A DNA stretch of 64,000 nucleotides. Source: Dictyostelium discoideum. Its lineage: Eukaryota. The position numbers and the translations under genes were made by a program. The stretch's first letter is position 1, and the number at the start of each line of letters is the position of its first letter. Positions 1 through 64,000 of this stretch are shown here, piece by piece. Under the pieces are notes generated by a model. It was not told where the DNA came from, did not search any database, and worked only from the letters and a program-made list of their open reading frames with translations. The stretch spans positions 2,560,001 to 2,624,000 of the forward strand of contig CM000152.2 of NCBI GenBank assembly GCA_000004695.1, in the 5' to 3' direction.

Positions 1-880
1 AAAGTTATAATTATCAGTATTGTATGTATCAAAAAAAAAAAAAAAAAAAAAGGGTTGAATTTATTTATTTATTTGTTTTTTTTTTCTATTCAATTTTTTG
101 TAAAAAACTTTTTTTAAAAGGGGTAGTGGGGGTTTATATAAATAATTTTTGTAATATATCTACTTTTATAAATATAGTACTAAACTATACATATTTGTGC
201 ATGTACTATGTGAATTTAATTGAAGTTATTTATAAACAATTTTTTAAAATAAAAAATAATCATCATGGAATAAAACAATTTAAAATAGATTAAGTATTCC
301 GACTTTTTTTTTTGATTGTGAATAAAAAGTAACATTAAATAAAAAACTTTGTAGAATGTATTTTATAATTAAAATAAAATGATACACATCAAAGAAATTA
401 TTTTAAAAAAAAAACACAATAATTTAATTTAGCACCCACATATATATACATAAATATAAAACATATTAATAATTTTTGTAATTTTTTGGATTATTCTTTT
501 TTTTTTTTAAAAAATAATGTAAAATGGAAATTGATCATCATAATTTTTTTTTTATTTAAAGAAACACCACCTCACTTTTGTATATATTTTTTTTTTATTA
601 ATTTCTTTTTTCAACTAATTGTATATAAACAAAATTGTGATAATTATTAATTTTTTATTTTATTTTATTTTTATTTTTAAAAAATAAAATAAAATTAAAA
701 AAAACAAAAACATAATTAAATAAAATAAAAAAAAAAAAATTATATATTTTATTTTTCATTTAAGTTTTAATAGAATAAAATAAAGATATAATAAGAAAAA
801 AAAAAAAAAAAAAAAATAATTAAATAAAATTATAGATATAATTAAAAAAAAAAAAAAATAAAAAAATAAAAAATAAAAAA

Positions 881-3234
881 ATGAAAATCAAAAGTTTAAT
901 AATTTTAATAATAACAATATTATTTTTAAAAAAAATAAATTCAGCATTTGTTTATCCGAGACCTTCCGAATTAACACCAATTAAATTAAAACCAATTATT
1001 TCAATTGGTAATTTTTGTCCTTACAAAAATGTAAGTCTTTTTTTTTTTTTTTTGTTTTTTAGAAAAAAAGTTTAAAAAATAATTTAGAATTTAATATTAA
1101 CATCTAAATTAAAATAAATAAAAAAGTATGGTGTTCAATTAACAATAAATAAAATCAATTATAATTTGGTTATTGATACAGTAAATTCTGTAACAACATT
1201 ATCATCAAAAGAATGTAGATATGGATGTTTACGTTTACCTAGATTATATATTCCAAGTTCAAAAACGAAAGTTGATAAAGAAATTTCAAAAGGATATTAT
1301 AAAGATTCAACAGTATGGCAAGGTTATGTTGTTGGTGAAAAAATTATTATTAATCATAACTTAACAACAAAATCTGAAATTAAAATGATTGCATTAACAT
1401 CACAATCGAAACCACCTGCAAATCCAAGTAAGTTTTTTTTTTTTTTTTTTTTTTTTTTATTTAACATGTGATAATCTAATTTAATTAATTATTTTTTTTT
1501 AAAAAAAAAGTTTGTGAATCATCAAGTATGTTAGCACATGGTATAATTGGTGTTGGTCAATCAAAAGAAATTAATTCATTTGTTAGACAATTTTCAGGTA
1601 TGAATAATATACCACCAATATTTTCATTAACAATGTGTCCAGAGAATCCAAGAATTTGGTTTGGTGGATATGATCCAAGTGTTTTAGAAGAACCAAAAAA
1701 GTTTGCATTTACAAGATCAGAGGGTGACTCATATGGATTTACAATTAATAATGTTTATATTGGACCAAATACATTATATCAAGTTACAGATTTTGTATGG
1801 AAATCTGAATTGGATACAAGTACACCATTCATTCATTTACCATCATCAGTTTTTCATCAAGCAATTCAAGTTTTATCAAGAGAGAGACATTTTAATAAAT
1901 ATTTTAATACTCGTTTCTTTACTGAAAAGAAATGTGTACTAAATCCACTTGCAAACTTTACAATTGATCAAATTAATGGGTTATTACCAAAATTTAGAAT
2001 TGTTTTTAAATCAAATTTGCCAAACTCTGAAATCTCTTTAGATGCAGTACCATCCTATTTGGTAATTGAAGGTGATAAAGCATGCCCTGGTATAGTTGAG
2101 TCATTGGATTATAATTCAAGATTTGGTGTTTCATTATTTCAACAATATATGGTTTTATTTGATCAAGTCAATGGTTTAGTTGCGATGGGTAGAGCAAGTT
2201 GTAAACCAAATCGTTGGGTACCTGGTAGTAATTGGGGTGAATGTAAAAGAGATTTAAATTCAACTGATATTAGAGAAGGTGGTATAAATTGTGAAATGCA
2301 AACTCGTCCATTAAAATGTATAAATGGTAGAAATAAACGTGTTGCTGATTCTCTTTGTCATGGTATTTTTAAACCACTCTACAAAAGACCATGTTATAAA
2401 GAAGAAGAATCATCTGAACATCATAATGACAATTCTTCATCAAGTCATCATCCATCAATATTTGTTGATAATGACGATGATGATCAAAATGAAAATTCAC
2501 CTCCACCAGCAACTAAAAATGGTAAGAAAATAACACCAAAACCAGTTAGAACTAAAAAACCAACAACAGATTGTAAAGTTGATATTGGTACTTGGAAAGT
2601 AATGGGAAATTGGTCTGATTGTGATCAAATTTGTGGTTCAGGTTTACAAACTAGAGAGGTACTTTGTATTTCGATCAATGGTGAGTTATTAGATCAAGAA
2701 AGATGTAATTCTCATACTAAACCACCAAGTGAACGTGTTTGTGCAGTTGCAAAATGTCAAGCTGAGTATCATTGGGATACTTCAGATTGGTCAGGTTGTT
2801 CGACTCAATGTGGTGAAGGTACACAAAGTCGTTTTTCAACATGTATAGATTCATCAGTTTGGAGAAATGTTGATTCATTAAATTGTAAAGGTCCAATGCC
2901 AATTCTTGAAAGAGAATGTCTTGGTCAACCATTATGTAGTAAATTCAAATGGGATTGGGAACCTTGTCAACCAAGCTGTCCAGAAATGGCTTATGTCTAT
3001 TGTTATAACTCTTCATCAGCTACAAAAGTTGATAATTCATTTTGTAAACAAATTCCAAATCTATTCATTCCAATAGATTGTAAATGTTATAAAACAAAAA
3101 AACATTTACAAACAACTTCAACTTCTGAATTCTCTGACAGTACTTCAAATTCTTCAAAATTAATATTACCTTTAATTTCATTAAATATTATTTATTCAAT
3201 TTTAATTTTATTTATAACAATAAAATTAATTTAA
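881..3234 (+). CDS. Secreted pepsin-fold (A1 aspartic peptidase-like) protein with degenerate catalytic motifs, about 4 C-terminal thrombospondin type-1 repeats and a hydrophobic GPI-like tail. Exons 881-1030, 1127-1427, 1511-3234.
   Basis: Signal peptide MKIKSLIILIITILFLKKINSA. Exon 2 reads YGVQLTINKINYNLVIDTVNS, matching the pepsin Y.G.I.IG...F.V.FDTGSS block. Exon 3 carries GIIGVGQS and the C-terminal lobe LVAMGRASC. Several TSP1 repeats (e.g. WKVMGNWSDCDQICGSGLQTREVLC, WDTSDWSGCSTQCGEGTQSRFSTC) follow. Donors gtaagt at 1031 and 1428; acceptors ..aaaaag at 1126 and 1510; frames join without stops. Confidence 0.7.
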
Positions 3235-3366
3235 AAAAAAAAAAAAAAGTAATAAAAAAAAAGGTAATAATATAAGATAATTAAATTATTTAAATAAAAT
3301 TTTATTATTTCAAAAAAGAAAGAAAAAAAAAAAAAATTTGATTTTTCTACTAATATAACAAATTTA

Positions 3367-5304
3367 TTAAATATTTGTATCAGATTTCCTAATATTTTGT
3401 AAAAAGTTATTTTTTGGAGTTGATAAAATCGGTTTTTGAGAATTATAATTATCATCTGAATCATCTTCACTTTCTGAATTATCACTTTCATTTTCTTTAT
3501 TTTTAGTTGATGTTGTTGTGGTTGTAGTTGTTGTTGTTGTATTTGTACTATTATTATTATTATTATTATTATTAGTTAAAATGGAAGACGGTATATTTGG
3601 TGAACTTGAAACATTATTTATAATTGGTGAAGAAGTTGGTCTATCATCATTACTTATTGACCTAGAATGACCACTACTACTTGATGTATTTACATTAGCA
3701 CTACTACTACTACCACTAAGATCAACTCTATTTCTATTGAAAATCTTTGTATTATATTCATCATCTGTAGAGATAACTGATTGATCATAAACAGATTTTG
3801 GAATTTTTAAGTAAGAAATGTTACCACTGATGACACGAGCAGTGAAATCTGGTACAAAGTGATCAGATTTCAAAGCACCAACACCAAGAGTAGAGAATGG
3901 ACCACCTTCACTAATAAAAGCTTCACTACCTGAACGAATTTCAACTTTACCTTGGAGGATGATTGTAAAGAAATCAGTGGCGACACCTCTGGTATAAATG
4001 AATTTATCACCTGTGGCTGGTCTATCGACATCCAAAACAATGGCACCTTTAGTGGAGAGCATTTTGATGAAAACATTTTCAGAGATGAACTTGGAGGAGA
4101 ATTCATCGATTGAACCACTAAGATAAGAGTAAATGGCTTTGACTTGTTGTGAGGATAATTGGGCGAGTGCAGTTTTTGGACCATGGAAAGAGCCGATTGT
4201 TCTATAGTCAAAGGTTGAATGATGTTGATTCTTCTTTCTAACCTCATGATACATATCATTCTCATCGAGAATTTCATCTTGAAGAATCTCTTCAATGATA
4301 TCTTCCAAACAAATGATGCCAAGGTTCTCATAGAATGGATCCCCTTCACCTTCGTTATTAACTTTATGTACGATTGCCATATGTGAACGACCAGTTTTAA
4401 ACTCTGTTAACATTTGATCCAATGATGTATCATTCCATGTCTTTACCAATTGTCTTTTGTATAGATTGAGAATGGTTCTAAGTGGTACTTTATCAGCTGG
4501 ATTCAATAATGCTAAATCTTTGACGTATAGACAACCTACAATATTGGATTTGTTTCCTTCAAATACTGGAATTCTACTATGTCCACTCTCTAAAATCAAT
4601 GTAATGGTATTATAGTCTAAAAGACTTTCAATATCAACACTAAATACTCTCTCCATTGGTGTCATAATTAATGAAACTTTTTTATGTGCAAAATCTAAAA
4701 CACCTGTTAACATTGTAACATCACTACGAGATACACCACTTTCATTTGCATGGGCTGAATGAATATCTAATAATTTTTTTAACTTTTTTAAAAAGAAAGA
4801 AAGAGAGAGAAAAAAAAAAAAAAATATTTATTAATAAAATATTAATAAAAAAAATAAATAATAAAAAAACTTACTTGATTTCTTGAATAAATTGTACCCA
4901 TTTCATTACCTAAAATCCAATCTAATGTTAAACTGATTGGATAAGCAAATGGGAAAAAGAGAAAGATGAAAACATAAACGATATAGATTGTATGAGCACC
5001 AACTGCTAAACCATGTCTTGAACATGCGGCTTGCGGTATAATTTCACCAGCAATAACGATAATTGTAGTTGATAAAATAAAACCAACGAAACCACTTGTC
5101 AAATCGGCAAGGAAAATTGATAAAAGTGCATTTACACCTACATTACCCAATAAAAGGGTACAAAGTAGTAAATTACCTTTTTGTCTAACCGGATATATAA
5201 TTTTTGCATATTTACTTTCTTTCGCCGTCCCACTCGCTATAATAATCTATATATATATGTTCAAATAAAAATTTTTTTTTTTTTTTTAATTGGAATTAGA
5301 TTGG

Positions 5305-5342
<38 letters not shown>

Positions 5343-5484
5343 TGATTTAATTTTTAATATTTACCTCTAAACCAGTAATATCTAAGGACATAATACCTAA
5401 AGTTAAACCAGCAAAAAGACCAGAGATAGCAACCAAGACGATAATTGAAATCCATTGGAAAAAATAATACTGAACTGATGTCAT
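3367..5484 (-). CDS. CNNM / ancient-conserved-domain family protein (DUF21 membrane domain + CBS pair + cNMP-binding-like domain; putative Mg2+ transporter). Exons 5365-5484, 4875-5246, 3367-4782.
   Basis: Exon 1 MTSVQYYFFQWISIIVLVAISGLFAGLTLGIMSLDITGLE and exon 2 IIIASGTAKESKYAKIIYPVRQKGNLLLCTLLLGNVGVNALLS match the DUF21 consensus (LD...L.V...G...E...A.KI.PVR.KGN.LLCTLLLGNV.VN). Exon 3 has the CBS pair (IMTPMERVFSV, GHSRIPVF) and a cNMP-like fold, then a poly-N/poly-T low-complexity tail. Donors GTAAAT and GTAAGT on the minus strand, with AG acceptors. Confidence 0.75.
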
Positions 5485-6022
5485 AATGTTGTATATATAT
5501 AAAAAATGTATATAATAATTATATTATTAATTATATACAAAATAAATATATATATATATATGAAATAAATATAAAAAAAAAAAAAAACTATTTGTAATTT
5601 AGAAATTACAATTGTGAAGAAAAAAAAAAAATTCGTTTTTTAAAGAGGATTTTTTTTAATATTAAATTTTAAAATTAAAAAAAAAAAAAAAAAATTTAAA
5701 AAAAAAAAAAAAATAAAAAAAATAAAAAATTAAAAAATTTTGTTTAAAAAAAAAAAAAAAATAATGATTGACATTTAACTGGGCAAACTCATGTCCGCAA
5801 GCGGCGTGGTCAAAAATATTTGGAGTGAATAATGAATTTTACAATGGAAAAATAAAAATAAAAATAAAAAAAAAAATAACAATAAAATTTTTTAAAAAAA
5901 AAAAATAAAAATAAATATAACACTTTCGTGTTTTAAAAATAAAAAATAATCACAAACCACTTTATTTTTATTTTAAATTTTTTTTTTTTTTTTCTTTTTT
6001 TTAAAAAATAAAATTCTTGATT

Positions 6023-6715
6023 TCAATTTATATTATTATTATTATTATCATTATCATTATTATTATCATTATTATTATTAATATTATTATTATCATTATT
6101 ATTATTATTATAAAATTTTATGGATTCAATCATTTCAATATAGTTATTATTATTAAAATGATCTTCATTAATTCTATCAATTGAAGCACTAAAATTAAAT
6201 AAAGGTGCATAAATTTCAGTTTTGAAAATATCAAACATTAATTTAATCGTGTAAAATAATAAAAGTGACCAAATTATAAATAATAATGTATTTAAAATTC
6301 TAAATTTTAATTCAATACCAAAGTTTGATCCATTTTCTAATAAATCTGAAATATCATAAATTGAAATAAAGAAAATTATCTCTGATATAAAACAATACTA
6401 AAAAAAAAAAAAAAAAAAAAAAAAAAAGAAAAAAGTTAATAAAATTAATAGTAATTTAAAATATATATTATTAAACATCAAATTAATTATTACGATTATT
6501 AAAAATGATTTTTTTAAATTTTTCAAAGTTAATAAACCAACAATAATTGAAATAATATTTAAAAAAAAATTAATAGCTTCTAAAATACTAAAAATCCATG
6601 GTAATCTTGTTGCTAATAATAAAATAAATATCCATTTAATTTGAAATGATTTCCTTTCATAATAATCATATCCTTGATATTCATAATAATCACACATTGA
6701 TAATATTGAATTCAT
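6023..6715 (-). CDS. Small multi-pass membrane protein of unknown function with a poly-N/D C-terminus. Exons 6494-6715 and 6023-6397.
   Basis: Two same-frame ORFs are separated by a single TAG. Donor ATC|GTAATA lies at 6493, and the TAG at 6398-6400 doubles as the AG of a T-rich 3' splice site, giving a phase-0 junction (..KKSFLII|YCFISEIIFF..). The product is hydrophobic throughout. Confidence 0.4.
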
Positions 6716-7009
6716 TATTTTAATTTGTACTTGTAATAATTTTATTCTTTTATTTTTTTTTTTTAATATTTAAAAAACAAACAAACAAATCAATTTTTTT
6801 TTTTTTTTTTTTTTTTTATATTTTTTTTTTATTTTTCCCAATAAATAAAAAAATAATTATTAAATTGTAAAATTCAAACATAAAACAGTTACCAAATTTC
6901 CTTTTTGAAAATCATTTTTTCATTTTTACAAAAAAAAAAAACATCAATTAATTTTTTATTTTATTACTTTTTAATAATTTAGAATTAAAAAACATTTTGG
7001 CTATTAAAT

Positions 7010-8081
7010 TTAATAAGCAAATACAACATTAATTGGAGATTGAAAATCTGGCCATATATTTGAAATGATGTAACTTGATAATGAAAATTTGTTATTTATT
7101 GATAAAACATTTAAATTAATTGCAGTTGGAACATTTTCATTTTGACATAAGAAAACCAATGATTTATAATCAGACGATAGGAATAATGGATTGTATAATT
7201 TTGGTTGACCAACGTAAACTTGTTGTTTAAATTCTTGTTTACAAATATTACCAAAACCATGTTCAATAATTTTGCAACCTGTAAAAGAACCATCATCATT
7301 AACTAATACTAAATAAAGATCATCCAAGCTTTCATTACCATTAAAAATCATACTAATTTGATTTGACGATGTGCCACCAATACCGTAATATTCATAAACA
7401 GTTTCATTTGGTGTTTTTTCATTAACTGAAATGTTGAATGATAATGCATTAACTGAATTATCAGAACCGGTGTATGCTAAATACATAAGTTCCAATTGTT
7501 GATTTACACCCGTTGCAACTGGTGAGCCTTTGACATAAGCATATGCTTGAATAAATACATCTTTACTTGTATTATCCATGAAATTTAAAATTGTAACATG
7601 AATAACTTGGTTGGTATAACTATTATTTATAATGTATGCAATTTTATTAACAATTAAAACTTGTTGATTTGGTAAATTAATTTCATTCTTTGATTTAATA
7701 ATACCGATTTCAATTATTTTTTTGTCTGTAATTTTATAAGCATATAAATAATAATTTTGTTCTGATGAACATAAAATATTTATCTTTTTTTTTTTTTAAA
7801 TAAAATTAATTAATATTTAACTTAATTTTTTTTAATTTTTTTTTTTCTTTTTTTTTTTTAATACAAACTGTATCTGGGTCTACTATTTGTGTTGAAATTA
7901 TTTGATATTCGATATCAAGATTAATACCTGGTGAATAGGCATTAACATTTGGATTAATAATATTTAAAATTTGTTTTCCACTAATTTCATCAAAACTTGT
8001 AAGAGAATAAAGTAAATTTGAAGAAGCTAAAGAAATTAAAAATTGGAAAGAAATTAAAAAAAGTATAAAGATAAACTTCAT
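7010..8081 (-). CDS. Secreted protein of unknown function. Exon 1 ~7869-8081, exon 2 7010-7783.
   Basis: Signal peptide MKFIFILFLISFQFLISLASS. The reading frame stays open upstream of the second ORF back to an AG at 7784-7785 (aaaaag|ATAAAT). The likely donor is ACA|GTTTGT at 7868. No family assignment. Confidence 0.45.
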
Positions 8082-9070
8082 TTTTATTTTTAATATTAAT
8101 CAAATCAACAAAAATAATATAATAAAAAAAAATTTAAATAAGAAAAAAAAAAAATAAAAAAAAAAAGAAAAATAAAATCAGAATAGAATGGAATTATGTT
8201 CGAAAAATATTTATGACATCACTTTAATTTTTAAACCTATTTCCTTTTTTTTTTAAATTTCCTTTTTTTTCTAAATTTCCTAATATTTTTAAAAAAATTT
8301 TTTTATTTTTTTAGATATTTATTTTCTCGAATTGTTTTATAATAATATCAATTGGAGAAAATAAATAAAAAAATAAATAAATTTAAAATTTTTTTTTTTC
8401 TACATACGATAATTTCAGATTTAACATTTTTACAACATTTGAATTTGTTGTTTTTTTTTTTTATTTTCTTTTTTTTTTAACCATAAAAAAAAAATAATAT
8501 TAACCAAAAAAAAAGAAAAAAATATAAAAAAAAAAAAATTAAGAAAAAGCAACAAAAAAAGGAATTAAAATCGAACATAGTTATGTATTTGTATTATAAC
8601 CTATTTTGGAATTATTATTTATTTATTTATTATTTATTTTTTTTTTTTTTTTTTTTTATATAAATCACTTTTTTTTTATTTTTTACATTTGAATTTAAAT
8701 TGATGGTTGTTTTTAATTAAAATGAAAATTCATGTTTTGGTATTCAATTCAATAAGTTTCAAAAAATATTTGGTTTTTGAATTAATATCATTTAAATGGT
8801 CCACAACATTTAATAATACTTTTCCAAAAACCAAAATATTTTATGAAACATATTAAAATGAATTAAAAGATGTGTTTACAAACATTATTTTCAATCTGTA
8901 AAACTGTTGTGGTGGTTTATTTGTATTGTTAGTAATGGTATTAAAATTGGTATGAAAAAAAAAAGATAATATTTTATACAATTAGAAATTATTATTTTTA
9001 TTTTTATTTTTTTAATAGAAAAACATTTCAGGTTACTAGATAGATCCAAACATTCTCCTATTCATTTTGG

Positions 9071-10624
<1,554 letters not shown>

Positions 10625-11083
10625 TTTAAAATAATTAATTTTTTTTTTTTTTTTTTTTGTTTTTTTTTATATAAAATTTATTATACAAATAAAATTATAA
10701 AACAAAATTGTGATTTTGAAAAAAAAAAAAAAAAAGAATAAATTTATTAGATTTATACCCTTTTTTTTTTTTAAACAAAATTTTTTAAATATAAAAAAAA
10801 AAAATAAAAAAAAATAATTATTTTTAAAAAAAAAATAATAATTAAAATTAAAATAAATAAAATTTATATAAAAATGATAATAAATTATGATAATAAAAAA
10901 AAAATAAAAAAAACCTATATAAAACCCACCCCTAACTTAACACACCCGCTGTGTTTTCATAAATAGAAAAAATTTAAAGAATAAAAAAAACAATTGGTGA
11001 TTATTTTAATAAATTCTATTGGATCATCAAACATTTCTTTTGATTTTTCATATTATTTTATGACGTTTTTTAATAATTGTATC

Positions 11084-11120
<37 letters not shown>

Positions 11121-11536
11121 TTTTTTTTTTTTTGTGGTTAATTAATAGCTTTTTTTTTTTTTTAGGAATGATAAAAAGAAAAAAATAAATTAAAAAAAAA
11201 TTAAAAAAAAATTAATTGAATAAAAAGGGCCCTTTATTTTTAAAAACAAAAAAAACAATTTTTGACTTTTAAAATTTGAAAAAACAACCCTTCCTTTTTT
11301 TTTTTTTAATAAAAAAAATAAATTTTTTTAATTTTTTAAAAACCCCAAAAGGTTTTTTTATTACAAGGGGGGGATAATAATTTTTTAAAAAAAAATTTAG
11401 GTTAAAAATTTAGGAAAAAAAATAATTTTTTGAAAAATTATTTTTTTTAAGATATCCATTTTAAATTTCCAGAATTTTAAAAGATTCAATCCATTACCCA
11501 CAACAATATGATATCATTATTGTGTGGAATCTTCAT

Positions 11537-11571
<35 letters not shown>

Positions 11572-12022
11572 CCTTTGAACATGTAAATTAATTTTTCCAA
11601 ATCTGGGAAAAAAAAAAAAAAAAAGATTTTTTTTAACATCGAAAAAGAAAAAAAAAACCCAAAAAAGAAATCTTTGAATTAAAAAAAAAAATAAAATAAT
11701 TCAAAATAAAAAAAAAAAATAACAATTTTTTTTTTTTTTTCTTTTTTTTTTTTTTTTTAAAAAAACGAGCCGTCTTTTTTTTTTTTTTTTTTTTTTTTTT
11801 CTTTTTTCGTTTTTTTTAAATATAAAAAGGTTTATTATCAATTTTATTTTTTGGATTTATTTTATATACTAAATTTGTAAAAAAAATAAAATAAAATAAA
11901 AAAATAAAATAAAAAATAAAAATAAATCTTACCTTTTTTTTTCATTCAAAAACCACCGCACTTAAATTAACCATAAAATATTAAAATTATTTAAAACCAA
12001 TTATTAATAAATAACCAATACA

Positions 12023-15000
12023 ATGACAAAAACCAAAAAAACCACACCAAAACCAACAACACCAACAGCAACAAAGGTAGCAGATACATTAAAGAGTAAA
12101 AAAGGAGTACCATCCACAGTTAAAACTTCATCAATTGCAAATCATAAACAAGTTGGTGTATTAAATAATAAAGAAAGAAAACAACAATTAAAGAAATTAA
12201 AATTACAATCAAATTTATCAAATCAATCAACCAATGTTTATAATAATTCCAATAGTAATTTATCACATGAAAATATTTTAAAATCAGTTATTGATTCTTA
12301 TATTTTACCATTAACAACATCAACATCAACCACCACCACCACCAAGAATAATTCAGCAACACCATCTTCATCATTTTTAGATATTAAAACTTATTTACCA
12401 AATGTAATTGTATTATTACATCAAGGTAAATGTTTAAAGAAATGTTTAGATTCAAATAATAAATCAGCTGAAAGTATTAAATTACGTGAAAGATGGATGG
12501 AACTTTTAGGATTCTTATTAAAACCAAATAATAATAATCTTTGGGTTGGTGTTCATTTACTTTGTGAAACTGTACGTGTTTGTGATTATGAAATTATGAT
12601 TAACAAATTAGAACATTGGATAACAATTTTAACAACATTAATTGAAAATCAAAAAAAAGTTTTAACTTTAAAGAACCAACAACAAAATCAACAAAGTCAA
12701 CAACAAATACCAAATACAATTTCATTTAAAGAATATGGATCAATTATAATATTATTATCATTATTAGTTGAAAAAGCAACAAAATGGAATGACTTAAAGA
12801 GAACAATTACAAATAATACAGTTATGTCACCAATTGTATCATTGATTTTATTATCATTAGATCAACAATATGGTTATCCAGATGAATGTAAAATAGATTC
12901 ATTAGTTGCAATCACATCATTGATTCAATCGGCTACTACTGCTTTAAAACCATACCTTTTCAAAATTGAACAATTGGCTTATCCATTACTCTACAGTTCA
13001 AATAAATCAATTCAAGAGAGTACTTCAACATTAATTGCCAATCTTTCACAATGTGTTGGTATTAATACAACCGATTTATATTGGGATATTTCTGTTCAAA
13101 AGATTTTAGTTGAAATGAATACAATTGTTGATAAAGTTTTTAATATATTTGAAGATCAAGATCAAACTAATAGTAATAATAAATCAAATGTAGTTGATAC
13201 TACTACTAATAATAATACTACAACTACATCAACTTCATCAACTGGTAGAACTATTAATTTACCAAATAATAGTAAATTATTAAATGTTGGTGATGATCAA
13301 GTTATTAGTATGTTAAAAAATTTATCATCTGTTAAATTCCCTGATACTCCAAAAGATGTTCATGCACAGACTTCATTTTATATTAAAGCTTTATTTGGAC
13401 TTTCAAATTGTCTCTTACGTATTTTATCAACAAGTTCATCAACACCTTCACCTGTACCAATTGATGAAATTATTAAATTAATTTGTAGAATTTTAAATCC
13501 AAATTTAAATCATCTTGCTTTTTCAAATTTAAATTTAGTATGTATCTTTTTTTTAAAAAAAAAAAAAAAAAATATAAATATATATAAAATATTAATATAA
13601 TTACTTTTTTATTATTTTTTTTATTATTTTATTAAATAGTCATTTTCAATTTCAGAAATGATATTTTTAATTCAACAATTTCATCAACAAGCATTTCAAT
13701 TATTATCAGGTATTTTAAAAATTTTTAGAAAATCATTATTAGTTCATAGTAAAACCATTTCATCATTATTATTAAGACCATTGAAATCATTAAATTATTC
13801 ATTAATGAGTCCAACAATTCATTCACAAATTTATAAAACCATTACAGATGCAGTTGAATCATTTGGTGCATCAAGTTCTGATTCATTGGCAATCCAAGTT
13901 TTACCAATATTATTAAAAGATATTTTACCATATATTCCAGAAGGTGGTAATAGCAACAATTCAATGTCAACAACTCAAAATACAACTTTATTAAATTCTT
14001 CAAAATTAACAATTTCTCAAACTATTAATAATGTTGATCCAACTTTAAATGATTTTGATTCTTTATCAATTAAAGAAGATGCTTTATCAGCTTTATCAAG
14101 TATACTTTTACATTGTGGTTCATATCTTCAACAACAACAACAAAATAATAATAATAATAATAGTAATTCATTTGGTACAGACAGTAATAATAATAACGGT
14201 CCAAAAGTTAAACAAATTTGTAGATTAGAAATTGATCAATTATTAGTATCATTATTATTAGAATGTCAATCATTATCAAGTGTTAAAAAGAATTCAACCA
14301 CTTATTTAAATAGTAGTTATAATTGTTGGAGATATAGATCAAAATTATATGAATGTTTAATTCATTGTGTTTTAAAACCAGTTTCAAATATACCACCAGT
14401 TTTACCATACTCAATTCGTATATTTACAAATGGTATGAGTAATGATCATAATCCAAATGTTAGAAGCATTTGTTGTAAAGGTGTTTCAATTTGTGAATCA
14501 ATCATTCATCCACAATGTCCATCATTAACTACTACTGCAACTACCACTACTTCAGTCACTTTTAATCAAAATCCTTCATCAGTTTATAAGAATTTATTAA
14601 ATTCAAATACAAATGCAATTATGGGTCAAGAAGATGACGATTTTGAAGAATCAAGTGATTTTGATGAAAATTTAAATGATCAAGAAGATGAAGATGAAGA
14701 TGATGATTTAGAAAATGAAATTGATGATAAAATTCAATTAGAAGATGATGATTTAGAAGTTGAAGAAGTTGAAGAAGAGGAAGAAGAAGTTGAAGAAGAA
14801 GAAGAAGTTGAAAAAGTTGAAGAAGAAGAAAAAGAAAAAACTATTGTTCATACAACTACAACTATTACTACTTCACAAAATAATAATATTGTAATGAAAA
14901 CATCTTTATTCAATACCTCAACACTTCAAAAACAAGCTACTGTTGCTCCAAAAGTTTCTAAAATCGAACCAAAGAAACCATTAATCGCCGATAATAATGA

Positions 15001-15055
15001 TGTTTCAATTGATGATGGTGATGATGATTTAGATTTACCAGATATTGAAGATTAA
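12023..15055 (+). CDS. Large nuclear-type protein with a basic N-terminus, helical (HEAT/ARM-like) body and a strongly acidic E/D-rich C-terminal tail, possibly RIX1/PELP1-like. Exons 12023-13537 and 13640-15055.
   Basis: Two same-frame ORFs joined by donor TTA|GTATGT at 13538 and acceptor aaatag| at 13639 (102-nt intron). The acidic tail reads DDDFEESSDFDENLNDQEDEDEDDD..EVEEVEEEEEE. The family assignment is a guess. Confidence 0.55.
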
Positions 15056-15485
15056 TATCTTTTTTTTTAAAATTAAAAAAAGAAATAAAAAAAAAAAATA
15101 AAAAAAAAAAAATAAAAAAATTAAAAAAAATAAAAAAAAAATAAAAATAAACATAAATTTAGAAAATTAAAAAAAAATTAATATCAAATACCAAATGGTT
15201 TTTGATTTAAAATAAATAGTTTTATTGTAAATATATCTTTTTTTTTTTTTTTTTTTGTTTTAAAAAATAAATAATTATTTGATTGTTAAAATAAATAGGT
15301 TTTTTTTTTTTTTTTTTACTTTTTTAATAATAGTGATAGTAATGATTTTGATTATTTGCATATCTGTTTAATAATAATTATTATAGATATTAGTATTATT
15401 TTTATTTTATTTATTTATTTATTTTATTTTTTTTATTTTTTTTTTAAAAAAAATTACATACAAATTAGAATAATATTTTTAAGAA

Positions 15486-15797
15486 TTAATCATATTTTTT
15501 ATATAAATTTTTTCTACTTGTAAAATATTTATGAAATAAATGTTTATTATCTTCATTTATAAATAAATTATGAAAAACAAACTTTCCTTCATTAGAGTTT
15601 GAAACTAAATTATTATATGTATCATTTCTACACGAAGTTGGTAATAATGGTGATAAAGGTGGTGATGAAGTTTCTGATGAAAACGATGGTGATGATGGTG
15701 GTGTATTATTATTTACAAATATAAAATTATTTGGAAATTCAAAATAATTTATATCATTATTATTTTTATTATTATTAATTATATTATTAATATCCAT
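15486..15797 (-). CDS. Small hypothetical P/S/N-rich protein (103 aa)
   Basis: Intact ATG-to-stop ORF in an otherwise ORF-free region. No homology recognised. Confidence 0.25.
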   Translation of the reverse strand: MDINNIINNNKNNNDINYFEFPNNFIFVNNNTPPSSPSFSSETSSPPLSPLLPTSCRNDTYNNLVSNSNEGKFVFHNLFINEDNKHLFHKYFTSRKNLYKKYD

Positions 15798-18700
15798 TTT
15801 TTATTTAATTATTTTTTTTTTTAAAGTGTTAATTTATAAAATTATATTTAAAATAAATGATAAATCTTAATGAGTTTAAATAATTGGTTTTTTTTTATTT
15901 TTTTTATTATAATTTTTTATTTTTTTTTTTATATTTTGAAAATAAAAAAAAAAATGTATATGTATAATTATATTAATATATACTTTTAGTTTTTAAAAAG
16001 GTAAATGGATAAATCATCGCATCAATTGTTGCAACATCATTTTATTAAACTTTGGAGTGAATAAAATAAATGTTAAATTTTTTTACATCAGTTTACAAAT
16101 ACAAAAATGGAAAAAAATACTCACTATTGCACACATTCGTTCACCCCACTAACTAATTCGAGTTTTTTTTTTTTTTTTTTTTATAACACTTTTTTTTTAT
16201 TTTTTTTATTTTTTTCAATATTTATTGATATTAGGGTATACAAATATGTGGGTAAAATTTAAAAAATAACAATAAATTAAGCAGTTTTTTCATTGGTAAA
16301 AATAATAGTAGAGTATCTATACTTATTTCTATTAACTATTAATAACGTTTTTAAATCTTAATACTTTGACTTTAATTAATTCAAATGATATTAATCTAAT
16401 TTTTATAAAAAAGGAATAAAAATAATAAAAAAAATTATTATAATTTTTATTATTGTTAATATTACCATTATCACCCACTTTTATCTTTTTTAGTATTTTT
16501 TTTTTTTTTTTATTTTTTTTTTTATCACCCATTTTTTATCACTGCTAAAAATAAAATCCAATATAGGAAAAAACCAACTTAATGAGAACAATCCTATCAT
16601 CATTAATGATTATTTTTATTTTTAGAAAATAAGAATATACATATTATCATTTCTAATTAGGAATTGCTAATCTATTTTTAAAAAAAAAAATCATCATTAC
16701 ACAGGATTAAAAAAAAAAAAACAAACAATACAAAACTTTAAAAATCACACATGTGCAATTCAAATAAAAGAGACTTTTAATAAATAAAAAATATCATCAT
16801 TACACAGGATTAAAAAAAAAATAAAAAATAAAAATATTAGTTAATATTTTATTTATATATAAATATATACTTTTTTTTAAAAAAAAATAAAATAATGGTT
16901 GTTTTTTATATTTTTATTTTACTGCTATATTAATAAAACTTTTTTTTCCTTTTAGCATTTTTCTAAAATCTTTATAATAAAAATAGATTATTCATCACTT
17001 TTCAAATAAAAAAAAAAATAAAAATAAAAAATAAAAAAAAATAAAAATATTATTATAAATTATATTTTCTATTATTACTATAATTAACACTCCTTTATCT
17101 TTTTGGTGTTTGTCATTTAAATTGTTTTTTTTTTTTCTATTTTAATCTAAAAAACCAAATTTTTTTGTTTTTTATTTGGAAAATAAAAATTGGTTACCAT
17201 TTTGTGTGTTTCTTGTTTTATCTATTTTATAATTTATTAAATAAAAAAAAAAGTCAAATCCTATTAAGTTGAACTAATAATTATAATAATAATAATAATA
17301 ATTTTATAAATGTGTTACATGTTGTCAATGAAATGGTAGTGAATGGGAAAAAGAAAAAAAGTTTAGGGTGGTATGTTTCCTTGGAAAATATTTAAAAAAT
17401 CATTTTATTATTTAATTTTTTTTATTTTATTTTTTATTTTATTTTTAATTTTTCAGACCCACCATCATCAATGATTAATGTTTATTTTTAGGAAAATTGT
17501 CACCCAAACTCATCTTAATAGGAAATGCCGAGCAATCCTCCTTTCATTTTTTATTTTTTTTTTTTATTTTTTTTTATTTTTATTTTTATTTTTTTTTTTT
17601 AACAATTATTCAACAAAATTGTGTAAGGATTTAAAAAATTAAATAAAAATTTGCTCAAGTATTTTTTTTTTTTTTTTAAAATAATTGAAATGAGCCATTG
17701 TTTTATTTTTAAATATCATTCCATTAAATTGATTGAAAAAAAAAAAAAAAAAAAAATTAAAAAAAAAAAAAAAAAAAAAAATTAAAAAAAAAAAAAAAAA
17801 AACCAAAAATAAAAAACTAAAAATATTTTTGTGACCAATAATCAGTTTTGATCAAACACATCTATTATACAATCACCCCTCATTATCACCCATCTTTTTA
17901 GAACATCTCACTTTTTTATTTTTTTTTATTTTTTTTATTTTTTTTTCTTTCATAAAAATTGTTAAAAATATTAGCTTTTTTTCCTTTTGAAAAAAAAAAA
18001 AAAAAAAAGAAACCAAAAAAAAAAAAAAACAAAATTTGTAGTAATATTAAAAAAATAAAAAAATAAAAAAATAAAAAAATAAAAAAATAAAAAAAAAACA
18101 CCCACAAAAATAATATTTGCAAATTATAATTTTAAATAAATAAAAAGTCATTAGACAATACCATAAAAAAAAAAAAAACAAACATCAACAACCAATAAAA
18201 GGAGATATTAGAATTTAAAAAGGCGATTGATTTATATAGGGAATTTTTTTTAACATTAAAAAAATAAATTAATAAATAAAATAATAAAATAAATATACAA
18301 TAGGTAAATATCGGATATTAATTATTAAATATCATCACCATCACCATCAATCATTATCATCACCAATTTAAGAGTTCAAAAAAAACAACTCGTCCATATA
18401 TCTAAATTATAATAATTAATTTTTATTTTTTCCTTTTTTAATAATCCAATTTAATTATTTTTTAAATTTATAATAATAAATAAAAAAAATTAAAAATTCA
18501 AAAAAATAAAAAAAATAAAAAAAAAATTATAAAAAAAAAAAAGCTCATCATTAATTGTTTATTTTTGAATAGTAAGATTATAAATTTATATTAATTCATT
18601 ATATATATATATATTTGATTTTAATACCACCCATTATTTAATTTTATTTTTTTTTTAATTTTATTTTTTAATTTTTTTTTTTTTAAAATTTTTTTTTTTT

Positions 18701-18910
18701 TTAAAAAATAATAAAAAAAAAAAAAAAAAAAAAACCACATAACAATTAAGAAATAATCACACGTTCATACACATAATAACAATAAAAATAACAATATATA
18801 AATTAATATTAATATTTATATACATATATATATATATAGTAAAAAATAAAAATAAAAATAAAAAATAAAAATAAAAATCAAATAAAAATAAAAATAAAAA
18901 AAATCAAATA

Positions 18911-19144
18911 ATGTACAATTCATTTCAAGAAAGGCAACCAAATACTGACAATATAATCAGTGCAAAATTGAAATTGAATGAATTCTTTTTAACTTATTTA
19001 TCCCAGAGTGAAACTACACAATATATTCATGATTTACTCAATGGTATAAGTCAATCATCTGGTCAAAGTTCAAAGTCAACTCCTTCTTCACCTTCAACTT
19101 CACCATATAAACAACCTTATCCTTTCTTAAATAGTAATAATAAC

Positions 19145-19191
<47 letters not shown>

Positions 19192-19345
19192 TAATAATAG
19201 TGCATCAATAACAATACCAATCCAATTTTCATTGGGTGAATCAACCAATGATAATTCAAATGAAAATAATAGCTCATTGAAATCTGATATAAAAATGGAT
19301 GAAGACGAATGTAATAATAATGATAATACTATTAATAATAATGAA

Positions 19346-19421
<76 letters not shown>

Positions 19422-21892
19422 TCTATACAAAAGATGAATCACATGAATCATCATCATCAGAGGTTGTAACTTCACAAATAGCAACCTCAACATCTTCACC
19501 TCAAAAAGAAATAAAAGAACAAAATGATAAAGAGAAAGAAAAAGGCAAAGAGATTGAAAATGAAGATGAAAATGAAAATGAAAATAAAAATGAAAATAAA
19601 AATGAAAATAAAAATGAAAATGAGAAAGAGAAAGAAAAAGAGGAAAAAGAGTTGGGATTAAAAAAAGAAAAAGAGGAAAAAGAAAAACAAGAGAAGGAGG
19701 AGGAAAAACAAGAGACTACTACCACCACCACCACTTCAACCACTATATCATCAGATGATAAAACTGTAAATAACATATCACCAAATAAAAACAACAATAA
19801 TAATAGTAAAAAATTAAAAAGCGAAGATGGATGTGTTATCATTCAGTGTGATGATAACAATAATATTGAAACAACATCATCATCATCATCAACAAACAAT
19901 ATAGAATTACCAAAGATACCACAATTTTATTTCCCAAAAAGTAGAGCAATAAATGATAAATTAGAAACTAGTATATTTACAATTAAAAATAGATTTCAAA
20001 CTTTTAAATCAATTGATATGAATCAACAATCATGTACTAATATCCCCGCAAAATATATCTCCTCATTTGATGAATTTGAAGTTTTAATTAAAGATTTACA
20101 TTCTTTCCCAAGAATTTTAAATAGACTTTTATTCATTTACACTTTAAAACAATTAAAATTAATTGATGCAATTTATATACCTCAAGATGCATTCATAGAG
20201 TAAGTGGTTGTTTAAAAATTCAATTGAAAATATGAGAATAATAAAAAATTGTATCAAAAAAGGTGTTTTGGATTTGTGTGGGAGTGACACTTTTTTTAAT
20301 TTTTTTATTTTTTTTTACTATCCAAAACACCTTTTTTTTTTTTGGGAGTCGCACAAAAATAAAAGTAAAAAAAAAAAAGAAAAGAAGCAACAATACTAGC
20401 GTCGCATAAAAAAAAAGAGGCGACAAATACTAGCGTCGCATAAAATTACTTTTCACCACTTTAATGTTGAAATTATTACACCCGACCACCAAATTTTTTA
20501 TTTTTCACAAATAAAAAATAATTTCTAATACTTTTTTTTTTTTTTTTTTTTTTAATAATTAGGTTTTGGAAAACATATATTTATGGTAAAGATGCAGAAG
20601 ATTTACTATTTAATATTTTAAAGAAATCTGAAGATTCAAACTTTTTATTTTATGAAGATTTTTTCTTATTTTCAAAAAGTAATTATTAAATTTTTTATTA
20701 TTATTATTTTTTATAAACCAATTATTAATACTATTATTATTGTTTTAAAAATTAAAGCATTGATCGATTTTCATCCAGGTTTAGAATTTTTATCAAATAC
20801 ACCAGAGTTTCAAGATAGATATCAAGAAACAATTATTATTAGAATATTTTATGGAACTTGTAGAAATAGAGGTAGAATTACCGCAAAGGATCTAAAAACA
20901 AATAACTTTATTAGATCATTAAGTTTATTAGATGCTGAACCTGATATAAATAAGGTAAATTTTTCTTTTCAAATTTTAATTTAGAAATTAATATCATATT
21001 AATTATATATTTTTTTTTTTTTTTTTTTTTAAAAATTAATTTTAGCATTTAGAATATTTTTCATATGAACATTTTTATGTTATTTATTGTAAATTTTGGG
21101 AATTGGATATGGATCATGATCTCTTCATTGATAGTAATGATTTAGCAAAATATGGAAGTTGTAGTTTAACTCCATTAATCATTGAAAGAATTATTGCAAA
21201 TTCAATATTTACCAAACCTTTATTTGGTATTAGAAATAAAATTTCTTATCAAGATTTTGTTTGTAAGTTATTTATTTAATTATTATTATTATCATTATTA
21301 TTTTAAATTAATTAATTTTATTTTATTTTATTTTTTATTTTTATTTATTTTTTTTTACTATTTAGGGTTTATATTATCAGAAGAAGATAAAACAAGTGAA
21401 ACTAGTATTGAATTTTGGTTTAGTTGTTGTGATTTAGATTGTGATGGATTTTTAAGTTTATATGAAATGGATACATTTTATAAGGAACAAAAGCAGAGAT
21501 TAGATTATTTGAATTTAGATCCCCCAGTATTTAAGGATCTTTTATGTCAAATCTTGGATATGATTAAACCAGAGGCAATTGAAAAGATTACATTGTTGGA
21601 TTTAAAGAGTTCAAAAATGGCTGGTTATTTATTCAATGTATTATTTAATATCAATAAATTCTTACAACAAGAATCAAAAGAATCAATCACTTGTAATCAA
21701 CCAATGAGCGATTGGAATAGATTTGCTTTACAAGAATATGAAAGAGCTTTGGCCGAAGAATCACTCTCTTATCAAGACGATGAAGACGATCAAAATGATG
21801 ACCAAGATGATGACGACCAAGATGATGACGATCAAGATGGTCATCACCATAATCAATATCATCATCAAGATAATAGAATGTTAATAGGTTAA
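18911..21892 (+). CDS. Protein phosphatase 2A regulatory subunit B'' (PR72/PR130-like, EF-hand). Exons 18911-20199, 20563-20678, 20758-20964, 21046-21262, 21366-21892.
   Basis: Exons 3-5 align almost residue-for-residue with PR72: HPGLEFLSNTPEFQDRYQETIIIRIFY; YFSYEHFYVIYCKFWELDMDHDLFID; SYQDFV|WFILSEEDKTSETSIEFWFSCCDLDCDGFLSLYEMDTFYKEQ; ITLLDLK. Splice junctions restore codons exactly (e.g. T|GG=Trp). The N-terminus has long poly-N and ENK/EKE repeats. The acidic tail is DDQDDDDQ. Confidence 0.85.
20258..20345 (-). other. Conserved ~85-nt element, copy 1 (in intron 1 of the PP2A B'' gene): a 12-bp inverted repeat flanking an A-rich loop, with a DUSE-like core CTCCCACACAAATCCAAAACACCTT
   Basis: The minus strand reads AAAAAAGGTGTTTTGG..A-rich ~45 nt..GTGTCACTCCCACACAAATCCAAAACACCTTTTTT. 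Compare copy 2 at 39085-39165. Confidence 0.5.
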
Positions 21893-22185
21893 AAAAAAAA
21901 TAATAAAAAAAAATAATAAAAAAAAAAAAAAATATATAAAGTATATTTATATAAACATATACATTAAATATATACATATAATTATCAACTTTTTTTTTTT
22001 TTAAAAAAAAAAATAAATAAATAAATAACAAAAACTATTTAAAATTTTATTTAATTTAAACTTTAAAAAAAAATAAAAAAAATTAATTATTAAGAAATAA
22101 AAAAAAATAAAAAAATATTTATTTATAAAATTATTTAATTTTACAACATTTTATTTTATTTTATTTTATTTTAGTTTTAATATTT

Positions 22186-22632
22186 TTATATTATTAAAAT
22201 TAAAGTTATTACAAACAATAATAATATTAATGATGATGGTAATAGTTTAAAAGATGAAGAATCAACGAATGATTGATAACACATTGCATTGAATACACCA
22301 TAGTCTGTTATATTGGTATCTATTACATTATTACAATTAAATATTAATTGAGTGAATTGAGTTGAACAATCATTACTGTGGTCATAAAGATTTAAATTAA
22401 ATTGTCCAGTTAAATTTGATCTTTTTTCAATTTTAAAACTTCCAGTTTCACAAATTCCACTTGAGGTTGAACAAGAATCTAATGATACATCATAAACTTT
22501 GGATAAGCATTTCTTAATATTAATATCAAATGTTGTAAATTCTAGTGTTTCAATTGATTGTACAAATTGATTTTCTTGGAATATTATAAAAATAAAAAAT
22601 AATATTATAACTATTAAATTTTTAAAATACAT
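22186..22632 (-). CDS. Small secreted Cys-rich protein with an N-terminal signal peptide and C-terminal hydrophobic GPI-anchor-like segment (ponticulin-like architecture)
   Basis: 148-aa single-exon ORF. The hydrophobic N-terminus is MYFKNLIVIILFFIFIIF and the hydrophobic C-terminus is LLPSSLILLLFVITLILII, with multiple Cys between. Similarity to the ponticulin family is suggested by architecture only. Confidence 0.5.
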   Translation of the reverse strand: MYFKNLIVIILFFIFIIFQENQFVQSIETLEFTTFDINIKKCLSKVYDVSLDSCSTSSGICETGSFKIEKRSNLTGQFNLNLYDHSNDCSTQFTQLIFNCNNVIDTNITDYGVFNAMCYQSFVDSSSFKLLPSSLILLLFVITLILII

Positions 22633-23922
22633 TTTTTTTTTTATTTTTATTTTATTTTTTTATTTATTTATATATTTTTTTATCTATTATTTATCTATAA
22701 AATTAAAAAATTAGTTTTTATTCTCTACTTCAACAACAATAAACTATTATTTAATCTTTGAATTTAAATTTGCAGATTAAATAAAAAAAAAAAAAAAAAA
22801 AAAAAAAATAATAAAAAATAAAATAAAATAAAATAAAATAATGAAATAAAATGGGGAAAAAAAAAAATGATCTATTATTAGCTTAAAACCAACACTCCAT
22901 CAAAAATTTCATCTTGTATTTTATTAAAAAAAAAAAAAAATCATAATTTTTTTTTTAGTTTTCAAATAATGATTTTTAGGAATTAAAAAAAAAAAAAAAA
23001 AAGAGGTACCTACAATATTAACACTTGAATGTGGGTTCTTATTTGTTTATTGTATCTGGGTCGCACAAAATAAAGAAGTGTGTTTTTAGATATTAAGTTT
23101 AGAACAATAGGTGGGTAGTTGAACTCTTTGTCTCTTTACTATTATTATTTTTGAAAAAAAAAAAAAAAACAAAAAAAAAAAAAAAGATAAAAATAAAAAA
23201 TTATTTTTGGTTTTATCAGTTCTGTTTTTGAGTGTTATTAAAAAAAAATAAAAAAAAAATAAAAAAATAAAAAAAATAATTATTAAAAATAATTAAAATT
23301 AATATGTTGTAAAATGTGTGGGTATACCAATATAATTATTTGGCTCACATTGAAAAAATTAACAATCAAATATTTCATTTAAATCTCAAGATTAGATTTT
23401 GTGGGGGTATATTTTTTTAAATTTCGAACAAAAAAAAAAAAAAAAATAAAAAAAAAATAATAAAAAAAACAATAAAAACCTAATCAGATTTTAGTTTGTG
23501 TAAATATACACAAAATAACGATAAATATAACTACCAAACATTTTATTTAAAATAAAATTAATTTTTTTTTTTTTAATAATTATAATTATTATTTTATTAA
23601 AAAAAAATTATTTAAATATTATATTTCTTATTTCACGTTTTTATTAATATTTAATTTTCAACATAATTAAATATTTTACTTCAAATTGATTTTTTTTTTA
23701 TTTTATATTTTTAAAATATTATCAATTTTATATTTTTTAAAATAATTTTTTTTTTTTCAAATTGATTTATACATACTACTATTCAACTAACAAATTCCTA
23801 AAAACAAAATAATAATTTTTTATTACCTCTATTCTAAAAAAATAAAAAAATTAAAATATCTAAAAATTTTAAATATAAATTTTTTTTATTTTTAATTTAT
23901 TTTGGATAATAAAATTTTAATT

Positions 23923-24699
23923 TTAACAATAATTTACTTGATTGTTAGCATTACCAGCTTGATTACAAGATAATGTAACATTTGAAAGTTTACAATTGGT
24001 ACGATTGATACAGTTATCGAGATATGCTGTATTATTATTACAGATATATGAAGTTGAATAATCACCATTTACTACCTTCAAACCATTTGAAATTGTAGTA
24101 GTAAACATAAGATCACTATTATCACAAACGTTAAAATTTGGTTCGGCATATTGTGAGAATAAAAGTGAATTTGGAGGATATACTGGTTCATCAGTGAGAG
24201 AAACTAAAGAATATTGGAAAGTGACACTAACCACTGTACCATTGAATGGTAATGGTAAGAAAGAACTAAAGGTGCATGAGTTATTTAACATCGAATATTG
24301 TTGTAATGCACTTTGACAAGCCATATCAGTGTAGTTGTAAGTCTTTAAATAAAGATATGTTTCATTTACAGAAAATGATTCCCAAGTTGCAGTGTAAGAC
24401 ATTGGTGTAGCAGATGGACCATTTCCTAAATTATATATACATGGTTGAGATGTTGAAATTGAATATCCAATACTAAATTATTAATTAAAATTTTAATAAA
24501 TAAAAATTTTTTTTTTTTGATTTGTTAATATTATAAATAACAATTCGGTGAATGTACGTTTTTTTTTTTAAAAAACTTACCCAAATGAAGGTGTTAAACA
24601 TTCATAGTCTTGGTATGGAATAAAATTAATAAATTTTTGAGATTTGACAAAACAACAAAGTATTGAGAGAATGATTAAAAGCGAAGTAAATATTTTCAT
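23923..24699 (-). CDS. Secreted Cys-rich, heavily N-glycosylatable protein of unknown function. Exons 24581-24699 and 23923-24472.
   Basis: Exon 1 MKIFTSLLIILSILCCFVKSQKFINFIPYQDYECLTPSFG ends at donor GG|GTAAGT. The acceptor is aatttag| at 24473. The frame runs continuously into the 159-aa ORF (..IGYSISTSQPCIYNLGNGPSATPMSYTATW..). Confidence 0.6.
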
Positions 24700-24746
24700 T
24701 TTATTTAAAAATAAATAAAATTCATTCCAATTTTTAATTTAAATAG

Positions 24747-24777
<31 letters not shown>

Positions 24778-25070
24778 AAATAAAAAATAAAAAAGAAAAA
24801 AAGAAATATCCTAAAAAGAAAAATCCTAAAAAGAAATTTAAAAAAAAAAATTCAAAAAAAAAAAAAAAAAAAATATCCTAAAAATCTAAGGCATGATGAC
24901 GTGCTTTGAAATCACCTATTAATTTGGGGTGATAATAAAAGTAATCAAAATAAAATGTGATAAACAATTTTCCAAATTTTCCTCAATGAAATAACTTTAT
25001 TATTAAAAAAAAAAAAAAAAAAAAAAAAAGATTTTATTTTATTTTATTTTTTCCAATCACATAAATTTCT

Positions 25071-26279
<1,209 letters not shown>

Positions 26280-26559
26280 TTTTAATAAATAAAATAAAAA
26301 AAATAAAAAAGATAAAAAAAAAAAAAAAAAAAAAAAAAAATGAAAAAATTAATATAAAATTAGAATTCTAAAAATAAAAAAAAAAAGGATCAAAAAAAAA
26401 AAAAGTTGTGTGTTGATTTTTTTTTTTTATTTTTATTTATTTATTTTTTTTTTTATTTTTATTTATTTATTTATTTTTTTTTTTTTTTTTTTTTTTTAAT
26501 TTTTTTTTTTATACTACTACTACTAGTTAATTAATTTGAAAATATATTTAAATGAATTT

Positions 26560-27032
26560 TTAAAAGATTGAAATTGATTTATTCTTTTTACCAATTCTCT
26601 TACGAGCAACATTTGGATTCTTATTACCATAACCAATTACAATATCATCAGAAGGACCTTTATGACCAAAACCTAAATCGAGATCATTCATATTGATTTC
26701 TTTTGAAACTTTCTTTTTATATAATTGACCAGTTACTCTTAATTTATGTAAATATTGATCTTCAGTAAGAATGATATCGTTACTCTTTTTACCACCTTTT
26801 GGTTTTGGAATTGAATAAATTGTACCTCTCAAATTGAATTGTTTAGCTGAACCAACACTAACTCTTTGATTACCATTTCTATCAACATATGTTGTTGCTT
26901 TATATAATGATTTATTACCACAATGTCCACAAAATATTTTATCCATATCAGTTGTAATACTTTTTTTTTAATTTATAAATAAATAAATAAAATAAAAGTA
27001 ATTAGTATATACATATATTTAAATAATTATTT

Positions 27033-27063
<31 letters not shown>

Positions 27064-28427
27064 CTATGGTATACATACTTTAAACATGCAACACATTTTA
27101 AAACGAATTGTTTAACTTGTTTAATAACGACACCATCAGCACTAATTAAATGAAGACCCATTTGAAGGATAACATTTTGCATAGAGAAATCTCTAGTGAT
27201 ACAACCAACATCATAATGTACTTTCTCTTGAACATAAGTTGAAGATAATTTATTTTTAATATTATCAGGTGTAATCCATTCACCTTCGTCCTCTACTTTA
27301 ATAACTCTATTCTTTTTTCTTTCTTCAGCTTCTTCAGCTTGTTTAATCTTTAATTGACGTAAAACTTCTTTTGGATCAACTAAATTTTCTTTTGAAACTT
27401 CTTCTTCAATCTTTTCTAAATTTACCATTAATTTATTATTTCTTTTCTTTTTACCTGTTATATTATTATTATTATTGTCATTATTATTATTAGTGTTATT
27501 ATTATTATTATTTACAGATTCTTTTTCTTCTTCAACTTTTTCAACTTTTTCAACTTTTTCAACTTGTTCAACTTTTTCAACTTTTTCTTCCTCTTTTTCT
27601 TCATGTTTATGATCACAACAACTATCAGTAGTTGTTGACTCTATATTTTTATTATCAGTTGATATTGGTTTTGATTTTTTATTTTTATTTTTATTTTTCT
27701 TTTTCTTTGGTTTATCTGCAGTTGTTGTTGTTGTTGCTGTAGAAGTAGTAGTTGTAGTAGTTGTAGTTGATTCTGTAGTTGTATTTGATTCTGAGGCCGA
27801 TTCTGATTTATTATCTTTTTTATTATTATTGTTGTTATTGTTATTATTATTATTATTTTTCTTATGAACTGGTTTCTTTGTTACAACTTGAAGTTTTTCA
27901 GGTTCAGTTTTAATATGATCAATACCATTAACTTGAGCTTCAAAAGTATAAGTTAAAGCTATTAATTTCATATCGGTAGCAGATAAAGATGGATAATCAC
28001 CAGTTTTCTTTGAAAATTCAGAGACTGCAACCATTGATTCATGGGTTGGTTGTCTAGTTTTAATTTCAAATGGAAAAGATGTTAAGAAAGTACTTGTTTT
28101 TTTATCTTTAACTTCTTCTAATACTTCTGGAATTGTCCATAATTCTTTACCTAATGTCTCTAATCTTGTACCTGAAATTAATGCATTTGTATCAATAATT
28201 AAATAACTTGCTGTAGTTTTTTCATTTGTCATTGCTAATGTTTCCATTGATTTAACTAATTCATCACTTTCAGCAGTAACGCTTCTTTCGCCAAATGGAT
28301 TATCATTTGAATTTTCATTTAATTCATTTAATTCTTTTAATTGTTCTTCTGTTAATTCTTCATATTCAACCTCTTCTTCCTCTTCTTGTTGTTTATCAAC
28401 AATATTATTTTCAATTGGTTCACTCAT
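26560..28427 (-). CDS. nob1: NOB1 homolog: PIN-domain endonuclease with C-terminal zinc ribbon, for 18S pre-rRNA 3' end maturation. Exons 27079-28427 and 26560-26959.
   Basis: PIN domain LIIDTNALISG. The zinc ribbon is split by an intron: ..LKCVACL|N ITTDMDKIFCGHCGNKSLYK (compare human CHGCFKTTSDMSRVFCSHCGNKTL). YSIPKPKGGKKSNDIILTEDQ matches YSLPTPKGGKYAINPHLTEDQ. Donor AA|GTATGT, acceptor aaaaag|. Confidence 0.85.
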
Positions 28428-28460
28428 ATTGTTTAATTAATCTTTTTTTTGCTGTGATTG

Positions 28461-28500
<40 letters not shown>

Positions 28501-28777
28501 GAATTTTGCCGAACGAAAGAATTGAGAAAAAAAAATAAAAAAAAAAAAAAATAAAATAAAATAAAAATTAAATAAAATTAAAAAAAGAAGAAATATATAA
28601 CTCTAGAGTTTTTAATTAATTTTTTTTTTTTTCAATATAAATATTATTCATATATAATTTTATTTTATTTTATTTTATTTTATATTTTTTAAATTTTATT
28701 TTTTTATTATTTAACAAAAATTGATTTGATTATTATTATTATACTTTTTTATATTTTTTTTTTTTTATTCAATTAAT

Positions 28778-31702
28778 TTATTCTCTTTTTTGTTTTGGAG
28801 TATTATTATTATTATTATTATTATTATGATTTTGTTCTTGTAATTGTTCAACATGTAAAACTATATCTTTAACTTTGCTTATGAAATGAACTAAAATTTG
28901 ACTACTATAATCTATGAAAGGACCAGCCAAACCTAATTTGAATAAAACGAAACCAACACCACCCAATAGGATTGTTAATAACAATAATAATGGTGAAGAG
29001 ATGATTGAGATGAATTCATTGAAACCTAAAACGCATAAGAGAATGATCATATAACCTGGTACACCACCACCAGATGTTAAACGATTTTGTTCAGAGAGGG
29101 CTTGCATATAATCACTCTTTATTGTTAAACGGAAATTTTCACAAGCTAAACAACAATCTTTATATGGAATGATAATTTTTGAACTATTGACCATGGTATT
29201 TTCTTCGTGTTCATCATTATCAAGACGTTTAAAGAAAGAAACATTTGAATCTTCCTCATCCAAACGAAGATAGGAGAAAAGATCGATTAACTTTTCAGCA
29301 TTTTGACGTGCATCTTGGAAAATTGAAGCGATATCATCAGTTTTTGTCCATTTTCTTGGAAGATTACGATTGTCCATATTGAATTTCTCTTCGAAACGTT
29401 TACGCATACGCATTTGTAAGAATTCAGCACGTTCAGTGATTTTATTCTTTAAACCATCAGCTAATTGCTCTCTAAATTTATTGATTAATTCATTGACTTT
29501 TTGTTCGTCCAATTGGAAATCTACTAAACGATCTCTAAATTCCTTTTCATTGGAAGAGAGTGCATCATCATAGTAAGTTTTAATCTTTTGCCACATATTA
29601 TTTGGTGCTTGTTCTGTGATTTTGGTTAATAAAGGTGTTAATTCTTGTTGGAAGGTTTTATCTCTCATTAATTTTGATAAACGTACTAATTGATTCTCTT
29701 TTAATATTGAAAGTTCTTTATCGATCTTTATCTTTAATTGTTCTAAATCATTTTCAAAACTCCAATCACTACCTGGTACAATAGATTGATTTGCAACAAT
29801 TTCAAAATATTCAATTGATTTCTTTTTAATACCATTTGACCATGTTGAAAATTGTGGTATAATACCAACTGATGCTGCTGTTAATAAAACTGAACTACCA
29901 TCACGTTTTTTATTATTATTATTACCACTACCACTACTACTACCTGTATTTGAATCAGTAAATTCTTTAATTAATGAATTATAAAATACTAAAGTATTTT
30001 CATTTAATCTTTCCATTTGTTTATCGAAAAGATATTTCAATTCAGTGAGAATACGGTCAGTTAATACTTGACGTTTCTTTTGAACTGTTTCTAAATGATA
30101 ACGTTGTGCAGGTTCATCATAAACTGATAAAGATTGGTCGAGAATACGTTTTGATTTCTCACCAAATTGTTCTTGAATACGACCACGTTCAATATGTTCT
30201 TTGATTGGTTTAATGTCACGTGTAAATTGAGTCATTGATTGTTCGACAAATTCATCACAACGATAAAGAGCCAACATCTCCTTTTGTGATGGTAAATCTA
30301 AATCACGATTACTCTTGATGGTTTCCCAAACTTGATAACTGAATTGATAGAATCCATCGGCTGGAATATCATCATTTCTATACTTTCTCTTTGGAATAAA
30401 ACTATCGGCACCACTATCACTGAATCTTTGTTTCAATTGTTCAACTTGACCTAAAAATGCTGTTGGTGAATAAATCTTATGTGGTAATGTTGTAAATTCA
30501 AAATCAAAGAAATCACTCTCTCTTGTACCCACAAATTCCTCTGGTTTTTGTAAATCTGTCCATAATTTTGTAATATCTTCCATTAATGTTGCTTTTAATC
30601 TTTCTAATGGTGTAACACCATCATGATCTCTAATTAAGAAAAATATTAAAATTTTATGATTTCTTTTAAAAAAAAAAATAAAAAAAAAAAATATTAATAA
30701 ATTTGAATTACAATTTATATTTATGTATATTAATATATATATTATTTACCTTTTCTTTTGAAATAATTGTAAATTTAATTCAAAAACAGTTTTTAATAAT
30801 GAAATATTTGCAGCATTATAACGACCAATATCATGAGCCCACATATTGATAATAAGTACTGAAGAGAGTGCTAATGAAAAGAGTGAAGTTTTTCTTTCAA
30901 ATGCTTTTTCATCTTCACCTCTTTCACGACCATCAGTACCTTCAACATCTAAAATTAAAAATGTTTCATTCTTATTGTTGGTAGTACTTGCAACACCCAT
31001 CCAAACACCTTGTGTAGTTTGTTTACGACCAGTTGATGCGTCCATAACTGCAAATCTTGTATTGAATAATAAATTCAATAATGTACTCTTACCACTACTT
31101 TGTGGTCCTAAAATTGAAATAACTGAATAATCAAATCCTTTTGTTAAAAAATCATCTCTATTTGATAATGTTGATAAAAATGTTGTTCTACCATTTTTAT
31201 TATCTTCTTTTCTATTTATTTTTTTTTAATTAAAAATTAAAAAAATTTAAAAAAAAAAAAAATTGGCAATGAAAAAAAAAAAAAAAAAAAAAAATTAACA
31301 GATTGGTGTTAGAAAATAATTTAAGCTATCTATTTATCAAGATTTAAATAATAAAAATACTTACACAATGTCACCTTTATGATCGATAAATTGTACAATA
31401 TCTTGATATTCGTGTTCTTGTTCTTGTGTTTGTTGTTTTTGTTGTTGTGGTGTTTCTTGTAGTGTTGGGGTTGGTCTAATTGGTTCGACTGGTTTTGTTT
31501 CCTCTAAAACAACAAATTCATCCTCTTGTTGTTGAGTATCTTGGTCGTCTATTTGTTCTTGTTGTTCTTGTTGTTGTTGTTCTTGTTGTTCTTGTACTTG
31601 TTGTTCTTCATCTTCTTGTTTAATATTTTCATTGCTCAATCTTGGTTGATTGGTTTGTTGTTCTTCTTCAACTGTTTGATTTGTAGTTATTTCTTCGCTC
31701 AT
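28778..31702 (-). CDS. Sey1/RHD3 (root hair defective 3) family dynamin-like GTPase, an ER membrane fusion protein. Exons 31365-31702, 30750-31211, 28778-30662.
   Basis: Exon 1 has a Q/E-rich N-terminus ending [10 protein letters not shown]. Exon 2 carries P-loop [15 protein letters not shown] and [46 protein letters not shown]. Exon 3 begins [21 protein letters not shown] (the G4 region) and ends with two TM helices. Donors GTAAGT and GTAAAT. Confidence 0.85.
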
Positions 31703-32604
31703 TTTTTTAAATTAATTGTTTTTTTTTTGGTTTTTTGAAATTTAGTTGGATATTTTTTTTTTTTTTTTGTTTCAAAAAAAAAAAAAATATTATGTTATAA
31801 ATATATTAATTTATGTATTTGTAGTATGATATGGTACAACGCTGTTTTACTATCTTTGTTTTTTTTTTTTTTGAAAATAAAAAATAGAAAATAAAAAACA
31901 AAAAAAATAAAAAAATAAAAAAAATAAAAAAAAAAAAAGAAATTAAAAAAATAAAATAAAAAAAAAGAAATTTTAAAATTGTTAGCAATGTTTTTTTTTT
32001 TTTTTTTTATCTTTAAAAAGTTATAAAAAAACAAAAATATTTACCCTTTTATGTATGTTTATCTAAATAGGGAAAAAAAAAAAAAAAATAATGAATAACC
32101 AATTGTAAAAATAAATAAATTTTTAGTGCTGAATAAAAAAAAAAAAAAAAATAAAAAAAAAAAATAAAAAATAAAAAAAAAAAATAAAAAATTTAATAAA
32201 AAAAAAAAAATATTTTTCAAATTTGAATGCGCGGACGAAAGAATTTGAAGTGAATTTTTGGTAATATACGTGTAATTTTTAAAAAAAAAAAAAAAAAATT
32301 TTAAAACCAAAAACTTTTGTTTTTCCCATCAATTTTTTTTTTGTTAATTTTATTTAATTTCATTTTCTTTTTTTTTTTTGATTATTTAATTCTAATTTTC
32401 ATTTTTTTTTTTTTCCTTTTTGTTTATTTTATTCTTATTTTTATTTTTAATTTTATTTTTATTTTATTTTTATTTTTATTTTTATTTTTATTTTTATTTT
32501 TATTTTTATTTTTATTTTTATTTTTTTAACTTTTATCTTCACAATGATAAACAGTAAAACTCACCTATTTTTATTTATTCACAAGTTTTTAAAAATAAAT
32601 AAAT

Positions 32605-32635
<31 letters not shown>

Positions 32636-32684
32636 TTTTCACACATATTCCTAAAGGTAATAAGCTACGAACGATAAACATAAA

Positions 32685-32716
<32 letters not shown>

Positions 32717-33260
32717 CTAAACACCACACAAACAAAAAAAAAAAAAAAAAAAATATCCAAAACAACCTTTTGTTTACCAAAAAAAAAAATATAAACAAAA
32801 TAAAATAAAAATACTATCCAATGTGATAGCGCCAGAGACAACATTTGTGTTTGTGTGACACTTTTATTTATAATAATGTCAGATCCAAATCAGATTTCAA
32901 ATAATTACTGACAACCCAACCGCTAAAAAATTTTTTTTTTTTATTGGGCAATGAAAAATCTTGGGTATTTGGAAAAAAAAAAAAAAAAATAAAATAAAAT
33001 AAAATTATTAATAGTAAAAAAAAAAAAAAAAAAAAAAAAACAATTCGAGAAACAAAACAAAAAAAAAAAAAAAAAAAAATATTACCCATCACTGAAATAT
33101 AACTATATTTAAATATATTTGCATATTAATAATTTTTTTATTTTTTTTTTTAAAATTTTGATATTTTTTTTTTTTTTTTTTTTTTAAATAATCACTTCCC
33201 AAAAAAAAAAAAAAAAAAAAAAAAAAATCAAAAAAAAAAAAAAAACTAAATTTATTAAAG

Positions 33261-34061
33261 ATGAAAAGTGGTTTATTTTTAACATATATAACATTTTTAA
33301 TAATAATAAATATTGTTAATTGTGGAATCTTTAAATTTTTAGAACCAGTAAATTATATATCATCATCAAAATGGAGACTATCTAGAGACAGATCAATGAA
33401 TATTGGATGGAATTCCGAAGATCACAATGATACAATTCATTCAATAACAACATCATCAAGTGGACAATATATAATTTCATGTTCAAATGATAAATTAGCA
33501 AAATTTCATAGAGTTTTAATGTAAGTTAATCAATCAATTAATTAATTAATCAATTAATTAATATTTATTAATATTTATTTTATTTTACAAGGTATCCAAA
33601 TTTATATCCAGATTGGACACATATTTATTATGGAGAATTAAAATTAAGAGGATATGGTAATGATGATATTGAGAATTTAAAATGTTTACAAACATTAGAT
33701 GGTAAACAATTATTAACATTATCAGTTAATAAAAAAGAGAATAGAGTTCATTTGGATACTTTTACATTAATTGAATTAGATTCAATTGAAAATAGAAATC
33801 CAATAATAAACATTAAATCACCACAACCACCACCACCAAACATTAATCAATTATCAAATATTACAAACTTTAATATAATATTCCCATTGGATGATTATAA
33901 TGAAGTTTTTGTAAATTCATCATCTTTAAAATCAAATTTATTAAAATCACATATTTCAAAATCATCTTTAAAACAGCTTGAATCAAATAATCATTTTTCA
34001 CCATATACAACAACCTTAATAAATAAATTACAAAAATCACCACAAGGAGAACAGCAACACC

Positions 34062-34123
<62 letters not shown>

Positions 34124-36223
34124 GGAGAACAACAACAACAAGGAGAACAACAACAACCAATTTTTGATTTATCATTAAATGGTAAACATTTATTATTATC
34201 ATTTGATAATAAAATTAAAATTCAAAAAGTTCATAATCAATCAAATGATAATGGTAATCAAAAGTTTAAATGGGAAATTATAACAATTGAAGCAAGATAT
34301 AAAATTCAAGATGTTGTTTTTTTACCTGATAATAATGAAAATGATAATTCAATATTAGTTTTATTATTAGATTTAGAGAATGATGGTGATGGTAGTGATG
34401 GTAGTGATGGTGGTGATGATAGTGCTCAAAATTATCATCATCATCATCAATTAGAGAAACAAGCTAAATTAATTTTATATAAAAATATTGATGGAAAGAA
34501 ATGGAGACCAATTGAATTGGAAATTTCAAATCTACTTTTATCAACATCATTGAAAATCATTAGAAATAAAGCATTACCTCAAAATGATTGTATTTTAAAT
34601 AAACAGCAACAAAAACAACAACCAATTTTCGTTGGATTTCAAGATGATAGATTCACTGTTCATTTAGGTGAAATTAAAAATGATAAATTGATTTTAATTA
34701 AATCATTACCATTACCATTTCACCAAGAATTACCAAATGATCCAAATCATAGAGTTTCAATTGATTTTTCAAAAGATTCAAAAATGTTTTCAATTCAATA
34801 TCCAAATTCAAATACAATTTATATATATACAAGAGATGATTTTGATAATGAAGATAATAATAATAATAATAATAATAACAATAATAATAATAATGATGAT
34901 GATGATGGTTCATATTCGTTTAGATTATCAAGTATAATAGATGATTTGCCAATTAGATCACATGGTTCTGTATTGTTATTCAATTTTAAATATAATTATT
35001 TAGTTACAAATTTCGATGGTCATTTATCATTTTTTAGAGATTTTGAAACTCAAGTATCACAATGTGATCCAGCATCACGTACAAAAAGTTTTTATTTACC
35101 TTCACCACCTTTAAAATCAAATATTACTGGTAGTGATAGATTAGAACTTGAACAATTTGGTTTACTTTATTTACTTAAAATTGGTACCAATTCATCATCA
35201 TCATCATTATCATCAACATCAACATCATCATCAATTAGTCAAATTCAAATTAAAATTTTAATGTATACAATTTTTGGATATTCTTTAGTAATTTTATTAC
35301 AAAGATTATTAATTCCATTGGAGGTTTATTATATTGGTCCATTTATTAATAAGGTTTTAAAGAAAATTAGTTTTACTAAAATTAATATTAAAAATATTCA
35401 AAATATTTTATTTTATTCAATTGCATTGGTTATTTTATTACTTTCATTCTATGAAATTACTTTTCAAGCAGCATATACAAATGATTGGCCAGCTCATATT
35501 CATCATATTGATCAATTTTTAAATCCACCTCCTAAAAATATTTCAATATTTAATTCAATATCTGATTCAAATACAAATATTGCTTTTGGTGGTGGTAGTA
35601 CCACTACCACTTCAAATGATGAACAGTTAAATTATAATGATAATAATAATAATAATAATGAAGGTAGTGCTGAAAGTGATTTAAATAAATTATTCCCATC
35701 AATTCAATATCGTCAACAAAAGGATGATATTGATAATAGTGGTTCAAGTTCAAGTAGTGAAGAATTTTTTAATAGTTTAAATATTAAAGCACCACAAGGA
35801 AATAGTAATTTTAATTCAAGTAATGGAGGTTATCAATACTTTTCAAAATATTTACCATCATTTTTAAGAGATAAATTCGATTTCGATTATAATAATTATA
35901 TGCATTATCATGGTCCAAATACTTATCCAGCTGGGTTCCTTTATCTTTATACACTACTATACTATATTAGTAATCATGGTCAATCATTACAAATATTTCA
36001 ATTGATTTGGGCATTTTTAGAATTTTTCAATTTCATTTTAATTAAAAAGATTTGTGAAAAATTATCAATTCCAATCATTTTAGCTGTATTACCAATACTT
36101 TCAAATAGATTACATTTATATAATGTTAGAGTTGTAATTAATGATTTTCCATCAACTTTTTTAATTCATATTTGTGTATTATTATTAATTAGTAAAAGGT
36201 AAATTATAAATTATAAATTATAA

Positions 36224-36304
<81 letters not shown>

Positions 36305-36682
36305 AAAATAATTAAATTATTAATTAAATTATTATTGTTATTATTATTTTATTAGATTTAAATTATTTTCAACATTATTTTCAATTATAGTTTCATTGAA
36401 ATTAAATACAATTTTCCATTCACCTGCAATTTTATTCATATTTTTTAATAGTCTTTCAATTGGTCAAGTAATTTTAAATTTAACTATAATGGCATTCATT
36501 CAATTATTAGTTGGTTTACCATTTTTAATGGTAAATCCAGTTGCTTACTTTACAAATGCTTATGATTTTAGTAGAACTTTATTATGGGAAAAAACTAGAA
36601 ATTTCAAATTTATTGGTAGATTAATTTATGATTCAACTTTATTTAATATTTTATTGGTAATTATTTATTTTTAATTTAATAA

Positions 36683-36729
<47 letters not shown>

Positions 36730-37278
36730 TGGTTCCTAACATTTAAAATTTTTTTTTTTATATTTATTATTTAGTTATTATTATTAATTATTACAATTTT
36801 AATATTTATTTATAAATATCAATTGGCTGTAAATGAAATTAATAGATTATTAAAAGTTGTAAAGAATAATACTGGTGGTACAATTAATAATGAAAATAAT
36901 AATATTGGTGATGAAGAAATTGAATTGAAATTAAAAAGAATTTATATATTATCATTTATTAGTGTAAATTTCTTTGCAGTAGTTTGGGCAAGAGGATTAT
37001 ATACACCATTTATGTGTTGGTATTTCTATACACTACCAATCATATTGTATTTCGCTAAATTCTCTTATACTTTTATTGTATTATTTTGGTTAGCTCACGA
37101 AATACTATTTAGATTCTTTAAAGATTTCTATATTGAAATGTTGGGTACATTTATATTCTTAAATATAAATCTTTTAATTTTAATTAGATTATATAATAAT
37201 TTCAATTTTACAACTTCAACAAAATCTACAATTCCAAGAATAAAAACAAAAACTCAACAAAAAATCAAAACACAATAA
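33261..37278 (+). CDS. alg3: ALG3 (dolichyl-P-Man:Man5GlcNAc2-PP-Dol alpha-1,3-mannosyltransferase), continuous in frame with a ~500-aa N-terminal extension that begins with its own signal/TM exon. Exons 33261-33520, 33592-36198, 36356-36656, 36775-37278.
   Basis: ALG3 blocks: AYTNDWPAHIH (compare AYTEIDWKAYM); HYHGPNTYPAGFLYLYTLLYY; SNRLHLYNVRVVINDFPSTFLIH; LLVGLPFLMVNPVAY (compare LGLPFLLENPSGY); TLLWEKTRNFKF. The last three exons are linked by GTAAAT/GTAATT donors and T-rich acceptors, and the intron at 36199-36355 is largely (ATT)n. No stop codon separates the upstream WD-like/low-complexity region (poly-Q, poly-N) from ALG3. Confidence 0.7.
36215..36300. repeat. (ATT)n microsatellite within the ALG3 intron
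   Basis: tta/att repeats at 36215-36300, inside intron 36199-36355. Confidence 0.8.
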
Positions 37279-37303
37279 ATCAATAATTAAATAACTAAAT
37301 AAT

Positions 37304-37346
<43 letters not shown>

Positions 37347-37531
37347 AAATAAAAAGAAATGTATTTTTAATTAATTCCTTTATTTAAGTTTTTATAGTTT
37401 TCTATTTTTATTTTTTACTTTTTTTTATTATTAAAATATTTTAATTGATTTATAAAATTGATAGAAAAAAAAAAAAAAAGGAAAAAAAAAAAAAAAGAAA
37501 AAAATAAATAGTTAAATATTATATTATTTAC

Positions 37532-38253
37532 TTATTTAGTTTCAGCAAATAATTCTCTACCAATTAACATTCTTCTAATTTCACTTGTACCAGCACCAAT
37601 TTCATATAATTTAGCATCACGAAGTAAACGACCAGTTGGGAATTCATTGATGTAACCATTACCACCTAAAGTTTGAATTGCTTGTAAAGCCATTTGGGTT
37701 GCATTCTCAGCAGTGTATAAAATGACGGCAGCACAATCTTTACGAGAGGTGTAACCAGCATCGGCAGATTTAGCGACAGAGTAAACGTATGAACGACTTG
37801 CATTCAATAAAGTGTACATATCTGCGACTTTACCTTGCATCAATTGGAATTCACCAATTGGTTTACCAAATTGTTCACGTTGGTGAAGGTATGGAACAAC
37901 ATTATCCATACATGCTTGCATAATACCTAATGGACCAGCTGATAAAACTAAACGTTCATAATCCAAACCACTCATTAATACCTTGACACCACCACCAACA
38001 GTACCTAATACATTTTCATCTGGTACGAAACAATCTTCGAAAACTAATTCACATGTGTTACTTCCTCTCATACCAAGTTTATCTAATTTTTGACCAGTTG
38101 AAAAACCTTTCATCTCTTTTTCAATTAAAAATGCTGTAATACCTTTACTTCCTGCATTAATATCTGTCTTTGCATAAACAACTAAAACATTTGCATCTGG
38201 ACCATTTGTAATCCACATTTTATTACCATTTAATAACCAACCACCCTCTTTTT

Positions 38254-38299
<46 letters not shown>

Positions 38300-38325
38300 T
38301 TTATTATAACTACTATTATTTAATA

Positions 38326-38392
<67 letters not shown>

Positions 38393-38995
38393 GTAATAAT
38401 AATAATAGTAATAATAATAATAATAATAATTACCTGTTTTCTTTGCATTTGTTTTCATACTAACAACATCAGAACCAGCATTTGGTTCAGACATAGCGAG
38501 AGCACCAACAAAATCACCACTAATTAATTTTGGAAGATATTTATCTTTTTGAGCTTCATTTGCATTTCTAGTGATTTGATTGATACAAAGATTTGAATGG
38601 GCACCATAAGAGAGAGCGACTGAGGCTGATGCTCTTGATAATTCTTCCATTGCAATACAATGAGCGGTATAACCTAAATCTAAACCACCATATTTAGATG
38701 GTGCTGTAATACCTAATAAACCTAAATCACCCATTTTCTTCCACATTTCATTTGGGAATAAATTGTTTTTGTCAACATCAGCTGCGATTGGTGCTAATTC
38801 GTTTTGAGCAAATTCTCTAACACTTTCTTGTAATTGTAATAAGGTTTCATCAAATCCATTAATATCTCTACCTGTAAAAATGGAACGAGAAATAATATTT
38901 TTATTGCTTGATGAACTTTTAATAAATCCTAAAATATTACTTGATTTTTTTAATGATCTAAACATTTTATTACTGTTGTTTTGACGTCTCGACTT

Positions 38996-38998
<3 letters not shown>
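37532..38998 (-). CDS. ivd: Isovaleryl-CoA dehydrogenase, mitochondrial precursor (acyl-CoA dehydrogenase family). Exons 38434-38998 and 37532-38247.
   Basis: Basic N-terminal presequence. ACAD motifs ([21 protein letters not shown]; [18 protein letters not shown]). AKKTG|[16 protein letters not shown] parallels human KKGNHYILNGNKFWITNG. The 186-nt intron (donor G|GTAATT, acceptor aaaaag|) is an in-frame (ATT)n/(A)n repeat, which is why the raw ORF reads poly-Y/poly-F. Confidence 0.85.
38283..38425. repeat. (ATT)n microsatellite, ~48 units, forming the intron of the IVD gene
   Basis: Perfect aat/att repeats between the GT donor at 38433 and the acceptor at 38248. Length is a multiple of 3. 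Confidence 0.8.
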
Positions 38999-39031
<33 letters not shown>

Positions 39032-39084
39032 AAAAAAAAAAAAAAAAAAAAAACAATGAAAAGTAAAAAATTTTTAGGTGCTGG

Positions 39085-39165
39085 TAAAAAAGGGGTTTTG
39101 GTCAATAAAAAAAATAAAAAAAAAAAGAAAAAAAAATGTTCCCACAAATCCAAAACACCTTAATT
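39085..39165 (+). other. Conserved ~85-nt element, copy 2 (intergenic between IVD and the DUF1295 gene)
   Basis: The plus strand reads AAAAAAGGGGTTTTGG..A-rich ~40 nt..TGTTCCCACAAATCCAAAACACCTTAATTTTT. The TCCCACAA core equals the Dictyostelium upstream sequence element (DUSE) consensus [AT]CCCA[CT]AA. Confidence 0.5.
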
Positions 39166-39427
39166 TTTATTATTAACAATTAAAAAAAAAATAAAATAAA
39201 AATAAAAATTATAAAGAAAAAAGTAATGGAAATTTTACTTGTTTTAATTTTTTAAAAAAATTTATAAAAAGGTAATCTATTGCTGATGTAATATTTATTA
39301 TAATGGTTTTTCATATTTTTAATTTATTTATTTATTTGTTTATTTATTTGTTTACTTATAATTTTTTATTTTTTTATTTTTTTTTTTTTTTTTTTTTTTA
39401 ATTTTAAAAACTAGTAGTAGTTAATTT

Positions 39428-39841
39428 TTAATTTATGAATGGTATAATTTTATATGTTGATTTTTTATATTCTTGGTATTGAGGATTTCCAGAAAATTTT
39501 TCATCTGATATTTTTTCCATCATTGGAGTTGAAATTTTTAACATTAAAAAACTTATAAATAAAGGAGAAATCAAAGAAATAAACTTATACCAATAAGAAT
39601 CCAATCCTCTAAAACAAATGAAATAAATTATCCAATGCATCATTATTTCAGAGAAATAATTTGGATGACGACAAAGTCTCTTCCATAATCCTTGGTTAAT
39701 AAATTTACCTTTATTCTCTGGTTTACCTAAAAATAGTGTTTTTTGTCCATCTGCAACAGCTTCAATTGTAAAAAATGTACTCCATAATAAAATTAATATA
39801 TAATCTATTAAACTAATAATAAGAAAAAAAAATAAAAAAAT

Positions 39842-39872
<31 letters not shown>

Positions 39873-40334
39873 TACATTTTATTTATTTTTTTATTTTATT
39901 TTATTTTATTTTTACCTTAAAGAAATTGAAAAATGTTGATGAGTAACTAATAATAAAGGAGTGATTGTAAAATTAATCCATAATGATTGCATGAACCAAT
40001 AGATGAAAAATTTTTTTGGGTTATTTCTAACTTTATCAAAACGTTTATCTTTTTTATTTCTTTTAATTCTATCGTTGAGAAAAATTACTAACCTACTTGA
40101 CCATACAATAATGAAAATTGATACAATTAATGCACGTCTTAACCCATAAACATATCCACTCTCTCCAATATGTTCAATTTCATAATAATAGTTTTTGACA
40201 AGTGATAATAATCCAACTAAAACAAATGTTCCACATCCAAAAACATCATAATATCTTTTTGATTTTATTAAAAATGCTGAATGTAAAAATCCAACAAATT
40301 GAATTAAAAAAACTGATAAATAAATCCCCAACAT
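39428..40334 (-). CDS. DUF1295 / steroid 5-alpha-reductase-like C-terminal domain polytopic membrane protein. Exons 39916-40334 and 39428-39779.
   Basis: Signature QGLWKRLCRHPNYFSEIMMHW (the GLW..RHPNYFGE motif). Hydrophobic throughout. Donor AG|GTAAAA at 39915, acceptor tatggag| at 39780, and the frame continues. Confidence 0.7.
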
Positions 40335-41488
40335 TTCCCAACCTTTTACCTCTATTTATTTTGTGTTTGTGTATGTGTGTATATATATTGTGATTTTAAA
40401 TTTTAATCTCAAAATTTTTTTTTTTTTTTTTTTTAATTTTGTTTTTTATTTTTTTTATTTTTTTTTTTTTATTTTTGAAATTAAAAAAATAAAATAAAAT
40501 AATAATAATTTCAAATTCAAGAAAAAAAAAAAAAAATAAAAAAAAAAAAAACAATAATAAACTTTTTTTTTTATTTTAAAATTTAATATTAAATTTTACT
40601 TTTTGATTTAAATTTTATCCAAAAAAAAAAAAAAAAGTTAAAAATTAAAAATTCATAGAAAAAAATTGTTTTAATCTTACTTTAATAATTTATAAAAAAA
40701 AGTTTTTACTTGAAAAGGATAAATGACAACAATTTTTTTTATTTAAAATTAATTAAATTTTCGATTATAGCAGAATTAAAAGATAACAAAATTCAAATAA
40801 TTTAAAAAATGGTTTGTTTGTTTTTATTTTTTTATTTTTTTTTTTTTTTTTTTTCTTTTCAAAAAAGATAAATTATATAGACAAATATTATTATATTATT
40901 ATTATTATTTGCTATTTATGGATATCATCATACTATCACAAAATCAAATTATATGAATTTTGTGTATTTTGAAGAGTTAATTTATTATTTATTTTTTTAA
41001 TTAAATAATTTTAAATTAATTATTTTTTATTTTTTTTTATTTTTTATTTTTTTTTAATGATTGAATATAAATTAAACTGATGGGGTATTATTCAACAAAT
41101 AAATAACCACACACCGTCGATAATTTATATTTTTTTTTTTTATTTTTTTTTTTTTTATTTTTTTTTTTTATATTTATTCCATTTTTTTTATTTTTTTAAT
41201 TTTTTTTTATTTTTAAATTATTATTTCAAACAATTTTTTACTTAATTACTCTTCAAATATTTCTCCCGATAATAATATTTCAAAATTTAAACTATAATTT
41301 TTTTGATTAAAAGTATCATATTTTACTTCCATGTTTTTTTTTTATGTGTGTGTGGTTTTTTTTTTTTTATAATGAGAAAAAAAAAAATATATTAAGATAT
41401 TGGGAGATCCAAAGATATTAAAAATAAACATTGCACATCATACTACCCACTATTTGGATTAGTTTTTTTTTTTTTTTTTTTCAATAAA

Positions 41489-41533
<45 letters not shown>

Positions 41534-42210
41534 AATCAAAAAAAAAAAAAGTCTATTATTAAAAAAACATAACAAAAAAAATATATAAATAATTTATATA
41601 CATATTTATTAGTGATATTAATAATTATAAATAATAATAATTATAAAAAAAATAAAATATTACTTTTTTGTAAGGTGTAAAAAAAAAAATCAAAAAAATT
41701 CGAAAATATATATTTTACCTATTAATAGTTGAAGAAGTAAAATTAAAAAAACCTAAAAAAAATAAAAAAAATGGCAAATCTGTGTATGTTAATGTGTGAA
41801 CATTTAAAATTATCTTTTTTTACTATTATTATATTAAAATTTAACTACTATAAATTTTTTTATTAAATATTTCACAAAAAAAAATTAAAAAAAAAATACC
41901 ACCATTCCAAGGGTAAGGCCTTTTTTTTTAATTTAATTTAATTTAATTTAATTTAATTTAATTTAATTTTTTTCAATTTAATTTTTAATGGTAATTTAAT
42001 TTATTTTATTTTAATTTTTCCCAAATTATAACAAAATTTTTTTTTTTTTTTTAAACGTTTGTATTGTTTTTTTAAAGACAATTATTTATATAATAATAAA
42101 AAAAAAGAAATGTGAAAGAAAAAGAAAAAAAAAAAAAAAACCGTGTATGTGTTGGAAAAATTAATATTGATTCTTTATTTAGAGTAATTGTTTATTTGAA
42201 ATTTTTGTTG

Positions 42211-42248
<38 letters not shown>

Positions 42249-42285
42249 CTAAATTTTTATTTTTATTTTTATTTTTATTTTTTTT

Positions 42286-42326
<41 letters not shown>

Positions 42327-42496
42327 CCCTAAATAAAAACCAAATCAATAAATTAATAATAGAAAATAAAAATTTTAAATATTAACTAATCCATAGTTAT
42401 TATTATTTTTTTTTTTTCTTTTTTAATATTTATATATATATATTTATTCCTTTTTTTTTTTTTTATTAAACGAAGCGTTCGTTTTTCCTTTCAAAA

Positions 42497-43108
42497 TGGG
42501 ACATCAAATTTCTAAAGAAGATAATGGGTAATTATTATTAATATTAATAAATCAAAATATGCCAAACCTAATAATTTTTAATAATAATTTTTTTTTTTTT
42601 TTTTATAAATAATTATTAATCCACCCCAATTTTTAATTAATTTTTCAAAAATATCAATTTACTTACACCCCACACATTTACCCCACTTTTTATTTTTTTA
42701 TTTTTATATATATATATATATTTTTTTTTAAAAAAAAAAATCAATTTATATTTTACTTTTTTTTTTATATTATTTTTTATTTTGGATTTAGAGAACAAAG
42801 CAATAGTAATAATTTAAAGAAAGAACGTAGATATACAACCAACAGTAGTAATCTACATTTCCTTTATCAACAAGAAGAAGGAATTGGAATTAATTATAAA
42901 ACAGGATCAGCAAATAACAGTTTGAGCAATAGTACTAATAGTAATAATAATAATTATAATAATACAAATAGTAGTAATAATAATAATAATAGTGGAAATA
43001 ACAAAAAAATAACAGAAAGTACAAGTTTAGAAGATTTTAAACAATTTTCAACCACACTTTCAATTTCAAGTACAACACCACCTGACACACCAATAATTTC
43101 TTATAATA

Positions 43109-43147
<39 letters not shown>

Positions 43148-43956
43148 CAAATAAAGCTGTACATTTTACAAGAACAAGATCTAGATCATTAAATATAACA
43201 AATACAAGTAGAAATTTAAAGGTTACATCATCTCCAATCATAGATAGTCAGGTATGCGCACCAAATAACAGTTATAATAGTTCAATTCAATCTTTAAATT
43301 CATTATCATCTACAAATAGTTTATCAATCAATACAAATACAAATACATCATCATCATTATCATTATCTTCAAATTCTTCAAATAATAGTTTATCAACTCT
43401 AACTAATACAACTACTACAACAACAACTACTACAACCACTAATACAACACAACAACAACAACCTATAAAAGGTAGAAAATCAAAATCAAGTAACGCATTA
43501 TTTAAATCATTAAGATCATCTTTAACAGGTTCTTCAAGTAGTAATAGTAATAGTGGTAAAAAGAGATCATCTTCAATATCCTCTAGTACAAATAGTTTAG
43601 ATATAAATAGCGCCAATAATAATAATAATAATAATAATAGTTTAAAAGTATCATCAAAGAAATCATCAAAAGGGGGTTCACCAAATTCAAGTACAGAATC
43701 ACTTCAATCTTTATCAACATCAGCATCAGCATCATCATTAACATCCACACCACCATTACCACCAAAAAGTAATGCTTTTTCAAAATCTCAAAATTCAAGT
43801 GCATCATCATTAAATAAACAAGTTATATCATCATTACCACCATTAGCACCAACATCAACATTAACAACAACAACAACAAATTTAGAAGTTTCAAAAGAAT
43901 CTTTAAAGCCATCATCAACACCAATTGATAATAATTCTGTAGCAGATTCATCCTAC

Positions 43957-44039
<83 letters not shown>

Positions 44040-44971
44040 TAATAATAATTTACTTGATAGATTAACAGATCAATTACATAGAGATCCTTTCTTTTATAAT
44101 ACAAATACAGCATACCAAGAAGAGAATATAATAGTTGAAGAGGTCGTAGTAAAAGAGGAAGAGAAATCATTACCTCCAAAGAAATTACCACCACCTTTAC
44201 CACCTAAAAACTTTAAACAAACAACAACCACCACCGCAACAACAACAACAACAACAACCACAACAATGAATCCACCATCACCAATAATTCAAAATGTAAA
44301 TAGAAATAATAGTAGTAGTAATAATAGTAGTAGACATGAATTATTGAGAAAATCATCAGGTATATTACCACCACAAACTGAACCAACCTATCCAAGTGAA
44401 ACAAGTTCAAAGAGATCATCAGTTGAGATTAAATATTTAGAAGAGAATCATAAATATCAAATATTTGATAGATTGGGTAGTGGAACATTTAGTGATGTTT
44501 ATTTATGTATTAATAAAGAGAATGGTAAACAATATGCAATGAAAATCATTGATAAATCATTAGTGACAATGATTGCACAACATACTGATATGAAAGTTGA
44601 GACAGAGGTAAACATACTGAAACAATCATTTCATCCTCACGTAATTCAAATCATTGATCATTTTGAAAGCGAACTTTATTATTACATTGTCACTGAATTA
44701 CTACAAGGTGGTGAACTCTTATATCAATTAGAAAAGAATCATCCCTCAACCAATGAAAACGTTTCAAACTACACTGAAGAACATGCTAGAAAAATCATTA
44801 AACAAGTCATTCAAGCTGTTGGATTCTTACATTCAAATAAAATTGTACATCGTGATCTTAAACCTGAAAATATCCTATTCCGAGATAAATCATTAGGTTC
44901 AATTTTAAAAATTATTGATTTTGGTTTAGCTTCATATGTTGATCATGATTGTAATTGTAATAATAATAATG

Positions 44972-45011
<40 letters not shown>

Positions 45012-45546
45012 AAATGGTGAAGTAATACAACCATCATCACCACCACCAACAAAATTAATTGATGTTTGTGGTACACCAGAATTTCAAGCACCAGAAATGG
45101 TAAAGAGATTAGGATATTCATATCCAGTTGATATTTGGTCAACTGGTATCATTTTATATATTTTATTATGTGGTCATCCACCATTTCAAGGAAAGAATAA
45201 TATGATAGTTATGAGTTTAATTATAAAGGGTGAATTAAATTTCGATTCAAGTGTTGGTTGGGATAATGTTTCAGAGTCTGCAAAGGATTTAATTAGAAAA
45301 ATGTTAAATCCTGATCCAGAGAAACGTTTAACAGCTCAACAAGTATTATTACACGAATGGATTACTACCTCTAGTGATGTTAATGGTTCCCCTCAATTGG
45401 GTGCTCCTTTATTCTATAAACAACTTAGAAGATATAATTCTCAACGTCACTTTGAAAAAATTGGTGATACTCTTTTAAAATCTCAAAGATTTATTTATAT
45501 GTCACCAGAAAAAGATTATTTAAAAAGAAGATCAATACAATTATAA
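42497..45546 (+). CDS. CAMK-like Ser/Thr protein kinase with an N-myristoylation signal and a long S/N/T-rich N-terminal region. Exons 42497-42528 and 42792-45546.
   Basis: A 32-nt first exon encodes [11 protein letters not shown] (Gly2, Ser6) and ends with donor GG|GTAATT. Acceptor atttag| at 42791 is in frame. Kinase motifs: [42 protein letters not shown] poly-N/D insertion lies between DFG and APE. Confidence 0.8.
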
Positions 45547-46275
45547 TTTTATTAAAATAAATAAATAAATTAATAAATAAAATTATTATTATTTTTATTA
45601 TTATTATTTTTTTTTTTTTTTTTTAAAAAATTACTAATTAATGTAGTTAAAAGAAATAAAAAAAAAAAAAAAAATAATAATAATATTAAAAATAAAATAA
45701 TAATAAAAAAATAAATATTTATACCGAATTGGTAAATTTTAATTCTTTTTTAAAGAAATTTGTTTTAAATGAATCATCTGGAATAAGTCTTCCTAGTATT
45801 GAAACCAATTATTTTTCACAATTTTTTATTTTTATTAGCTTTAGTTCATATGTTTACATTTGTTACAAATGATTATAACAATATAATTTGTCCATTCTCT
45901 CAATGTAAATCGTTTAATCTTGGTGTAATTAGACCAAATCTTAATAGAATGTCACTGATAAACCACAATTGTAACGGTAAATACGATATAGGTGGTCAGT
46001 TTGGTACAGCAAAAGATATACCACTCCAATTTACATTTATTATATCAATAGTAAGACTCCTCTCAATAAATAAAATAAATAAAATTAAATCAATTATTGT
46101 CAAAAAAAAAAAAAATAAAAAATGAAATCAAAAAAAAAAAAAAGTTTTTTTTTTTTTTTTTTAAAGAGCCAAATTAAATTTTAGTTTTATTTTTTTTTTT
46201 CGTTTTTTAGCTTTTTTTATTTTTTTTTTTTTATTTTTTTTTTTTTATTTAATATTTTTTCTCTGATTCATTAAA

Positions 46276-47998
46276 ATGATAAGAAATTTAATTTCAAATC
46301 AATTTAAATCAGTTTTAAATGAAATTAAAATTGGATCTCCAAATTTTTTAATTAAAAGTAATAATAATAATAATAATAATTATGCTCATACTTTATCAAA
46401 TTATTATATAAAATCATGTTTTTCAACAAGAATACTTAGTGATAAACAAAAATCCAAAATTAGAAATGAAAAGAAATTAAAAAGGGAAAAATTAAAATTT
46501 GAATATAATATTCCAACTCAAGAGAATAACAATCAAAATAATCAAAATAATGAAAATAATCAAAATAATGAAAATAATAATAATTTTTCATTTAGTGATC
46601 TTATAAATGGTGGTAAACCAATGTCATCAGAAGATATTAAAAATAAACTTAATATTATGACAGATAGTAAATCAACAGACTCAATGGATAGAAAGTATTT
46701 AAAAGAAGTTAATTCAATTAGTGAATTAAAATTAGAGAGACTTGTTTTAGAATTAAAGAATATTCCAAAAGCCTTCTTTAGAAATAAACAAAATCATTTA
46801 ATGTATATTAAATATTTAACAACAGTTACCAAAGGTATAATATTCACCAATATGGCAACATGGTATAAATTTAGAAGAATTGATTTCACCAATAATTACG
46901 GTACTGAATTATTAAAATTATATGGTGATGATCATATTCAAGCATTGATTTCAATATTCCCATCTTATAAATGGCAATTATGGAAATTTCCAACTTTAAA
47001 TCCATCATTTTGGAGTAATGATAAAAATGCAATTTCATATCTAACTTGGTTCATTAATAAAACAAAAGGTGATTCAAAGAAATTATCAAGTTGTTATGGT
47101 ATTACCAAAAAACATTTCACTCAAAACTATGGTCATCATTTATTAAAAATTAATCAAGATTCATTACCACATGTTTTTTTAAGATATTTCCCAGATTATG
47201 ATTGGAAAGTATGGTTATTTGATTCACATCCAGAGTAAATATTTTAAATTTATTTTATATACATATTATATATATATATCTATAATCTAACATTTTAAAT
47301 TAAAAAAAAAAAGAGGATATTTAAAAAAATATTTTTCAGAGAAAAAGAATGTTAAAAATTATTTATTGTGGTTAGGATTTAAAATCTTGGGTTATAAAAG
47401 TTATGAAGATTTTTATAAATTAGGATTGGGTGATTTAAAAAGAAATTATGGTTTAATTGCTATTTCAAATAGCAAGTATAAATCATCAATTCAAAAGTTT
47501 GTTTCATCAACTTTAGATGAAGAATTTAAATGGGAAATATGGAGATTCAGAGTAATTCCAAGACATCGTAGAAACTTTGGAATCTTAAATGAATACATTA
47601 ATCATTTATATAAATTATTAAATTGTTCAACACCAGAAGAATTAATTCAAATAGTTGATTCTAAATTAAATGAAGATCCAACTACTGATATAATTAAAAT
47701 TACAGGTGGTAAAGATATTTTAAATGAATTTGGTGGTTCACTTAAATCATCTTTTGAAAAAATAGAGAATAAAGAAAGACAAGAAGAAGAAGAAGAAGAA
47801 GAAGAAGAAGAAGAAGAAGATGATGATGAAAAAGATTATGAATTTGATGATCTCTTTGAAATTGATCAAAAAGATGAACATATCAAAGAATATGAAAAAG
47901 ATTTAAAGGATGAATCATCATCTTCACCATATAAAACTGATAAGTTGTACTTTAAACCAAAAAAAACAACAAATACAAAATATAATAAAAAAAAATAA
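46276..47998 (+). CDS. Hypothetical protein with three tandem ~50-aa internal repeats (..NYG..L...FP.Y.W..W.F) and an acidic poly-E tail. Exons 46276-47234 and 47314-47998.
   Basis: Repeat units FTNNYGTELLKLYGDDHIQALISIFPSYKWQLWKF, FTQNYGHHLLKINQDSLPHVFLRYFPDYDWKVWLF and LKRNYGLIAISNSKYKSSIQKFVSSTLDEEFKWEIWRF. Donor GA|GTAAAT at 47235 and acceptor aaaaag| at 47313 keep the repeat spacing. The second ORF lacks its own ATG. Confidence 0.55.
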
Positions 47999-48265
47999 AC
48001 AAAATAAATAAATAAAAGAAGAATTTAATAAACTAAAAAAAAAAATATGTTTATTATTTATAAAAAAAAAAAAAAAGAAAAAGTGAAAAAAAAAGATTTT
48101 TATAAAAAAAAAAAATTTTGTTCTTATAAAATAATATTATTATTATTATTATTATTATTTTTGGTATCGGAGTGCGTTATAATTGAGTTCTTTATACATG
48201 TTGGTGTTTGGGTTTTTTTTTTTTTTTTTTTTTTTTTTTTGTTTCTCTTTCTTTCTTTCTTTCTT

Positions 48266-48481
48266 TTAAAAGTCATCAATATTCAAAATTGAATCTATAG
48301 TGAGACCACTTTCTGTCATAATTCTTCTCTTTAACTGTTCTTCTTCTTCTTTTTTTATCTTTTCTAATGCTGCTGCTTTTGTAATTTCATCCCATGATAT
48401 TTTTTTTAATTTCTTTTCTTGTACTTCTTTATCTGGATCCTATAATTATTATTATTAATAAATAATAAATATTAATTAAAC

Positions 48482-48546
<65 letters not shown>

Positions 48547-48922
48547 TGGAAAAATGGTCACAATGATCTTGGGAGGGGATCTTATACATACAATTTCACC
48601 TAAAATGACAACATTATCACCTCTAATAAAGAAAAGACCGAGATTTTTGTCACTATAGCAATCACCAACATAAATTCTTTCAATTGTATCTTGTAATACT
48701 ATATTTGCAAATTGATCAAAAGTTCTCATTATTCCAATAAATTTTCTGCCGTCTCTCAAGACAACAATTAATTTTTCTGTTATTTATTTAAATTTAAAAA
48801 TAAAATTTTCATTAGAATTGATTGAATAATATGTGTGTAGGTATATATGTGTATATGTCAATTTTTTTTTTTTTATTCATTTTTAACTTACTATCTACTT
48901 CATCACCTAAACCAGAGCTCAT
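48266..48922 (-). CDS. lsm1: LSM1 (Sm-like protein of the cytoplasmic Lsm1-7 mRNA decay complex). Exons 48892-48922, 48592-48776, 48266-48439.
   Basis: [10 protein letters not shown]|[54 protein letters not shown]|[10 protein letters not shown].. (compare human [53 protein letters not shown]). Donors GTAAGT and GTATGT. Intron 2 is mostly (ATT)n. Confidence 0.8.
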
Positions 48923-48984
48923 TTTTTTTTCCAAAATATATCTTAATAAACTTCAGTGAAAAATTAAAAGAAATTATAAAAAAA

Positions 48985-49031
<47 letters not shown>

Positions 49032-49183
49032 TTGACTTTCAGAAAAAAAAAAGGGAAAACAAAACCTTGGTTATTTTTAAAAAGTGTGGTAATGTTTAAA
49101 AAAAAAAAAAAAACTCTTTCATTGAATCCAATTAATTATTGTCTAATAGAAAATAAAAAAACTATTATTTAATTTTAAATAAT

Positions 49184-49214
<31 letters not shown>

Positions 49215-49362
49215 GGAGGTATGATTGATCACAATAAAAAAAACAATCAGAAACTGTGATCCTGAAAAAAAATAAAAAATAAATTAAAAAAAAAATAAAA
49301 AAAAAATAAATAAAAAATAAAATAAAAAAAAAAATAAAAAAAAATAAAATAAAATAACAGTA

Positions 49363-49402
<40 letters not shown>

Positions 49403-49522
49403 AAAAATTAATTAAAAGAAACGTTTTTCCAAAAATCTTTAGAACCCCATTTCACGCACAAACACAACACACACAATAAAACCTAAAGTATTCATATAAT
49501 AAAATTTAATAATTAAAAAATT

Positions 49523-49564
<42 letters not shown>

Positions 49565-49747
49565 CTATTTATTCCATCTTTTCATTTTCATTTTCATTTT
49601 CATTTATTCATTTTTTTAAAAAAAAAAAAAAAATAATAATAATTTATTCAACAACACACACACACACACCAAATAGATAAATATTTATCACCACATATTA
49701 AAAATAATTCATTCCTAAATATCTAAAGTAAAAAAAAAAAAAAAAAT

Positions 49748-53314
<3,567 letters not shown>

Positions 53315-53640
53315 GGTGACACAAAAAAATAATTTTTTTATTTTATTTTTTTTTTATTTTTTTATTTTTTTTTTACTGTTATGTAAAATAAAAACTGGTG
53401 AAATGTTCAATTTTTTTTTTCTCCGACTTTAATGATGGGAAATTGGTGTTTTTTATCGAAAGTGGAAAAAAGATATTTTTTTTTTAAAAAATTAAAAAAT
53501 TCTTTTCAATTTTTTGTGGGACCTTCCTAAAAATAAAAAAATCTTCTAAGATCTTTTTTAATAAATAAATATCTTTATTTACATTTTTTCCCACCCATTT
53601 AAATTCTTTATTTTATTTTTATTTTTTTTTTCTCTTTTTT

Positions 53641-53672
<32 letters not shown>

Positions 53673-53813
53673 CCTCTACTTTTTATTTTATTTTATTGTA
53701 TTTTTACGTTTTCTTCTACTTTTTATTTTATTTTATTTTATTTTTTTTTAATTATTTATTTATTTATTTATTTTTATAATTTGCATATTTTTTTTTTTTT
53801 AAAAAAAAAAAAA

Positions 53814-56800
53814 ATGGGATCCCAAAAGATTTTCTTGATTTTGTTTACAATTTTATTGTGTTTGAGAACTATAAAATCTATTTCAGTTGAAGAATGTAAT
53901 TATTTTTTTTTTTAATATTTAAAAAAAAAAAGGAGTTATAAATATTAATATTATGTTTAGCAAATTGTATTAGTTTTTTAGCCAACCAACTTGGAATAAA
54001 TTTTTTTACCTCAATAAATTCTTCAAGCCAAATTCAATATTGTTATTATACATCTTATATTACATGTGACTCTAATGAGAGTATAACTGAATTAAATCTA
54101 TCTCAAAATTCATCTTCTAATATAATAGGTTCAGACCTATTTTTATGTTTTCCAAATTTAAATTCATTGTTTGTATTTATTTTTTATTTTTAATTTTATT
54201 TTTATTTTTTATTTTTATTTTTATTTTTTATTTTTATTTTTTTTTTATTTTTGCTTTTTTTTATTTTTTTTTTTTATCTTTTATCAATTTATTAATTTTG
54301 TGTTTTCAAATAGATATCTTAAAAAAGTAATACTCAATAGTGATATTTTATATACATTACCTTCAACTGTAAAGAAATTACATTTGGAAAGATGCACTGG
54401 TTTAACCAATGTAACTCAAAAATTACCGCCATATGATTATTTGTATGTATTGTTGAAAAAATAAAAAAAAAAAAAAGAAAAAGTGTTTTTTTTTACTAAT
54501 TATTTAAATATTAGAGAGATAATTACCTTTTCATCAGATACTTTCATATTTTATATGTCATGGATTCAAAATATTAAAGAGTTTTATTTTTATAATGTTG
54601 AATTTCCATATACTTTAAATACAACTTTTGTTACAGATTTTGAAAATATTGAAAATTATACCAGACTAGATTACATGGGCTTCTCAACAAATGAAATACC
54701 TGATCTTACTGGTTTTTCATGTGGTGTGTAAGTAAACAAATTATTTAATAAATAAAAATAATAATAGTTTGTTATTGATAAAAATAATAATAATAATAAA
54801 AATAAAAATATAGTGATATGCTTTTAGGTTTTGCTTTTAAAAGTTCATTTGAAAAATTATTAACATTTAGTGGTGTTAAAGATATGATGATTTGGTACTA
54901 TACAAGACCAATAGATATACCAACACAATTATTACAATTAAGTGGAATGCAAAATTTGTAAGTTGTAACTATATTTTCTAAAATTTAACAATAATAATTT
55001 AAAATTTTACTGATTCTTTTTAATGATAAAGGCAAATTAATATAAATTTTAAAGTACCATCTTATCAATATGATTTCTCAAATTTAACATCATTATCAAT
55101 GCTTCAACTTATGGATAAATCAACCAATACAAATAACTTGGGAAGAAATGGTTTACCAATTTCAAAATTACCACCAAATTTAAAAGAATTTTATTATGCA
55201 GGAATTTTAAAGAAATCACCATCAATGGAAATTTTTAAAGATGTTAAAATTGTTGATTTCTCATTATGTGAAATAAATGATACATTAAAAGATGTTTTCT
55301 TACCAACAACTTATTCAACAAATAATTTGTAACTATTTTCATTCATTAAATTATTTTTTACTTTTATTTTTTTTTAAACAGTTACTAATAGTTGTTTTTA
55401 TTTTTATATATATTATATTAATAGATATTTTGAAAACAATAAATTATATGGTTTAATTCCTCAATCATACTGTAATGTAATTACAGATTTTAGCGATAAT
55501 ACTTTAACTGGTGAAATTCCAAAGTAATTATTTTCTTTTTTATAAAAAATATTAGAATTAATTTATATATAGAAAAAAAAAAAAAAAAAAACTAACAATT
55601 TTTTAAAATAATTATAGTTGTTTCACGTGTTATTTTAATGATACTGATTCTTTAGTGAAAAATAAATTTGCAAATAATAAATTCACAAATTATGCGACCC
55701 AAGGTCCTTGTAGTATGTATTTTTAAAATATAATAATTTTTAAAATTTTAATTTTATATATATACTAACTATAATTTAATTTTTAGCAACAATGAAACCA
55801 AATTTATTAGTTAATGCTACAACTTTAATATTATATGGTGAATCTTTAGGTTTTAATGGTAGACTTATAAAAACAAATGCAACAGGTTCAACAACTTTTA
55901 CAATGATACAACCAAGTAGTTATTTTACATTAAATTTAAGAACAACAAATATATTTGCAAAAGGTGCAAGATCATTAATACTCACTTGGACAGTTGGTAG
56001 CGAAATTAGAAAATTCACATTACCAATTGTTAAACAAGCACCTGTACCTGCAAATATTACTTACAGTGGTATTGCATCGAATCAAGTCGAAATAAATGGT
56101 GAATTCTTTACATACAACATTACAGATGTTTCGGTTTTAGTAAGTGGTAATGATTGTCTTGTAACTTATACAACATTCAACCAAATCAAATGTACATTAA
56201 CAAAAGGTTTAAATGAAAGTATTGTATTACCAGTTGATTTTATTTTTGTTGACATTATTGTAGGTGGAAACAAAACAAGTGTTTATGTTAGATTACAAGA
56301 AACATCATATATAAACAATAAAAAGTGTAACCCTGAACTATGTACTTCCAATACATATTGTAATTTAAATGATGGAATTTGCTATCCACATTTAGATTGT
56401 ATTTCAGATTGTACAATAAACAATGCAGTTTGTAATCATGTTAGTGGGTTGTGTGATTGTAGGAATAATTGTAGTAATGCAGGTTTATGCAATGGTGTAG
56501 ATGGTACTTGTTCGTGTAATTCTGGTAGATTATTCAACGATTGCAGTGGTATTCAATGTACAGGTACACCAATTTGTTCAAATCATGGTACTTGTGATAC
56601 CTCAAACGGAAAATGTAAATGTGAATCAATTATATGGGTTGGCAATGCATGTCAAGATACTCAACATTATGTAAATGCAATTACACCATCAAATGAAAAT
56701 GGTGGTAAAGTTTTATTATTTGGTTGGTTTGGTTCAACTCATTCAAATGCATCAGTAATAATTGGCTCACAAGAATGTAATATAACTTCAATAAATCAAA

Positions 56801-58034
56801 CTGTAATAGAATGTGATATTGGTCATGGAAAAGGAATAGTACCAACATATGTTTCCCAAAATTCTTTGGAGTGGTCAAGTCAGACAATGTATAAATATTT
56901 ATCAATACAATTGAAATGTCCAAATGATTGTACAAGTAATTTAAATGGTAATTGTGATACAACTAAAGGTGTTTGTGTTTGTATTGGTAACTTTACAGGT
57001 ATTGATTGTGGTTCATATCCAACTAGTAATCCATCAGATGGAAGTGGAAGTGGACCAAAAACAAATACAACAGTGGATGATAATACTGGTAGTGGTTCAA
57101 TTAACAATGGTAATGTAGATTACCAAGTATCAATCACTTCACTATTAGAAATTGGATTTGATGGTAGCACAATTAAAGAATACAACCTAACTAAATTATG
57201 GGAAAAGCCAAGCAATATTAACAATCCAAACCCTAATATACATACTTTTACACAAACAATTGAAGGTAATTGTACAATCACTTCAACAATTGAAGAAGTT
57301 TCAAAAGATAAAGAATTTTCATTTGCTGGTATTGACTTTACAGTTTCAGGAGGTTCATTAAAATTATCAGTTCAAATTTTAAATTATCCATATAGTTCAA
57401 CATTAAATACATTACAACTAAGAATGAAATCATCAGCTTTAAATTATTCAACACCAAAATGTGGTAGTACTCAAGATGATGAAAAAGTTTCAATAGATTC
57501 AAATGGATTCACAAATGAAAATGATAATTTAAACTATTTAACAATCACAAAGAATAATAGAAAACTTTATGGTCGTTTCCTTTCAAAAATGTTATCAGAT
57601 GGTAGATCAACATTTACAACAAGTAACATCATTTCAACAACTGATGTCGATGTTACTGTTGCATTAAATTTACCACATTGCGATATCTGTTTATTAGATC
57701 CTGGTAAGTTTAATTTTTATAATTGATTTTTACATTTTTTTTTTTTTTTTTTTTTTCTTTTATTCCCTCAAATAACTGACTTTTTTTTTTTTTCATTTCC
57801 AAATCAGATTTTTCAATTCTTTTAAATTCAAATGTAAAAGATAATGAAGAAACATGTGAAGATGAAACTAAAGATACAAAAATATCAACCACAACAATTA
57901 TTGCGATCTGTGTATCAGTGGGGGGTGCTGCAATTATAGGTGCTGCTGGTTATCTTTTGTATAGAAAAAAAATTGTTGAAGTTTTACCATCTTCAATGTC
58001 AAATTCAAAATTAAGAAAACTAAATGCAAAATAG
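53814..58034 (+). CDS. Type I membrane receptor-like protein, paralog A: signal peptide, plant-type LRRs, IPT/TIG-like beta domains, a Cys-rich EGF-like cluster, a TM helix and a short cytoplasmic tail. Ten exons: 53814-53895, 53961-54168, 54314-54442, 54515-54727, 54814-54957, 55032-55328, 55425-55523, 55618-55712, 55787-57703, 57808-58034.
   Basis: Exon 1 MGSQKIFLILFTILLCLRTIKS. LRR text LYGLIPQSYCNVITDFSDNTLTGEIP and LPISKLPPNLKEFYY. Large exon with CNPELCTSNTYCNLNDGICYPHLDC..CSNAGLCNGVDGTCSC..CSNHGTCDTSNGKCKC. TM AICVSVGGAAIIGAAGYLLY. Every exon phase matches paralog B. Confidence 0.75.
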
Positions 58035-58419
58035 TAACTCAATGTATTAATAATTTAATAAACTTTATAAAAATAAAAAATTAAAAATTTGTTAAGGGTT
58101 TTTAAATGATTCTTTTTTTTTTTTTTTTGTTTGGTGATATGTTTTTTTTTATTCTAAAAAAAAAAAAAAGTTGCAAGATATTTTTTTATTTTTCCTGAAA
58201 AGTTGAAAGATTTTTTTTTTTTTTTTTTTTTTTTTTGATAAAAATTGATGAATTTTTAGATCATCTTTTTATAAAAATATCCATTTTTCTAAGTCTCGAA
58301 AAAAAAAGTTTGTAATTATGTAAATGTTGATTGCATTCTTTGATTTTTTTATTTTTTTTTTTTATTTTTTAAATATTAAGTTTTTTAATATTAAATTAAC
58401 CTATTCATTTATTTATTTT

Positions 58420-58432
58420 TTTATTTAAATAT

Positions 58433-58483
<51 letters not shown>

Positions 58484-58494
58484 TATTAATTGAA

Positions 58495-58545
<51 letters not shown>
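58420..58545. repeat. (TATT)n/(ATTT)n repeat followed by an A45 homopolymer abutting the ATG of receptor paralog B
   Basis: The repeat atttatttatttattt.. spans 58420-58490. An A-run spans 58501-58544, immediately 5' of the start codon. Confidence 0.8.
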
Positions 58546-58548
<3 letters not shown>

Positions 58549-59487
58549 AAATTTTCAAAGATTTTCTCTATTTTCATTTTAATTCTTTTATGCATTGGTA
58601 CTTTAAAATCAATTTCCATAGATGAATGTAAGTAAATAATTTTTATTTTTTTATTATAATTTTTAAAAAAAAAACTAATTATTTATTATAATATAGATAA
58701 TTGTTTGGGTTTAGTTCTAACCCAATTTGGAATGAATAATTTTATTCCAAATAGGGTCAATGCTACTGGACAAATCGAATATTGTCTTCCTTTTAACATA
58801 ATTACCTGTGACACAAATGAAAGTGTAATAGGTTTGAATTTATTTCAATTTCTTACATATGGCGTTATAAGTGCAAGTTCTTTCACATGCTTTCCAAATT
58901 TAAAATCATTGTAATTTTTTTTTTTTTATATATTTTTTTTTTATTTTTTATTTCTTATTAATTTCCATTTTTTTTTTCAGATCACTTCAACAAACAATAC
59001 TTAGTCCAGATTTTTTTTATACTCTACCTTCAACATTAAAAAGTTTAGATTTAGATGGTTGTTCTGGTGCTACAAAAATAACATCAAAACTTCCTCCATT
59101 TGACTATTTGTGTGTATAAAAAAAAATATATATATACATAAAAAAAAATCCAATTTTTTACTAATCTTAATACTATTATTTTATTTTGTTTTAATTTGTT
59201 TTATTTTATTATATTTAGCAAAGTTATTTCTATTTCTTCAGATACATTCACTGTTTATTTATCATGGATTCAAAATATTAAATATTTTCATTTTTCAAAT
59301 TATGATTCCAATTATCCAACTATGAATTCAACATATATAACAGATAATGAAAACATTGAAAACTATACAACAATTGAAATTTTTAAATTTTCAACCAATT
59401 TAATACCGGATATTACTGACTTCTCATTTTCATTGGTGTATGAAAAAATAATATTATATTATAAACTATTATTAATATTATTATTAA

Positions 59488-59585
<98 letters not shown>

Positions 59586-62500
59586 TTATTATTTATAGTG
59601 AAATGGTTTTAGGAAATTCTTTTCAAAGTTCATCATTAAATAATTTAACAACCTTTTCAAATGTTATTGATTTTAAGATTTGGTATTATACAAAACCTAT
59701 AGATATACCAATACAATTACTACAATTAAGTAGATTACAAAATTTGTAAGTTGTTTAGGAAAAAATAAAAAAATAAAAAAAATAATATAATTTTACTTTA
59801 CTAATAAAAAAAAAAATAATAAAAATAAAAAAAGACAAATTAATATAAATTTTAAAGTACCATCTTATCAATATGATTTCTCAAATTTAACATCATTATC
59901 AATACTTCAACTTATGGATGAATCATCAAATAATAATAACCTTGGAAGAAATGGTTTCCCAATTTCAAAATTACCACCAAACTTAAATGAATTTTATTAT
60001 GGAGGAATTTTAAAGAAATTGCCATCAATGGAAATTTTTAAAGATATTAAAATTGTTGATTTCTCATTTGGCCAAATCAATGATACATTAAAAGATGTTT
60101 TCTTACCAACAACATATGGAATTAATTATTTGTAATTATTATTTACTTATTTATTATTTATAATTTATCCTAATCATAAATTATTAATTATTATTTTTTC
60201 TTTTCTATAATATAGTTATTTTCAAAGTAATACATTATATGGTACAATACCTCAATCTTATTGTAATTTTATAACGGATTTTAGTACAAATACTTTAACT
60301 GGTGAAATTCCAAAGTAATTGTTTTTAAAAATTTAAAAAAAAAAAAAAAAAAAAAACAATATTAATATTTATTCAAACTTTTCCTTATTCTTCATTTTAT
60401 ATTTTAGTTGTTTTACCTGTTATTTTGGTGATTCTGAAATTGGTTTAAAAAATTTATTTGCAAATAATAAATTCACAAATTATGATACCCAAAACCTATG
60501 TAGTATGTTTTTTTATTAAATTAAACTTGTCTAATTTTTAACAATTATTAATTATGTATTTAATTTTTAGCGTCAATGAAACCAAATTTATTAGTTAATG
60601 CTACAACTTTAATATTATATGGTGAATCTTTAGGTTTTAATGGTAAACTTATAAAAACAAATGCAACAGGTTCGACAACTTTTACAATGATTCAACCAAG
60701 TAGTTATTTTACATTAAATTTAAGAACAACAAATATATTTGCAAAAGGTGCAAGATCATTAATACTCACTTGGACAGTTGGTAGCGAAATTAGAAAATTC
60801 ACATTACCAATTGTTAAACAAGCACCTGTACCTGCAAATATTACTTACAGTGGTATTGCATCAAATCAAGTTGAAATAAATGGTGAATTCTTTACATATA
60901 ATATTCAAGATGTTTTAGTTTTAGTTAGTGGTATTGATTGTCTTGTCACTTCAACAACATTCAACCAAATCAAATGTAAATTAACAAAAGGTTTAAATGA
61001 AAGTATTGTATTACCAGTTGATTTTATTTTTGTTGACATTATTGCAGGTGGAAACAAAACAAGTGTTTATGTTAGATTACAAGAAACATCATATATAAAC
61101 AATAAAAAGTGTAACCCTGAACTATGTACTTCCAATACATATTGTAATTTAAATGATGGAATTTGTTATCCATATTTAGATTGCTTTTCAGATTGTACAA
61201 TAAACAATGCATTTTGTAATCATGGTAATGGTTTGTGTGATTGTAGAAATAATTGTAGTAATGCAGGTTTATGCAATGGTGTAGATGGTACTTGTTCGTG
61301 TAATCCCGATAGATTATTCAACGATTGCAGTGGTATTCAATGTCCAGGTACACCAATTTGTTCAAATCATGGTACTTGTGATACCTCAAATGGAAAATGT
61401 AAATGTGAATCAATTAAATGGGTTGGCAATGCATGTCAAGATACTCAACATTATGTAAATGCAATTACACCATCAAATGAAAATGGTGGTAAAGTTTTAT
61501 TATTTGGTTGGTTTGGTTCAACTCATTCAAATGCATCAGTAATAATTGGCTCACAAGAATGTAATATAACTTCAATAAATCAAACTGTAATAGAATGTGA
61601 TATTGGTCATGGAAAAGGAATAGTACCATCATATGTATATCAAAATTCTTTGGAATGGTCAAGTCAGACAATGTATAAATATTTATCAACACAATTAAAA
61701 TGTCCAAATGATTGTACAAGTAATTTAAATGGTAATTGTGATACAACAAAAGGAGTTTGTGTTTGTATTGGTAACTTTACAGGTATTGATTGTGGTTCAT
61801 ATCCAACTAGTAATCCATCAGATGGAAGTGGAAGTGGACCAAAAACAAATACAACAGTGGATGATAATACTGGTAGTGGTTCAATTAACAATGGTAATGT
61901 AGATTACCAAGTATCAATCACTTCACTATTAGAAATTGGATTTGATGGTAGCACAATTAAAGAATACAACCTAACTAAATTATGGGAAAAGCCAAGCAAT
62001 ATTAACAATCCAAACCCTAATATTCATACTTTTACACAAACAATTGAAGGTAATTGTACAATCACTTCAACAATTGAAGAAGTTTCAAAAGATAAAAAAT
62101 TTTCATTTGCTGGTATTGATTTTACAGTTTCAGGAGGTTCATTAAAATTATCAGTTCAAATTTTAAATTATCCATATAGTTCAACATTAAATACATTACA
62201 ACTAAGAATGAAATCATCAGCTTTAAATTATTCAACACCAAAATGTGGTAGTACTCAAGATGATGAAAAAGTTTCAATAGATTCAAATGGATTCACAAAT
62301 GAAAATGATAATTTAAACTATTTAACAATCACAAAGAATAATAGAAAACTTTATGGTCGTTTCCTTTCAAAAATGTTATCAGATGGTAGATCAACATTTA
62401 CAACAAGTAACATCATTTCGACAACTGATGTCGATGTTACTGTTGCATTAAATTTACCACATTGCGATATCTGTTTATTAGATCCTGGTAAGTTTAATTT

Positions 62501-62792
62501 TAATAATTGATTTTTATTCCCTCAAATAACTGACTTTTTTTTTTTATTTTTCATTTCCAAATCAGATTTTTCAATTCTTTTAAATTCAAATGTAAAAGAT
62601 AATGAAGAAACATGTGAAGATGAAACTAAAGATACAAAAATATCAACCACAACAATTATTGCGATCTGTGTATCAGTGGGGGGTGCTGCAATTATAGGTG
62701 CTGCTGGTTATCTTTTGTATAGAAAAAAGTTTGTTGAAGTTTTACCATCCTCAAAGTCAAATTCAAAATTAAAAAAACTAAATGTGAAATAA
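58545..62792 (+). CDS. Type I membrane receptor-like protein, paralog B (tandem duplicate of 53814-58034). Ten exons: 58545-58626, 58696-58909, 58981-59109, 59219-59437, 59599-59745, 59835-60131, 60216-60314, 60408-60502, 60571-62487, 62566-62792.
   Basis: Same architecture and exon phases as paralog A. Exon 1 MKFSKIFSIFILILLCIGTLKS. Exons 6-10 are ~96-97% identical to paralog A, while exons 1-5 are only ~50-60% identical. Intron 4 is an (ATT)n repeat. Confidence 0.75.
59467..59590. repeat. (ATT)n microsatellite forming intron 4 of receptor paralog B
   Basis: tta x ~40 between donor GT at 59438 and the acceptor at 59598. The raw ORF reads poly-L. Confidence 0.8.
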
Positions 62793-63084
62793 GATTAAAA
62801 TAAAATATTATAATAAATTTAAAGACTATTACAAAAAAAGATTTACTTTTTTAACATCTCTTTTATATATCAAGGTCAGATAGGCTCATATAAGAGTGCT
62901 AAGATTTAACTAAGATTTAAAATACTTTGTTTTTCTTGTTAAGTTTTTGAATTTTTCAGAAGGGATAAGGTTAGATTGATTGTTTTTTTTTTATTTTTTG
63001 TTTAGAGGCAATCCACTTTATATTTTTGTTTGGTTAATCTTTTTAAAATGAAAAGAGCAATATTTGGTGAAAAATATCACAAAT

Positions 63085-63130
63085 CGCCGCGATAGTATAG
63101 TGGTATTACTTCAGATTGGGAACCTTTGAC
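63085..63130 (+). pseudogene. Truncated tRNA-His-like copy (5' half only), inverted relative to the intact gene
   Basis: GCCGCGATAGTATAGTGGTATTACTTCAGATTGGGAACC matches the 5' acceptor/D-arm of tRNA-His (2 mismatches). It then diverges with no T-arm or B box. Together with ~17 nt of 5' flank (aaaaatatcacaaat) it mirrors the real gene. Confidence 0.5.
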
Positions 63131-63228
63131 CATAATTAAGAATTCTTTTATAGATCAAAAAAAAAATTTAGATTTAACATGCAAAGCAATATTATTATAA
63201 CTTTTTTAATTCAGGTGTGTACCCGTGA

Positions 63229-63250
63229 GATAGGGAATTGAACCTTTGAT
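63229..63250 (-). promoter_or_regulatory. Extra B box (ex-B box) downstream of tRNA-His
   Basis: The minus strand reads ..CAAAGGTTCAATTCCCTATC.. about 30 nt 3' of the tRNA. This matches the B-box consensus GGTTCRANTCC, as is typical of Dictyostelium tRNA loci. Confidence 0.5.
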
Positions 63251-63273
63251 CAAGAGGTCAAATTTTTAAAAAG

Positions 63274-63344
63274 TGCCGCGACCTGGAATCGAACCAGGGT
63301 CAACAGAGCCACAATCTGATGTACTACCACTATACTATCACGGC
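63274..63344 (-). tRNA. tRNA-His (anticodon GUG)
   Basis: The minus strand reads GCCGTGATAGTATAGTGGTAGTACATCAGATTGTGGCTCTGTTGACCCTGGTTCGATTCCAGGTCGCGGCA, with anticodon loop TTGTGGC, B box GGTTCGATTCC and A box TAGTATAGTGG. It is close to the canonical eukaryotic tRNA-His sequence. Confidence 0.85.
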
Positions 63345-63703
63345 AATTTGTGATATTTTTCATTTTAAATTGCTCTTCCCCATTTTCTTAATTAAAAAGA
63401 TTAAACGGCCATGGTGTGTCGGTTTGTAAATATTTAAAAAGATCAGATTTTAATTTCATCAAATTTATTATAATAAATGAGATTTATCTCAAGAAGCTAA
63501 TAATTGCATTATTCCTTTCAAAAGAAAATCGGGTTTTAATTTTTAAAATTGTTTAAAGTGAAAAAAACATCTTAATAATCTGAAAGGTGAAAGAAATAAA
63601 AGGAATTTAAAAAATAAAAGTTATTAAAGTTATGGTTATTTGTTGGAAAAAAAAATGAAAAAACTTAATCGCAAATATTTTATTATATATTAATTTAATA
63701 TCT

Positions 63704-64000
63704 TAAGTAAGCAGCGCCTGAGCTTGAGCCTGAACCTGAACCTGAACCTGAACCGGTACCAGTCATTTGACCAGTAACGGATGGACCGCTGGTGACGGTG
63801 AAGTTAGCGTAGACAGAGTTAAAGGTGACACTGTGTTTGGCACCACAACTACCTTCACAGATCATTAATTGAACTTGGTAAACACCAGCTGGGAATTGTT
63901 CATCTTCAGATGGGGTGGCGGCGAATGAAAAACTAGTTGAGTATTGACCTGGTTGAGTGTTGACAATTAATTGAGCATCACCAAAACCATTTGAACCAGT
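63704..64000 (-). CDS. 3' end of a gene continuing beyond the window. It encodes ..QFPAGVYQVQLMICEGSCGAKHSVTFNSVYANFTVTSGPSVTGQMTGTGSGSGSGSGSSSGAAYLRY*.
   Basis: The frame is open from the window edge to TAA at 63704-63706. Codon usage is conspicuously GC3-rich (ggt, acc, gtc, ggc) against the AT background, typical of highly expressed Dictyostelium genes. Contains a (GS)n linker. Confidence 0.5.

Follow-up and report, generated by a model that had tools for sequence, protein, structure and literature searches.

A pepsin-fold protein of Dictyostelium discoideum with degenerate active-site motifs, thrombospondin type 1 repeats, and a GPI-like tail

The locus at nucleotides 881–3234 of the Dictyostelium discoideum DNA analysed here (the window, a stretch of 64,000 nucleotides) encodes a pepsin-like domain with altered active-site motifs followed by thrombospondin type 1 repeats (TSRs), and it raises the question of whether such a protein still cleaves peptides or only binds them. 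The splice model contained three exons on the + strand, at nucleotides 881–1030, 1127–1427, and 1511–3234, which were joined in frame to a product of 724 amino acids. Exon 1 (aa 1–50) encoded the signal-peptide-like N-terminus and the first residues of the pepsin-like domain, Cys46 among them, exon 2 (aa 51–150 and the first base of codon 151) encoded most of the N-lobe, and exon 3, which contained the open reading frame 1528–3234, encoded aa 151–724 followed by the stop codon at nucleotides 3232–3234. Intron 1 (nucleotides 1031–1126; 96 nucleotides, phase 0, junction PYKN/YGVQ) and intron 2 (nucleotides 1428–1510; 83 nucleotides, phase 1, junction ANP-I-CESS) were both found to begin with GTAAGT and to end with AG. 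In the alignment, both exon junctions were gap-free and colinear with the orthologues of D. purpureum and P. violaceum, and the gene boundaries and the two GT..AG introns proposed by the first-pass annotation were thus upheld. That annotation would have been contradicted by an alternative exon structure restoring the DTG and DTGT motifs. No D[TS]G was present in any of the six reading frames of nucleotides 700–3400, so no alternative exon can restore the motifs, and such a structure was ruled out. No paralogue of the gene was found by tblastn elsewhere in the window. The gene is genuine, and its product is colinear with orthologues of four further dictyostelids.

The orthologues were recovered by an exhaustive HMMER search with exon 3. 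They were full-length in D. purpureum (77–82% identity, and 77% across the pepsin-like domain) and in P. violaceum, and partial in Acytostelium and Synstelium; a word-indexed homologue search matched only a truncated Synstelium protein. All 32 Cys residues could be aligned across the orthologues and, judged from these and from the identity to D. purpureum in the domain, the whole protein is under purifying selection. The model of the A. subglobosum orthologue was N-truncated and was left out of the evidence on Asp32; its LTLD stretch, considered as a first motif, was rejected as a misalignment, another alignment placing it ~36 residues before Cys152. At present the gene has the status of an ordinary, conserved gene with the automatic annotation "Peptidase A1 domain-containing protein".

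The pepsin-fold, BACE-like domain was found at nucleotides 971–2208 of the + strand (aa ~31–383), where it was broken by both introns and had no evident propeptide. In the Pfam scan, the spliced 724-aa protein contained no match to PF00026 at E ≤ 1 and none to TAXi_N, and exon 2 by itself had no Pfam match. A single-sequence phmmer search against the PDB returned no A1 peptidase, the matches being TSP1 domains and noise alone. The sole Pfam match of the peptidase clan was TAXi_C, the C-lobe model of the PF00026 clan, with an E-value of 5.9e-14. As the PF00026 and single-sequence searches were empty, the homology to family A1 had to come through profiles and structure. The orthologue profile matched BACE1/2 with an E-value of 1e-8, and hhalign against 96 PF00026-positive homologues gave an E-value of 5e-48 over both lobes, where exon 2 was paired with their N-lobe. 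The A1-family check suggested earlier was therefore silent for PF00026 but positive for TAXi_C and for both profile comparisons. A bilobal pepsin fold with both lobes was present in the structure model (AF2, MSA-based) of the 77%-identical D. purpureum orthologue, which stands in for the window protein. On the strength of these profiles and this model, the gene product is assigned to peptidase family A1 (pepsin-like) as a homologue and member of its fold.

The first active-site motif contained D67-T-V-N-S (nucleotides 1175–1189, + strand; aa 67–71), in which Asp32 and Thr33 (pepsin numbering) were kept, whereas Gly34 was substituted by Val and Ser35 by Asn. The motif had been read as DTVNS from the outset, and this was confirmed by the alignment, where it shared a column with the first D-T/S-G-S motif in ~117 homologues (D in 116/117, G in 114/117, and S in 114/117). 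The orthologues covering the column contained DTVNS, DSQNS, and DTRNI. The second motif had been assigned to HLPSS, with the catalytic Asp missing, and here the annotation was in error on both points. The true second motif was L-D252-T-S-T-P (nucleotides 1810–1827, + strand; aa 251–256), six residues upstream, where Asp215, Thr216, and Thr218 were kept and Gly217 was substituted by Ser. It aligned to the IVDSGTT of BACE1/2 and to all 146 homologues, with D conserved in 146/146 and G in 143/146, and the second Asp is therefore present as D252. The HLPSS stretch (nucleotides 1834–1848, + strand) was the conserved xLP turn behind this motif and paired with RLPKK of BACE1 and with LPxxV/F of the homologues. 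The second motif was DTS, DTS, DTT, DSR, and DAS across the orthologues; Thr216 was substituted by Ala in Synstelium, and the Thr218 equivalent, T255, was invariant. In active A1 enzymes, Ser35 and Thr218 form hydrogen bonds with the catalytic Asp; of the two, Thr218 was thus kept here and Ser35 replaced by Asn.

Both catalytic Asp residues were kept in every orthologue covering them. The residues lost were Gly34 (V/Q/R) and Ser35 (N in all three), whose columns were covered by three orthologue sequences, and Gly217 (S/S/T/R/S). These three columns were 97–98% conserved in ~145 active-looking homologues; the motif columns were counted in ~117 homologues for the first motif and up to 146 for the second. 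The two Asp-Thr/Ser-Gly motifs of an active A1 enzyme were thus absent from the window protein, which contained D67-T-V and D252-T-S in their place.

The flap contained K105-G-Y-Y108-K-D-S-T-V-W114-Q-G (nucleotides 1289–1324, + strand; GYYKDSTVWQG at aa 106–116), with Y108 as the equivalent of Tyr75 and W114 as the equivalent of the BACE-type Trp80. The stretch aligned to YTQGKWEGELG of BACE1, and the homologues contained Y in 111/125 and F in 13 at the Tyr column and W in 86% at the Trp column. The flap Tyr was Phe in D. purpureum and Tyr in the window protein and P. violaceum. GIIGVG, taken earlier for a flap landmark, was indeed conserved but belonged to the N-lobe psi-loop partner H-G-I-I-G-V-G (nucleotides 1537–1557, + strand; pepsin ~119–124), a hydrophobic-hydrophobic-Gly motif as defined in PMC3116508. 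The two partners were I162-I163-G164 in the N-lobe and R354-F355-G356 in the C-lobe; their Gly columns were 98–99% conserved in the homologues and retained by all orthologues, and the same was found for G161. About 50 columns were conserved at 80% or more in the active-looking homologues, and nearly all of them were retained by the orthologues, including every Cys, Asp32, Asp215, W200, and the GG pair. G197, also conserved in the family, was substituted by Pro in all four orthologues covering that column.

The peptidase domain was abutted by the divergent TSR-like module A (nucleotides 2215–2394, + strand; aa 386–445), which matched TSP1_ADAMTS with an E-value of 0.0095 and 16.6 bits (cutoff 23.8). 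Against a local TSR HMM it scored 17.4 bits, the best of 500 shuffles scoring 8.8, and its equivalents in the orthologues gave E-values of 4e-9 to 2e-4. It was followed by a low-complexity linker (nucleotides 2395–2568, + strand; aa 446–503), acidic and Ser/His-rich and then Pro/Lys/Thr-rich, which was weakly conserved and varied in length among the orthologues. Two canonical ADAMTS-type repeats came next, TSR B (nucleotides 2569–2757, + strand; aa 504–566; PF19030 E 6.1e-14, 52.5 bits; PF00090 E 3.4e-5, 24.4 bits) and TSR C (nucleotides 2758–2937, + strand; aa 567–626; PF19030 E 8.9e-8, 32.7 bits), and both aligned to the TSRs of thrombospondin-1 in the PDB. The Cys-rich module D (nucleotides 2938–3090, + strand; aa 627–677; WDWEPC...C...C...CxC) was a degenerate TSR-like unit without a Pfam match; it was conserved in all orthologues and scored 11.6 bits against the local TSR HMM, the best of 500 shuffles scoring 8.0. 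Of the roughly four TSP1 repeats first counted, B and C passed Pfam, whereas A was marginal and D was supported by the shuffle comparison, which A also passed; with PF00090, module B was recovered, and A and D remained below or without a Pfam threshold. The metazoan/apicomplexan TSR consensus contains a WxxWxxC Trp ladder and a CxxS/TCxxG O-fucosylation site (PMC6939170). Both were absent from module B (WKVMGNWSDC...CDQICGSG) and module C (WDTSDWSGC...CSTQCGEG), where the Trp spacing was 5 and 4, respectively, instead of 2, and no Ser/Thr was present directly before the second Cys.

Hydropathy analysis of the whole protein found two hydrophobic segments alone, at the extreme N- and C-terminus. 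The signal-peptide-like N-terminus (nucleotides 881–943, + strand; aa 1–21) corresponded to the Kyte-Doolittle segment 1–25. At the other end, a Ser/Thr-rich stalk (aa 678–697) and a hydrophobic tail (aa 698–724) were encoded by nucleotides 3091–3231 of the + strand; the tail segment had a mean of 2.34 over the last 20 aa and zero cytoplasmic residues. A stretch of small residues (...SDSTSNSS...) preceded the tail, and tail equivalents were present in all four orthologues, in agreement with the GPI-like tail first noted. The C-terminus is typical of a GPI-attachment signal as predicted from hydropathy, and the gene product is probably a GPI-anchored surface protein.

By Pfam, the A1 and TSP1 architecture was found in 6/96 homologues, and in nine homologues whose DTG/DSG motifs were intact a TSR likewise sat directly behind the peptidase domain. 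The architecture, described at first as unusual, is less so than claimed, and because the nine relatives have intact motifs the fusion is older than the degeneration. The ancestor, as reconstructed from this comparison, is an active family of A1 peptidases with TSRs, which survives with intact motifs in uncultured organisms. A search of the literature found nothing specific on this protein or on any A1 and TSP1 architecture.

We consider it probable, although well short of certain, that the gene encodes a non-catalytic, surface-anchored binding protein of dictyostelid amoebae built from a pepsin fold and TSRs; the gene model, the homology, the fold (for the 77%-identical orthologue), the states of the motifs, the order of the domains, and the conservation across Dictyostelia are shown, whereas the loss of catalysis, the anchoring, the location, and the binding are all what we infer. 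The protein would enter the secretory pathway and become a GPI-anchored cell-surface glycoprotein, with the signal peptide followed by a propeptide-less BACE-like domain, the divergent TSR, the linker, two canonical TSRs, the degenerate Cys-rich module, a Ser-rich stalk, and the GPI-type tail. The structural framework of the pepsin-like domain is intact (both Asp, Thr33/Thr216, Thr218, the psi-loop partners, the Cys, and the flap Tyr/Trp), and the loss is specific to the psi-loop glycines (Gly34 to Val and Gly217 to Ser) and to Ser35, replaced by Asn. On steric grounds, the side chains at positions 34 and 217 would occupy the space between the two Asp where the scissile peptide docks, so that the domain would no longer hydrolyse peptides and would use its cleft for binding, comparable to the pregnancy-associated glycoproteins (PAGs), the cockroach allergen Bla g 2, and PxAP9 of Phytophthora. 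Through its TSRs the protein may also bind ligands of the matrix, glycan, or cell-surface type, and as a whole it would serve in adhesion or recognition at the surface. The Gly replacements differed between the orthologues and, as judged from the alignment, these differences, the Tyr to Phe substitution in D. purpureum, and the Thr216 to Ala substitution in Synstelium are drift at positions fixed in active enzymes. Inactive homologues of family A1 in which both DT/SG motifs carry substitutions were proposed to bind peptides, and an inactive membrane-bound BACE-like paralogue was proposed to be a surface receptor (PMC3116508). From the motif losses and from the precedent of the PAGs, Bla g 2, and PxAP9 we infer that catalysis has been lost. 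The overall picture given by the first-pass annotation thus holds for the degenerate motifs, the TSP1 modules, the GPI-like tail, and, probably, a binding role, but not for the loss of the second Asp; the term "catalytically dead" cannot be derived from a missing Asp, as both are kept, the residues gone being Ser35 and the Gly in both motifs.

The same protein could still be an active aspartic protease of an atypical kind, tethered to the membrane as a BACE-like sheddase that tolerates non-Gly psi loops and whose TSRs dock substrate or matrix as in ADAMTS, and we regard this as unlikely, although it deserves to be taken seriously. The retention of both Asp in every covering orthologue, of Thr33/216, Thr218, and Trp80, and of Tyr75 in the window protein and P. 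violaceum fits an active enzyme, and relatives with intact DTG/DSG share the arrangement of peptidase and TSR. HAP of P. falciparum has Ala instead of Gly in both motifs and is still active, so the loss of Gly alone is no proof of inactivity. Against activity, G34 and G217, nearly fixed in the active-looking homologues, are replaced by bulky and mutually different residues, and S35 is gone as well; in the closest orthologue Tyr75 has become Phe, and in Synstelium Thr216 has become Ala; moreover, the A1 proteins known with both motifs substituted are inactive (PMC3116508). Across genera, both Asp are kept together with the Thr next to each, Thr218, and (in D. discoideum) Tyr75, as they would be in an active enzyme, an observation that goes against a reading as binding only. 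The invariance of Asn35 in the three covering orthologues points the same way, as it hints at a maintained, possibly altered chemistry of the active centre.

A role as glycoside hydrolase inhibitor, as in the plant pepsin-fold proteins TAXI-I/IIA, EDGP, and Basic 7S globulin, was suggested by TAXi_C being the sole Pfam match of the peptidase clan. However, TAXi_C matched 91/96 PF00026-positive homologues, mostly with intact motifs, so the match reflects the shape of the C-lobe and not an inhibitor function. The architecture of TAXi_N and TAXi_C was absent, as TAXi_N was not matched, and TAXI-type inhibitors have no counterpart of the membrane tethering or the TSRs, which makes this role very improbable. 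Even less credible is a decaying pseudogene or an artefact of gene prediction in which the motifs are mutational decay: the degenerate catalytic motifs and the silence of PF00026 on the window protein would fit it, but the frame of 724 codons was unbroken with canonical splice sites, full-length orthologues were present in D. purpureum and P. violaceum and partial ones in Acytostelium and Synstelium, and the structural Cys, Gly, and Trp were all conserved.

Among known systems, BACE1/BACE2 (memapsin 2/1; MEROPS A01.004/A01.041) were the closest sequence-profile and structural match to the gene product. Four Cys residues aligned with two disulfide pairs, C193/C381 and C292/C342 (the pairing is predicted from the alignment), which we take to be equivalent to Cys216/420 and Cys330/380 of full-length BACE1. 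The blocks LPxxVF, FFxxxxC, and FDxxxxxxGFAxxxC were common to both, a membrane-tethered ectodomain like that of BACE is predicted here from hydropathy, and a flap Trp was present downstream of Tyr75, with no Trp at 39 (D67+7 is Thr74, and W114 pairs with the Trp of KWEGELG). The hallmarks of BACE-like enzymes are a replaced Trp39 with the Trp moved to the flap just behind Tyr75, three disulfides, and a C-terminal membrane anchor (PMC3116508). The gene product differs in having ~19% identity only, in the replacement of Gly34, Ser35, and Gly217, in the lack of a propeptide, and in extra N-lobe Cys residues with the third disulfide absent; where BACE has a type I TM helix followed by a cytoplasmic tail, it has a GPI-like tail, and BACE has no TSRs.

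The oomycete BACE-like proteases PxAP8 and PxAP9 of Phytophthora (Kay et al., 2011; PMC3116508), compared here by description, are likewise non-metazoan, without a propart, and anchored to the membrane. PxAP9, a paralogue predicted to be inactive, was proposed to be a peptide-binding surface receptor (PMC3116508), and the same receptor logic is proposed for the gene product. The inactivity of PxAP9 was judged from its Y75F substitution, and it keeps DT/SG, whereas the gene product has lost the Gly of DT/SG and keeps Tyr75 (Phe in D. purpureum); the C-terminal extensions of the PxAPs contain no recognisable domain (PMC3116508), in contrast to the four TSR-like modules found here. As judged from the alignment and the model, the gene product fits the non-peptidase homologue pattern of the PAGs (A01.971) and Bla g 2 (A01.950), in which the pepsin fold is kept and both DT/SG motifs are substituted. 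The motifs of Bla g 2 are DST/DTS. With the PAGs and Bla g 2 the gene product shares a conserved scaffold and a proposed non-cleaving peptide binding (PMC3116508), but these are animal proteins of the classical pepsin type (A1A), soluble, with a single domain and a propeptide, whereas the gene product is BACE-like, of protist origin, and multi-domain, with TSRs and a predicted lipid anchor. In ADAMTS and ADAMTS-like proteins, too, TSP1 repeats of the ADAMTS type (PF19030 being the top TSR model here) come after an extracellular domain that is a protease or derives from one, and a non-catalytic derivative exists beside catalytic relatives. Their catalytic domain is an unrelated zinc metalloprotease and not a pepsin fold, which makes the likeness a case of convergence; the gene product also has no disintegrin-like, Cys-rich, and spacer modules and is anchored in a GPI-like manner.

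Inactive pepsin-fold proteins were already known (PAGs, Bla g 2, TAXI, and PxAP9), few of their ligands being known, and current understanding is not overturned. What is new is a pepsin fold of probably inactive type in a genetically tractable organism, probably tethered to the membrane and joined to adhesion-type TSP1 modules, and what a dead pepsin cleft binds would become directly testable in D. discoideum. BACE-like scaffolds exist in Amoebozoa, where a BLAST-based survey of D. discoideum came up empty (PMC3865767), and the architecture of protease and TSR arose with an aspartic protease too, in parallel to the ADAMTS metalloproteases. A further reading, which goes beyond the preferred one and which we find doubtful, is that dictyostelids keep a GPI-anchored, silenced descendant of an undescribed protist family of TSR-bearing BACE-like proteases, which would act as a surface receptor; its intact, non-cleaving cleft would capture an extended peptide, for instance on prey bacteria, matrix, or neighbouring cells, and binding of this ligand, not hydrolysis, would be what preserves the two Asp along with the invariant Asn35. 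If so, the family would be the aspartic-protease counterpart of the ADAMTS enzymes.

The target gene was found to consist of three exons on the forward strand (881-1030, 1127-1427 and 1511-3234), which splice in frame into a 2175-nt coding sequence for 724 aa. Intron 1 was 96 nt long and in phase 0, intron 2 was 83 nt long and in phase 1, and both exon junctions were gap-free when the product was aligned to full-length orthologues; the coordinates and two introns predicted in the first-pass annotation were correct. Cluster look-up gave orthologues in D. purpureum (P0002, XP_003286592/F0ZGR2, named 'Peptidase A1 domain-containing protein'; 82% identity over exon 3), Polysphondylium violaceum (P0004), Acytostelium subglobosum (P0003, N-truncated model) and Synstelium polycarpum (P0001, truncated model), so the gene is conserved across Dictyostelia. 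Automatic annotation had already given the A1-like label to proteins of relatives. The P. violaceum protein contained a 21-residue gap opposite aa 231-251, directly upstream of the second motif, which is probably a mis-called intron in the annotation and not a true beta-strand deletion.

The pepsin-like domain was not recognized directly: PF00026 gave no match to the spliced protein at E<=1, exon 2 scanned alone gave no Pfam match, and phmmer against all PDB sequences returned thrombospondin repeats only, with no A1 peptidase. The Pfam C-lobe model TAXi_C, of the same clan, matched aa 225-372 (E 5.9e-14). Used as the query of an exhaustive HMMER search, the exon-3 part retrieved 153 proteins at E<=1e-3; PF00026 was positive in all 96 that were scanned, and TAXi_C in 91 of these. 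The five-orthologue profile matched BACE1 (E 1.1e-8), BACE2 (6e-8) and plasmepsin V in the PDB, and hhalign aligned it to the 96 homologues over 339 columns in both lobes (probability 100%, E 5.4e-48). The structure model was made from aa 17-395 of the D. purpureum orthologue (77% identical, same motif states) with a 150-sequence alignment; its pLDDT was 88.8 and its pTM 0.88. Foldseek of this model against the PDB ranked BACE1 structures first (E 5.5e-22, TM 0.73, ~377 columns). The A1-type domain claimed earlier is supported by the profiles and the orthologue model though not by the PF00026 search, and A1 homology is solid despite that missing match.

For the motif census, the window protein, the four orthologues and ~146 distant homologues were aligned, with a cross-check by hhalign. 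DTVNS (aa 67-71) was placed in the D-T/S-G-S columns of the first motif, as first read; among the homologues these columns contained D (116/117), G (114/117) and S (114/117). The orthologous motif was DSQNS in D. purpureum and DTRNI in P. violaceum. The D-T/S-G-T columns of the second motif (D in 146 and G in 143 of 146 homologues) contained D252-T-S-T, inside 'SELDTSTPFIHLPSS', and DTS, DTT, DSR and DAS in the four orthologues. HMMER paired this stretch with BACE1 'KSIVDSGTTNLRLPKKVF' and BACE2 'VDSGTTLLRLPQKVF', so HLPSS, six residues past the motif, is the counterpart of BACE1 RLPKK; its earlier assignment as a second motif without Asp was mistaken. Both catalytic Asp were kept in every orthologue covering them. 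The 'LTLD' under motif 1 in the N-truncated Acytostelium model was misaligned and was not counted as evidence for Asp32. In pepsin-type numbering, the lost residues were Gly34 (V/Q/R), Ser35 (N/N/N) and Gly217 (S/S/T/R/S) in the window protein and the orthologues covering each. A six-frame scan of 700-3400 found no D[TS]G, which leaves no alternative exon that could restore the motifs.

About 50 columns were conserved at >=80% in the homologues, and nearly all were kept by the dictyostelid proteins. These retained every conserved Cys (46, 80, 84, 152, 193, 292, 342 and 381), both hydrophobic-hydrophobic-Gly partners (G161/G164 and G356), W200-x-G-G-x-D, 'LP', 'SYL', FD368 and the flap Tyr and Trp. 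The columns that clearly departed from this were G34, S35, G217, G197 (Pro in 4/4 orthologues covering it) and one Ala two turns past motif 1. Inside the catalytic centre, degeneration is concentrated on psi-loop residues. The residues replacing the two Gly varied between genera, the flap Tyr was substituted by Phe in D. purpureum and Thr216 by Ala in Synstelium. The pattern looks like a strongly constrained scaffold with relaxed constraint on catalysis.

A1 hallmarks are DT/SG, hydrophobic-hydrophobic-Gly and Tyr75, and those of BACE are a replaced Trp39, a flap Trp at position 80 and characteristic disulfides (Kay et al., PMC3116508). The window protein satisfied the BACE-type flap hallmark, with W114 in the alignment column of the BACE1 'KWEGELG' Trp; it contained Thr, not Trp, at D+7, and in the sequence alignment four of its Cys matched two of the three BACE disulfides. 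A BLAST-based survey reported no detectable BACE-like protein in D. discoideum (PMC3865767). The propeptide was absent, with only ~45 residues separating the predicted signal-peptide end from Asp67. The distant homologues P0007 and P0010, BACE-like with intact motifs, contained Ala/Gly-rich, bacterial-looking N-termini with Cys-rich pre-domains, seen in some homologues; judged by these N-termini, their A1 clade may include bacterial members.

The C-terminal half contained two clear ADAMTS-type TSRs, module B (aa 504-566; PF19030 E 6.1e-14, PF00090 E 3.4e-5) and module C (aa 567-626; PF19030 E 8.9e-8). The segment adjoining the peptidase domain, module A (aa 386-445), was below the Pfam threshold (marginal, E 0.0095), and module D (aa 627-677) had no Pfam match. 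A local TSR HMM built from B and C scored 17.4 bits for A and 11.6 for D, against maxima of 8.8 and 8.0 in 500 composition-matched shuffles, and the A-equivalent modules of the orthologues had E 4e-9 to 2e-4. The 'about four' repeats first proposed are therefore fair as two canonical and two divergent TSRs. The WxxWxxC ladder and the CxxS/TCxxG O-fucosylation consensus, as defined for animal and apicomplexan TSRs (PMC6939170), were both absent from B and C (2569-2937), where the Trp spacing was W-x5-W and W-x4-W with WxxC retained in each. If dictyostelid TSRs are glycosylated, the route would be other than the canonical POFUT2 motif. The A-B linker was low-complexity, acidic then basic, and poorly conserved. 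Hydropathy found hydrophobic segments at aa 1-25 and 698-724 only; the latter, noted earlier as a GPI-like tail, extends to the final residue after a Ser-rich stretch and was found in 4/4 orthologues. Such an arrangement matches a cleavable signal peptide combined with a GPI-attachment signal, from which anchoring is predicted.

The architecture is less unusual than first claimed. Nine distant homologues contained a TSR 0-70 residues past the peptidase domain, at the position of module A; DTG/DSG was intact in both motifs in 6/6 covering both lobes, and the second motif in 3/3 N-truncated ones, so the fusion is older than the glycine loss. Pfam found TSP1_ADAMTS in 6/96 homologues, and the records recovered for the active-form relatives were metagenome contigs only. 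By these comparisons the dictyostelid protein descends, in degenerate form, from an 'aspartic protease + TSR' family. Our literature search found no paper on this protein or on the A1 + TSP1 architecture.

On sequence grounds, the protein is an inactive-looking, BACE-like A1 homologue, TSR-fused and with a predicted GPI tail. Binding rather than proteolysis, as proposed earlier in part through the mistaken assignment of HLPSS, is partly supported, and the leading and moderately probable reading, in our view, is a binding or adhesion protein that is tethered to the surface and non-catalytic. The pepsin cleft would be kept as a peptide-binding groove but lose catalysis through the missing Ser35 and the side chains at 34 and 217, and the TSRs would contribute ligand or matrix binding. 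The main rival, a residual or atypical protease, is rather unlikely, though both Asp, both Thr and Thr218 are retained and Asn35 is invariant; also in its favour, P. falciparum HAP functions without either Gly. A TAXI-like glycosidase inhibitor is also unlikely, since TAXi_C matches this clade in general and the structural similarity to BACE and ordinary pepsins is greater. A pseudogene was ruled out by conservation. As a precedent for the non-catalytic reading, Kay et al. (PMC3116508) propose that PxAP9 of Phytophthora, a membrane-bound BACE-like paralogue predicted to be inactive, might be a surface receptor. Dictyostelium genetics could show what a silenced pepsin cleft binds.

The window was extremely AT-rich (G+C 14-29% in 2-kb windows), and its genes contained short GTAAGT...AG introns and coding tracts of poly-Asn/Thr. 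With the neighbouring genes described below, this points to a dictyostelid genome, most likely Dictyostelium discoideum. No paralogue of the target gene was found elsewhere in the window. Its convergent neighbour (3367-4713, reverse strand) encodes a CNNM-like fragment with CBS and CNNM2-type CNBH domains and a poly-Asn/Thr/Ser tail; the two stop codons lie ~130 nt apart, leaving a very short intergenic region between the 3' ends. Pfam found exon-sized ORFs with PIN_6 ribonuclease (27027-28427, reverse), Sey1/RHD3 GTPase (28778-30583, reverse) and protein-kinase (42922-45546, forward) domains, and nothing at E<=1e-5 in the long ORFs 12023-13600, 13658-15055, 18911-20203 and 49748-53314. The sole tRNA of the window was tRNA-His (GTG) at 63273-63344 on the reverse strand. 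Two tandem forward ORFs of 644 aa each (55792-57726 and 60576-62510) contained ComC supersandwich, TIG and ComC second beta-sandwich domains, which suggests that a ComC-like surface protein gene was recently duplicated in tandem.

Follow-up and report, generated by a model that had tools for sequence, protein, structure and literature searches.

The reading frame at 33261..37278 of the window (the whole 64,000-nt stretch of Dictyostelium discoideum DNA analysed here) most probably represents one gene, encoding an ER membrane protein of an ancient ALG3 paralogue clade (CAZy GT58, GT-C fold) with a luminal propeller and a different acceptor; the probability of this reading is put at roughly 0.8. 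The usual view of ALG3 is of an enzyme with a single gene copy and a single purpose in N-glycan precursor synthesis. A conserved sister lineage of ALG3 with a luminal propeller would mean that some eukaryotes may have an extra, unassigned ER glycosylation reaction, and that the proteins of this clade labelled ‘alpha-1,3-mannosyltransferase’ or ALG3 by domain transfer have probably been given the wrong substrate. D. discoideum is genetically tractable, and the function is therefore open to direct test there.

Gene model and domain architecture

The gene is made up of four exons on the + strand (33261-33520, 33592-36198, 36356-36656 and 36775-37278), which run from the ATG at 33261 to the TAA at 37276-37278, with GT..AG borders in every intron and the reading frame kept throughout. 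The stop-free frame of exon 2 covers 33572-36199, i.e., 2628 nt. Under the base composition of the region (23.5% GC) the probability of meeting no stop in 869 codons is ~9e-37, and the longest open stretch in 500 shuffles had a mean of 186 nt and a maximum of 363 nt. The original prediction of an open frame far beyond chance is thus borne out, although the 2.6 kb that it gave is the length of the whole of exon 2; the first residues resembling ALG3 come ~1.8 kb after 33592. The upstream part unrelated to ALG3, estimated there at ~500 aa, is also longer, as ~640 aa precede the extra transmembrane helix TM0 and ~690 aa precede TM1 of the ALG3 module.

The protein of a second D. discoideum isolate (P0001) is 97% identical to the 1223-aa product and has the same gene structure, and its reading frame stays the same through indels. 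Across the gene, 35 of the changes between the two isolates are synonymous and 32 nonsynonymous; the counts for the propeller are 20 synonymous and, with its repeat runs set aside, 12 nonsynonymous. An exact sequence look-up in the protein collection returned neither the 1223-aa model nor the 580-aa product that would start at Met644. The gene and the features of its N-terminal region are as follows.

33261..37278, + strand: whole gene, four exons and a 1223-aa product, from splice sites and in-frame translation
33261..33326, + strand: signal peptide MKSGLFLTYITFLIIINIVNCG (aa 1-22), with a hydropathy peak at aa 3-28
33348..35131, + strand: seven-bladed WD40-type beta-propeller (~aa 30-600), predicted to be luminal, interrupted by intron 1 (33521-33591)
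33593-33634, + strand: propeller family motif YPNLYPDWTHIYYG
34046..34156, + strand: poly-Q insertion (aa 239-275) in a propeller loop, D. discoideum only
34847..34909, + strand: poly-N/D insertion (aa 506-526), specific to D. discoideum
35063-35110, + strand: propeller family motif CDPASRTKSFYLPSPP

All the upstream features that had been proposed, namely the signal-type N terminus, the WD-like nature and the poly-Q and poly-N runs, were found. Cleavable-looking signal peptides occupy the equivalent position in P. violaceum, H. album, Gefionella and the family proteins P0005, P0109 and P0013. The domain that follows, ~570 aa in size, has the fold of a seven-bladed propeller, modelled by AF2 with moderate confidence (pLDDT 52-63). 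A WD40-like repeat is recognisable once in the extension (aa 54-82), the other blades having no recognisable WD40 sequence; this single repeat scores 18.9 bits, short of the cut-off of 27, and no Pfam WD40 match in the protein lies above threshold. Positions 55-93 of the N-domain profile match many WD40 proteins. Sequons in the propeller are common to family members, in keeping with a luminal domain, and the motifs YPNLYPDWTHLYYG, DDYNE and RxKSFYLPPPP are invariant and peculiar to this propeller. The poly-Q insertion varies in length between the two D. discoideum isolates and has a pLDDT of <50.

The enzyme module, an ALG3-type GT-C domain of 12 transmembrane helices, forms the C-terminal part of the protein.

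35396..35467, + strand: TM1 of the ALG3-type GT-C module (aa 689-712), from hydropathy and alignment with yeast ALG3 TM1
35474..35506, + strand: first luminal loop motif YTNDWPAHIHH (aa 715-725), aligned with yeast YTEID71Y
35483-35485, + strand: putative catalytic base D718, aligned with yeast D71
35537..35875, + strand: low-complexity insertion in luminal loop 1 (aa 736-848, 113 aa), long only in D. discoideum
35882..37119, + strand: Pfam ALG3 (PF05208) match, aa 851-1171, in exons 2-4
36107-36109, + strand: R926, within the PF05208 match
36573-36575, + strand: R1029, within the PF05208 match
37000-37008, + strand: Y1132-T-P1134, within the PF05208 match
37261..37275, + strand: C-terminal dilysine motif KIKTQ (KxKxx), read from the sequence

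The PF05208 match scores 175.6 bits (E=2.5e-51) with a gathering cut-off of 23.6, and phmmer aligns the protein with yeast ALG3 (9s6r) at E=5e-19. In a Foldseek search with the full-length AF2 model, the top match was 9s6r_A (target-normalised TM-score 0.75 over 361 columns); the enzyme module is modelled with a pLDDT of 80-97. In the alignment, the Asp equivalent to D718 is invariant across 11 clade members and five canonical ALG3 proteins, and a divergent metagenomic member, L007, has Glu in its place. The low-complexity insertion of ~110 aa that had been noticed between two conserved ALG3 blocks is indeed present and measures 113 aa, with YTNDW (aa 715-719) before it and HGPNTYPAGF (aa 860-869) after it. 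Elsewhere the insertion is shorter: P. violaceum and H. album have ~20 aa here, and D. purpureum has ~45 aa. The D. discoideum insertion has a coding-like GC content of 21-27% and a pLDDT of <50, and the two isolates differ here by five synonymous and three nonsynonymous changes in addition to in-frame indels. That it might be a missed intron was rejected on account of this GC content (introns and flanks have ~1-13%) and of its in-frame retention in the gene model of the second isolate.

Dilysine motifs act as ER-retrieval signals. A KKxx or KxKxx motif ends all the full-length clade members, and this motif suggests that the C terminus is cytosolic.

Distribution and relationship to canonical ALG3

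The succession of signal peptide, seven-bladed propeller, TM0, basic loop, 12-TM ALG3-type module and dilysine motif is shared with seven other dictyostelid proteins, Anaeramoeba flamelloides, the malawimonad Gefionella okellyi and metagenomic eukaryotes. When the extension was sought in other dictyostelids, as the original prediction had proposed, it proved to be conserved and fused to the same domain, and D. purpureum, P. violaceum, H. album, Acytostelium, Cavenderia and Synstelium all have the propeller, TM0 and the ALG3-like domain. Conservation of the extension is seen at the amino-acid level, and in all the related proteins found it is joined to the same enzyme domain. A propeller fragment was also matched in a cryptophyte. 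The matches of the profile search included no clade member from animals, fungi or plants; the search with the enzyme-domain profile gave metagenome fragments and animal ALG3 and missed both the known dictyostelid members and any canonical Dictyostelium ALG3, so that absences there are uninformative. No description of a propeller-ALG3 clade was found in the literature, and a paper on algal glycosyltransferases mentions GT58 only as ALG3.

The protein resembles canonical ALG3 (GT58, yeast 9s6r) in its Pfam family, in the ~12-TM GT-C fold, in the catalytic Asp of the first luminal loop and in the Arg equivalents of R280 and R163. Unlike canonical ALG3, it has a signal peptide, a large propeller predicted to be luminal, and an extra TM. 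Identity within the propeller clade is 33-66%, but it falls to 20-30% when clade members are compared with canonical ALG3 proteins (from yeast, animals and one metagenomic source), while the canonical proteins share 34-63% identity among themselves (yeast versus animal 34-36%). Likewise, the PF05208 scores form two separate groups, with 150-181 bits in the clade, about one third of the canonical score, against 434-487 bits in canonical proteins. Two marks of the canonical group, closeness in sequence and a cytosolic N terminus on a protein that hardly projects from the membrane, were not found here.

In yeast ALG3, D71 serves as the catalytic base, R280 and H371 contact the donor (R280 its phosphate), R163 contacts the acceptor pyrophosphate, and Q373 and W286 contact the acceptor (PMC13503287); R171, Y410 and Y75 also count among the residues holding the acceptor or the donor phosphate. 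The residues kept in the D. discoideum protein are R926 (R163 of yeast), R1029 (R280) and an aromatic residue, F1171, at the position of Y410. Four others are replaced in a clade-invariant manner, Q373 by P, H371 by Y, W286 by K and Y75 by H, and R171 of yeast is shifted by one position. An Arg adjacent to R926, R933, is also conserved; together the two would suit an acceptor carried on a lipid (pyro)phosphate at least as well as a protein.

Two ALG3 paralogues each have been reported from D. discoideum (XP_647664.1 and XP_641503.1) and P. pallidum, and nearly all the other ALG genes of these species are single (Lombard, 2016). We infer that XP_641503.1 is the propeller-fusion gene and that the second homologue is canonical ALG3; a canonical ALG3 thus probably coexists with the propeller protein in the D. 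discoideum genome.

These data bear on the possibility that the gene is the true dictyostelid orthologue of ALG3, N-terminally extended and fast-diverged but still converting Man5GlcNAc2-PP-Dol to Man6. Such an orthologue would account for the PF05208 match far over the threshold, for yeast ALG3 being the best structural match, and for the conservation of the catalytic Asp, R1029, R926 and the aromatic residue at the Y410 position. It is nevertheless improbable, as dictyostelid proteins are 35-44% identical to the Anaeramoeba and malawimonad members of the clade and yet reach no more than 20-30% with any canonical ALG3, the Pfam scores fall into separate groups, the acceptor residues Q373 and W286 and the donor residue H371 have given way to invariant P, K and Y, and D. 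discoideum and P. pallidum are each listed with two paralogues (Lombard, 2016). The name ‘ALG3 mannosyltransferase’ first given to the frame accordingly stands for membership of the PF05208 family but not for canonical ALG3; identity, Pfam scores and the paralogue count (Lombard, 2016) place the protein in a separate, divergent clade.

The junction between propeller and enzyme

Three features mark the passage from the propeller to the ALG3-type module.

35249..35326, + strand: extra transmembrane helix TM0 (~aa 640-665), from hydropathy; a long helix in the AF2 model
35261-35263, + strand: Met644, the Met of MYTIFGYSL, within TM0
35336..35395, + strand: basic loop between TM0 and TM1 (aa 669-688), predicted to be cytosolic from hydropathy and charge

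A hydrophobic segment at the position of TM0 and a loop between TM0 and TM1 are present in 11 of the 11 family members examined; in D. discoideum, aa 669-691 include five Lys and no Asp or Glu. The GC content across the junction is 17-29%, compared with ~1-13% in the introns and flanks here, and there is no AT-rich trough of the intergenic type. An open frame likewise runs unbroken across the junction in D. purpureum, H. album and Cavenderia, and in Anaeramoeba residues 23-959 fall within a single exon. The sole break at the junction in P. violaceum is a 72-nt in-frame GT..AG intron in the TM0-TM1 loop. In Gefionella, the propeller and the enzyme are carried on single Trinity transcripts. There is no conservation of Met644: between the propeller and TM1, Met is absent altogether from D. 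purpureum and H. album, and the sole Met there in P. violaceum sits in the linker upstream of TM0. A single gene with one 1223-aa fusion protein as its product is hence strongly supported, and of the two readings put forward at first, the N-terminally extended fusion is the one upheld by the conserved fusion, the single Anaeramoeba exon, the Gefionella transcripts and the junction GC.

The fusion could be accompanied by a shorter, propeller-less isoform arising from an internal start or alternative splicing. Gefionella has three Trinity isoforms (763-887 aa), and a metagenomic protein of 383 aa, P0154, begins just before TM1 and may lack the propeller. P0154, however, comes from a 1253-bp contig and may be truncated, the 842- and 887-aa isoforms of Gefionella diverge at the C terminus and not at the N terminus, and the other dictyostelids have no conserved start codon; an isoform of this kind is very unlikely. 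Least probable, and hardly tenable, are two genes read as one, an upstream secreted or membrane WD40 protein ending at ~35200 and an ALG3-like gene with an internal promoter and an ATG at 35261 (proposed at ~35262), since, even though Dictyostelium genes are densely packed and this ATG stands at the very start of the hydrophobic segment, the two parts are not separated by a stop in five species, the Met is not conserved, the junction is coding-like in GC, Gefionella transcripts span both parts, and the Met644 product would have an extra TM without signal peptide or propeller, which would invert the canonical ALG3 topology.

Proposed topology, function and known parallels

For the single fusion protein, the signal peptide would deliver the propeller into the ER lumen, and TM0 would take the chain back to the cytosol, so that TM1 of the ALG3 module inserts in the normal cytosol-to-lumen direction. 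In yeast ALG3 the N-terminal side of TM1 is cytosolic and there is little mass outside the membrane (PMC13503287); this topology requires TM0 because the N terminus of the yeast enzyme is cytosolic. A cytosolic propeller, as in Sec12, was rejected because the proteins start with signal peptides, because the loop that follows TM0 obeys the positive-inside rule, and because the orientation of ALG3 TM1 is known. D718 of luminal loop 1 would then lie in the lumen, adjoining the propeller, and the propeller may serve as a platform over the active site that binds the acceptor or a partner. The donor would be a dolichol-phosphate sugar, most likely Dol-P-Man, and the acceptor would be other than the Man5GlcNAc2-PP-Dol of canonical ALG3; the Man5-to-Man6 step would presumably fall to the other D. 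discoideum paralogue, the canonical one. More broadly, the chances seem evenly balanced that GT58 has more than one function, with a second ancient, perhaps early-eukaryotic branch that would serve an undescribed Dol-P-sugar-dependent glycosylation (of protein, GPI or a lipid-linked glycan) outside the N-glycan precursor pathway.

In this proposed working, the protein may be compared with PMT/POMT, TMTC1-4 and ALG9/ALG12, all of them polyprenol-phosphate-sugar-dependent membrane transferases in which a soluble domain stands in the lumen next to the active site. The luminal domain is MIR in PMT/POMT and consists of TPR repeats in TMTC1-4, and ALG9 and ALG12 have a C-terminal luminal domain. The luminal domain of ALG12 touches the acceptor glycan (PMC13503287). 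Unlike the domains of these enzymes, the propeller is N-terminal and is linked by an added TM, and it has no homology to MIR or TPR; the likeness to this group is one of apparent working and not of family membership.

To our knowledge, the characterised WD40 propellers (e.g., RbBP5, THOC3, Sec12 and G-beta) are nearly all cytosolic or nuclear. Unlike these, the D. discoideum propeller follows a signal peptide, is predicted to be luminal and has one recognisable WD40 blade; a luminal WD40 propeller would, if true, be unusual in itself.

Gene model and domain order of the fusion protein

The fusion gene is embedded in DNA of the Dictyostelium type (the GC content of the window is 21%) and comprises four exons with canonical GT..AG introns:

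33261-33520, forward strand, exon 1, with the ATG at 33261
33592-36198, forward strand, exon 2
36356-36656, forward strand, exon 3
36775-37278, forward strand, exon 4

Splicing of these exons in silico and their translation yield a single 3672-nt reading frame of 1223 aa. Exon 2 is located inside a stop-free frame of 2628 nt (33572-36199). Given the base composition of the region, stops should occur once per 11 codons; an 869-codon run free of them has a probability of ~9e-37, and the longest open stretch in 500 shuffles never exceeded 363 nt, in line with the claim that such a frame essentially never arises by chance. Other features named in the original prediction were recovered, which include a hydrophobic N terminus, a WD-like repeat in the upstream part, poly-Q and poly-N runs, an internal ATG (Met644, at 35261), and a ~110-aa low-complexity insertion between YTNDW and HGPNTYPAGF. 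The upstream region without ALG3 homology exists but is larger than the ~500 aa first proposed, since 640 aa precede TM0, an extra membrane helix upstream of ALG3 TM1. The fusion gene does not stem from an error of sequencing or annotation.

The protein is one polypeptide in the order signal peptide, WD40-type propeller, TM0, basic loop, GT-C module, and dilysine motif. Hydropathy places a signal-peptide-like segment at aa 3-28, TM0 at aa 640-665, and ALG3 TM1 at aa 689-712, and the loop of aa 669-691 carries 5 Lys and 0 acidic residues. A luminal N-terminal domain could be joined to ALG3, whose N terminus is cytosolic in yeast (PMC13503287), only via one additional membrane crossing, and TM0, a type of crossing present in 11/11 family members examined, provides exactly that. 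The N-glycosylation sequons common to the family in the extension (N176, N195, and N597) are likewise consistent with a luminal location. The C terminus reads KKxx or KxKxx in all full-length members, which is the classical cytosolic ER-retrieval signal. A structure model of near full length (aa 24-1223) is confident in the enzyme module (pLDDT 80-97), and its top PDB match is yeast ALG3 (TM-score 0.75). The poly-Q run, a poly-N/D run, and a 113-aa insertion in luminal loop 1 are disordered and specific to D. discoideum.

One gene or two merged genes

The N-terminal 736 aa as query retrieved only four protein matches, all of them dictyostelid and 4/4 with the Pfam ALG3 domain (PF05208): a second D. 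discoideum isolate (97% identical), D. purpureum, Polysphondylium violaceum, and Heterostelium album. The extension alignment has ~110 invariant columns, ~95 of them within the first 643 aa, and its invariant motifs include YPNLYPDW.H.YYG, DDYNE, and CD..R..S.YL..PP. When 1.84 billion representatives were scored with a profile built from the extension, the family gained the dictyostelids Acytostelium, Cavenderia, and Synstelium, the anaerobic amoeba Anaeramoeba flamelloides, the malawimonad Gefionella okellyi, several metagenomic eukaryotes, and a propeller fragment of the cryptophyte Rhodomonas; all members so found that are of sufficient length run on into the same enzyme domain. The extension, whose conservation in other dictyostelids had been proposed as a check, is conserved at the amino-acid level and fused to the enzyme domain in each protein of sufficient length. 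The patchy distribution over deep eukaryotic lineages suggests an ancient origin followed by loss.

Two metagenomic members are unusual. P0154 (383 aa, on a 1253-bp contig), placed in the propeller-ALG3 clade by its enzyme-domain sequence, starts with MDNAKWRK immediately before TM1, and may be a stand-alone form without propeller or simply a model left incomplete by its short contig. In a divergent member from a GC-rich locus (L007, 7644-9464), NDWPAH reads VEWSAN, which changes the putative catalytic Asp to Glu, and several further clade motifs are degraded too.

In genomic DNA, a single open frame spans the junction of propeller and enzyme, with a length of 2520 nt in D. purpureum, 2100 nt in H. 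album, and 1539 nt in Cavenderia, and in Anaeramoeba one unbroken 2.8-kb exon covers residues 23-959 in DNA of 25% GC. In P. violaceum, only a 72-nt in-frame GT..AG intron is found between TM0 and ALG3 TM1, a length that leaves no room for a terminator plus a promoter. A GC-rich metagenomic contig carries a propeller ORF followed by a same-strand ORF with the remaining propeller, TM0, and the enzyme. The Gefionella sequences are Trinity transcripts, and hence propeller and enzyme share one mRNA in that organism. Relatives, single-frame junctions, and these transcripts support the N-terminally extended fusion protein.

The alternative, that two genes were merged and that the enzyme starts at the internal Met644 of MYTIFGYSL, is rejected as judged from the sequences, given the conserved fusion, the open junctions, and the Gefionella transcripts. 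The position of Met644 is occupied by Ile, Phe, or Leu in other dictyostelids; P. violaceum has a Met solely in the linker upstream of TM0, and the alignment has none between propeller and TM1 in D. purpureum and H. album. The GC content of the junction is coding-like (17-29%), and it falls to ~1-13% in the local introns and flanks. The fusion gene differs from that of the second isolate by 35 synonymous and 32 nonsynonymous changes (in the propeller, 20 synonymous and, outside repeat runs, 12 nonsynonymous), and the second isolate's model maintains the frame through indels. Met644 variability, junction GC, and substitution pattern all speak against two genes.

Relation to ALG3 and proposed function

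The fusion protein belongs to the ALG3 family: PF05208 matches aa 851-1171 (E=2.5e-51), and among solved structures yeast ALG3 (9s6r) is the nearest in sequence. The label ‘ALG3’ is supported only in part, as the protein is probably not an ALG3 orthologue, as far as sequence comparison tells. In an alignment that took in canonical ALG3 from yeast, a ray, an insect, and one metagenomic source, the propeller-bearing proteins (from Dictyostelia, Anaeramoeba, Gefionella, and metagenomes) share 33-66% identity among themselves and the canonical proteins 34-63%, whereas identity between the propeller-bearing proteins and any aligned canonical ALG3 is only 20-30%. Pfam ALG3 scores are also split: canonical proteins reach 434-487 bits, whereas members of the propeller clade reach 150-181 bits. 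Residues with roles in the yeast ternary complex were mapped onto the clade alignment.

Yeast ALG3 residues, their roles, and their counterparts in the propeller clade
D71, catalytic base: kept, D718
R280, donor phosphate binding: kept, R1029
R163, acceptor pyrophosphate binding: kept, R926
R171, acceptor pyrophosphate binding: Arg one position off, R933
Y410, CH-pi contact to acceptor GlcNAc: aromatic kept, F1171
Q373, orients acceptor mannose: invariant Pro
W286, CH-pi contact to acceptor mannose: invariant Lys
H371, donor phosphate binding: invariant Tyr
Y75, donor phosphate through water: invariant His

Two Alg3 paralogues (‘++’) were listed for both D. discoideum (XP_647664.1 and XP_641503.1) and P. 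pallidum (EFA78114.1 and EFA76064.1), in which nearly all remaining ALG genes are single (Lombard, 2016). We infer that one of each pair is the fusion gene and the other the canonical ALG3. Models of the fusion protein are present in several genomes as ‘hypothetical protein’, and some metagenomic copies are auto-named alpha-1,3-mannosyltransferase; full-text literature searches found no description of an ALG3 paralogue clade or propeller-ALG3 fusion. Multi-domain GT-C enzymes are an already known theme; the variant here would combine a GT58-type GT-C module with a luminal WD40 propeller at the N terminus and one more TM helix.

The fusion protein retains the catalytic Asp as well as the donor-phosphate Arg. 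The enzyme would be ER-resident, with the luminal propeller beside the catalytic cleft. Its donor would be a dolichol-phosphate sugar, most likely Dol-P-Man, because to our knowledge all GT-C enzymes of ALG3's subclass use one, and its acceptor would differ from Man5GlcNAc2-PP-Dol because acceptor-contact residues are systematically changed while chemistry residues are kept. By analogy, the propeller would provide acceptor or partner recognition. PMT enzymes carry MIR domains and TMTC enzymes TPR domains, which are analogues of such a role. Another analogue is ALG12, whose luminal domain touches its acceptor glycan (PMC13503287). Since the R926/R933 pair is conserved, the acceptor could still be a lipid-(pyro)phosphate-linked glycan and not a protein. 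The fusion gene, whose function we infer, poses a testable question in a tractable organism.

Public models, isolate divergence, and neighbouring genes

Two public models look imperfect. The D. purpureum model (P0002) is without the first WD repeat (YIITCANDKIAKFHRILM) and the signal peptide, both of which are encoded in the genome (L001, ~4173-4655) with the intron positioned as in the window; the P. violaceum model (P0003) is without the INDFPSTF...SLKL stretch of the enzyme domain. Between window positions 33001-37500 and the second isolate (L004, GCA_054859355.1, labelled D. discoideum), ~2.4% of aligned exon-2 positions and ~9% of 5'-flank positions differ, with 35 synonymous changes per ~1180 codons. 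Such divergence seems high between two isolates of one species, and either source may be a divergent lineage or close sister species.

Other genes and large ORFs of the window are as follows:

1528-3234, forward strand, TSP1 plus TAXi_C (aspartic-protease-like) protein
27027-28427, reverse strand, PIN_6 ribonuclease-domain protein
28778-30583, reverse strand, Sey1/RHD3 GTPase
37532-38998, reverse strand, acyl-CoA dehydrogenase (isovaleryl-CoA dehydrogenase-like)
42922-45546, forward strand, protein kinase
49748-53314, forward strand, 1188 aa, no Pfam match
55792-57726 and 60576-62510, forward strand, two tandem 644-aa ORFs

The Sey1/RHD3 gene lies upstream of the fusion gene, and this divergent arrangement is kept in H. 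album (L002, 274-3220) and the second D. discoideum isolate (L004, 1522-4462); in Cavenderia (L006, 1-940) it is near the fusion gene with one gene intervening. The acyl-CoA dehydrogenase gene is convergent with the 3' end of the fusion gene, and D. purpureum (L001) and the second D. discoideum isolate (L004) also have it after the fusion gene. Its mechanical ORF in the window reads a TAT/ATA-rich stretch as poly-Tyr and poly-Phe, almost certainly an in-frame unspliced intron. The tandem ORFs, ~4.8 kb apart and 97% identical (623/644), both contain ComC-family domains (ComC supersandwich, TIG, and ComC second beta-sandwich), and look like a recent tandem duplication.

Follow-up and report, generated by a model that had tools for sequence, protein, structure and literature searches.

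The tandem genes A and B of Dictyostelium discoideum AX4 are, with high probability, an old ComC-family duplicate whose 3' part has been homogenised repeatedly by interlocus gene conversion, while exons 1–5 evolved independently. Conversion has acted at the DNA level, reaching synonymous sites and introns. It has halted at the same two places across lineages, the end of exon 5 and the junction of intron 8 with exon 9. It is still active within D. discoideum, where gene B of AX4 recently received sequence from gene A. A first-pass annotation of this DNA had offered recent gene conversion as one reading of the pair, and the comparison of seven genomes both supports and strengthens it: conversion has been recurrent and lineage-specific.

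Gene models and protein architecture

Both genes lie head to tail on the forward strand and have ten exons with the same splice phases (1,2,2,2,2,2,2,1,1), an arrangement proposed at first pass and borne out by splice models and database proteins (Table 1). Exon lengths are 82/208/129/213/144/297/99/95/1917/227 nt in gene A and 82/214/129/219/147/297/99/95/1917/227 nt in gene B. The translation of the gene A model is identical to P0014 (KAM9949516), and that of the gene B model to P0012 (XP_641511.1, Q54W81, DDB_G0279859). The limits first assigned to gene A and the end of gene B are correct, but gene B starts at 58546, not 58545. No additional ComC copies were found in the window, the whole 64,000-nt stretch that was analysed. 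Among the papers available to a literature search, none names DDB_G0279859 and none deals with comC, lagC or lagD.

Table 1. Coordinates of the genes, identity blocks and marker features (positions in the window)
Feature	Position	Strand	Description
Gene A	53814..58034	+	Predicted ComC-family type I membrane protein, 1136 aa, 10 exons; splice model from sequence
Gene A exons	53814-53895, 53961-54168, 54314-54442, 54515-54727, 54814-54957, 55032-55328, 55425-55523, 55618-55712, 55787-57703, 57808-58034	+	
Gene B (DDB_G0279859, D. discoideum AX4)	58546..62792	+	Predicted architecture as gene A, 1141 aa, 10 exons
Gene B exons	58546-58627, 58697-58910, 58981-59109, 59219-59437, 59599-59745, 59835-60131, 60216-60314, 60408-60502, 60571-62487, 62566-62792	+	
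5' block of A, never converted	53814..54887	+	Exon 1 to most of exon 5; B counterpart 58546-59676
Intermediate block of A	54888..55773	+	End of exon 5, exons 6-8 and their introns; B counterpart 59677-60557
Homogenised 3' block of A	55774..58034	+	Last 13 nt of intron 8, exon 9, intron 9, exon 10; B counterpart 60558-62792
Minimal A-to-B conversion tract in gene B, AX4-lineage-specific	61967..62057	+	ComC_SSD island, A residues 888-918
Second short A-type patch in AX4 gene B	61274..61285	+	A residues 657-661, EGF region
N-I-T sequon in A	56116..56124	+	B counterpart 60900-60908 is N-I-Q

A Pfam profile search and hydropathy confirm the LRR/TIG/EGF/TM architecture first predicted for both proteins. 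Each consists of a signal peptide, an LRR head, beta-sandwiches, EGF repeats, one TIG, a ComC_SSD 'supersandwich', a TM helix and a 23-residue tail. The gene A protein matched LRR_ComC (PF24141; 81.1 bits, with 86.5 bits in B, gathering cut-off 27), the second beta-sandwich Beta-sand_ComC_2nd (PF24143; 32.3 and 35.3 bits, cut-off 27), TIG (29 bits), EGF_2 (20 bits) and ComC_SSD (PF22933; 190.3 and 188.3 bits, cut-off 24, with profile positions 2–222 of 222 covered). The gene B protein matched the same set, and in both the three ComC profiles stand well over their curated cut-offs. Strongly hydrophobic windows were confined to residues 2–8 and to residues 1087–1095 in A or 1092–1100 in B, followed by the tail of about 23 residues. 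In the gene A protein, hydropathy indicates a signal peptide and places the single TM helix at residues 1087–1113.

A and B also differ from other ComC-family members. They are only about 30% identical to P0008 and P0009, the paralogs retrieved in the search. The first beta-sandwich (PF24142) was matched in both of these, but had no match at E <= 0.1 in A or B, where residues 423–512 sit at its place. Judged by predicted domain content, A and B are members of the ComC family and not Tgr proteins. The likeness to Dictyostelium recognition receptors noted at first pass is limited to the general build, a type I surface glycoprotein that carries TIG and EGF modules, and does not extend to Tgr. A PDB sequence search found no relative of A or B, and an AlphaFold2 model built from an 18-sequence alignment (mean pLDDT 44, pTM 0.29) was too poor for use.

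The comC gene is the 'communication mutant C' gene. It reportedly acts with lagC and lagD in a cell-adhesion and communication pathway, as Kibler et al. are said to have described in 2003. By analogy, A and B may function in cell-surface recognition or signalling, as proposed for comC. The comC product is an EGF-domain protein with a signal peptide and a TM helix and is confined to group 4 dictyostelids (PMC4931340).

Three levels of identity and two breakpoints

The pair was initially described as having a single step change in identity. The step is real and the profile is far from uniform, but there are three levels instead of two. Identity between A and B is about 66% until 70 nt before the end of exon 5 and then about 86% through exon 8. 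It reaches 97.4% of ungapped columns in the stretch that begins 13 nt upstream of exon 9 (about 55774/60558) and ends with the stop codon. Taken over the whole span from the start through exon 5, identity is 56.7% of alignment columns (68.7% ungapped), in agreement with the strong divergence of exons 1–5 seen at first pass. From exon 6 to the stop, introns included, the corresponding values are 90.7% and 93.9%, below the 96–97% claimed for that span, and identity is high only from 13 nt before exon 9. Exon 6 is 90.9% identical and exons 7 and 8 are 82% identical. Introns 1–8 of the AX4 pair, introns 5–8 included, are no more alike than shuffled sequence and differ greatly in length, for example 86 vs 161 nt, the longer intron being that of B, which carries a (TAT)42 array. 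In intron 9, 73 of the 74 aligned positions are identical. Similarity stops at the stop codon; the following 300 nt are 62% identical, which is the baseline.

The three blocks encode different parts of the protein. The 5' block covers the signal peptide and all but the C-terminal third of the LRR head, and differs at 33.9% of CDS nucleotides. Its paralog dS is 0.81 and its dN/dS is 0.42 (Nei-Gojobori with Jukes-Cantor; at a genomic GC content of about 20% such estimates are rough, and in exons 1–5 they are near saturation). The intermediate block encodes the C-terminal third of the LRR head, with 13.7% CDS differences and a dS of 0.18 in exon 6 and 0.52 in exons 7–8. Everything from the beta-sandwiches to the tail, with the EGF repeats, TIG, ComC_SSD and TM helix in between, falls in the 3' block, whose paralog dS is 0.065.

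The maximum chi-square method placed breakpoint 1 at A-CDS 708, within exon 5 (about 54888/59677; chi-square 491), and breakpoint 2 at A-CDS 1271, the exon 8/9 junction (chi-square 122). In AX4, neither value was reached in any of 2000 permutations, the permutation maximum for breakpoint 1 being about 20. When the test was repeated in seven genomes, no permutation (500) reached the observed chi-square, and breakpoint 1 fell at A-CDS 708–774 in all seven. The A/B mosaic is far beyond chance. A breakpoint had been expected in intron 5, which is near breakpoint 1; however, that breakpoint lies inside exon 5, and the main one, at exon 9, had been missed.

Comparison across genomes

The pair is present in seven genomes from four species-level lineages: D. 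discoideum AX4, FIR and FIW; D. cf. discoideum FIY and FIZ; D. dimigraforme; and D. firmibasis. All seven have A followed by B, with the same 10-exon structure, at a syntenic locus. Paralog dS per genome was 0.71–1.13 in exons 1–5 and 0.02–0.11 in exons 9–10. Ortholog dS in exons 9–10 was 0.45–0.48 for D. dimigraforme and 0.63–0.64 for D. firmibasis. By both dS and trees, paralogs within the seven genomes are closer than orthologs inside the tract, and the reverse is found outside it. The tree of exons 1–5 (15 genes) splits A from B with a bootstrap of 100. In the tree of exons 9–10, paralogs cluster by genome in D. firmibasis, D. dimigraforme, FIZ, FIY and AX4, with a bootstrap of 100 for D. 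dimigraforme and D. firmibasis. A and B also cluster by lineage in the tree of exon 6, indicating older conversions. In D. firmibasis homogenisation includes introns 6–9 (0.87–0.97 identical between paralogs), and the intermediate block with introns 6–8 is 87–99% identical between paralogs.

D. citrinum has a single gene and a 130-nt relic, so copy number does vary at the A/B locus. Strain FIV has a decayed exon-9 relic downstream. The D. citrinum gene was considered as an A-head/B-tail fusion produced by unequal crossover, but its mixed markers and the FIV relic make it seem more likely that decay or deletion removed gene B.

A second ComC cluster has a similar profile, with a divergent 5' part and a similar 3' part.

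A recent tract in AX4 and other marker sites

Gene B of AX4 contains a tract of A sequence within ComC_SSD. All of about 30 diagnostic sites carry the A state in AX4 gene B, whereas the B genes of FIR, FIW, FIY and FIZ carry the B state. D. dimigraforme B has the B state at many of the same sites. Across this SSD island, AX4 gene B is 1% distant from AX4 gene A and 28–33% distant from every other B gene. The tract measures between 91 nt and about 1.1 kb (maximal extent 61641–62728), and is flanked by B-type sites at A-CDS 2337 and 3348. An old B-specific SSD island was overwritten by A sequence in AX4 gene B; the donor was A and the recipient was B. The island predates the D. dimigraforme split and had been kept within otherwise converted sequence. 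DDB_G0279859 of AX4 differs from the genes of wild strains by this converted block of about 12 residues in ComC_SSD.

The second A-type patch in AX4 gene B spans diagnostic sites 1971–1982, which are in the B state in the B genes of FIR, FIW, FIY and FIZ (five of the six sites in FIZ). The flanking sites 1925 and 2002 of AX4 gene B are B-type. Two smaller observations of the first-pass annotation were also confirmed. The loss of an N-glycosylation sequon (NIT to NIQ) is real, and the T/Q difference (sites 1603–1604) distinguishes A from B in each of the five D. discoideum-complex genomes. Differences are concentrated in the TIG/EGF ectodomain: 18 of the 21 nonsynonymous changes of exon 9 are at residues 535–796, which span beta-sandwich 2, the EGF repeats and TIG. 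GC3 is not raised in the converted block, so a signature of GC-biased conversion is lacking, which is neutral and not contrary evidence.

The boundaries of conversion

The duplication is older than the divergence of D. discoideum from D. dimigraforme and D. firmibasis. Non-reciprocal copying between A and B has since homogenised the 3' part repeatedly, while exons 1–5 evolved independently. The 1.9-kb intron-free exon 9 is likely the preferred substrate because it offers long uninterrupted homology. In the 5' part, the short exons (82–297 nt), the fast-evolving AT-rich and indel-rich introns and a divergence of >30% may now block heteroduplex formation, which would make the boundary self-maintaining. 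Conversion and rounds of unequal crossing-over cannot be formally separated here.

The cause of the boundaries, mechanical or selective, can only be inferred. The 5' boundary was probably established, or is being reinforced, by selection for two different LRR heads, which would give a shared stalk, membrane and tail module two ligand specificities. It is quite possible, if somewhat doubtful, that conversion is real and that its 5' limit is purely mechanical, imposed by divergence and repetitive AT-rich introns, in which case the two heads could be functionally redundant. The boundaries do fall at introns or exon ends, introns 1–8 have the low identity and length differences described above, and the second ComC cluster resembles the A/B pair in profile. 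However, both heads are intact and under purifying selection in the seven genomes (dN/dS about 0.3). The D. firmibasis tract crossed three introns, yet ended at the end of exon 5. Moreover, the B-specific island, although older than the D. dimigraforme split, survived inside converted sequence.

It is unlikely that the tract boundaries are adaptive, with the two LRR heads kept apart by selection and the stalk, ComC_SSD, TM helix and tail kept identical for a shared partner or for mutual pairing. If they were, SSD island residues 888–918 would be a functional determinant of B, and erasure of the island in AX4 would mean the loss of a B-specific function in a laboratory strain.

Explanations without recurrent conversion

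There is little probability that one gene had its 3' two-thirds replaced in a single recent structural event in the D. discoideum lineage, whether an unequal crossover or a partial re-duplication. One event would yield a sharp step in one genome, and the D. citrinum locus demonstrates that copy number can change. However, the same mosaic is found in seven genomes, with paralogs grouped by genome in five of them. The tracts differ in age (dS of 0.18 in exon 6 vs 0.065 in exons 9–10) and in extent (from exon 6 in D. firmibasis), and the short internal AX4 tract has unconverted markers on both sides. The proposal made at first pass, re-duplication of the 3' two-thirds in one event, is not supported: the A/B pair is older than the D. 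firmibasis split, and in every lineage the two 3' parts of a genome group together.

It is highly improbable that no conversion occurred and that the profile instead reflects stronger purifying selection on the 3' part and diversifying selection on the LRR head. The nonsynonymous rate of the LRR head is about twice that of the remainder among orthologs, though the head is still under purifying selection. Ortholog dN/dS in the LRR part is 0.27–0.37 in 6 of the 8 pairs listed (range 0.14–0.59), and 0.10–0.19 in most pairs outside it. However, the step is also present in introns and at synonymous sites, where the drop in dS from 0.81 to 0.065, about 12-fold, indicates that it is not a protein-level effect. 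The ortholog dS of 0.45–0.64 in the same 3' region rules out constrained synonymous sites in exon 9, and the clustering of paralogs by genome likewise argues against constraint. Since dN/dS is below 1 in every region of A and B, diversifying selection does not explain the step, and region-wide positive selection on the LRR head is excluded. Strong diversifying pressure on the N-terminal ectodomain, an early suggestion, is not supported as the cause.

An assembly artefact, by collapse or chimerism of near-identical tandem copies, is hardly conceivable: 97%-identical tandem repeats are a classic source of misassembly, but an independent assembly (L009) agrees with the window over 11.4 kb with 0 mismatches, and seven other assemblies have the same two-gene structure with their own copy-specific differences.

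Relation to known systems

Partial concerted evolution of tandem duplicates is known from the human G-gamma/A-gamma globin genes, the red/green opsins and RHD/RHCE. In such paralogs, ectopic conversion keeps one segment near-identical, silent sites and introns included, while the flanks diverge. The edges of conversion tracts are often at simple-sequence or intronic discontinuities. Partial homogenisation by conversion is therefore a known phenomenon; the A/B case is new, but is not a new system or mechanism. Unlike the human cases, A and B are from a social amoeba whose GC content is about 20%. Conversion affects a receptor stalk, TM helix and tail and spares an LRR head of the ligand-binding type, and the boundaries have been reused in lineages separated by a dS of about 0.5–0.6. 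With its dated layers, its reused boundaries and one within-species tract, the pair is a well-resolved natural example of partial concerted evolution.

The Tgr proteins TgrB1 and TgrC1, which function in allorecognition, are likewise type I surface glycoproteins with IPT/TIG folds encoded in tandem gene clusters. Interlocus gene conversion or recombination has been proposed among tgrB paralogs (bioRxiv 10.1101/2025.10.22.684067). In contrast to Tgr proteins, A and B have an LRR head and ComC_SSD and only a single weak TIG match (24–29 bits), and no Tgr proteins were found among their homologues. A and B are also not hypervariable. Among the three D. discoideum strains compared, protein identity of AX4 to FIR and FIW is 93–97% in exons 1–5, exon 6 and exons 9–10 and 97–98.5% in exons 7–8, with dN of 0.01–0.03. 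The A/B pair shows that receptor clusters of Dictyostelium other than the tgr locus also undergo interlocus conversion. Phylogenies or orthology calls based on full-length ComC-family sequences will mislead, as only exons 1–5 track orthology.

Results

The window is very AT-rich (15–29% GC), and an independent D. discoideum assembly (locus L009) matches it over 11.4 kb spanning both genes, A and B, with no mismatches and two indels. The gene models rebuilt from the sequence and the Pfam domains largely bear out the coordinates and LRR/TIG/EGF/transmembrane architecture of the first-pass annotation. Splice phases are identical in A and B (1,2,2,2,2,2,2,1,1), exon lengths are almost equal, and the ten-exon structure is also found in thirteen further genes from seven other assemblies. 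The translations are identical to database proteins: gene A to P0014 (KAM9949516) and gene B to P0012 (XP_641511.1, DDB_G0279859, UniProt Q54W81). The gene B protein is a RefSeq/UniProt entry of strain AX4; the only exact match to gene A in the protein collection is from the newer ACTFIT assembly. Gene A may be present in the AX4 reference annotation under a different model, or may be absent. The literature searched does not mention DDB_G0279859.

Coordinates of the tandem pair, the converted segments and neighboring features (window positions)
Feature	Position	Strand	Description
(TAA)43 array	53002-53130		upstream of gene A
Gene A	53814-58034	+	ten exons, 1136 aa; model rebuilt from sequence
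SSD island, gene A	57183-57273		A residues 888-918
51-A run	58496-58546		unbroken, before gene B ATG
Gene B	58546-62792	+	ten exons, 1141 aa; model rebuilt from sequence
(TAT)42 microsatellite	59467-59593		most of gene B intron 4; none in gene A intron 4
Second A-type patch, AX4 gene B	61274-61285	+	short
A-type tract, AX4 gene B	minimum 61967-62057, maximum 61641-62728	+	from diagnostic A/B sites
SSD island, gene B	61967-62057		counterpart of gene A island
tRNA-His(GUG) fragment	63086-63132	+	47 nt, ~85% identity to 5' part
tRNA-His(GUG) gene	63273-63344	-	intact
Downstream gene, 3' end	63700-64000	-	252-254 aa in other assemblies; C-terminal Gly/Ser/Ala-rich repeat

By their Pfam domains, both proteins are assigned to the ComC family, and they do not belong with the Tgr proteins. 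LRR_ComC, Beta-sand_ComC_2nd, ComC_SSD (all against curated cut-offs) and TIG score above cut-off in both; EGF_2 clears it in B (23.4 versus 22.1 bits) and falls slightly below in A (20.2 bits). Hydropathy indicates a signal peptide, one transmembrane helix and a tail of ~23 residues in each. Protein A has 25 N-glycosylation sequons and protein B has 21; the previously noted change from NIT (A) to NIQ (B) was confirmed. Structure prediction gave an unusable model. Exons 1-8 encode the LRR head, and exons 9-10 encode the first beta-sandwich through the tail.

The step change in identity described in the first-pass annotation is real, but has three levels, with the main step at exon 9. Nucleotide identity between A and B is 68% in exon 1, 71% in exons 2 and 3, 75% in exon 4, 79% in exon 5, 91% in exon 6, 82% in exons 7 and 8, 97.5% in exon 9 and 96.5% in exon 10. 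From exon 6 to the stop codon, where 96-97% had been claimed, identity is 90.7% over all columns (93.9% ungapped); a value of 97.4% ungapped holds from exon 9 to the stop codon, where the similarity ends. In introns 1-8 the similarity does not exceed that of shuffled sequence, whereas intron 9 is identical at 73 of 74 aligned positions. Maximum chi-square analysis placed the first breakpoint not in intron 5, where the first-pass annotation expected it, but within exon 5 (A-CDS 708, ~54888/59677), and the second at the exon 8/9 junction (A-CDS 1271), with high similarity beginning 13 nt upstream in intron 8. Given the exons encoding the head, the main breakpoint thus lies where head and stalk meet. 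The three blocks differ at 33.9%, 13.7% and 2.5% of sites. The mosaic is statistically overwhelming; the observed chi-square at either breakpoint was reached in 0 of 2000 permutations.

The A-then-B pair occupies the syntenic locus (LSM gene, ~1200-aa gene, A, B, 252-aa gene, LigB gene) in D. discoideum FIR and FIW, D. cf. discoideum FIY and FIZ, D. dimigraforme and D. firmibasis. For exons 1-5, paralog dS within genomes (0.71-1.13) equals or exceeds ortholog dS to D. firmibasis (0.74-0.77), and the tree separates all A from all B genes (bootstrap 100); the duplication therefore predates these species. For exons 9-10, by contrast, paralog dS within genomes is 0.02-0.11, whereas for orthologs it is 0.45-0.48 with D. 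dimigraforme and 0.63-0.64 with D. firmibasis. Here paralogs pair by genome: the D. firmibasis and D. dimigraforme pairs each have bootstrap 100, and those of FIZ, FIY and AX4 likewise cluster within genome. Homogenization extends to silent sites and introns, and in D. firmibasis the homogenized tract spans everything between exon 6 and the stop codon (introns 6-9, identity 0.87-0.97). Exon 6 shows an older layer of homogenization. In the D. discoideum complex its dS is 0.14-0.22, and the A and B genes of the complex are sister clades, separate from those of the other species.

Only an A-type gene is present at the syntenic locus of D. citrinum. In strain FIV, a decayed ~130-nt relic of the TIG-coding part of exon 9 lies ~200 nt downstream of the single gene (gene and relic: L005:10001-15136 and L008:14949-15078). 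The single genes differ in their cytoplasmic tails: that of FIU is B-like, that of FIV A-like. The minus-strand gene downstream of the pair is conserved in all genomes examined.

A B-specific island of ~90 nt in the ComC_SSD domain is common to the B genes of FIR, FIW, FIY, FIZ and D. dimigraforme, where it differs from A genes by 27-38%. AX4 gene B carries A sequence here, a conversion tract that arose within D. discoideum, differing by 1% from AX4 A and by 28-33% from every other B gene, and B-type markers persist on either side (A-CDS 2337 and 3348). The island has remained unconverted since before the D. dimigraforme split, inside an otherwise homogenized region, and is erased in AX4 and D. 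firmibasis. Between strains, exons 9-10 show a larger dS (0.13-0.14) than exons 1-5 (~0.05), as would be expected from continued transfer of paralog differences from one copy to the other by conversion.

Discussion

Sequence comparisons indicate that recurrent interlocus gene conversion, acting on an old tandem pair of ComC-family genes, produced the mosaic. Of the three causes proposed in the first-pass annotation, only recent gene conversion is supported, by dS, the trees and the homogenized silent sites and introns; partial re-duplication of the 3' two-thirds is not upheld. The third, diversifying pressure on the N-terminal ectodomain, does not explain the step. The head does evolve faster, but under purifying selection. 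In eight ortholog pairs, which leave out AX4-FIR gene B within D. discoideum, dN/dS is 0.27-0.37 for the LRR head in six (range 0.14-0.45) and 0.10-0.19 for the rest of the protein. Within the AX4 pair it is 0.42 for exons 1-5, 0.44 for exon 6, 0.36 for exons 7-8 and 0.24 for exons 9-10.

In all seven genomes breakpoint 1 lies within A-CDS 708-774, and in six of the seven breakpoint 2 lies within A-CDS 1261-1271. The events behind these shared boundaries are at least partly independent. Exon 9, being long and intron-free, would be an efficient substrate for conversion, whereas the short 5' exons, now >30% diverged and separated by indel-rich, AT-rich introns such as gene B intron 4 with its (TAT)42 array, would be a poor one. 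Selection for two distinct heads may strengthen the boundary. A check for GC-biased conversion gave no signal.

D. cf. discoideum has another ComC cluster, with three family genes (L010:2333-8108, 10001-13695 and 14415-18359). The last two have a similar but milder profile, in which identity is 90% for the initial ~2450 nt and 97.3% for the final ~1500 nt; their proteins share 70-90% identity in the head and are ~100% identical beyond residue ~540. A diverged head with a homogenized stalk may be a trait of the ComC family. A preprint proposes interlocus conversion between tgrB paralogs (bioRxiv 10.1101/2025.10.22.684067). The mechanism is textbook and the A/B case appears to be unreported.

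Finally, the tRNA-His(GUG) gene and fragment downstream of the pair lie head-to-head, ~140 nt apart, and the fragment may be what is left of a tRNA gene that was duplicated or disrupted.

What the first reader, a model, noticed from the sequence alone, without database searches (positions are those of the whole stretch)
63040..63385. tRNA-His embedded in a ~75-nt inverted duplication of its own 5' half plus 5' flank
Plus-strand 63040-63110 (aaaatgaaaagagcaatatttggtgaaaaatatcacaaatcGCCGCGATAGTATAGTGGTATTAC) is the near-exact reverse complement of 63321-63385. That span is the 5' half of the intact minus-strand tRNA-His plus ~45 nt of its upstream flank. The two arms face each other across a ~200-bp centre that contains the ex-B box. 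The partial copy has a mutated anticodon region and no T-arm, so it is not a functional tRNA. Such a palindrome could form a cruciform. It may be a scar of tRNA-targeted retroelement integration or recombination, or a template-switch duplication.
Basis: seen in the sequence. Interest (0 to 1): 0.6.

Follow-up and report, generated by a model that had tools for sequence, protein, structure and literature searches.

The report
Dead inverted half-copy beside tRNA-His gene

Summary
Plus-strand 63034-63131 is the imperfect reverse complement of 63298-63404. The ungapped core is 66 nt at 86%; the whole match is about 80% with two indels. The local alignment scores 95 against 19.9±2.7 for shuffles.

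The right arm is the 5' flank plus nt 1-47 of an intact minus-strand tRNA-His(GTG), 63273-63344 (65 bits). That gene has an A box, a B box, a T5 terminator and an external B box.

The left arm keeps the A box. It has a 1-nt deletion in the anticodon, no T-arm or B box and no cloverleaf. Neither ARAGORN nor Rfam calls it.

Homology stops sharply at both arm ends. The centre and the outer flanks show none.

The window is D. discoideum AX4-type sequence.

Because at least 52 nt of untranscribed upstream DNA was copied, the event was at the DNA level, not retroposition. I found no retroelement sequence, no target-site duplication and no adjacent poly(A).

A cruciform is unlikely, given a 166-nt spacer and imperfect arms. 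A T10 run blocks Pol III read-through into the left arm.

Best reading: a dead gene relic from a local inverted duplication. This could be a template switch or snap-back copy, or a whole-unit duplication trimmed by a central deletion. I could not separate these routes because no orthologous locus could be retrieved. Interest is low.

The parts
63273..63344 (-). Intact tRNA-His(GTG) gene. The base at -1 is T, so G-1 is not encoded. The discriminator is A (63274).
   Evidence: ARAGORN. Rfam RF00005: 65 bits, E = 9e-14, full-length match. The MFE fold has acceptor and T stems.
63327..63337 (-). A box of the intact gene (TAGTATAGTGG, tRNA nt 8-18)
   Evidence: Read from the sequence. Matches the conserved D-arm region in the Rfam alignment.
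63285..63295 (-). Internal B box of the intact gene (GGTTCGATTCC)
   Evidence: Pattern GTTCRANYC matches at 63286-63294 on the minus strand. Consensus taken from PMC3159450.
63268..63272 (-). T5 Pol III terminator directly after the tRNA
   Evidence: Read from the sequence.
63234..63244 (-). External B box (GGTTCAATTCC); its conserved core GTTCAATTC (63243-63235) begins 30 nt past the tRNA 3' end
   Evidence: GTTCRANYC matches at 63235-63243 on the minus strand. External B boxes occur ~41 bp downstream of 66% of D. discoideum tRNA genes (PMC3159450).
63298..63404 (-). Right arm of the inverted repeat: 60 nt of 5' flank plus tRNA nt 1-47 of the intact gene
   Evidence: Gapped local alignment and blastn.
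63034..63085 (+). Left arm, outer part: copy of the tRNA-His 5' flank (52 nt). Contains the 8-nt indel and the mismatch cluster at 63062-63067.
63086..63131 (+). Left arm, inner part: truncated tRNA-His relic equivalent to nt 1-47. The A box at 63093-63103 is intact. The anticodon GTG has become G-G through a 1-nt deletion. There is no T-arm, B box or acceptor 3' strand.
   Evidence: Not called by ARAGORN at default, 95, 80 or 60% thresholds or by Rfam at E <= 10. RNA fold z = +0.55, no cloverleaf. The next 29 nt match the tRNA 3' third at 6/29, which is chance level.
63132..63297 (.). Spacer between the arms (166 nt). It holds 93 nt of unique AT-rich DNA, then the ex-B box, terminator and 3' third of the intact gene. 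It also contains T4 on the + strand (63146-63149) and A10 on the + strand, which is T10 on the minus strand (63157-63166).
   Evidence: Sequence. No significant internal inverted symmetry or homology to the outer flanks.

Best explanation
The left element (63034-63131) is a dead, truncated duplicate, or gene relic, of the neighbouring tRNA-His gene.

A stretch of about 105 bp was copied as DNA, in inverted orientation, to a point 166 bp away on the 3' side of the gene. That stretch ran from ~60 bp upstream of the gene to tRNA position ~47.

The route I favour is a single replication or repair event. A 3' end arose downstream of the gene, at a stalled fork or a break. It switched to, or snapped back on, the complementary strand inside the tRNA gene, copied ~105 nt outward through the 5' flank, and was then re-joined.

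The product never had a B box, so TFIIIC cannot bind it and Pol III cannot transcribe it. It has since drifted.

The intact gene works as an ordinary D. discoideum Pol III unit: A box, B box, T5 terminator and external B box. The repeat contributes nothing to it.

- Shown: the homology and its sharp limits, the loss of all 3' elements, the absence of a cloverleaf, and the absence of retroelement hallmarks.
- Inferred: the DNA-level origin, the one-step route, and the lack of function.
For: - The repeat is real and significant.
- It includes 52-60 nt of upstream flank, far more than a Pol III pre-tRNA leader. The template was therefore DNA, not tRNA or pre-tRNA (established knowledge of Pol III start sites).
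- Homology ends abruptly. The left copy's next 29 nt match the tRNA 3' third at 6/29. The centre and outer flanks show nothing above shuffles. There is no trace of a second T-arm, terminator or ex-B box.
- The only B-box matches at the locus (GTTCRANYC) are the two on the minus strand that belong to the intact gene.
- The left copy is not a tRNA by ARAGORN, by Rfam or by folding.
- The differences between the arms are clustered: 63062-63067, the 8-nt indel, and 63119-63125. Outside these clusters identity is about 94%. This fits low-fidelity templated synthesis better than uniform decay.
- The arms differ by 14-20%, which excludes an assembly or cloning artefact.
Against: - No orthologous or paralogous tRNA-His locus could be retrieved, so the ancestral state is unknown.
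- The one-step route cannot be told apart from whole-unit duplication followed by deletion.
- Junction microhomology cannot be assessed at this level of divergence.
- Clustered differences could equally be later complex mutations.
- Non-function is inferred from missing promoter elements. No expression data were examined.
Confidence: 0.45

Rival explanations
1. Two-step origin. A complete tRNA-His unit (flank, gene, terminator, ex-B box) was first duplicated in inverted orientation, giving a convergent gene pair or near-palindrome. An asymmetric central deletion then removed the left gene's 3' third and its downstream region, leaving the present relic.
For: - D. discoideum has many tRNA gene pairs with identical anticodons (PMC8163159).
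- Long palindromes are known to be unstable and to be trimmed by central deletions (established knowledge).
- The arm geometry and the dead state of the left copy fit this route equally well.
Against: - There is no residual homology for the T-arm, terminator or ex-B box on the left, and no symmetry in the spacer.
- It needs two events where one suffices.
- As I recall the genome paper, which I could not read here, known pairs are mostly separated by kilobases rather than ~200 bp.
Confidence: 0.35
2. Scar or by-product of a tRNA-targeted retroelement (TRE5, TRE3 or DGLT-A). Possible forms are a transduced flank-plus-tRNA fragment or a remnant left after the element was lost.
For: - 61% of D. 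discoideum tRNA genes are associated with a TRE element (PMC5391098).
- The arm ends at -52/-60 are not far from the TRE5-A site at -47 ± 3.
- The left arm lies ~100 bp beyond the ex-B box, roughly where TRE3 elements insert (~100 bp downstream of tRNA genes, PMC5391098).
Against: - No retroelement coding sequence is present. The intergenic region has no ORF longer than 46 aa, and the neighbouring ORFs tested have no RT, APE or IN domains.
- There is no significant flanking direct repeat and no poly(A) abutting an arm.
- TRE5-A's fixed orientation would place a transduced copy upstream of a gene and in direct orientation, not downstream and convergent (PMC5391098).
- An inverted repeat of ~100 nt is not a product of target-primed reverse transcription.
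Confidence: 0.05
3. The inverted repeat is functional. It might be a hairpin RNA source of small RNAs against tRNA-His, a cruciform or structural element, or a Pol III-related boundary or regulatory element.
For: - The region folds into a long hairpin as single-stranded nucleic acid (-74 kcal/mol, z = -9.7).
- Tail-to-tail tDNA pairs have been proposed as a possible evolutionary source of small RNAs (PMC2888827).
- There is a 17-nt perfectly conserved block just upstream of both copies.
Against: - Pol III read-through from the intact gene meets T5 and then T10 (63157-63166, minus strand) before it reaches the left arm.
- The left copy has no B box.
- The locus lies between the 3' ends of two convergent protein-coding genes, so no Pol II promoter is expected.
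- The arms are imperfect and the spacer is 166 nt, which disfavours cruciform extrusion.
- A 17-nt identical run is unremarkable in an alignment of this identity.
Confidence: 0.03
4. The left element is a relic of an independent, dispersed tRNA-His family member that happens to lie next to another one. On this view all tRNA-His genes share this flank, and there was no local duplication.
For: tRNA gene families in D. discoideum arose by recent duplications, so flanks may be shared across loci (PMC8163159, as context only).
Against: - A distance of 166 bp between two members of a small family in a ~34-Mb genome is very unlikely without a local event.
- No other copy of the arm or flank occurs in the 64-kb window.
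Confidence: 0.1

Closest known systems
tRNA pseudogenes and truncated tDNA relics in eukaryotic genomes (survey: PMC2888827)
   Same: It is a decayed, non-transcribable fragment homologous to a tRNA gene and lying near an intact tDNA. It is one step in the duplication and degradation turnover described for eukaryotic tDNAs.
   Different: It is too truncated to be called even as a pseudogene by covariance or heuristic tRNA finders. tRNAscan-SE reports only three pseudogenes in AX4, none of them His (PMC13063481). It also carries 52 nt of upstream flank and is inverted relative to its source, 166 bp away.
D. discoideum tRNA gene pairs and triplets with identical anticodons (genome paper, cited in PMC8163159)
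   Same: Same organism and same kind of event: local duplication of a tRNA gene with flanking DNA.
   Different: Here only one member is intact. The copy lacks the 3' third and the ex-B box, and the spacing is ~200 bp.
Short inverted templated insertions, quasi-palindromes produced by replication template switching or snap-back repair synthesis (established mechanism class)
   Same: The copy is inverted, ~100 nt long, and taken from a template a few hundred bp away. It has sharp ends and clustered sequence differences.
   Different: The mechanism is inferred only. The junctions are too diverged to show microhomology, and no pre-insertion allele is available.
TRE5-A, TRE3 and DGLT-A tRNA-gene-targeted retrotransposon insertions (PMC5391098, PMC5006619)
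   Same: They occur in the immediate neighbourhood of a D. discoideum tRNA gene. The arm end at about -52 to -60 and the position ~100 bp beyond the ex-B box fall near their preferred windows.
   Different: There is no element sequence, no target-site duplication and no poly(A). The orientation and geometry are wrong.

Membership tests
Functional eukaryotic tRNA gene (Pol III type 2 promoter): left copy 63086-63160 | Cloverleaf recognised by tRNA finders or a covariance model | tested here: not met
   ARAGORN finds nothing at default, 95, 80 or 60% thresholds. There is no RF00005 hit at E <= 10. The RNA fold has z = +0.55 and no cloverleaf.
Functional eukaryotic tRNA gene (Pol III type 2 promoter): left copy 63086-63160 | A box | tested here: met
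   TAGTATAGTGG at 63093-63103 is identical to that of the intact gene.
Functional eukaryotic tRNA gene (Pol III type 2 promoter): left copy 63086-63160 | B box (GTTCRANYC), internal or external, in the same orientation | tested here: not met
   The only matches at the locus are 63286-63294 and 63235-63243, both on the minus strand.
Functional eukaryotic tRNA gene: right copy 63273-63344 | Cloverleaf, A box, B box and T-run terminator | tested here: met
D. discoideum tRNA gene with external B box | B-box-like GTTCRANYC a few tens of bp downstream of the gene, in the same orientation | tested here: met
   GTTCAATTC at 63243-63235 on the minus strand, 30 nt past the tRNA end. The reported typical distance is ~41 bp (PMC3159450).
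Truncated tDNA relic or partial duplicate | Significant homology to a tRNA gene that is limited to part of the gene, with essential elements missing | tested here: met
   Alignment score 95 against 19.9 ± 2.7 for shuffles. Homology ends at tRNA nt ~47, and the 3' third matches 6/29.
Retroposed tRNA copy or retroelement scar (TRE5, TRE3, DGLT-A) | Adjacent retroelement sequence (ORF1, APE-RT, LTR or UTR modules) | tested here: inconclusive
   No ORF longer than 46 aa lies in 62791-63702, and there are no RT, APE or IN Pfam hits in the neighbouring ORFs tested. Non-coding TRE modules and LTRs could not be checked because no reference sequences were available. DNA beyond 64000 was not visible.
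Retroposed tRNA copy or retroelement scar (TRE5, TRE3, DGLT-A) | Target-site duplication flanking the inserted segment, and a poly(A) tail | tested here: not met
   No direct repeat stands clearly above shuffles around the arms; the best is reached by 33 of 500 shuffles. No A-run abuts an arm end.
Retroposed tRNA copy or retroelement scar (TRE5, TRE3, DGLT-A) | Copied segment limited to transcribed sequence | tested here: not met
   The arms include 52-60 nt upstream of tRNA nt 1.
Cruciform-forming palindrome | Near-perfect arms with a very short spacer | tested here: not met
   The arms are 80-86% identical with an 8-nt indel. The spacer is 166 nt, or 193 nt between the ungapped cores.
D. discoideum tRNA gene pair with identical anticodons | Two intact genes of the same anticodon close together | tested here: not met
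   There is only one tRNA in the whole 64-kb window.

The most novel reading that the evidence does not exclude
The relic may be a preserved intermediate of the process that generated D. discoideum's unusual same-anticodon tRNA gene pairs: template switching at replication forks stalled by the Pol III complex, with the breakpoint inside the gene between the A and B boxes. A related possibility is that the intact ~190-bp unit (5' flank, tRNA, ex-B box) is itself a dispersed, mobilisable module. That unit is bracketed by two same-orientation GGTGTGT heptamers at 63214-63220 and 63413-63419.
Probability: 0.1. Interest if true: 0.45.

Novelty: new member of a known kind. Interest (0 to 1): 0.15.

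Why it matters
It matters very little on its own. It is one more example of tRNA-gene duplication and decay, in a genome already known for duplicated tRNA genes.

Its modest value has two sides:
- It is invisible to standard tRNA annotation, because it is too truncated for tRNAscan, ARAGORN or Rfam.
- One breakpoint lies inside the Pol III-bound part of the gene and the copy includes untranscribed flank. If similar relics recur genome-wide, they would point to a DNA-level, replication-associated mechanism for tRNA gene duplication in Dictyostelium.

Tried and rejected
Comparative genomics: tried in several ways, all dead ends.
- All three homologous-protein searches failed to give usable neighbours. 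The ComC-like neighbour gave only paralogues at 30-34% identity. The right-hand C-terminal ORF gave none. The 1188-aa ORF gave none; 8000 candidates shared words with it, which I suspect were mostly low-complexity matches.
- Exact look-ups of window ORFs, including small ORFs that overlap the locus, were not on record.
- The five ComC-paralogue loci from D. cf. discoideum, D. firmibasis and D. purpureum (L001, L002, L076-L078) carry no tRNA. For L001 and L002, tblastx against the window matched only the ComC-like genes, so they are not syntenic; L076-L078 were only scanned for tRNAs.
- Exact-pattern scans of metagenome and prokaryote genome collections with the shared arm sequence gave nothing. 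A shorter 19-mer gave only unrelated prokaryotic tRNAs.

Ideas tested within the window and rejected.
- The left copy's GGGAACCTTTGACCA might be a patch copied from the ex-B region (GGGAATTGAACCTTTGATCA). The local score of 21 is reached by 369 of 1000 shuffles, so it is not significant.
- The T-arm might survive in heavily decayed form. It matches 6/29, which is chance.
- A 23-nt direct repeat (62851-62873 and 63136-63158) might be a target-site duplication. It is reached by 33 of 500 shuffles in AT-rich sequence and does not bracket the arm.
- The spacer might be a decayed continuation of the palindrome. There is no significant symmetry beyond A/T runs.
- Assembly artefact. Rejected because the arms are 14-20% diverged.

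Full report
**Source and context**

The window is AT-rich, 15-29% GC. The ORF at 1528-3231 is 100% identical to residues 157-724 of D. discoideum AX4 rsc22 (XP_641492.1) and 96-99% identical to other D. discoideum and D. cf. discoideum isolates. The sequence is therefore D. discoideum of AX4 type.

The finding lies in a 912-nt intergenic region (62791-63702) between the 3' ends of two convergent protein-coding genes:
- a ComC-like EGF/TIG gene ending at about 62790 on the + strand;
- an ORF on the minus strand whose stop lies at about 63700.

**Checking the observation**

ARAGORN finds exactly one tRNA in 64 kb: tRNA-His(GTG) at 63273-63344 on the minus strand. Rfam agrees with a full-length RF00005 match of 65 bits.

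The repeat finder reports inverted arms 63053-63118 and 63312-63377, 66 nt and 86% complementary. Gapped alignment extends the repeat to 63034-63131 against 63404-63298. It includes an 8-nt indel block and a 1-nt gap in the anticodon. blastn gives 79.6% over 93 columns, E = 5e-17.

The local score of 95 compares with 19.9 ± 2.7 (maximum 34) for 500 shuffles. With low-complexity filtering, this is the only local inverted repeat in the window that is not nearly pure A/T. No third copy of the arm or of its flank motif occurs in the window.

- The arms are longer than stated: 98 and 107 nt.
- They include 52 and 60 nt of upstream flank and tRNA nt 1 to ~47.
- They are not 'near-exact'. The inner flank is 82% identical, nt 1-33 is 91% and nt 35-47 is 69%. 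The differences cluster at 63062-63067, at the indel and at 63119-63125.

**Anatomy of the intact gene**

The intact gene is a textbook D. discoideum Pol III unit:
- A box TAGTATAGTGG at 63337-63327;
- B box GGTTCGATTCC at 63295-63285;
- discriminator A, then C, then T5 at 63272-63268;
- external B box GGTTCAATTCC at 63244-63234.

External B boxes are reported ~41 bp downstream of 66% of D. discoideum tRNA genes (PMC3159450).

**Anatomy of the left copy**

- It keeps the A box (63093-63103).
- Its anticodon is G-G instead of GTG.
- After TTGACC (63126-63131) all homology ends. The next 29 nt match the tRNA 3' third at 6/29, which is the chance level for this base composition.
- No B-box match in the + orientation occurs anywhere near it.
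- ARAGORN does not call it even at 60% thresholds.
- Rfam gives nothing at E <= 10.
- As RNA it does not fold better than shuffles (z = +0.55).

It is not a gene and not even a callable pseudogene. It is a truncated relic.

**Limits of the repeat**

Alignments were run in both orientations among three segments: the outer-left segment (62791-63033), the spacer (63132-63297) and the outer-right segment (63405-63702). None gave anything clearly above shuffles. The duplication is therefore confined to the arms. There is no trace of a second T-arm, terminator or ex-B box.

**Mechanism**

The copy contains at least 52 nt of DNA upstream of tRNA nt 1. Pol III pre-tRNA leaders are only about 5-15 nt (my recollection of established work, not checked here). 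The template must therefore have been DNA. This excludes retroposition of a tRNA, a tRNA half or a pre-tRNA.

Retroelement involvement has no support:
- No ORF longer than 46 aa lies in the intergenic region.
- The neighbouring ORFs tested have no retroelement domains.
- There is no target-site duplication and no abutting poly(A).
- TRE5-A inserts ~47 bp upstream with its 5' end facing the tRNA 5' end (PMC5391098). A co-mobilised fragment would then lie upstream of a target gene and in direct orientation, not convergent and downstream.

An assembly artefact is excluded by the 14-20% divergence between the arms.

What remains is a local, DNA-level inverted duplication. Two routes fit the data.
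- (a) One step. A 3' end arising ~140 bp downstream of the gene switches strands or snaps back. It primes inside the tRNA gene at about nt 47, copies ~105 nt outward, and is re-joined.
- (b) Two steps. The whole unit is duplicated in inverted orientation, and an asymmetric central deletion follows.

I favour (a) slightly, at 0.45 against 0.35, for three reasons:
- Nothing of the missing 3' part survives.
- One event suffices.
- The clustered differences resemble low-fidelity templated synthesis.

tRNA genes as replication-fork pause sites (cited in PMC5391098) give a rationale for a breakpoint inside the gene. None of this is decisive.

**Function**

I infer that there is none.
- The left copy lacks the B box needed for TFIIIC (PMC3159450, PMC13063481).
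- Pol III reading through the intact gene's T5 would meet T10 (63157-63166, minus strand) before reaching the left arm. A tRNA/anti-tRNA hairpin transcript is therefore not expected.
- No Pol II promoter is expected between two convergent 3' ends.
- As single-stranded DNA the region folds into a long hairpin (-74.2 kcal/mol, z = -9.7). A 166-nt spacer and imperfect arms nevertheless make cruciform extrusion from duplex DNA unlikely (established knowledge).

**Comparison with known cases**

The closest known category is the tDNA relic or pseudogene of eukaryotic tRNA-gene turnover (PMC2888827), in an organism already noted for same-anticodon tRNA gene pairs (PMC8163159). tRNAscan-SE reports only three pseudogenes in AX4: Ser, Leu and one undetermined (PMC13063481). 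This relic is probably unannotated, but it is not a new kind of object.

**What could not be done**

No orthologous locus, other Dictyostelium tRNA-His locus or retroelement reference sequence could be obtained with the tools. DNA beyond position 64000 was not visible. The ancestral state and the exact route therefore remain open.

**Verdict**

The retroelement-scar and cruciform ideas are not supported. The feature is an ordinary gene relic: a new member of a known kind, of low interest (0.15).

Noticed in passing
window 55792-58033 and 60576-62791: Tandem duplication (period 4784 bp) of a ComC-like gene. Each copy is a 644-aa ORF plus a short 3' exon. The Pfam hits (ComC_SSD, ComC beta-sandwich, TIG, EGF) were obtained on the second copy only. 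The last 280 nt are 96% identical between the copies. The duplication ends at the stop codon, ~240 bp before the left arm, so it does not include the tRNA locus. No near-identical protein exists in the 5.8-billion-protein database; the best hits are 30-34% paralogues.
   Followed up: partly
window 63214-63220 and 63413-63419 (+): Two same-orientation GGTGTGT heptamers, 199 nt apart, bracket the whole intact unit (ex-B box, tRNA-His, 60-nt flank). There are only 8 occurrences on both strands of the window, against 1.9 expected. This could be a target-site-duplication-like footprint, a G-box/CAE-type motif, or a post-hoc coincidence.
   Followed up: partly
window 63116-63133 vs 63229-63252 (+): The mutated anticodon region of the left copy (ATTGGGAACCTTTGACCA) resembles the plus-strand reading of the ex-B region (ATAGGGAATTGAACCTTTGATCA). 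By eye the match is 14/15 with a 5-nt gap. The local alignment score is reached by 369 of 1000 shuffles, so I treat it as chance.
   Followed up: yes
window 63703-64000 (-), running off the window end: The C-terminal ~100 aa of a coding-looking ORF (…MICEGSCGAKHSVTFNSVYANFTVTSGPSVTGQMTGTGSGSGSGSGSSSGAAYLRY*) has no Pfam hit and no homologue at E <= 1e-5 in the protein database.
   Followed up: partly
window 49748-53314 (+): An 1188-aa ORF rich in poly-N and poly-S tracts has no Pfam domain. The homologue search returned nothing at E <= 1e-50; 8000 candidates shared short words with the query, which I suspect were dominated by low-complexity matches.
   Followed up: no
window 39086-39161 vs 20260-20337: An inverted match (81 columns, 80%, GC 0.24) that is not extremely AT-rich, between two sites 18.8 kb apart. 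Not examined.
   Followed up: no
window 63053-63131 vs 63298-63377: The differences between the arms are clustered rather than evenly spread: 5 of 6 positions at 63062-63067, an 8-nt indel block at 63047-63052, and 4 of 7 positions plus a 1-nt deletion at 63119-63125. The rest is about 94% identical. This suggests a few complex mutational events or low-fidelity copying.
   Followed up: partly
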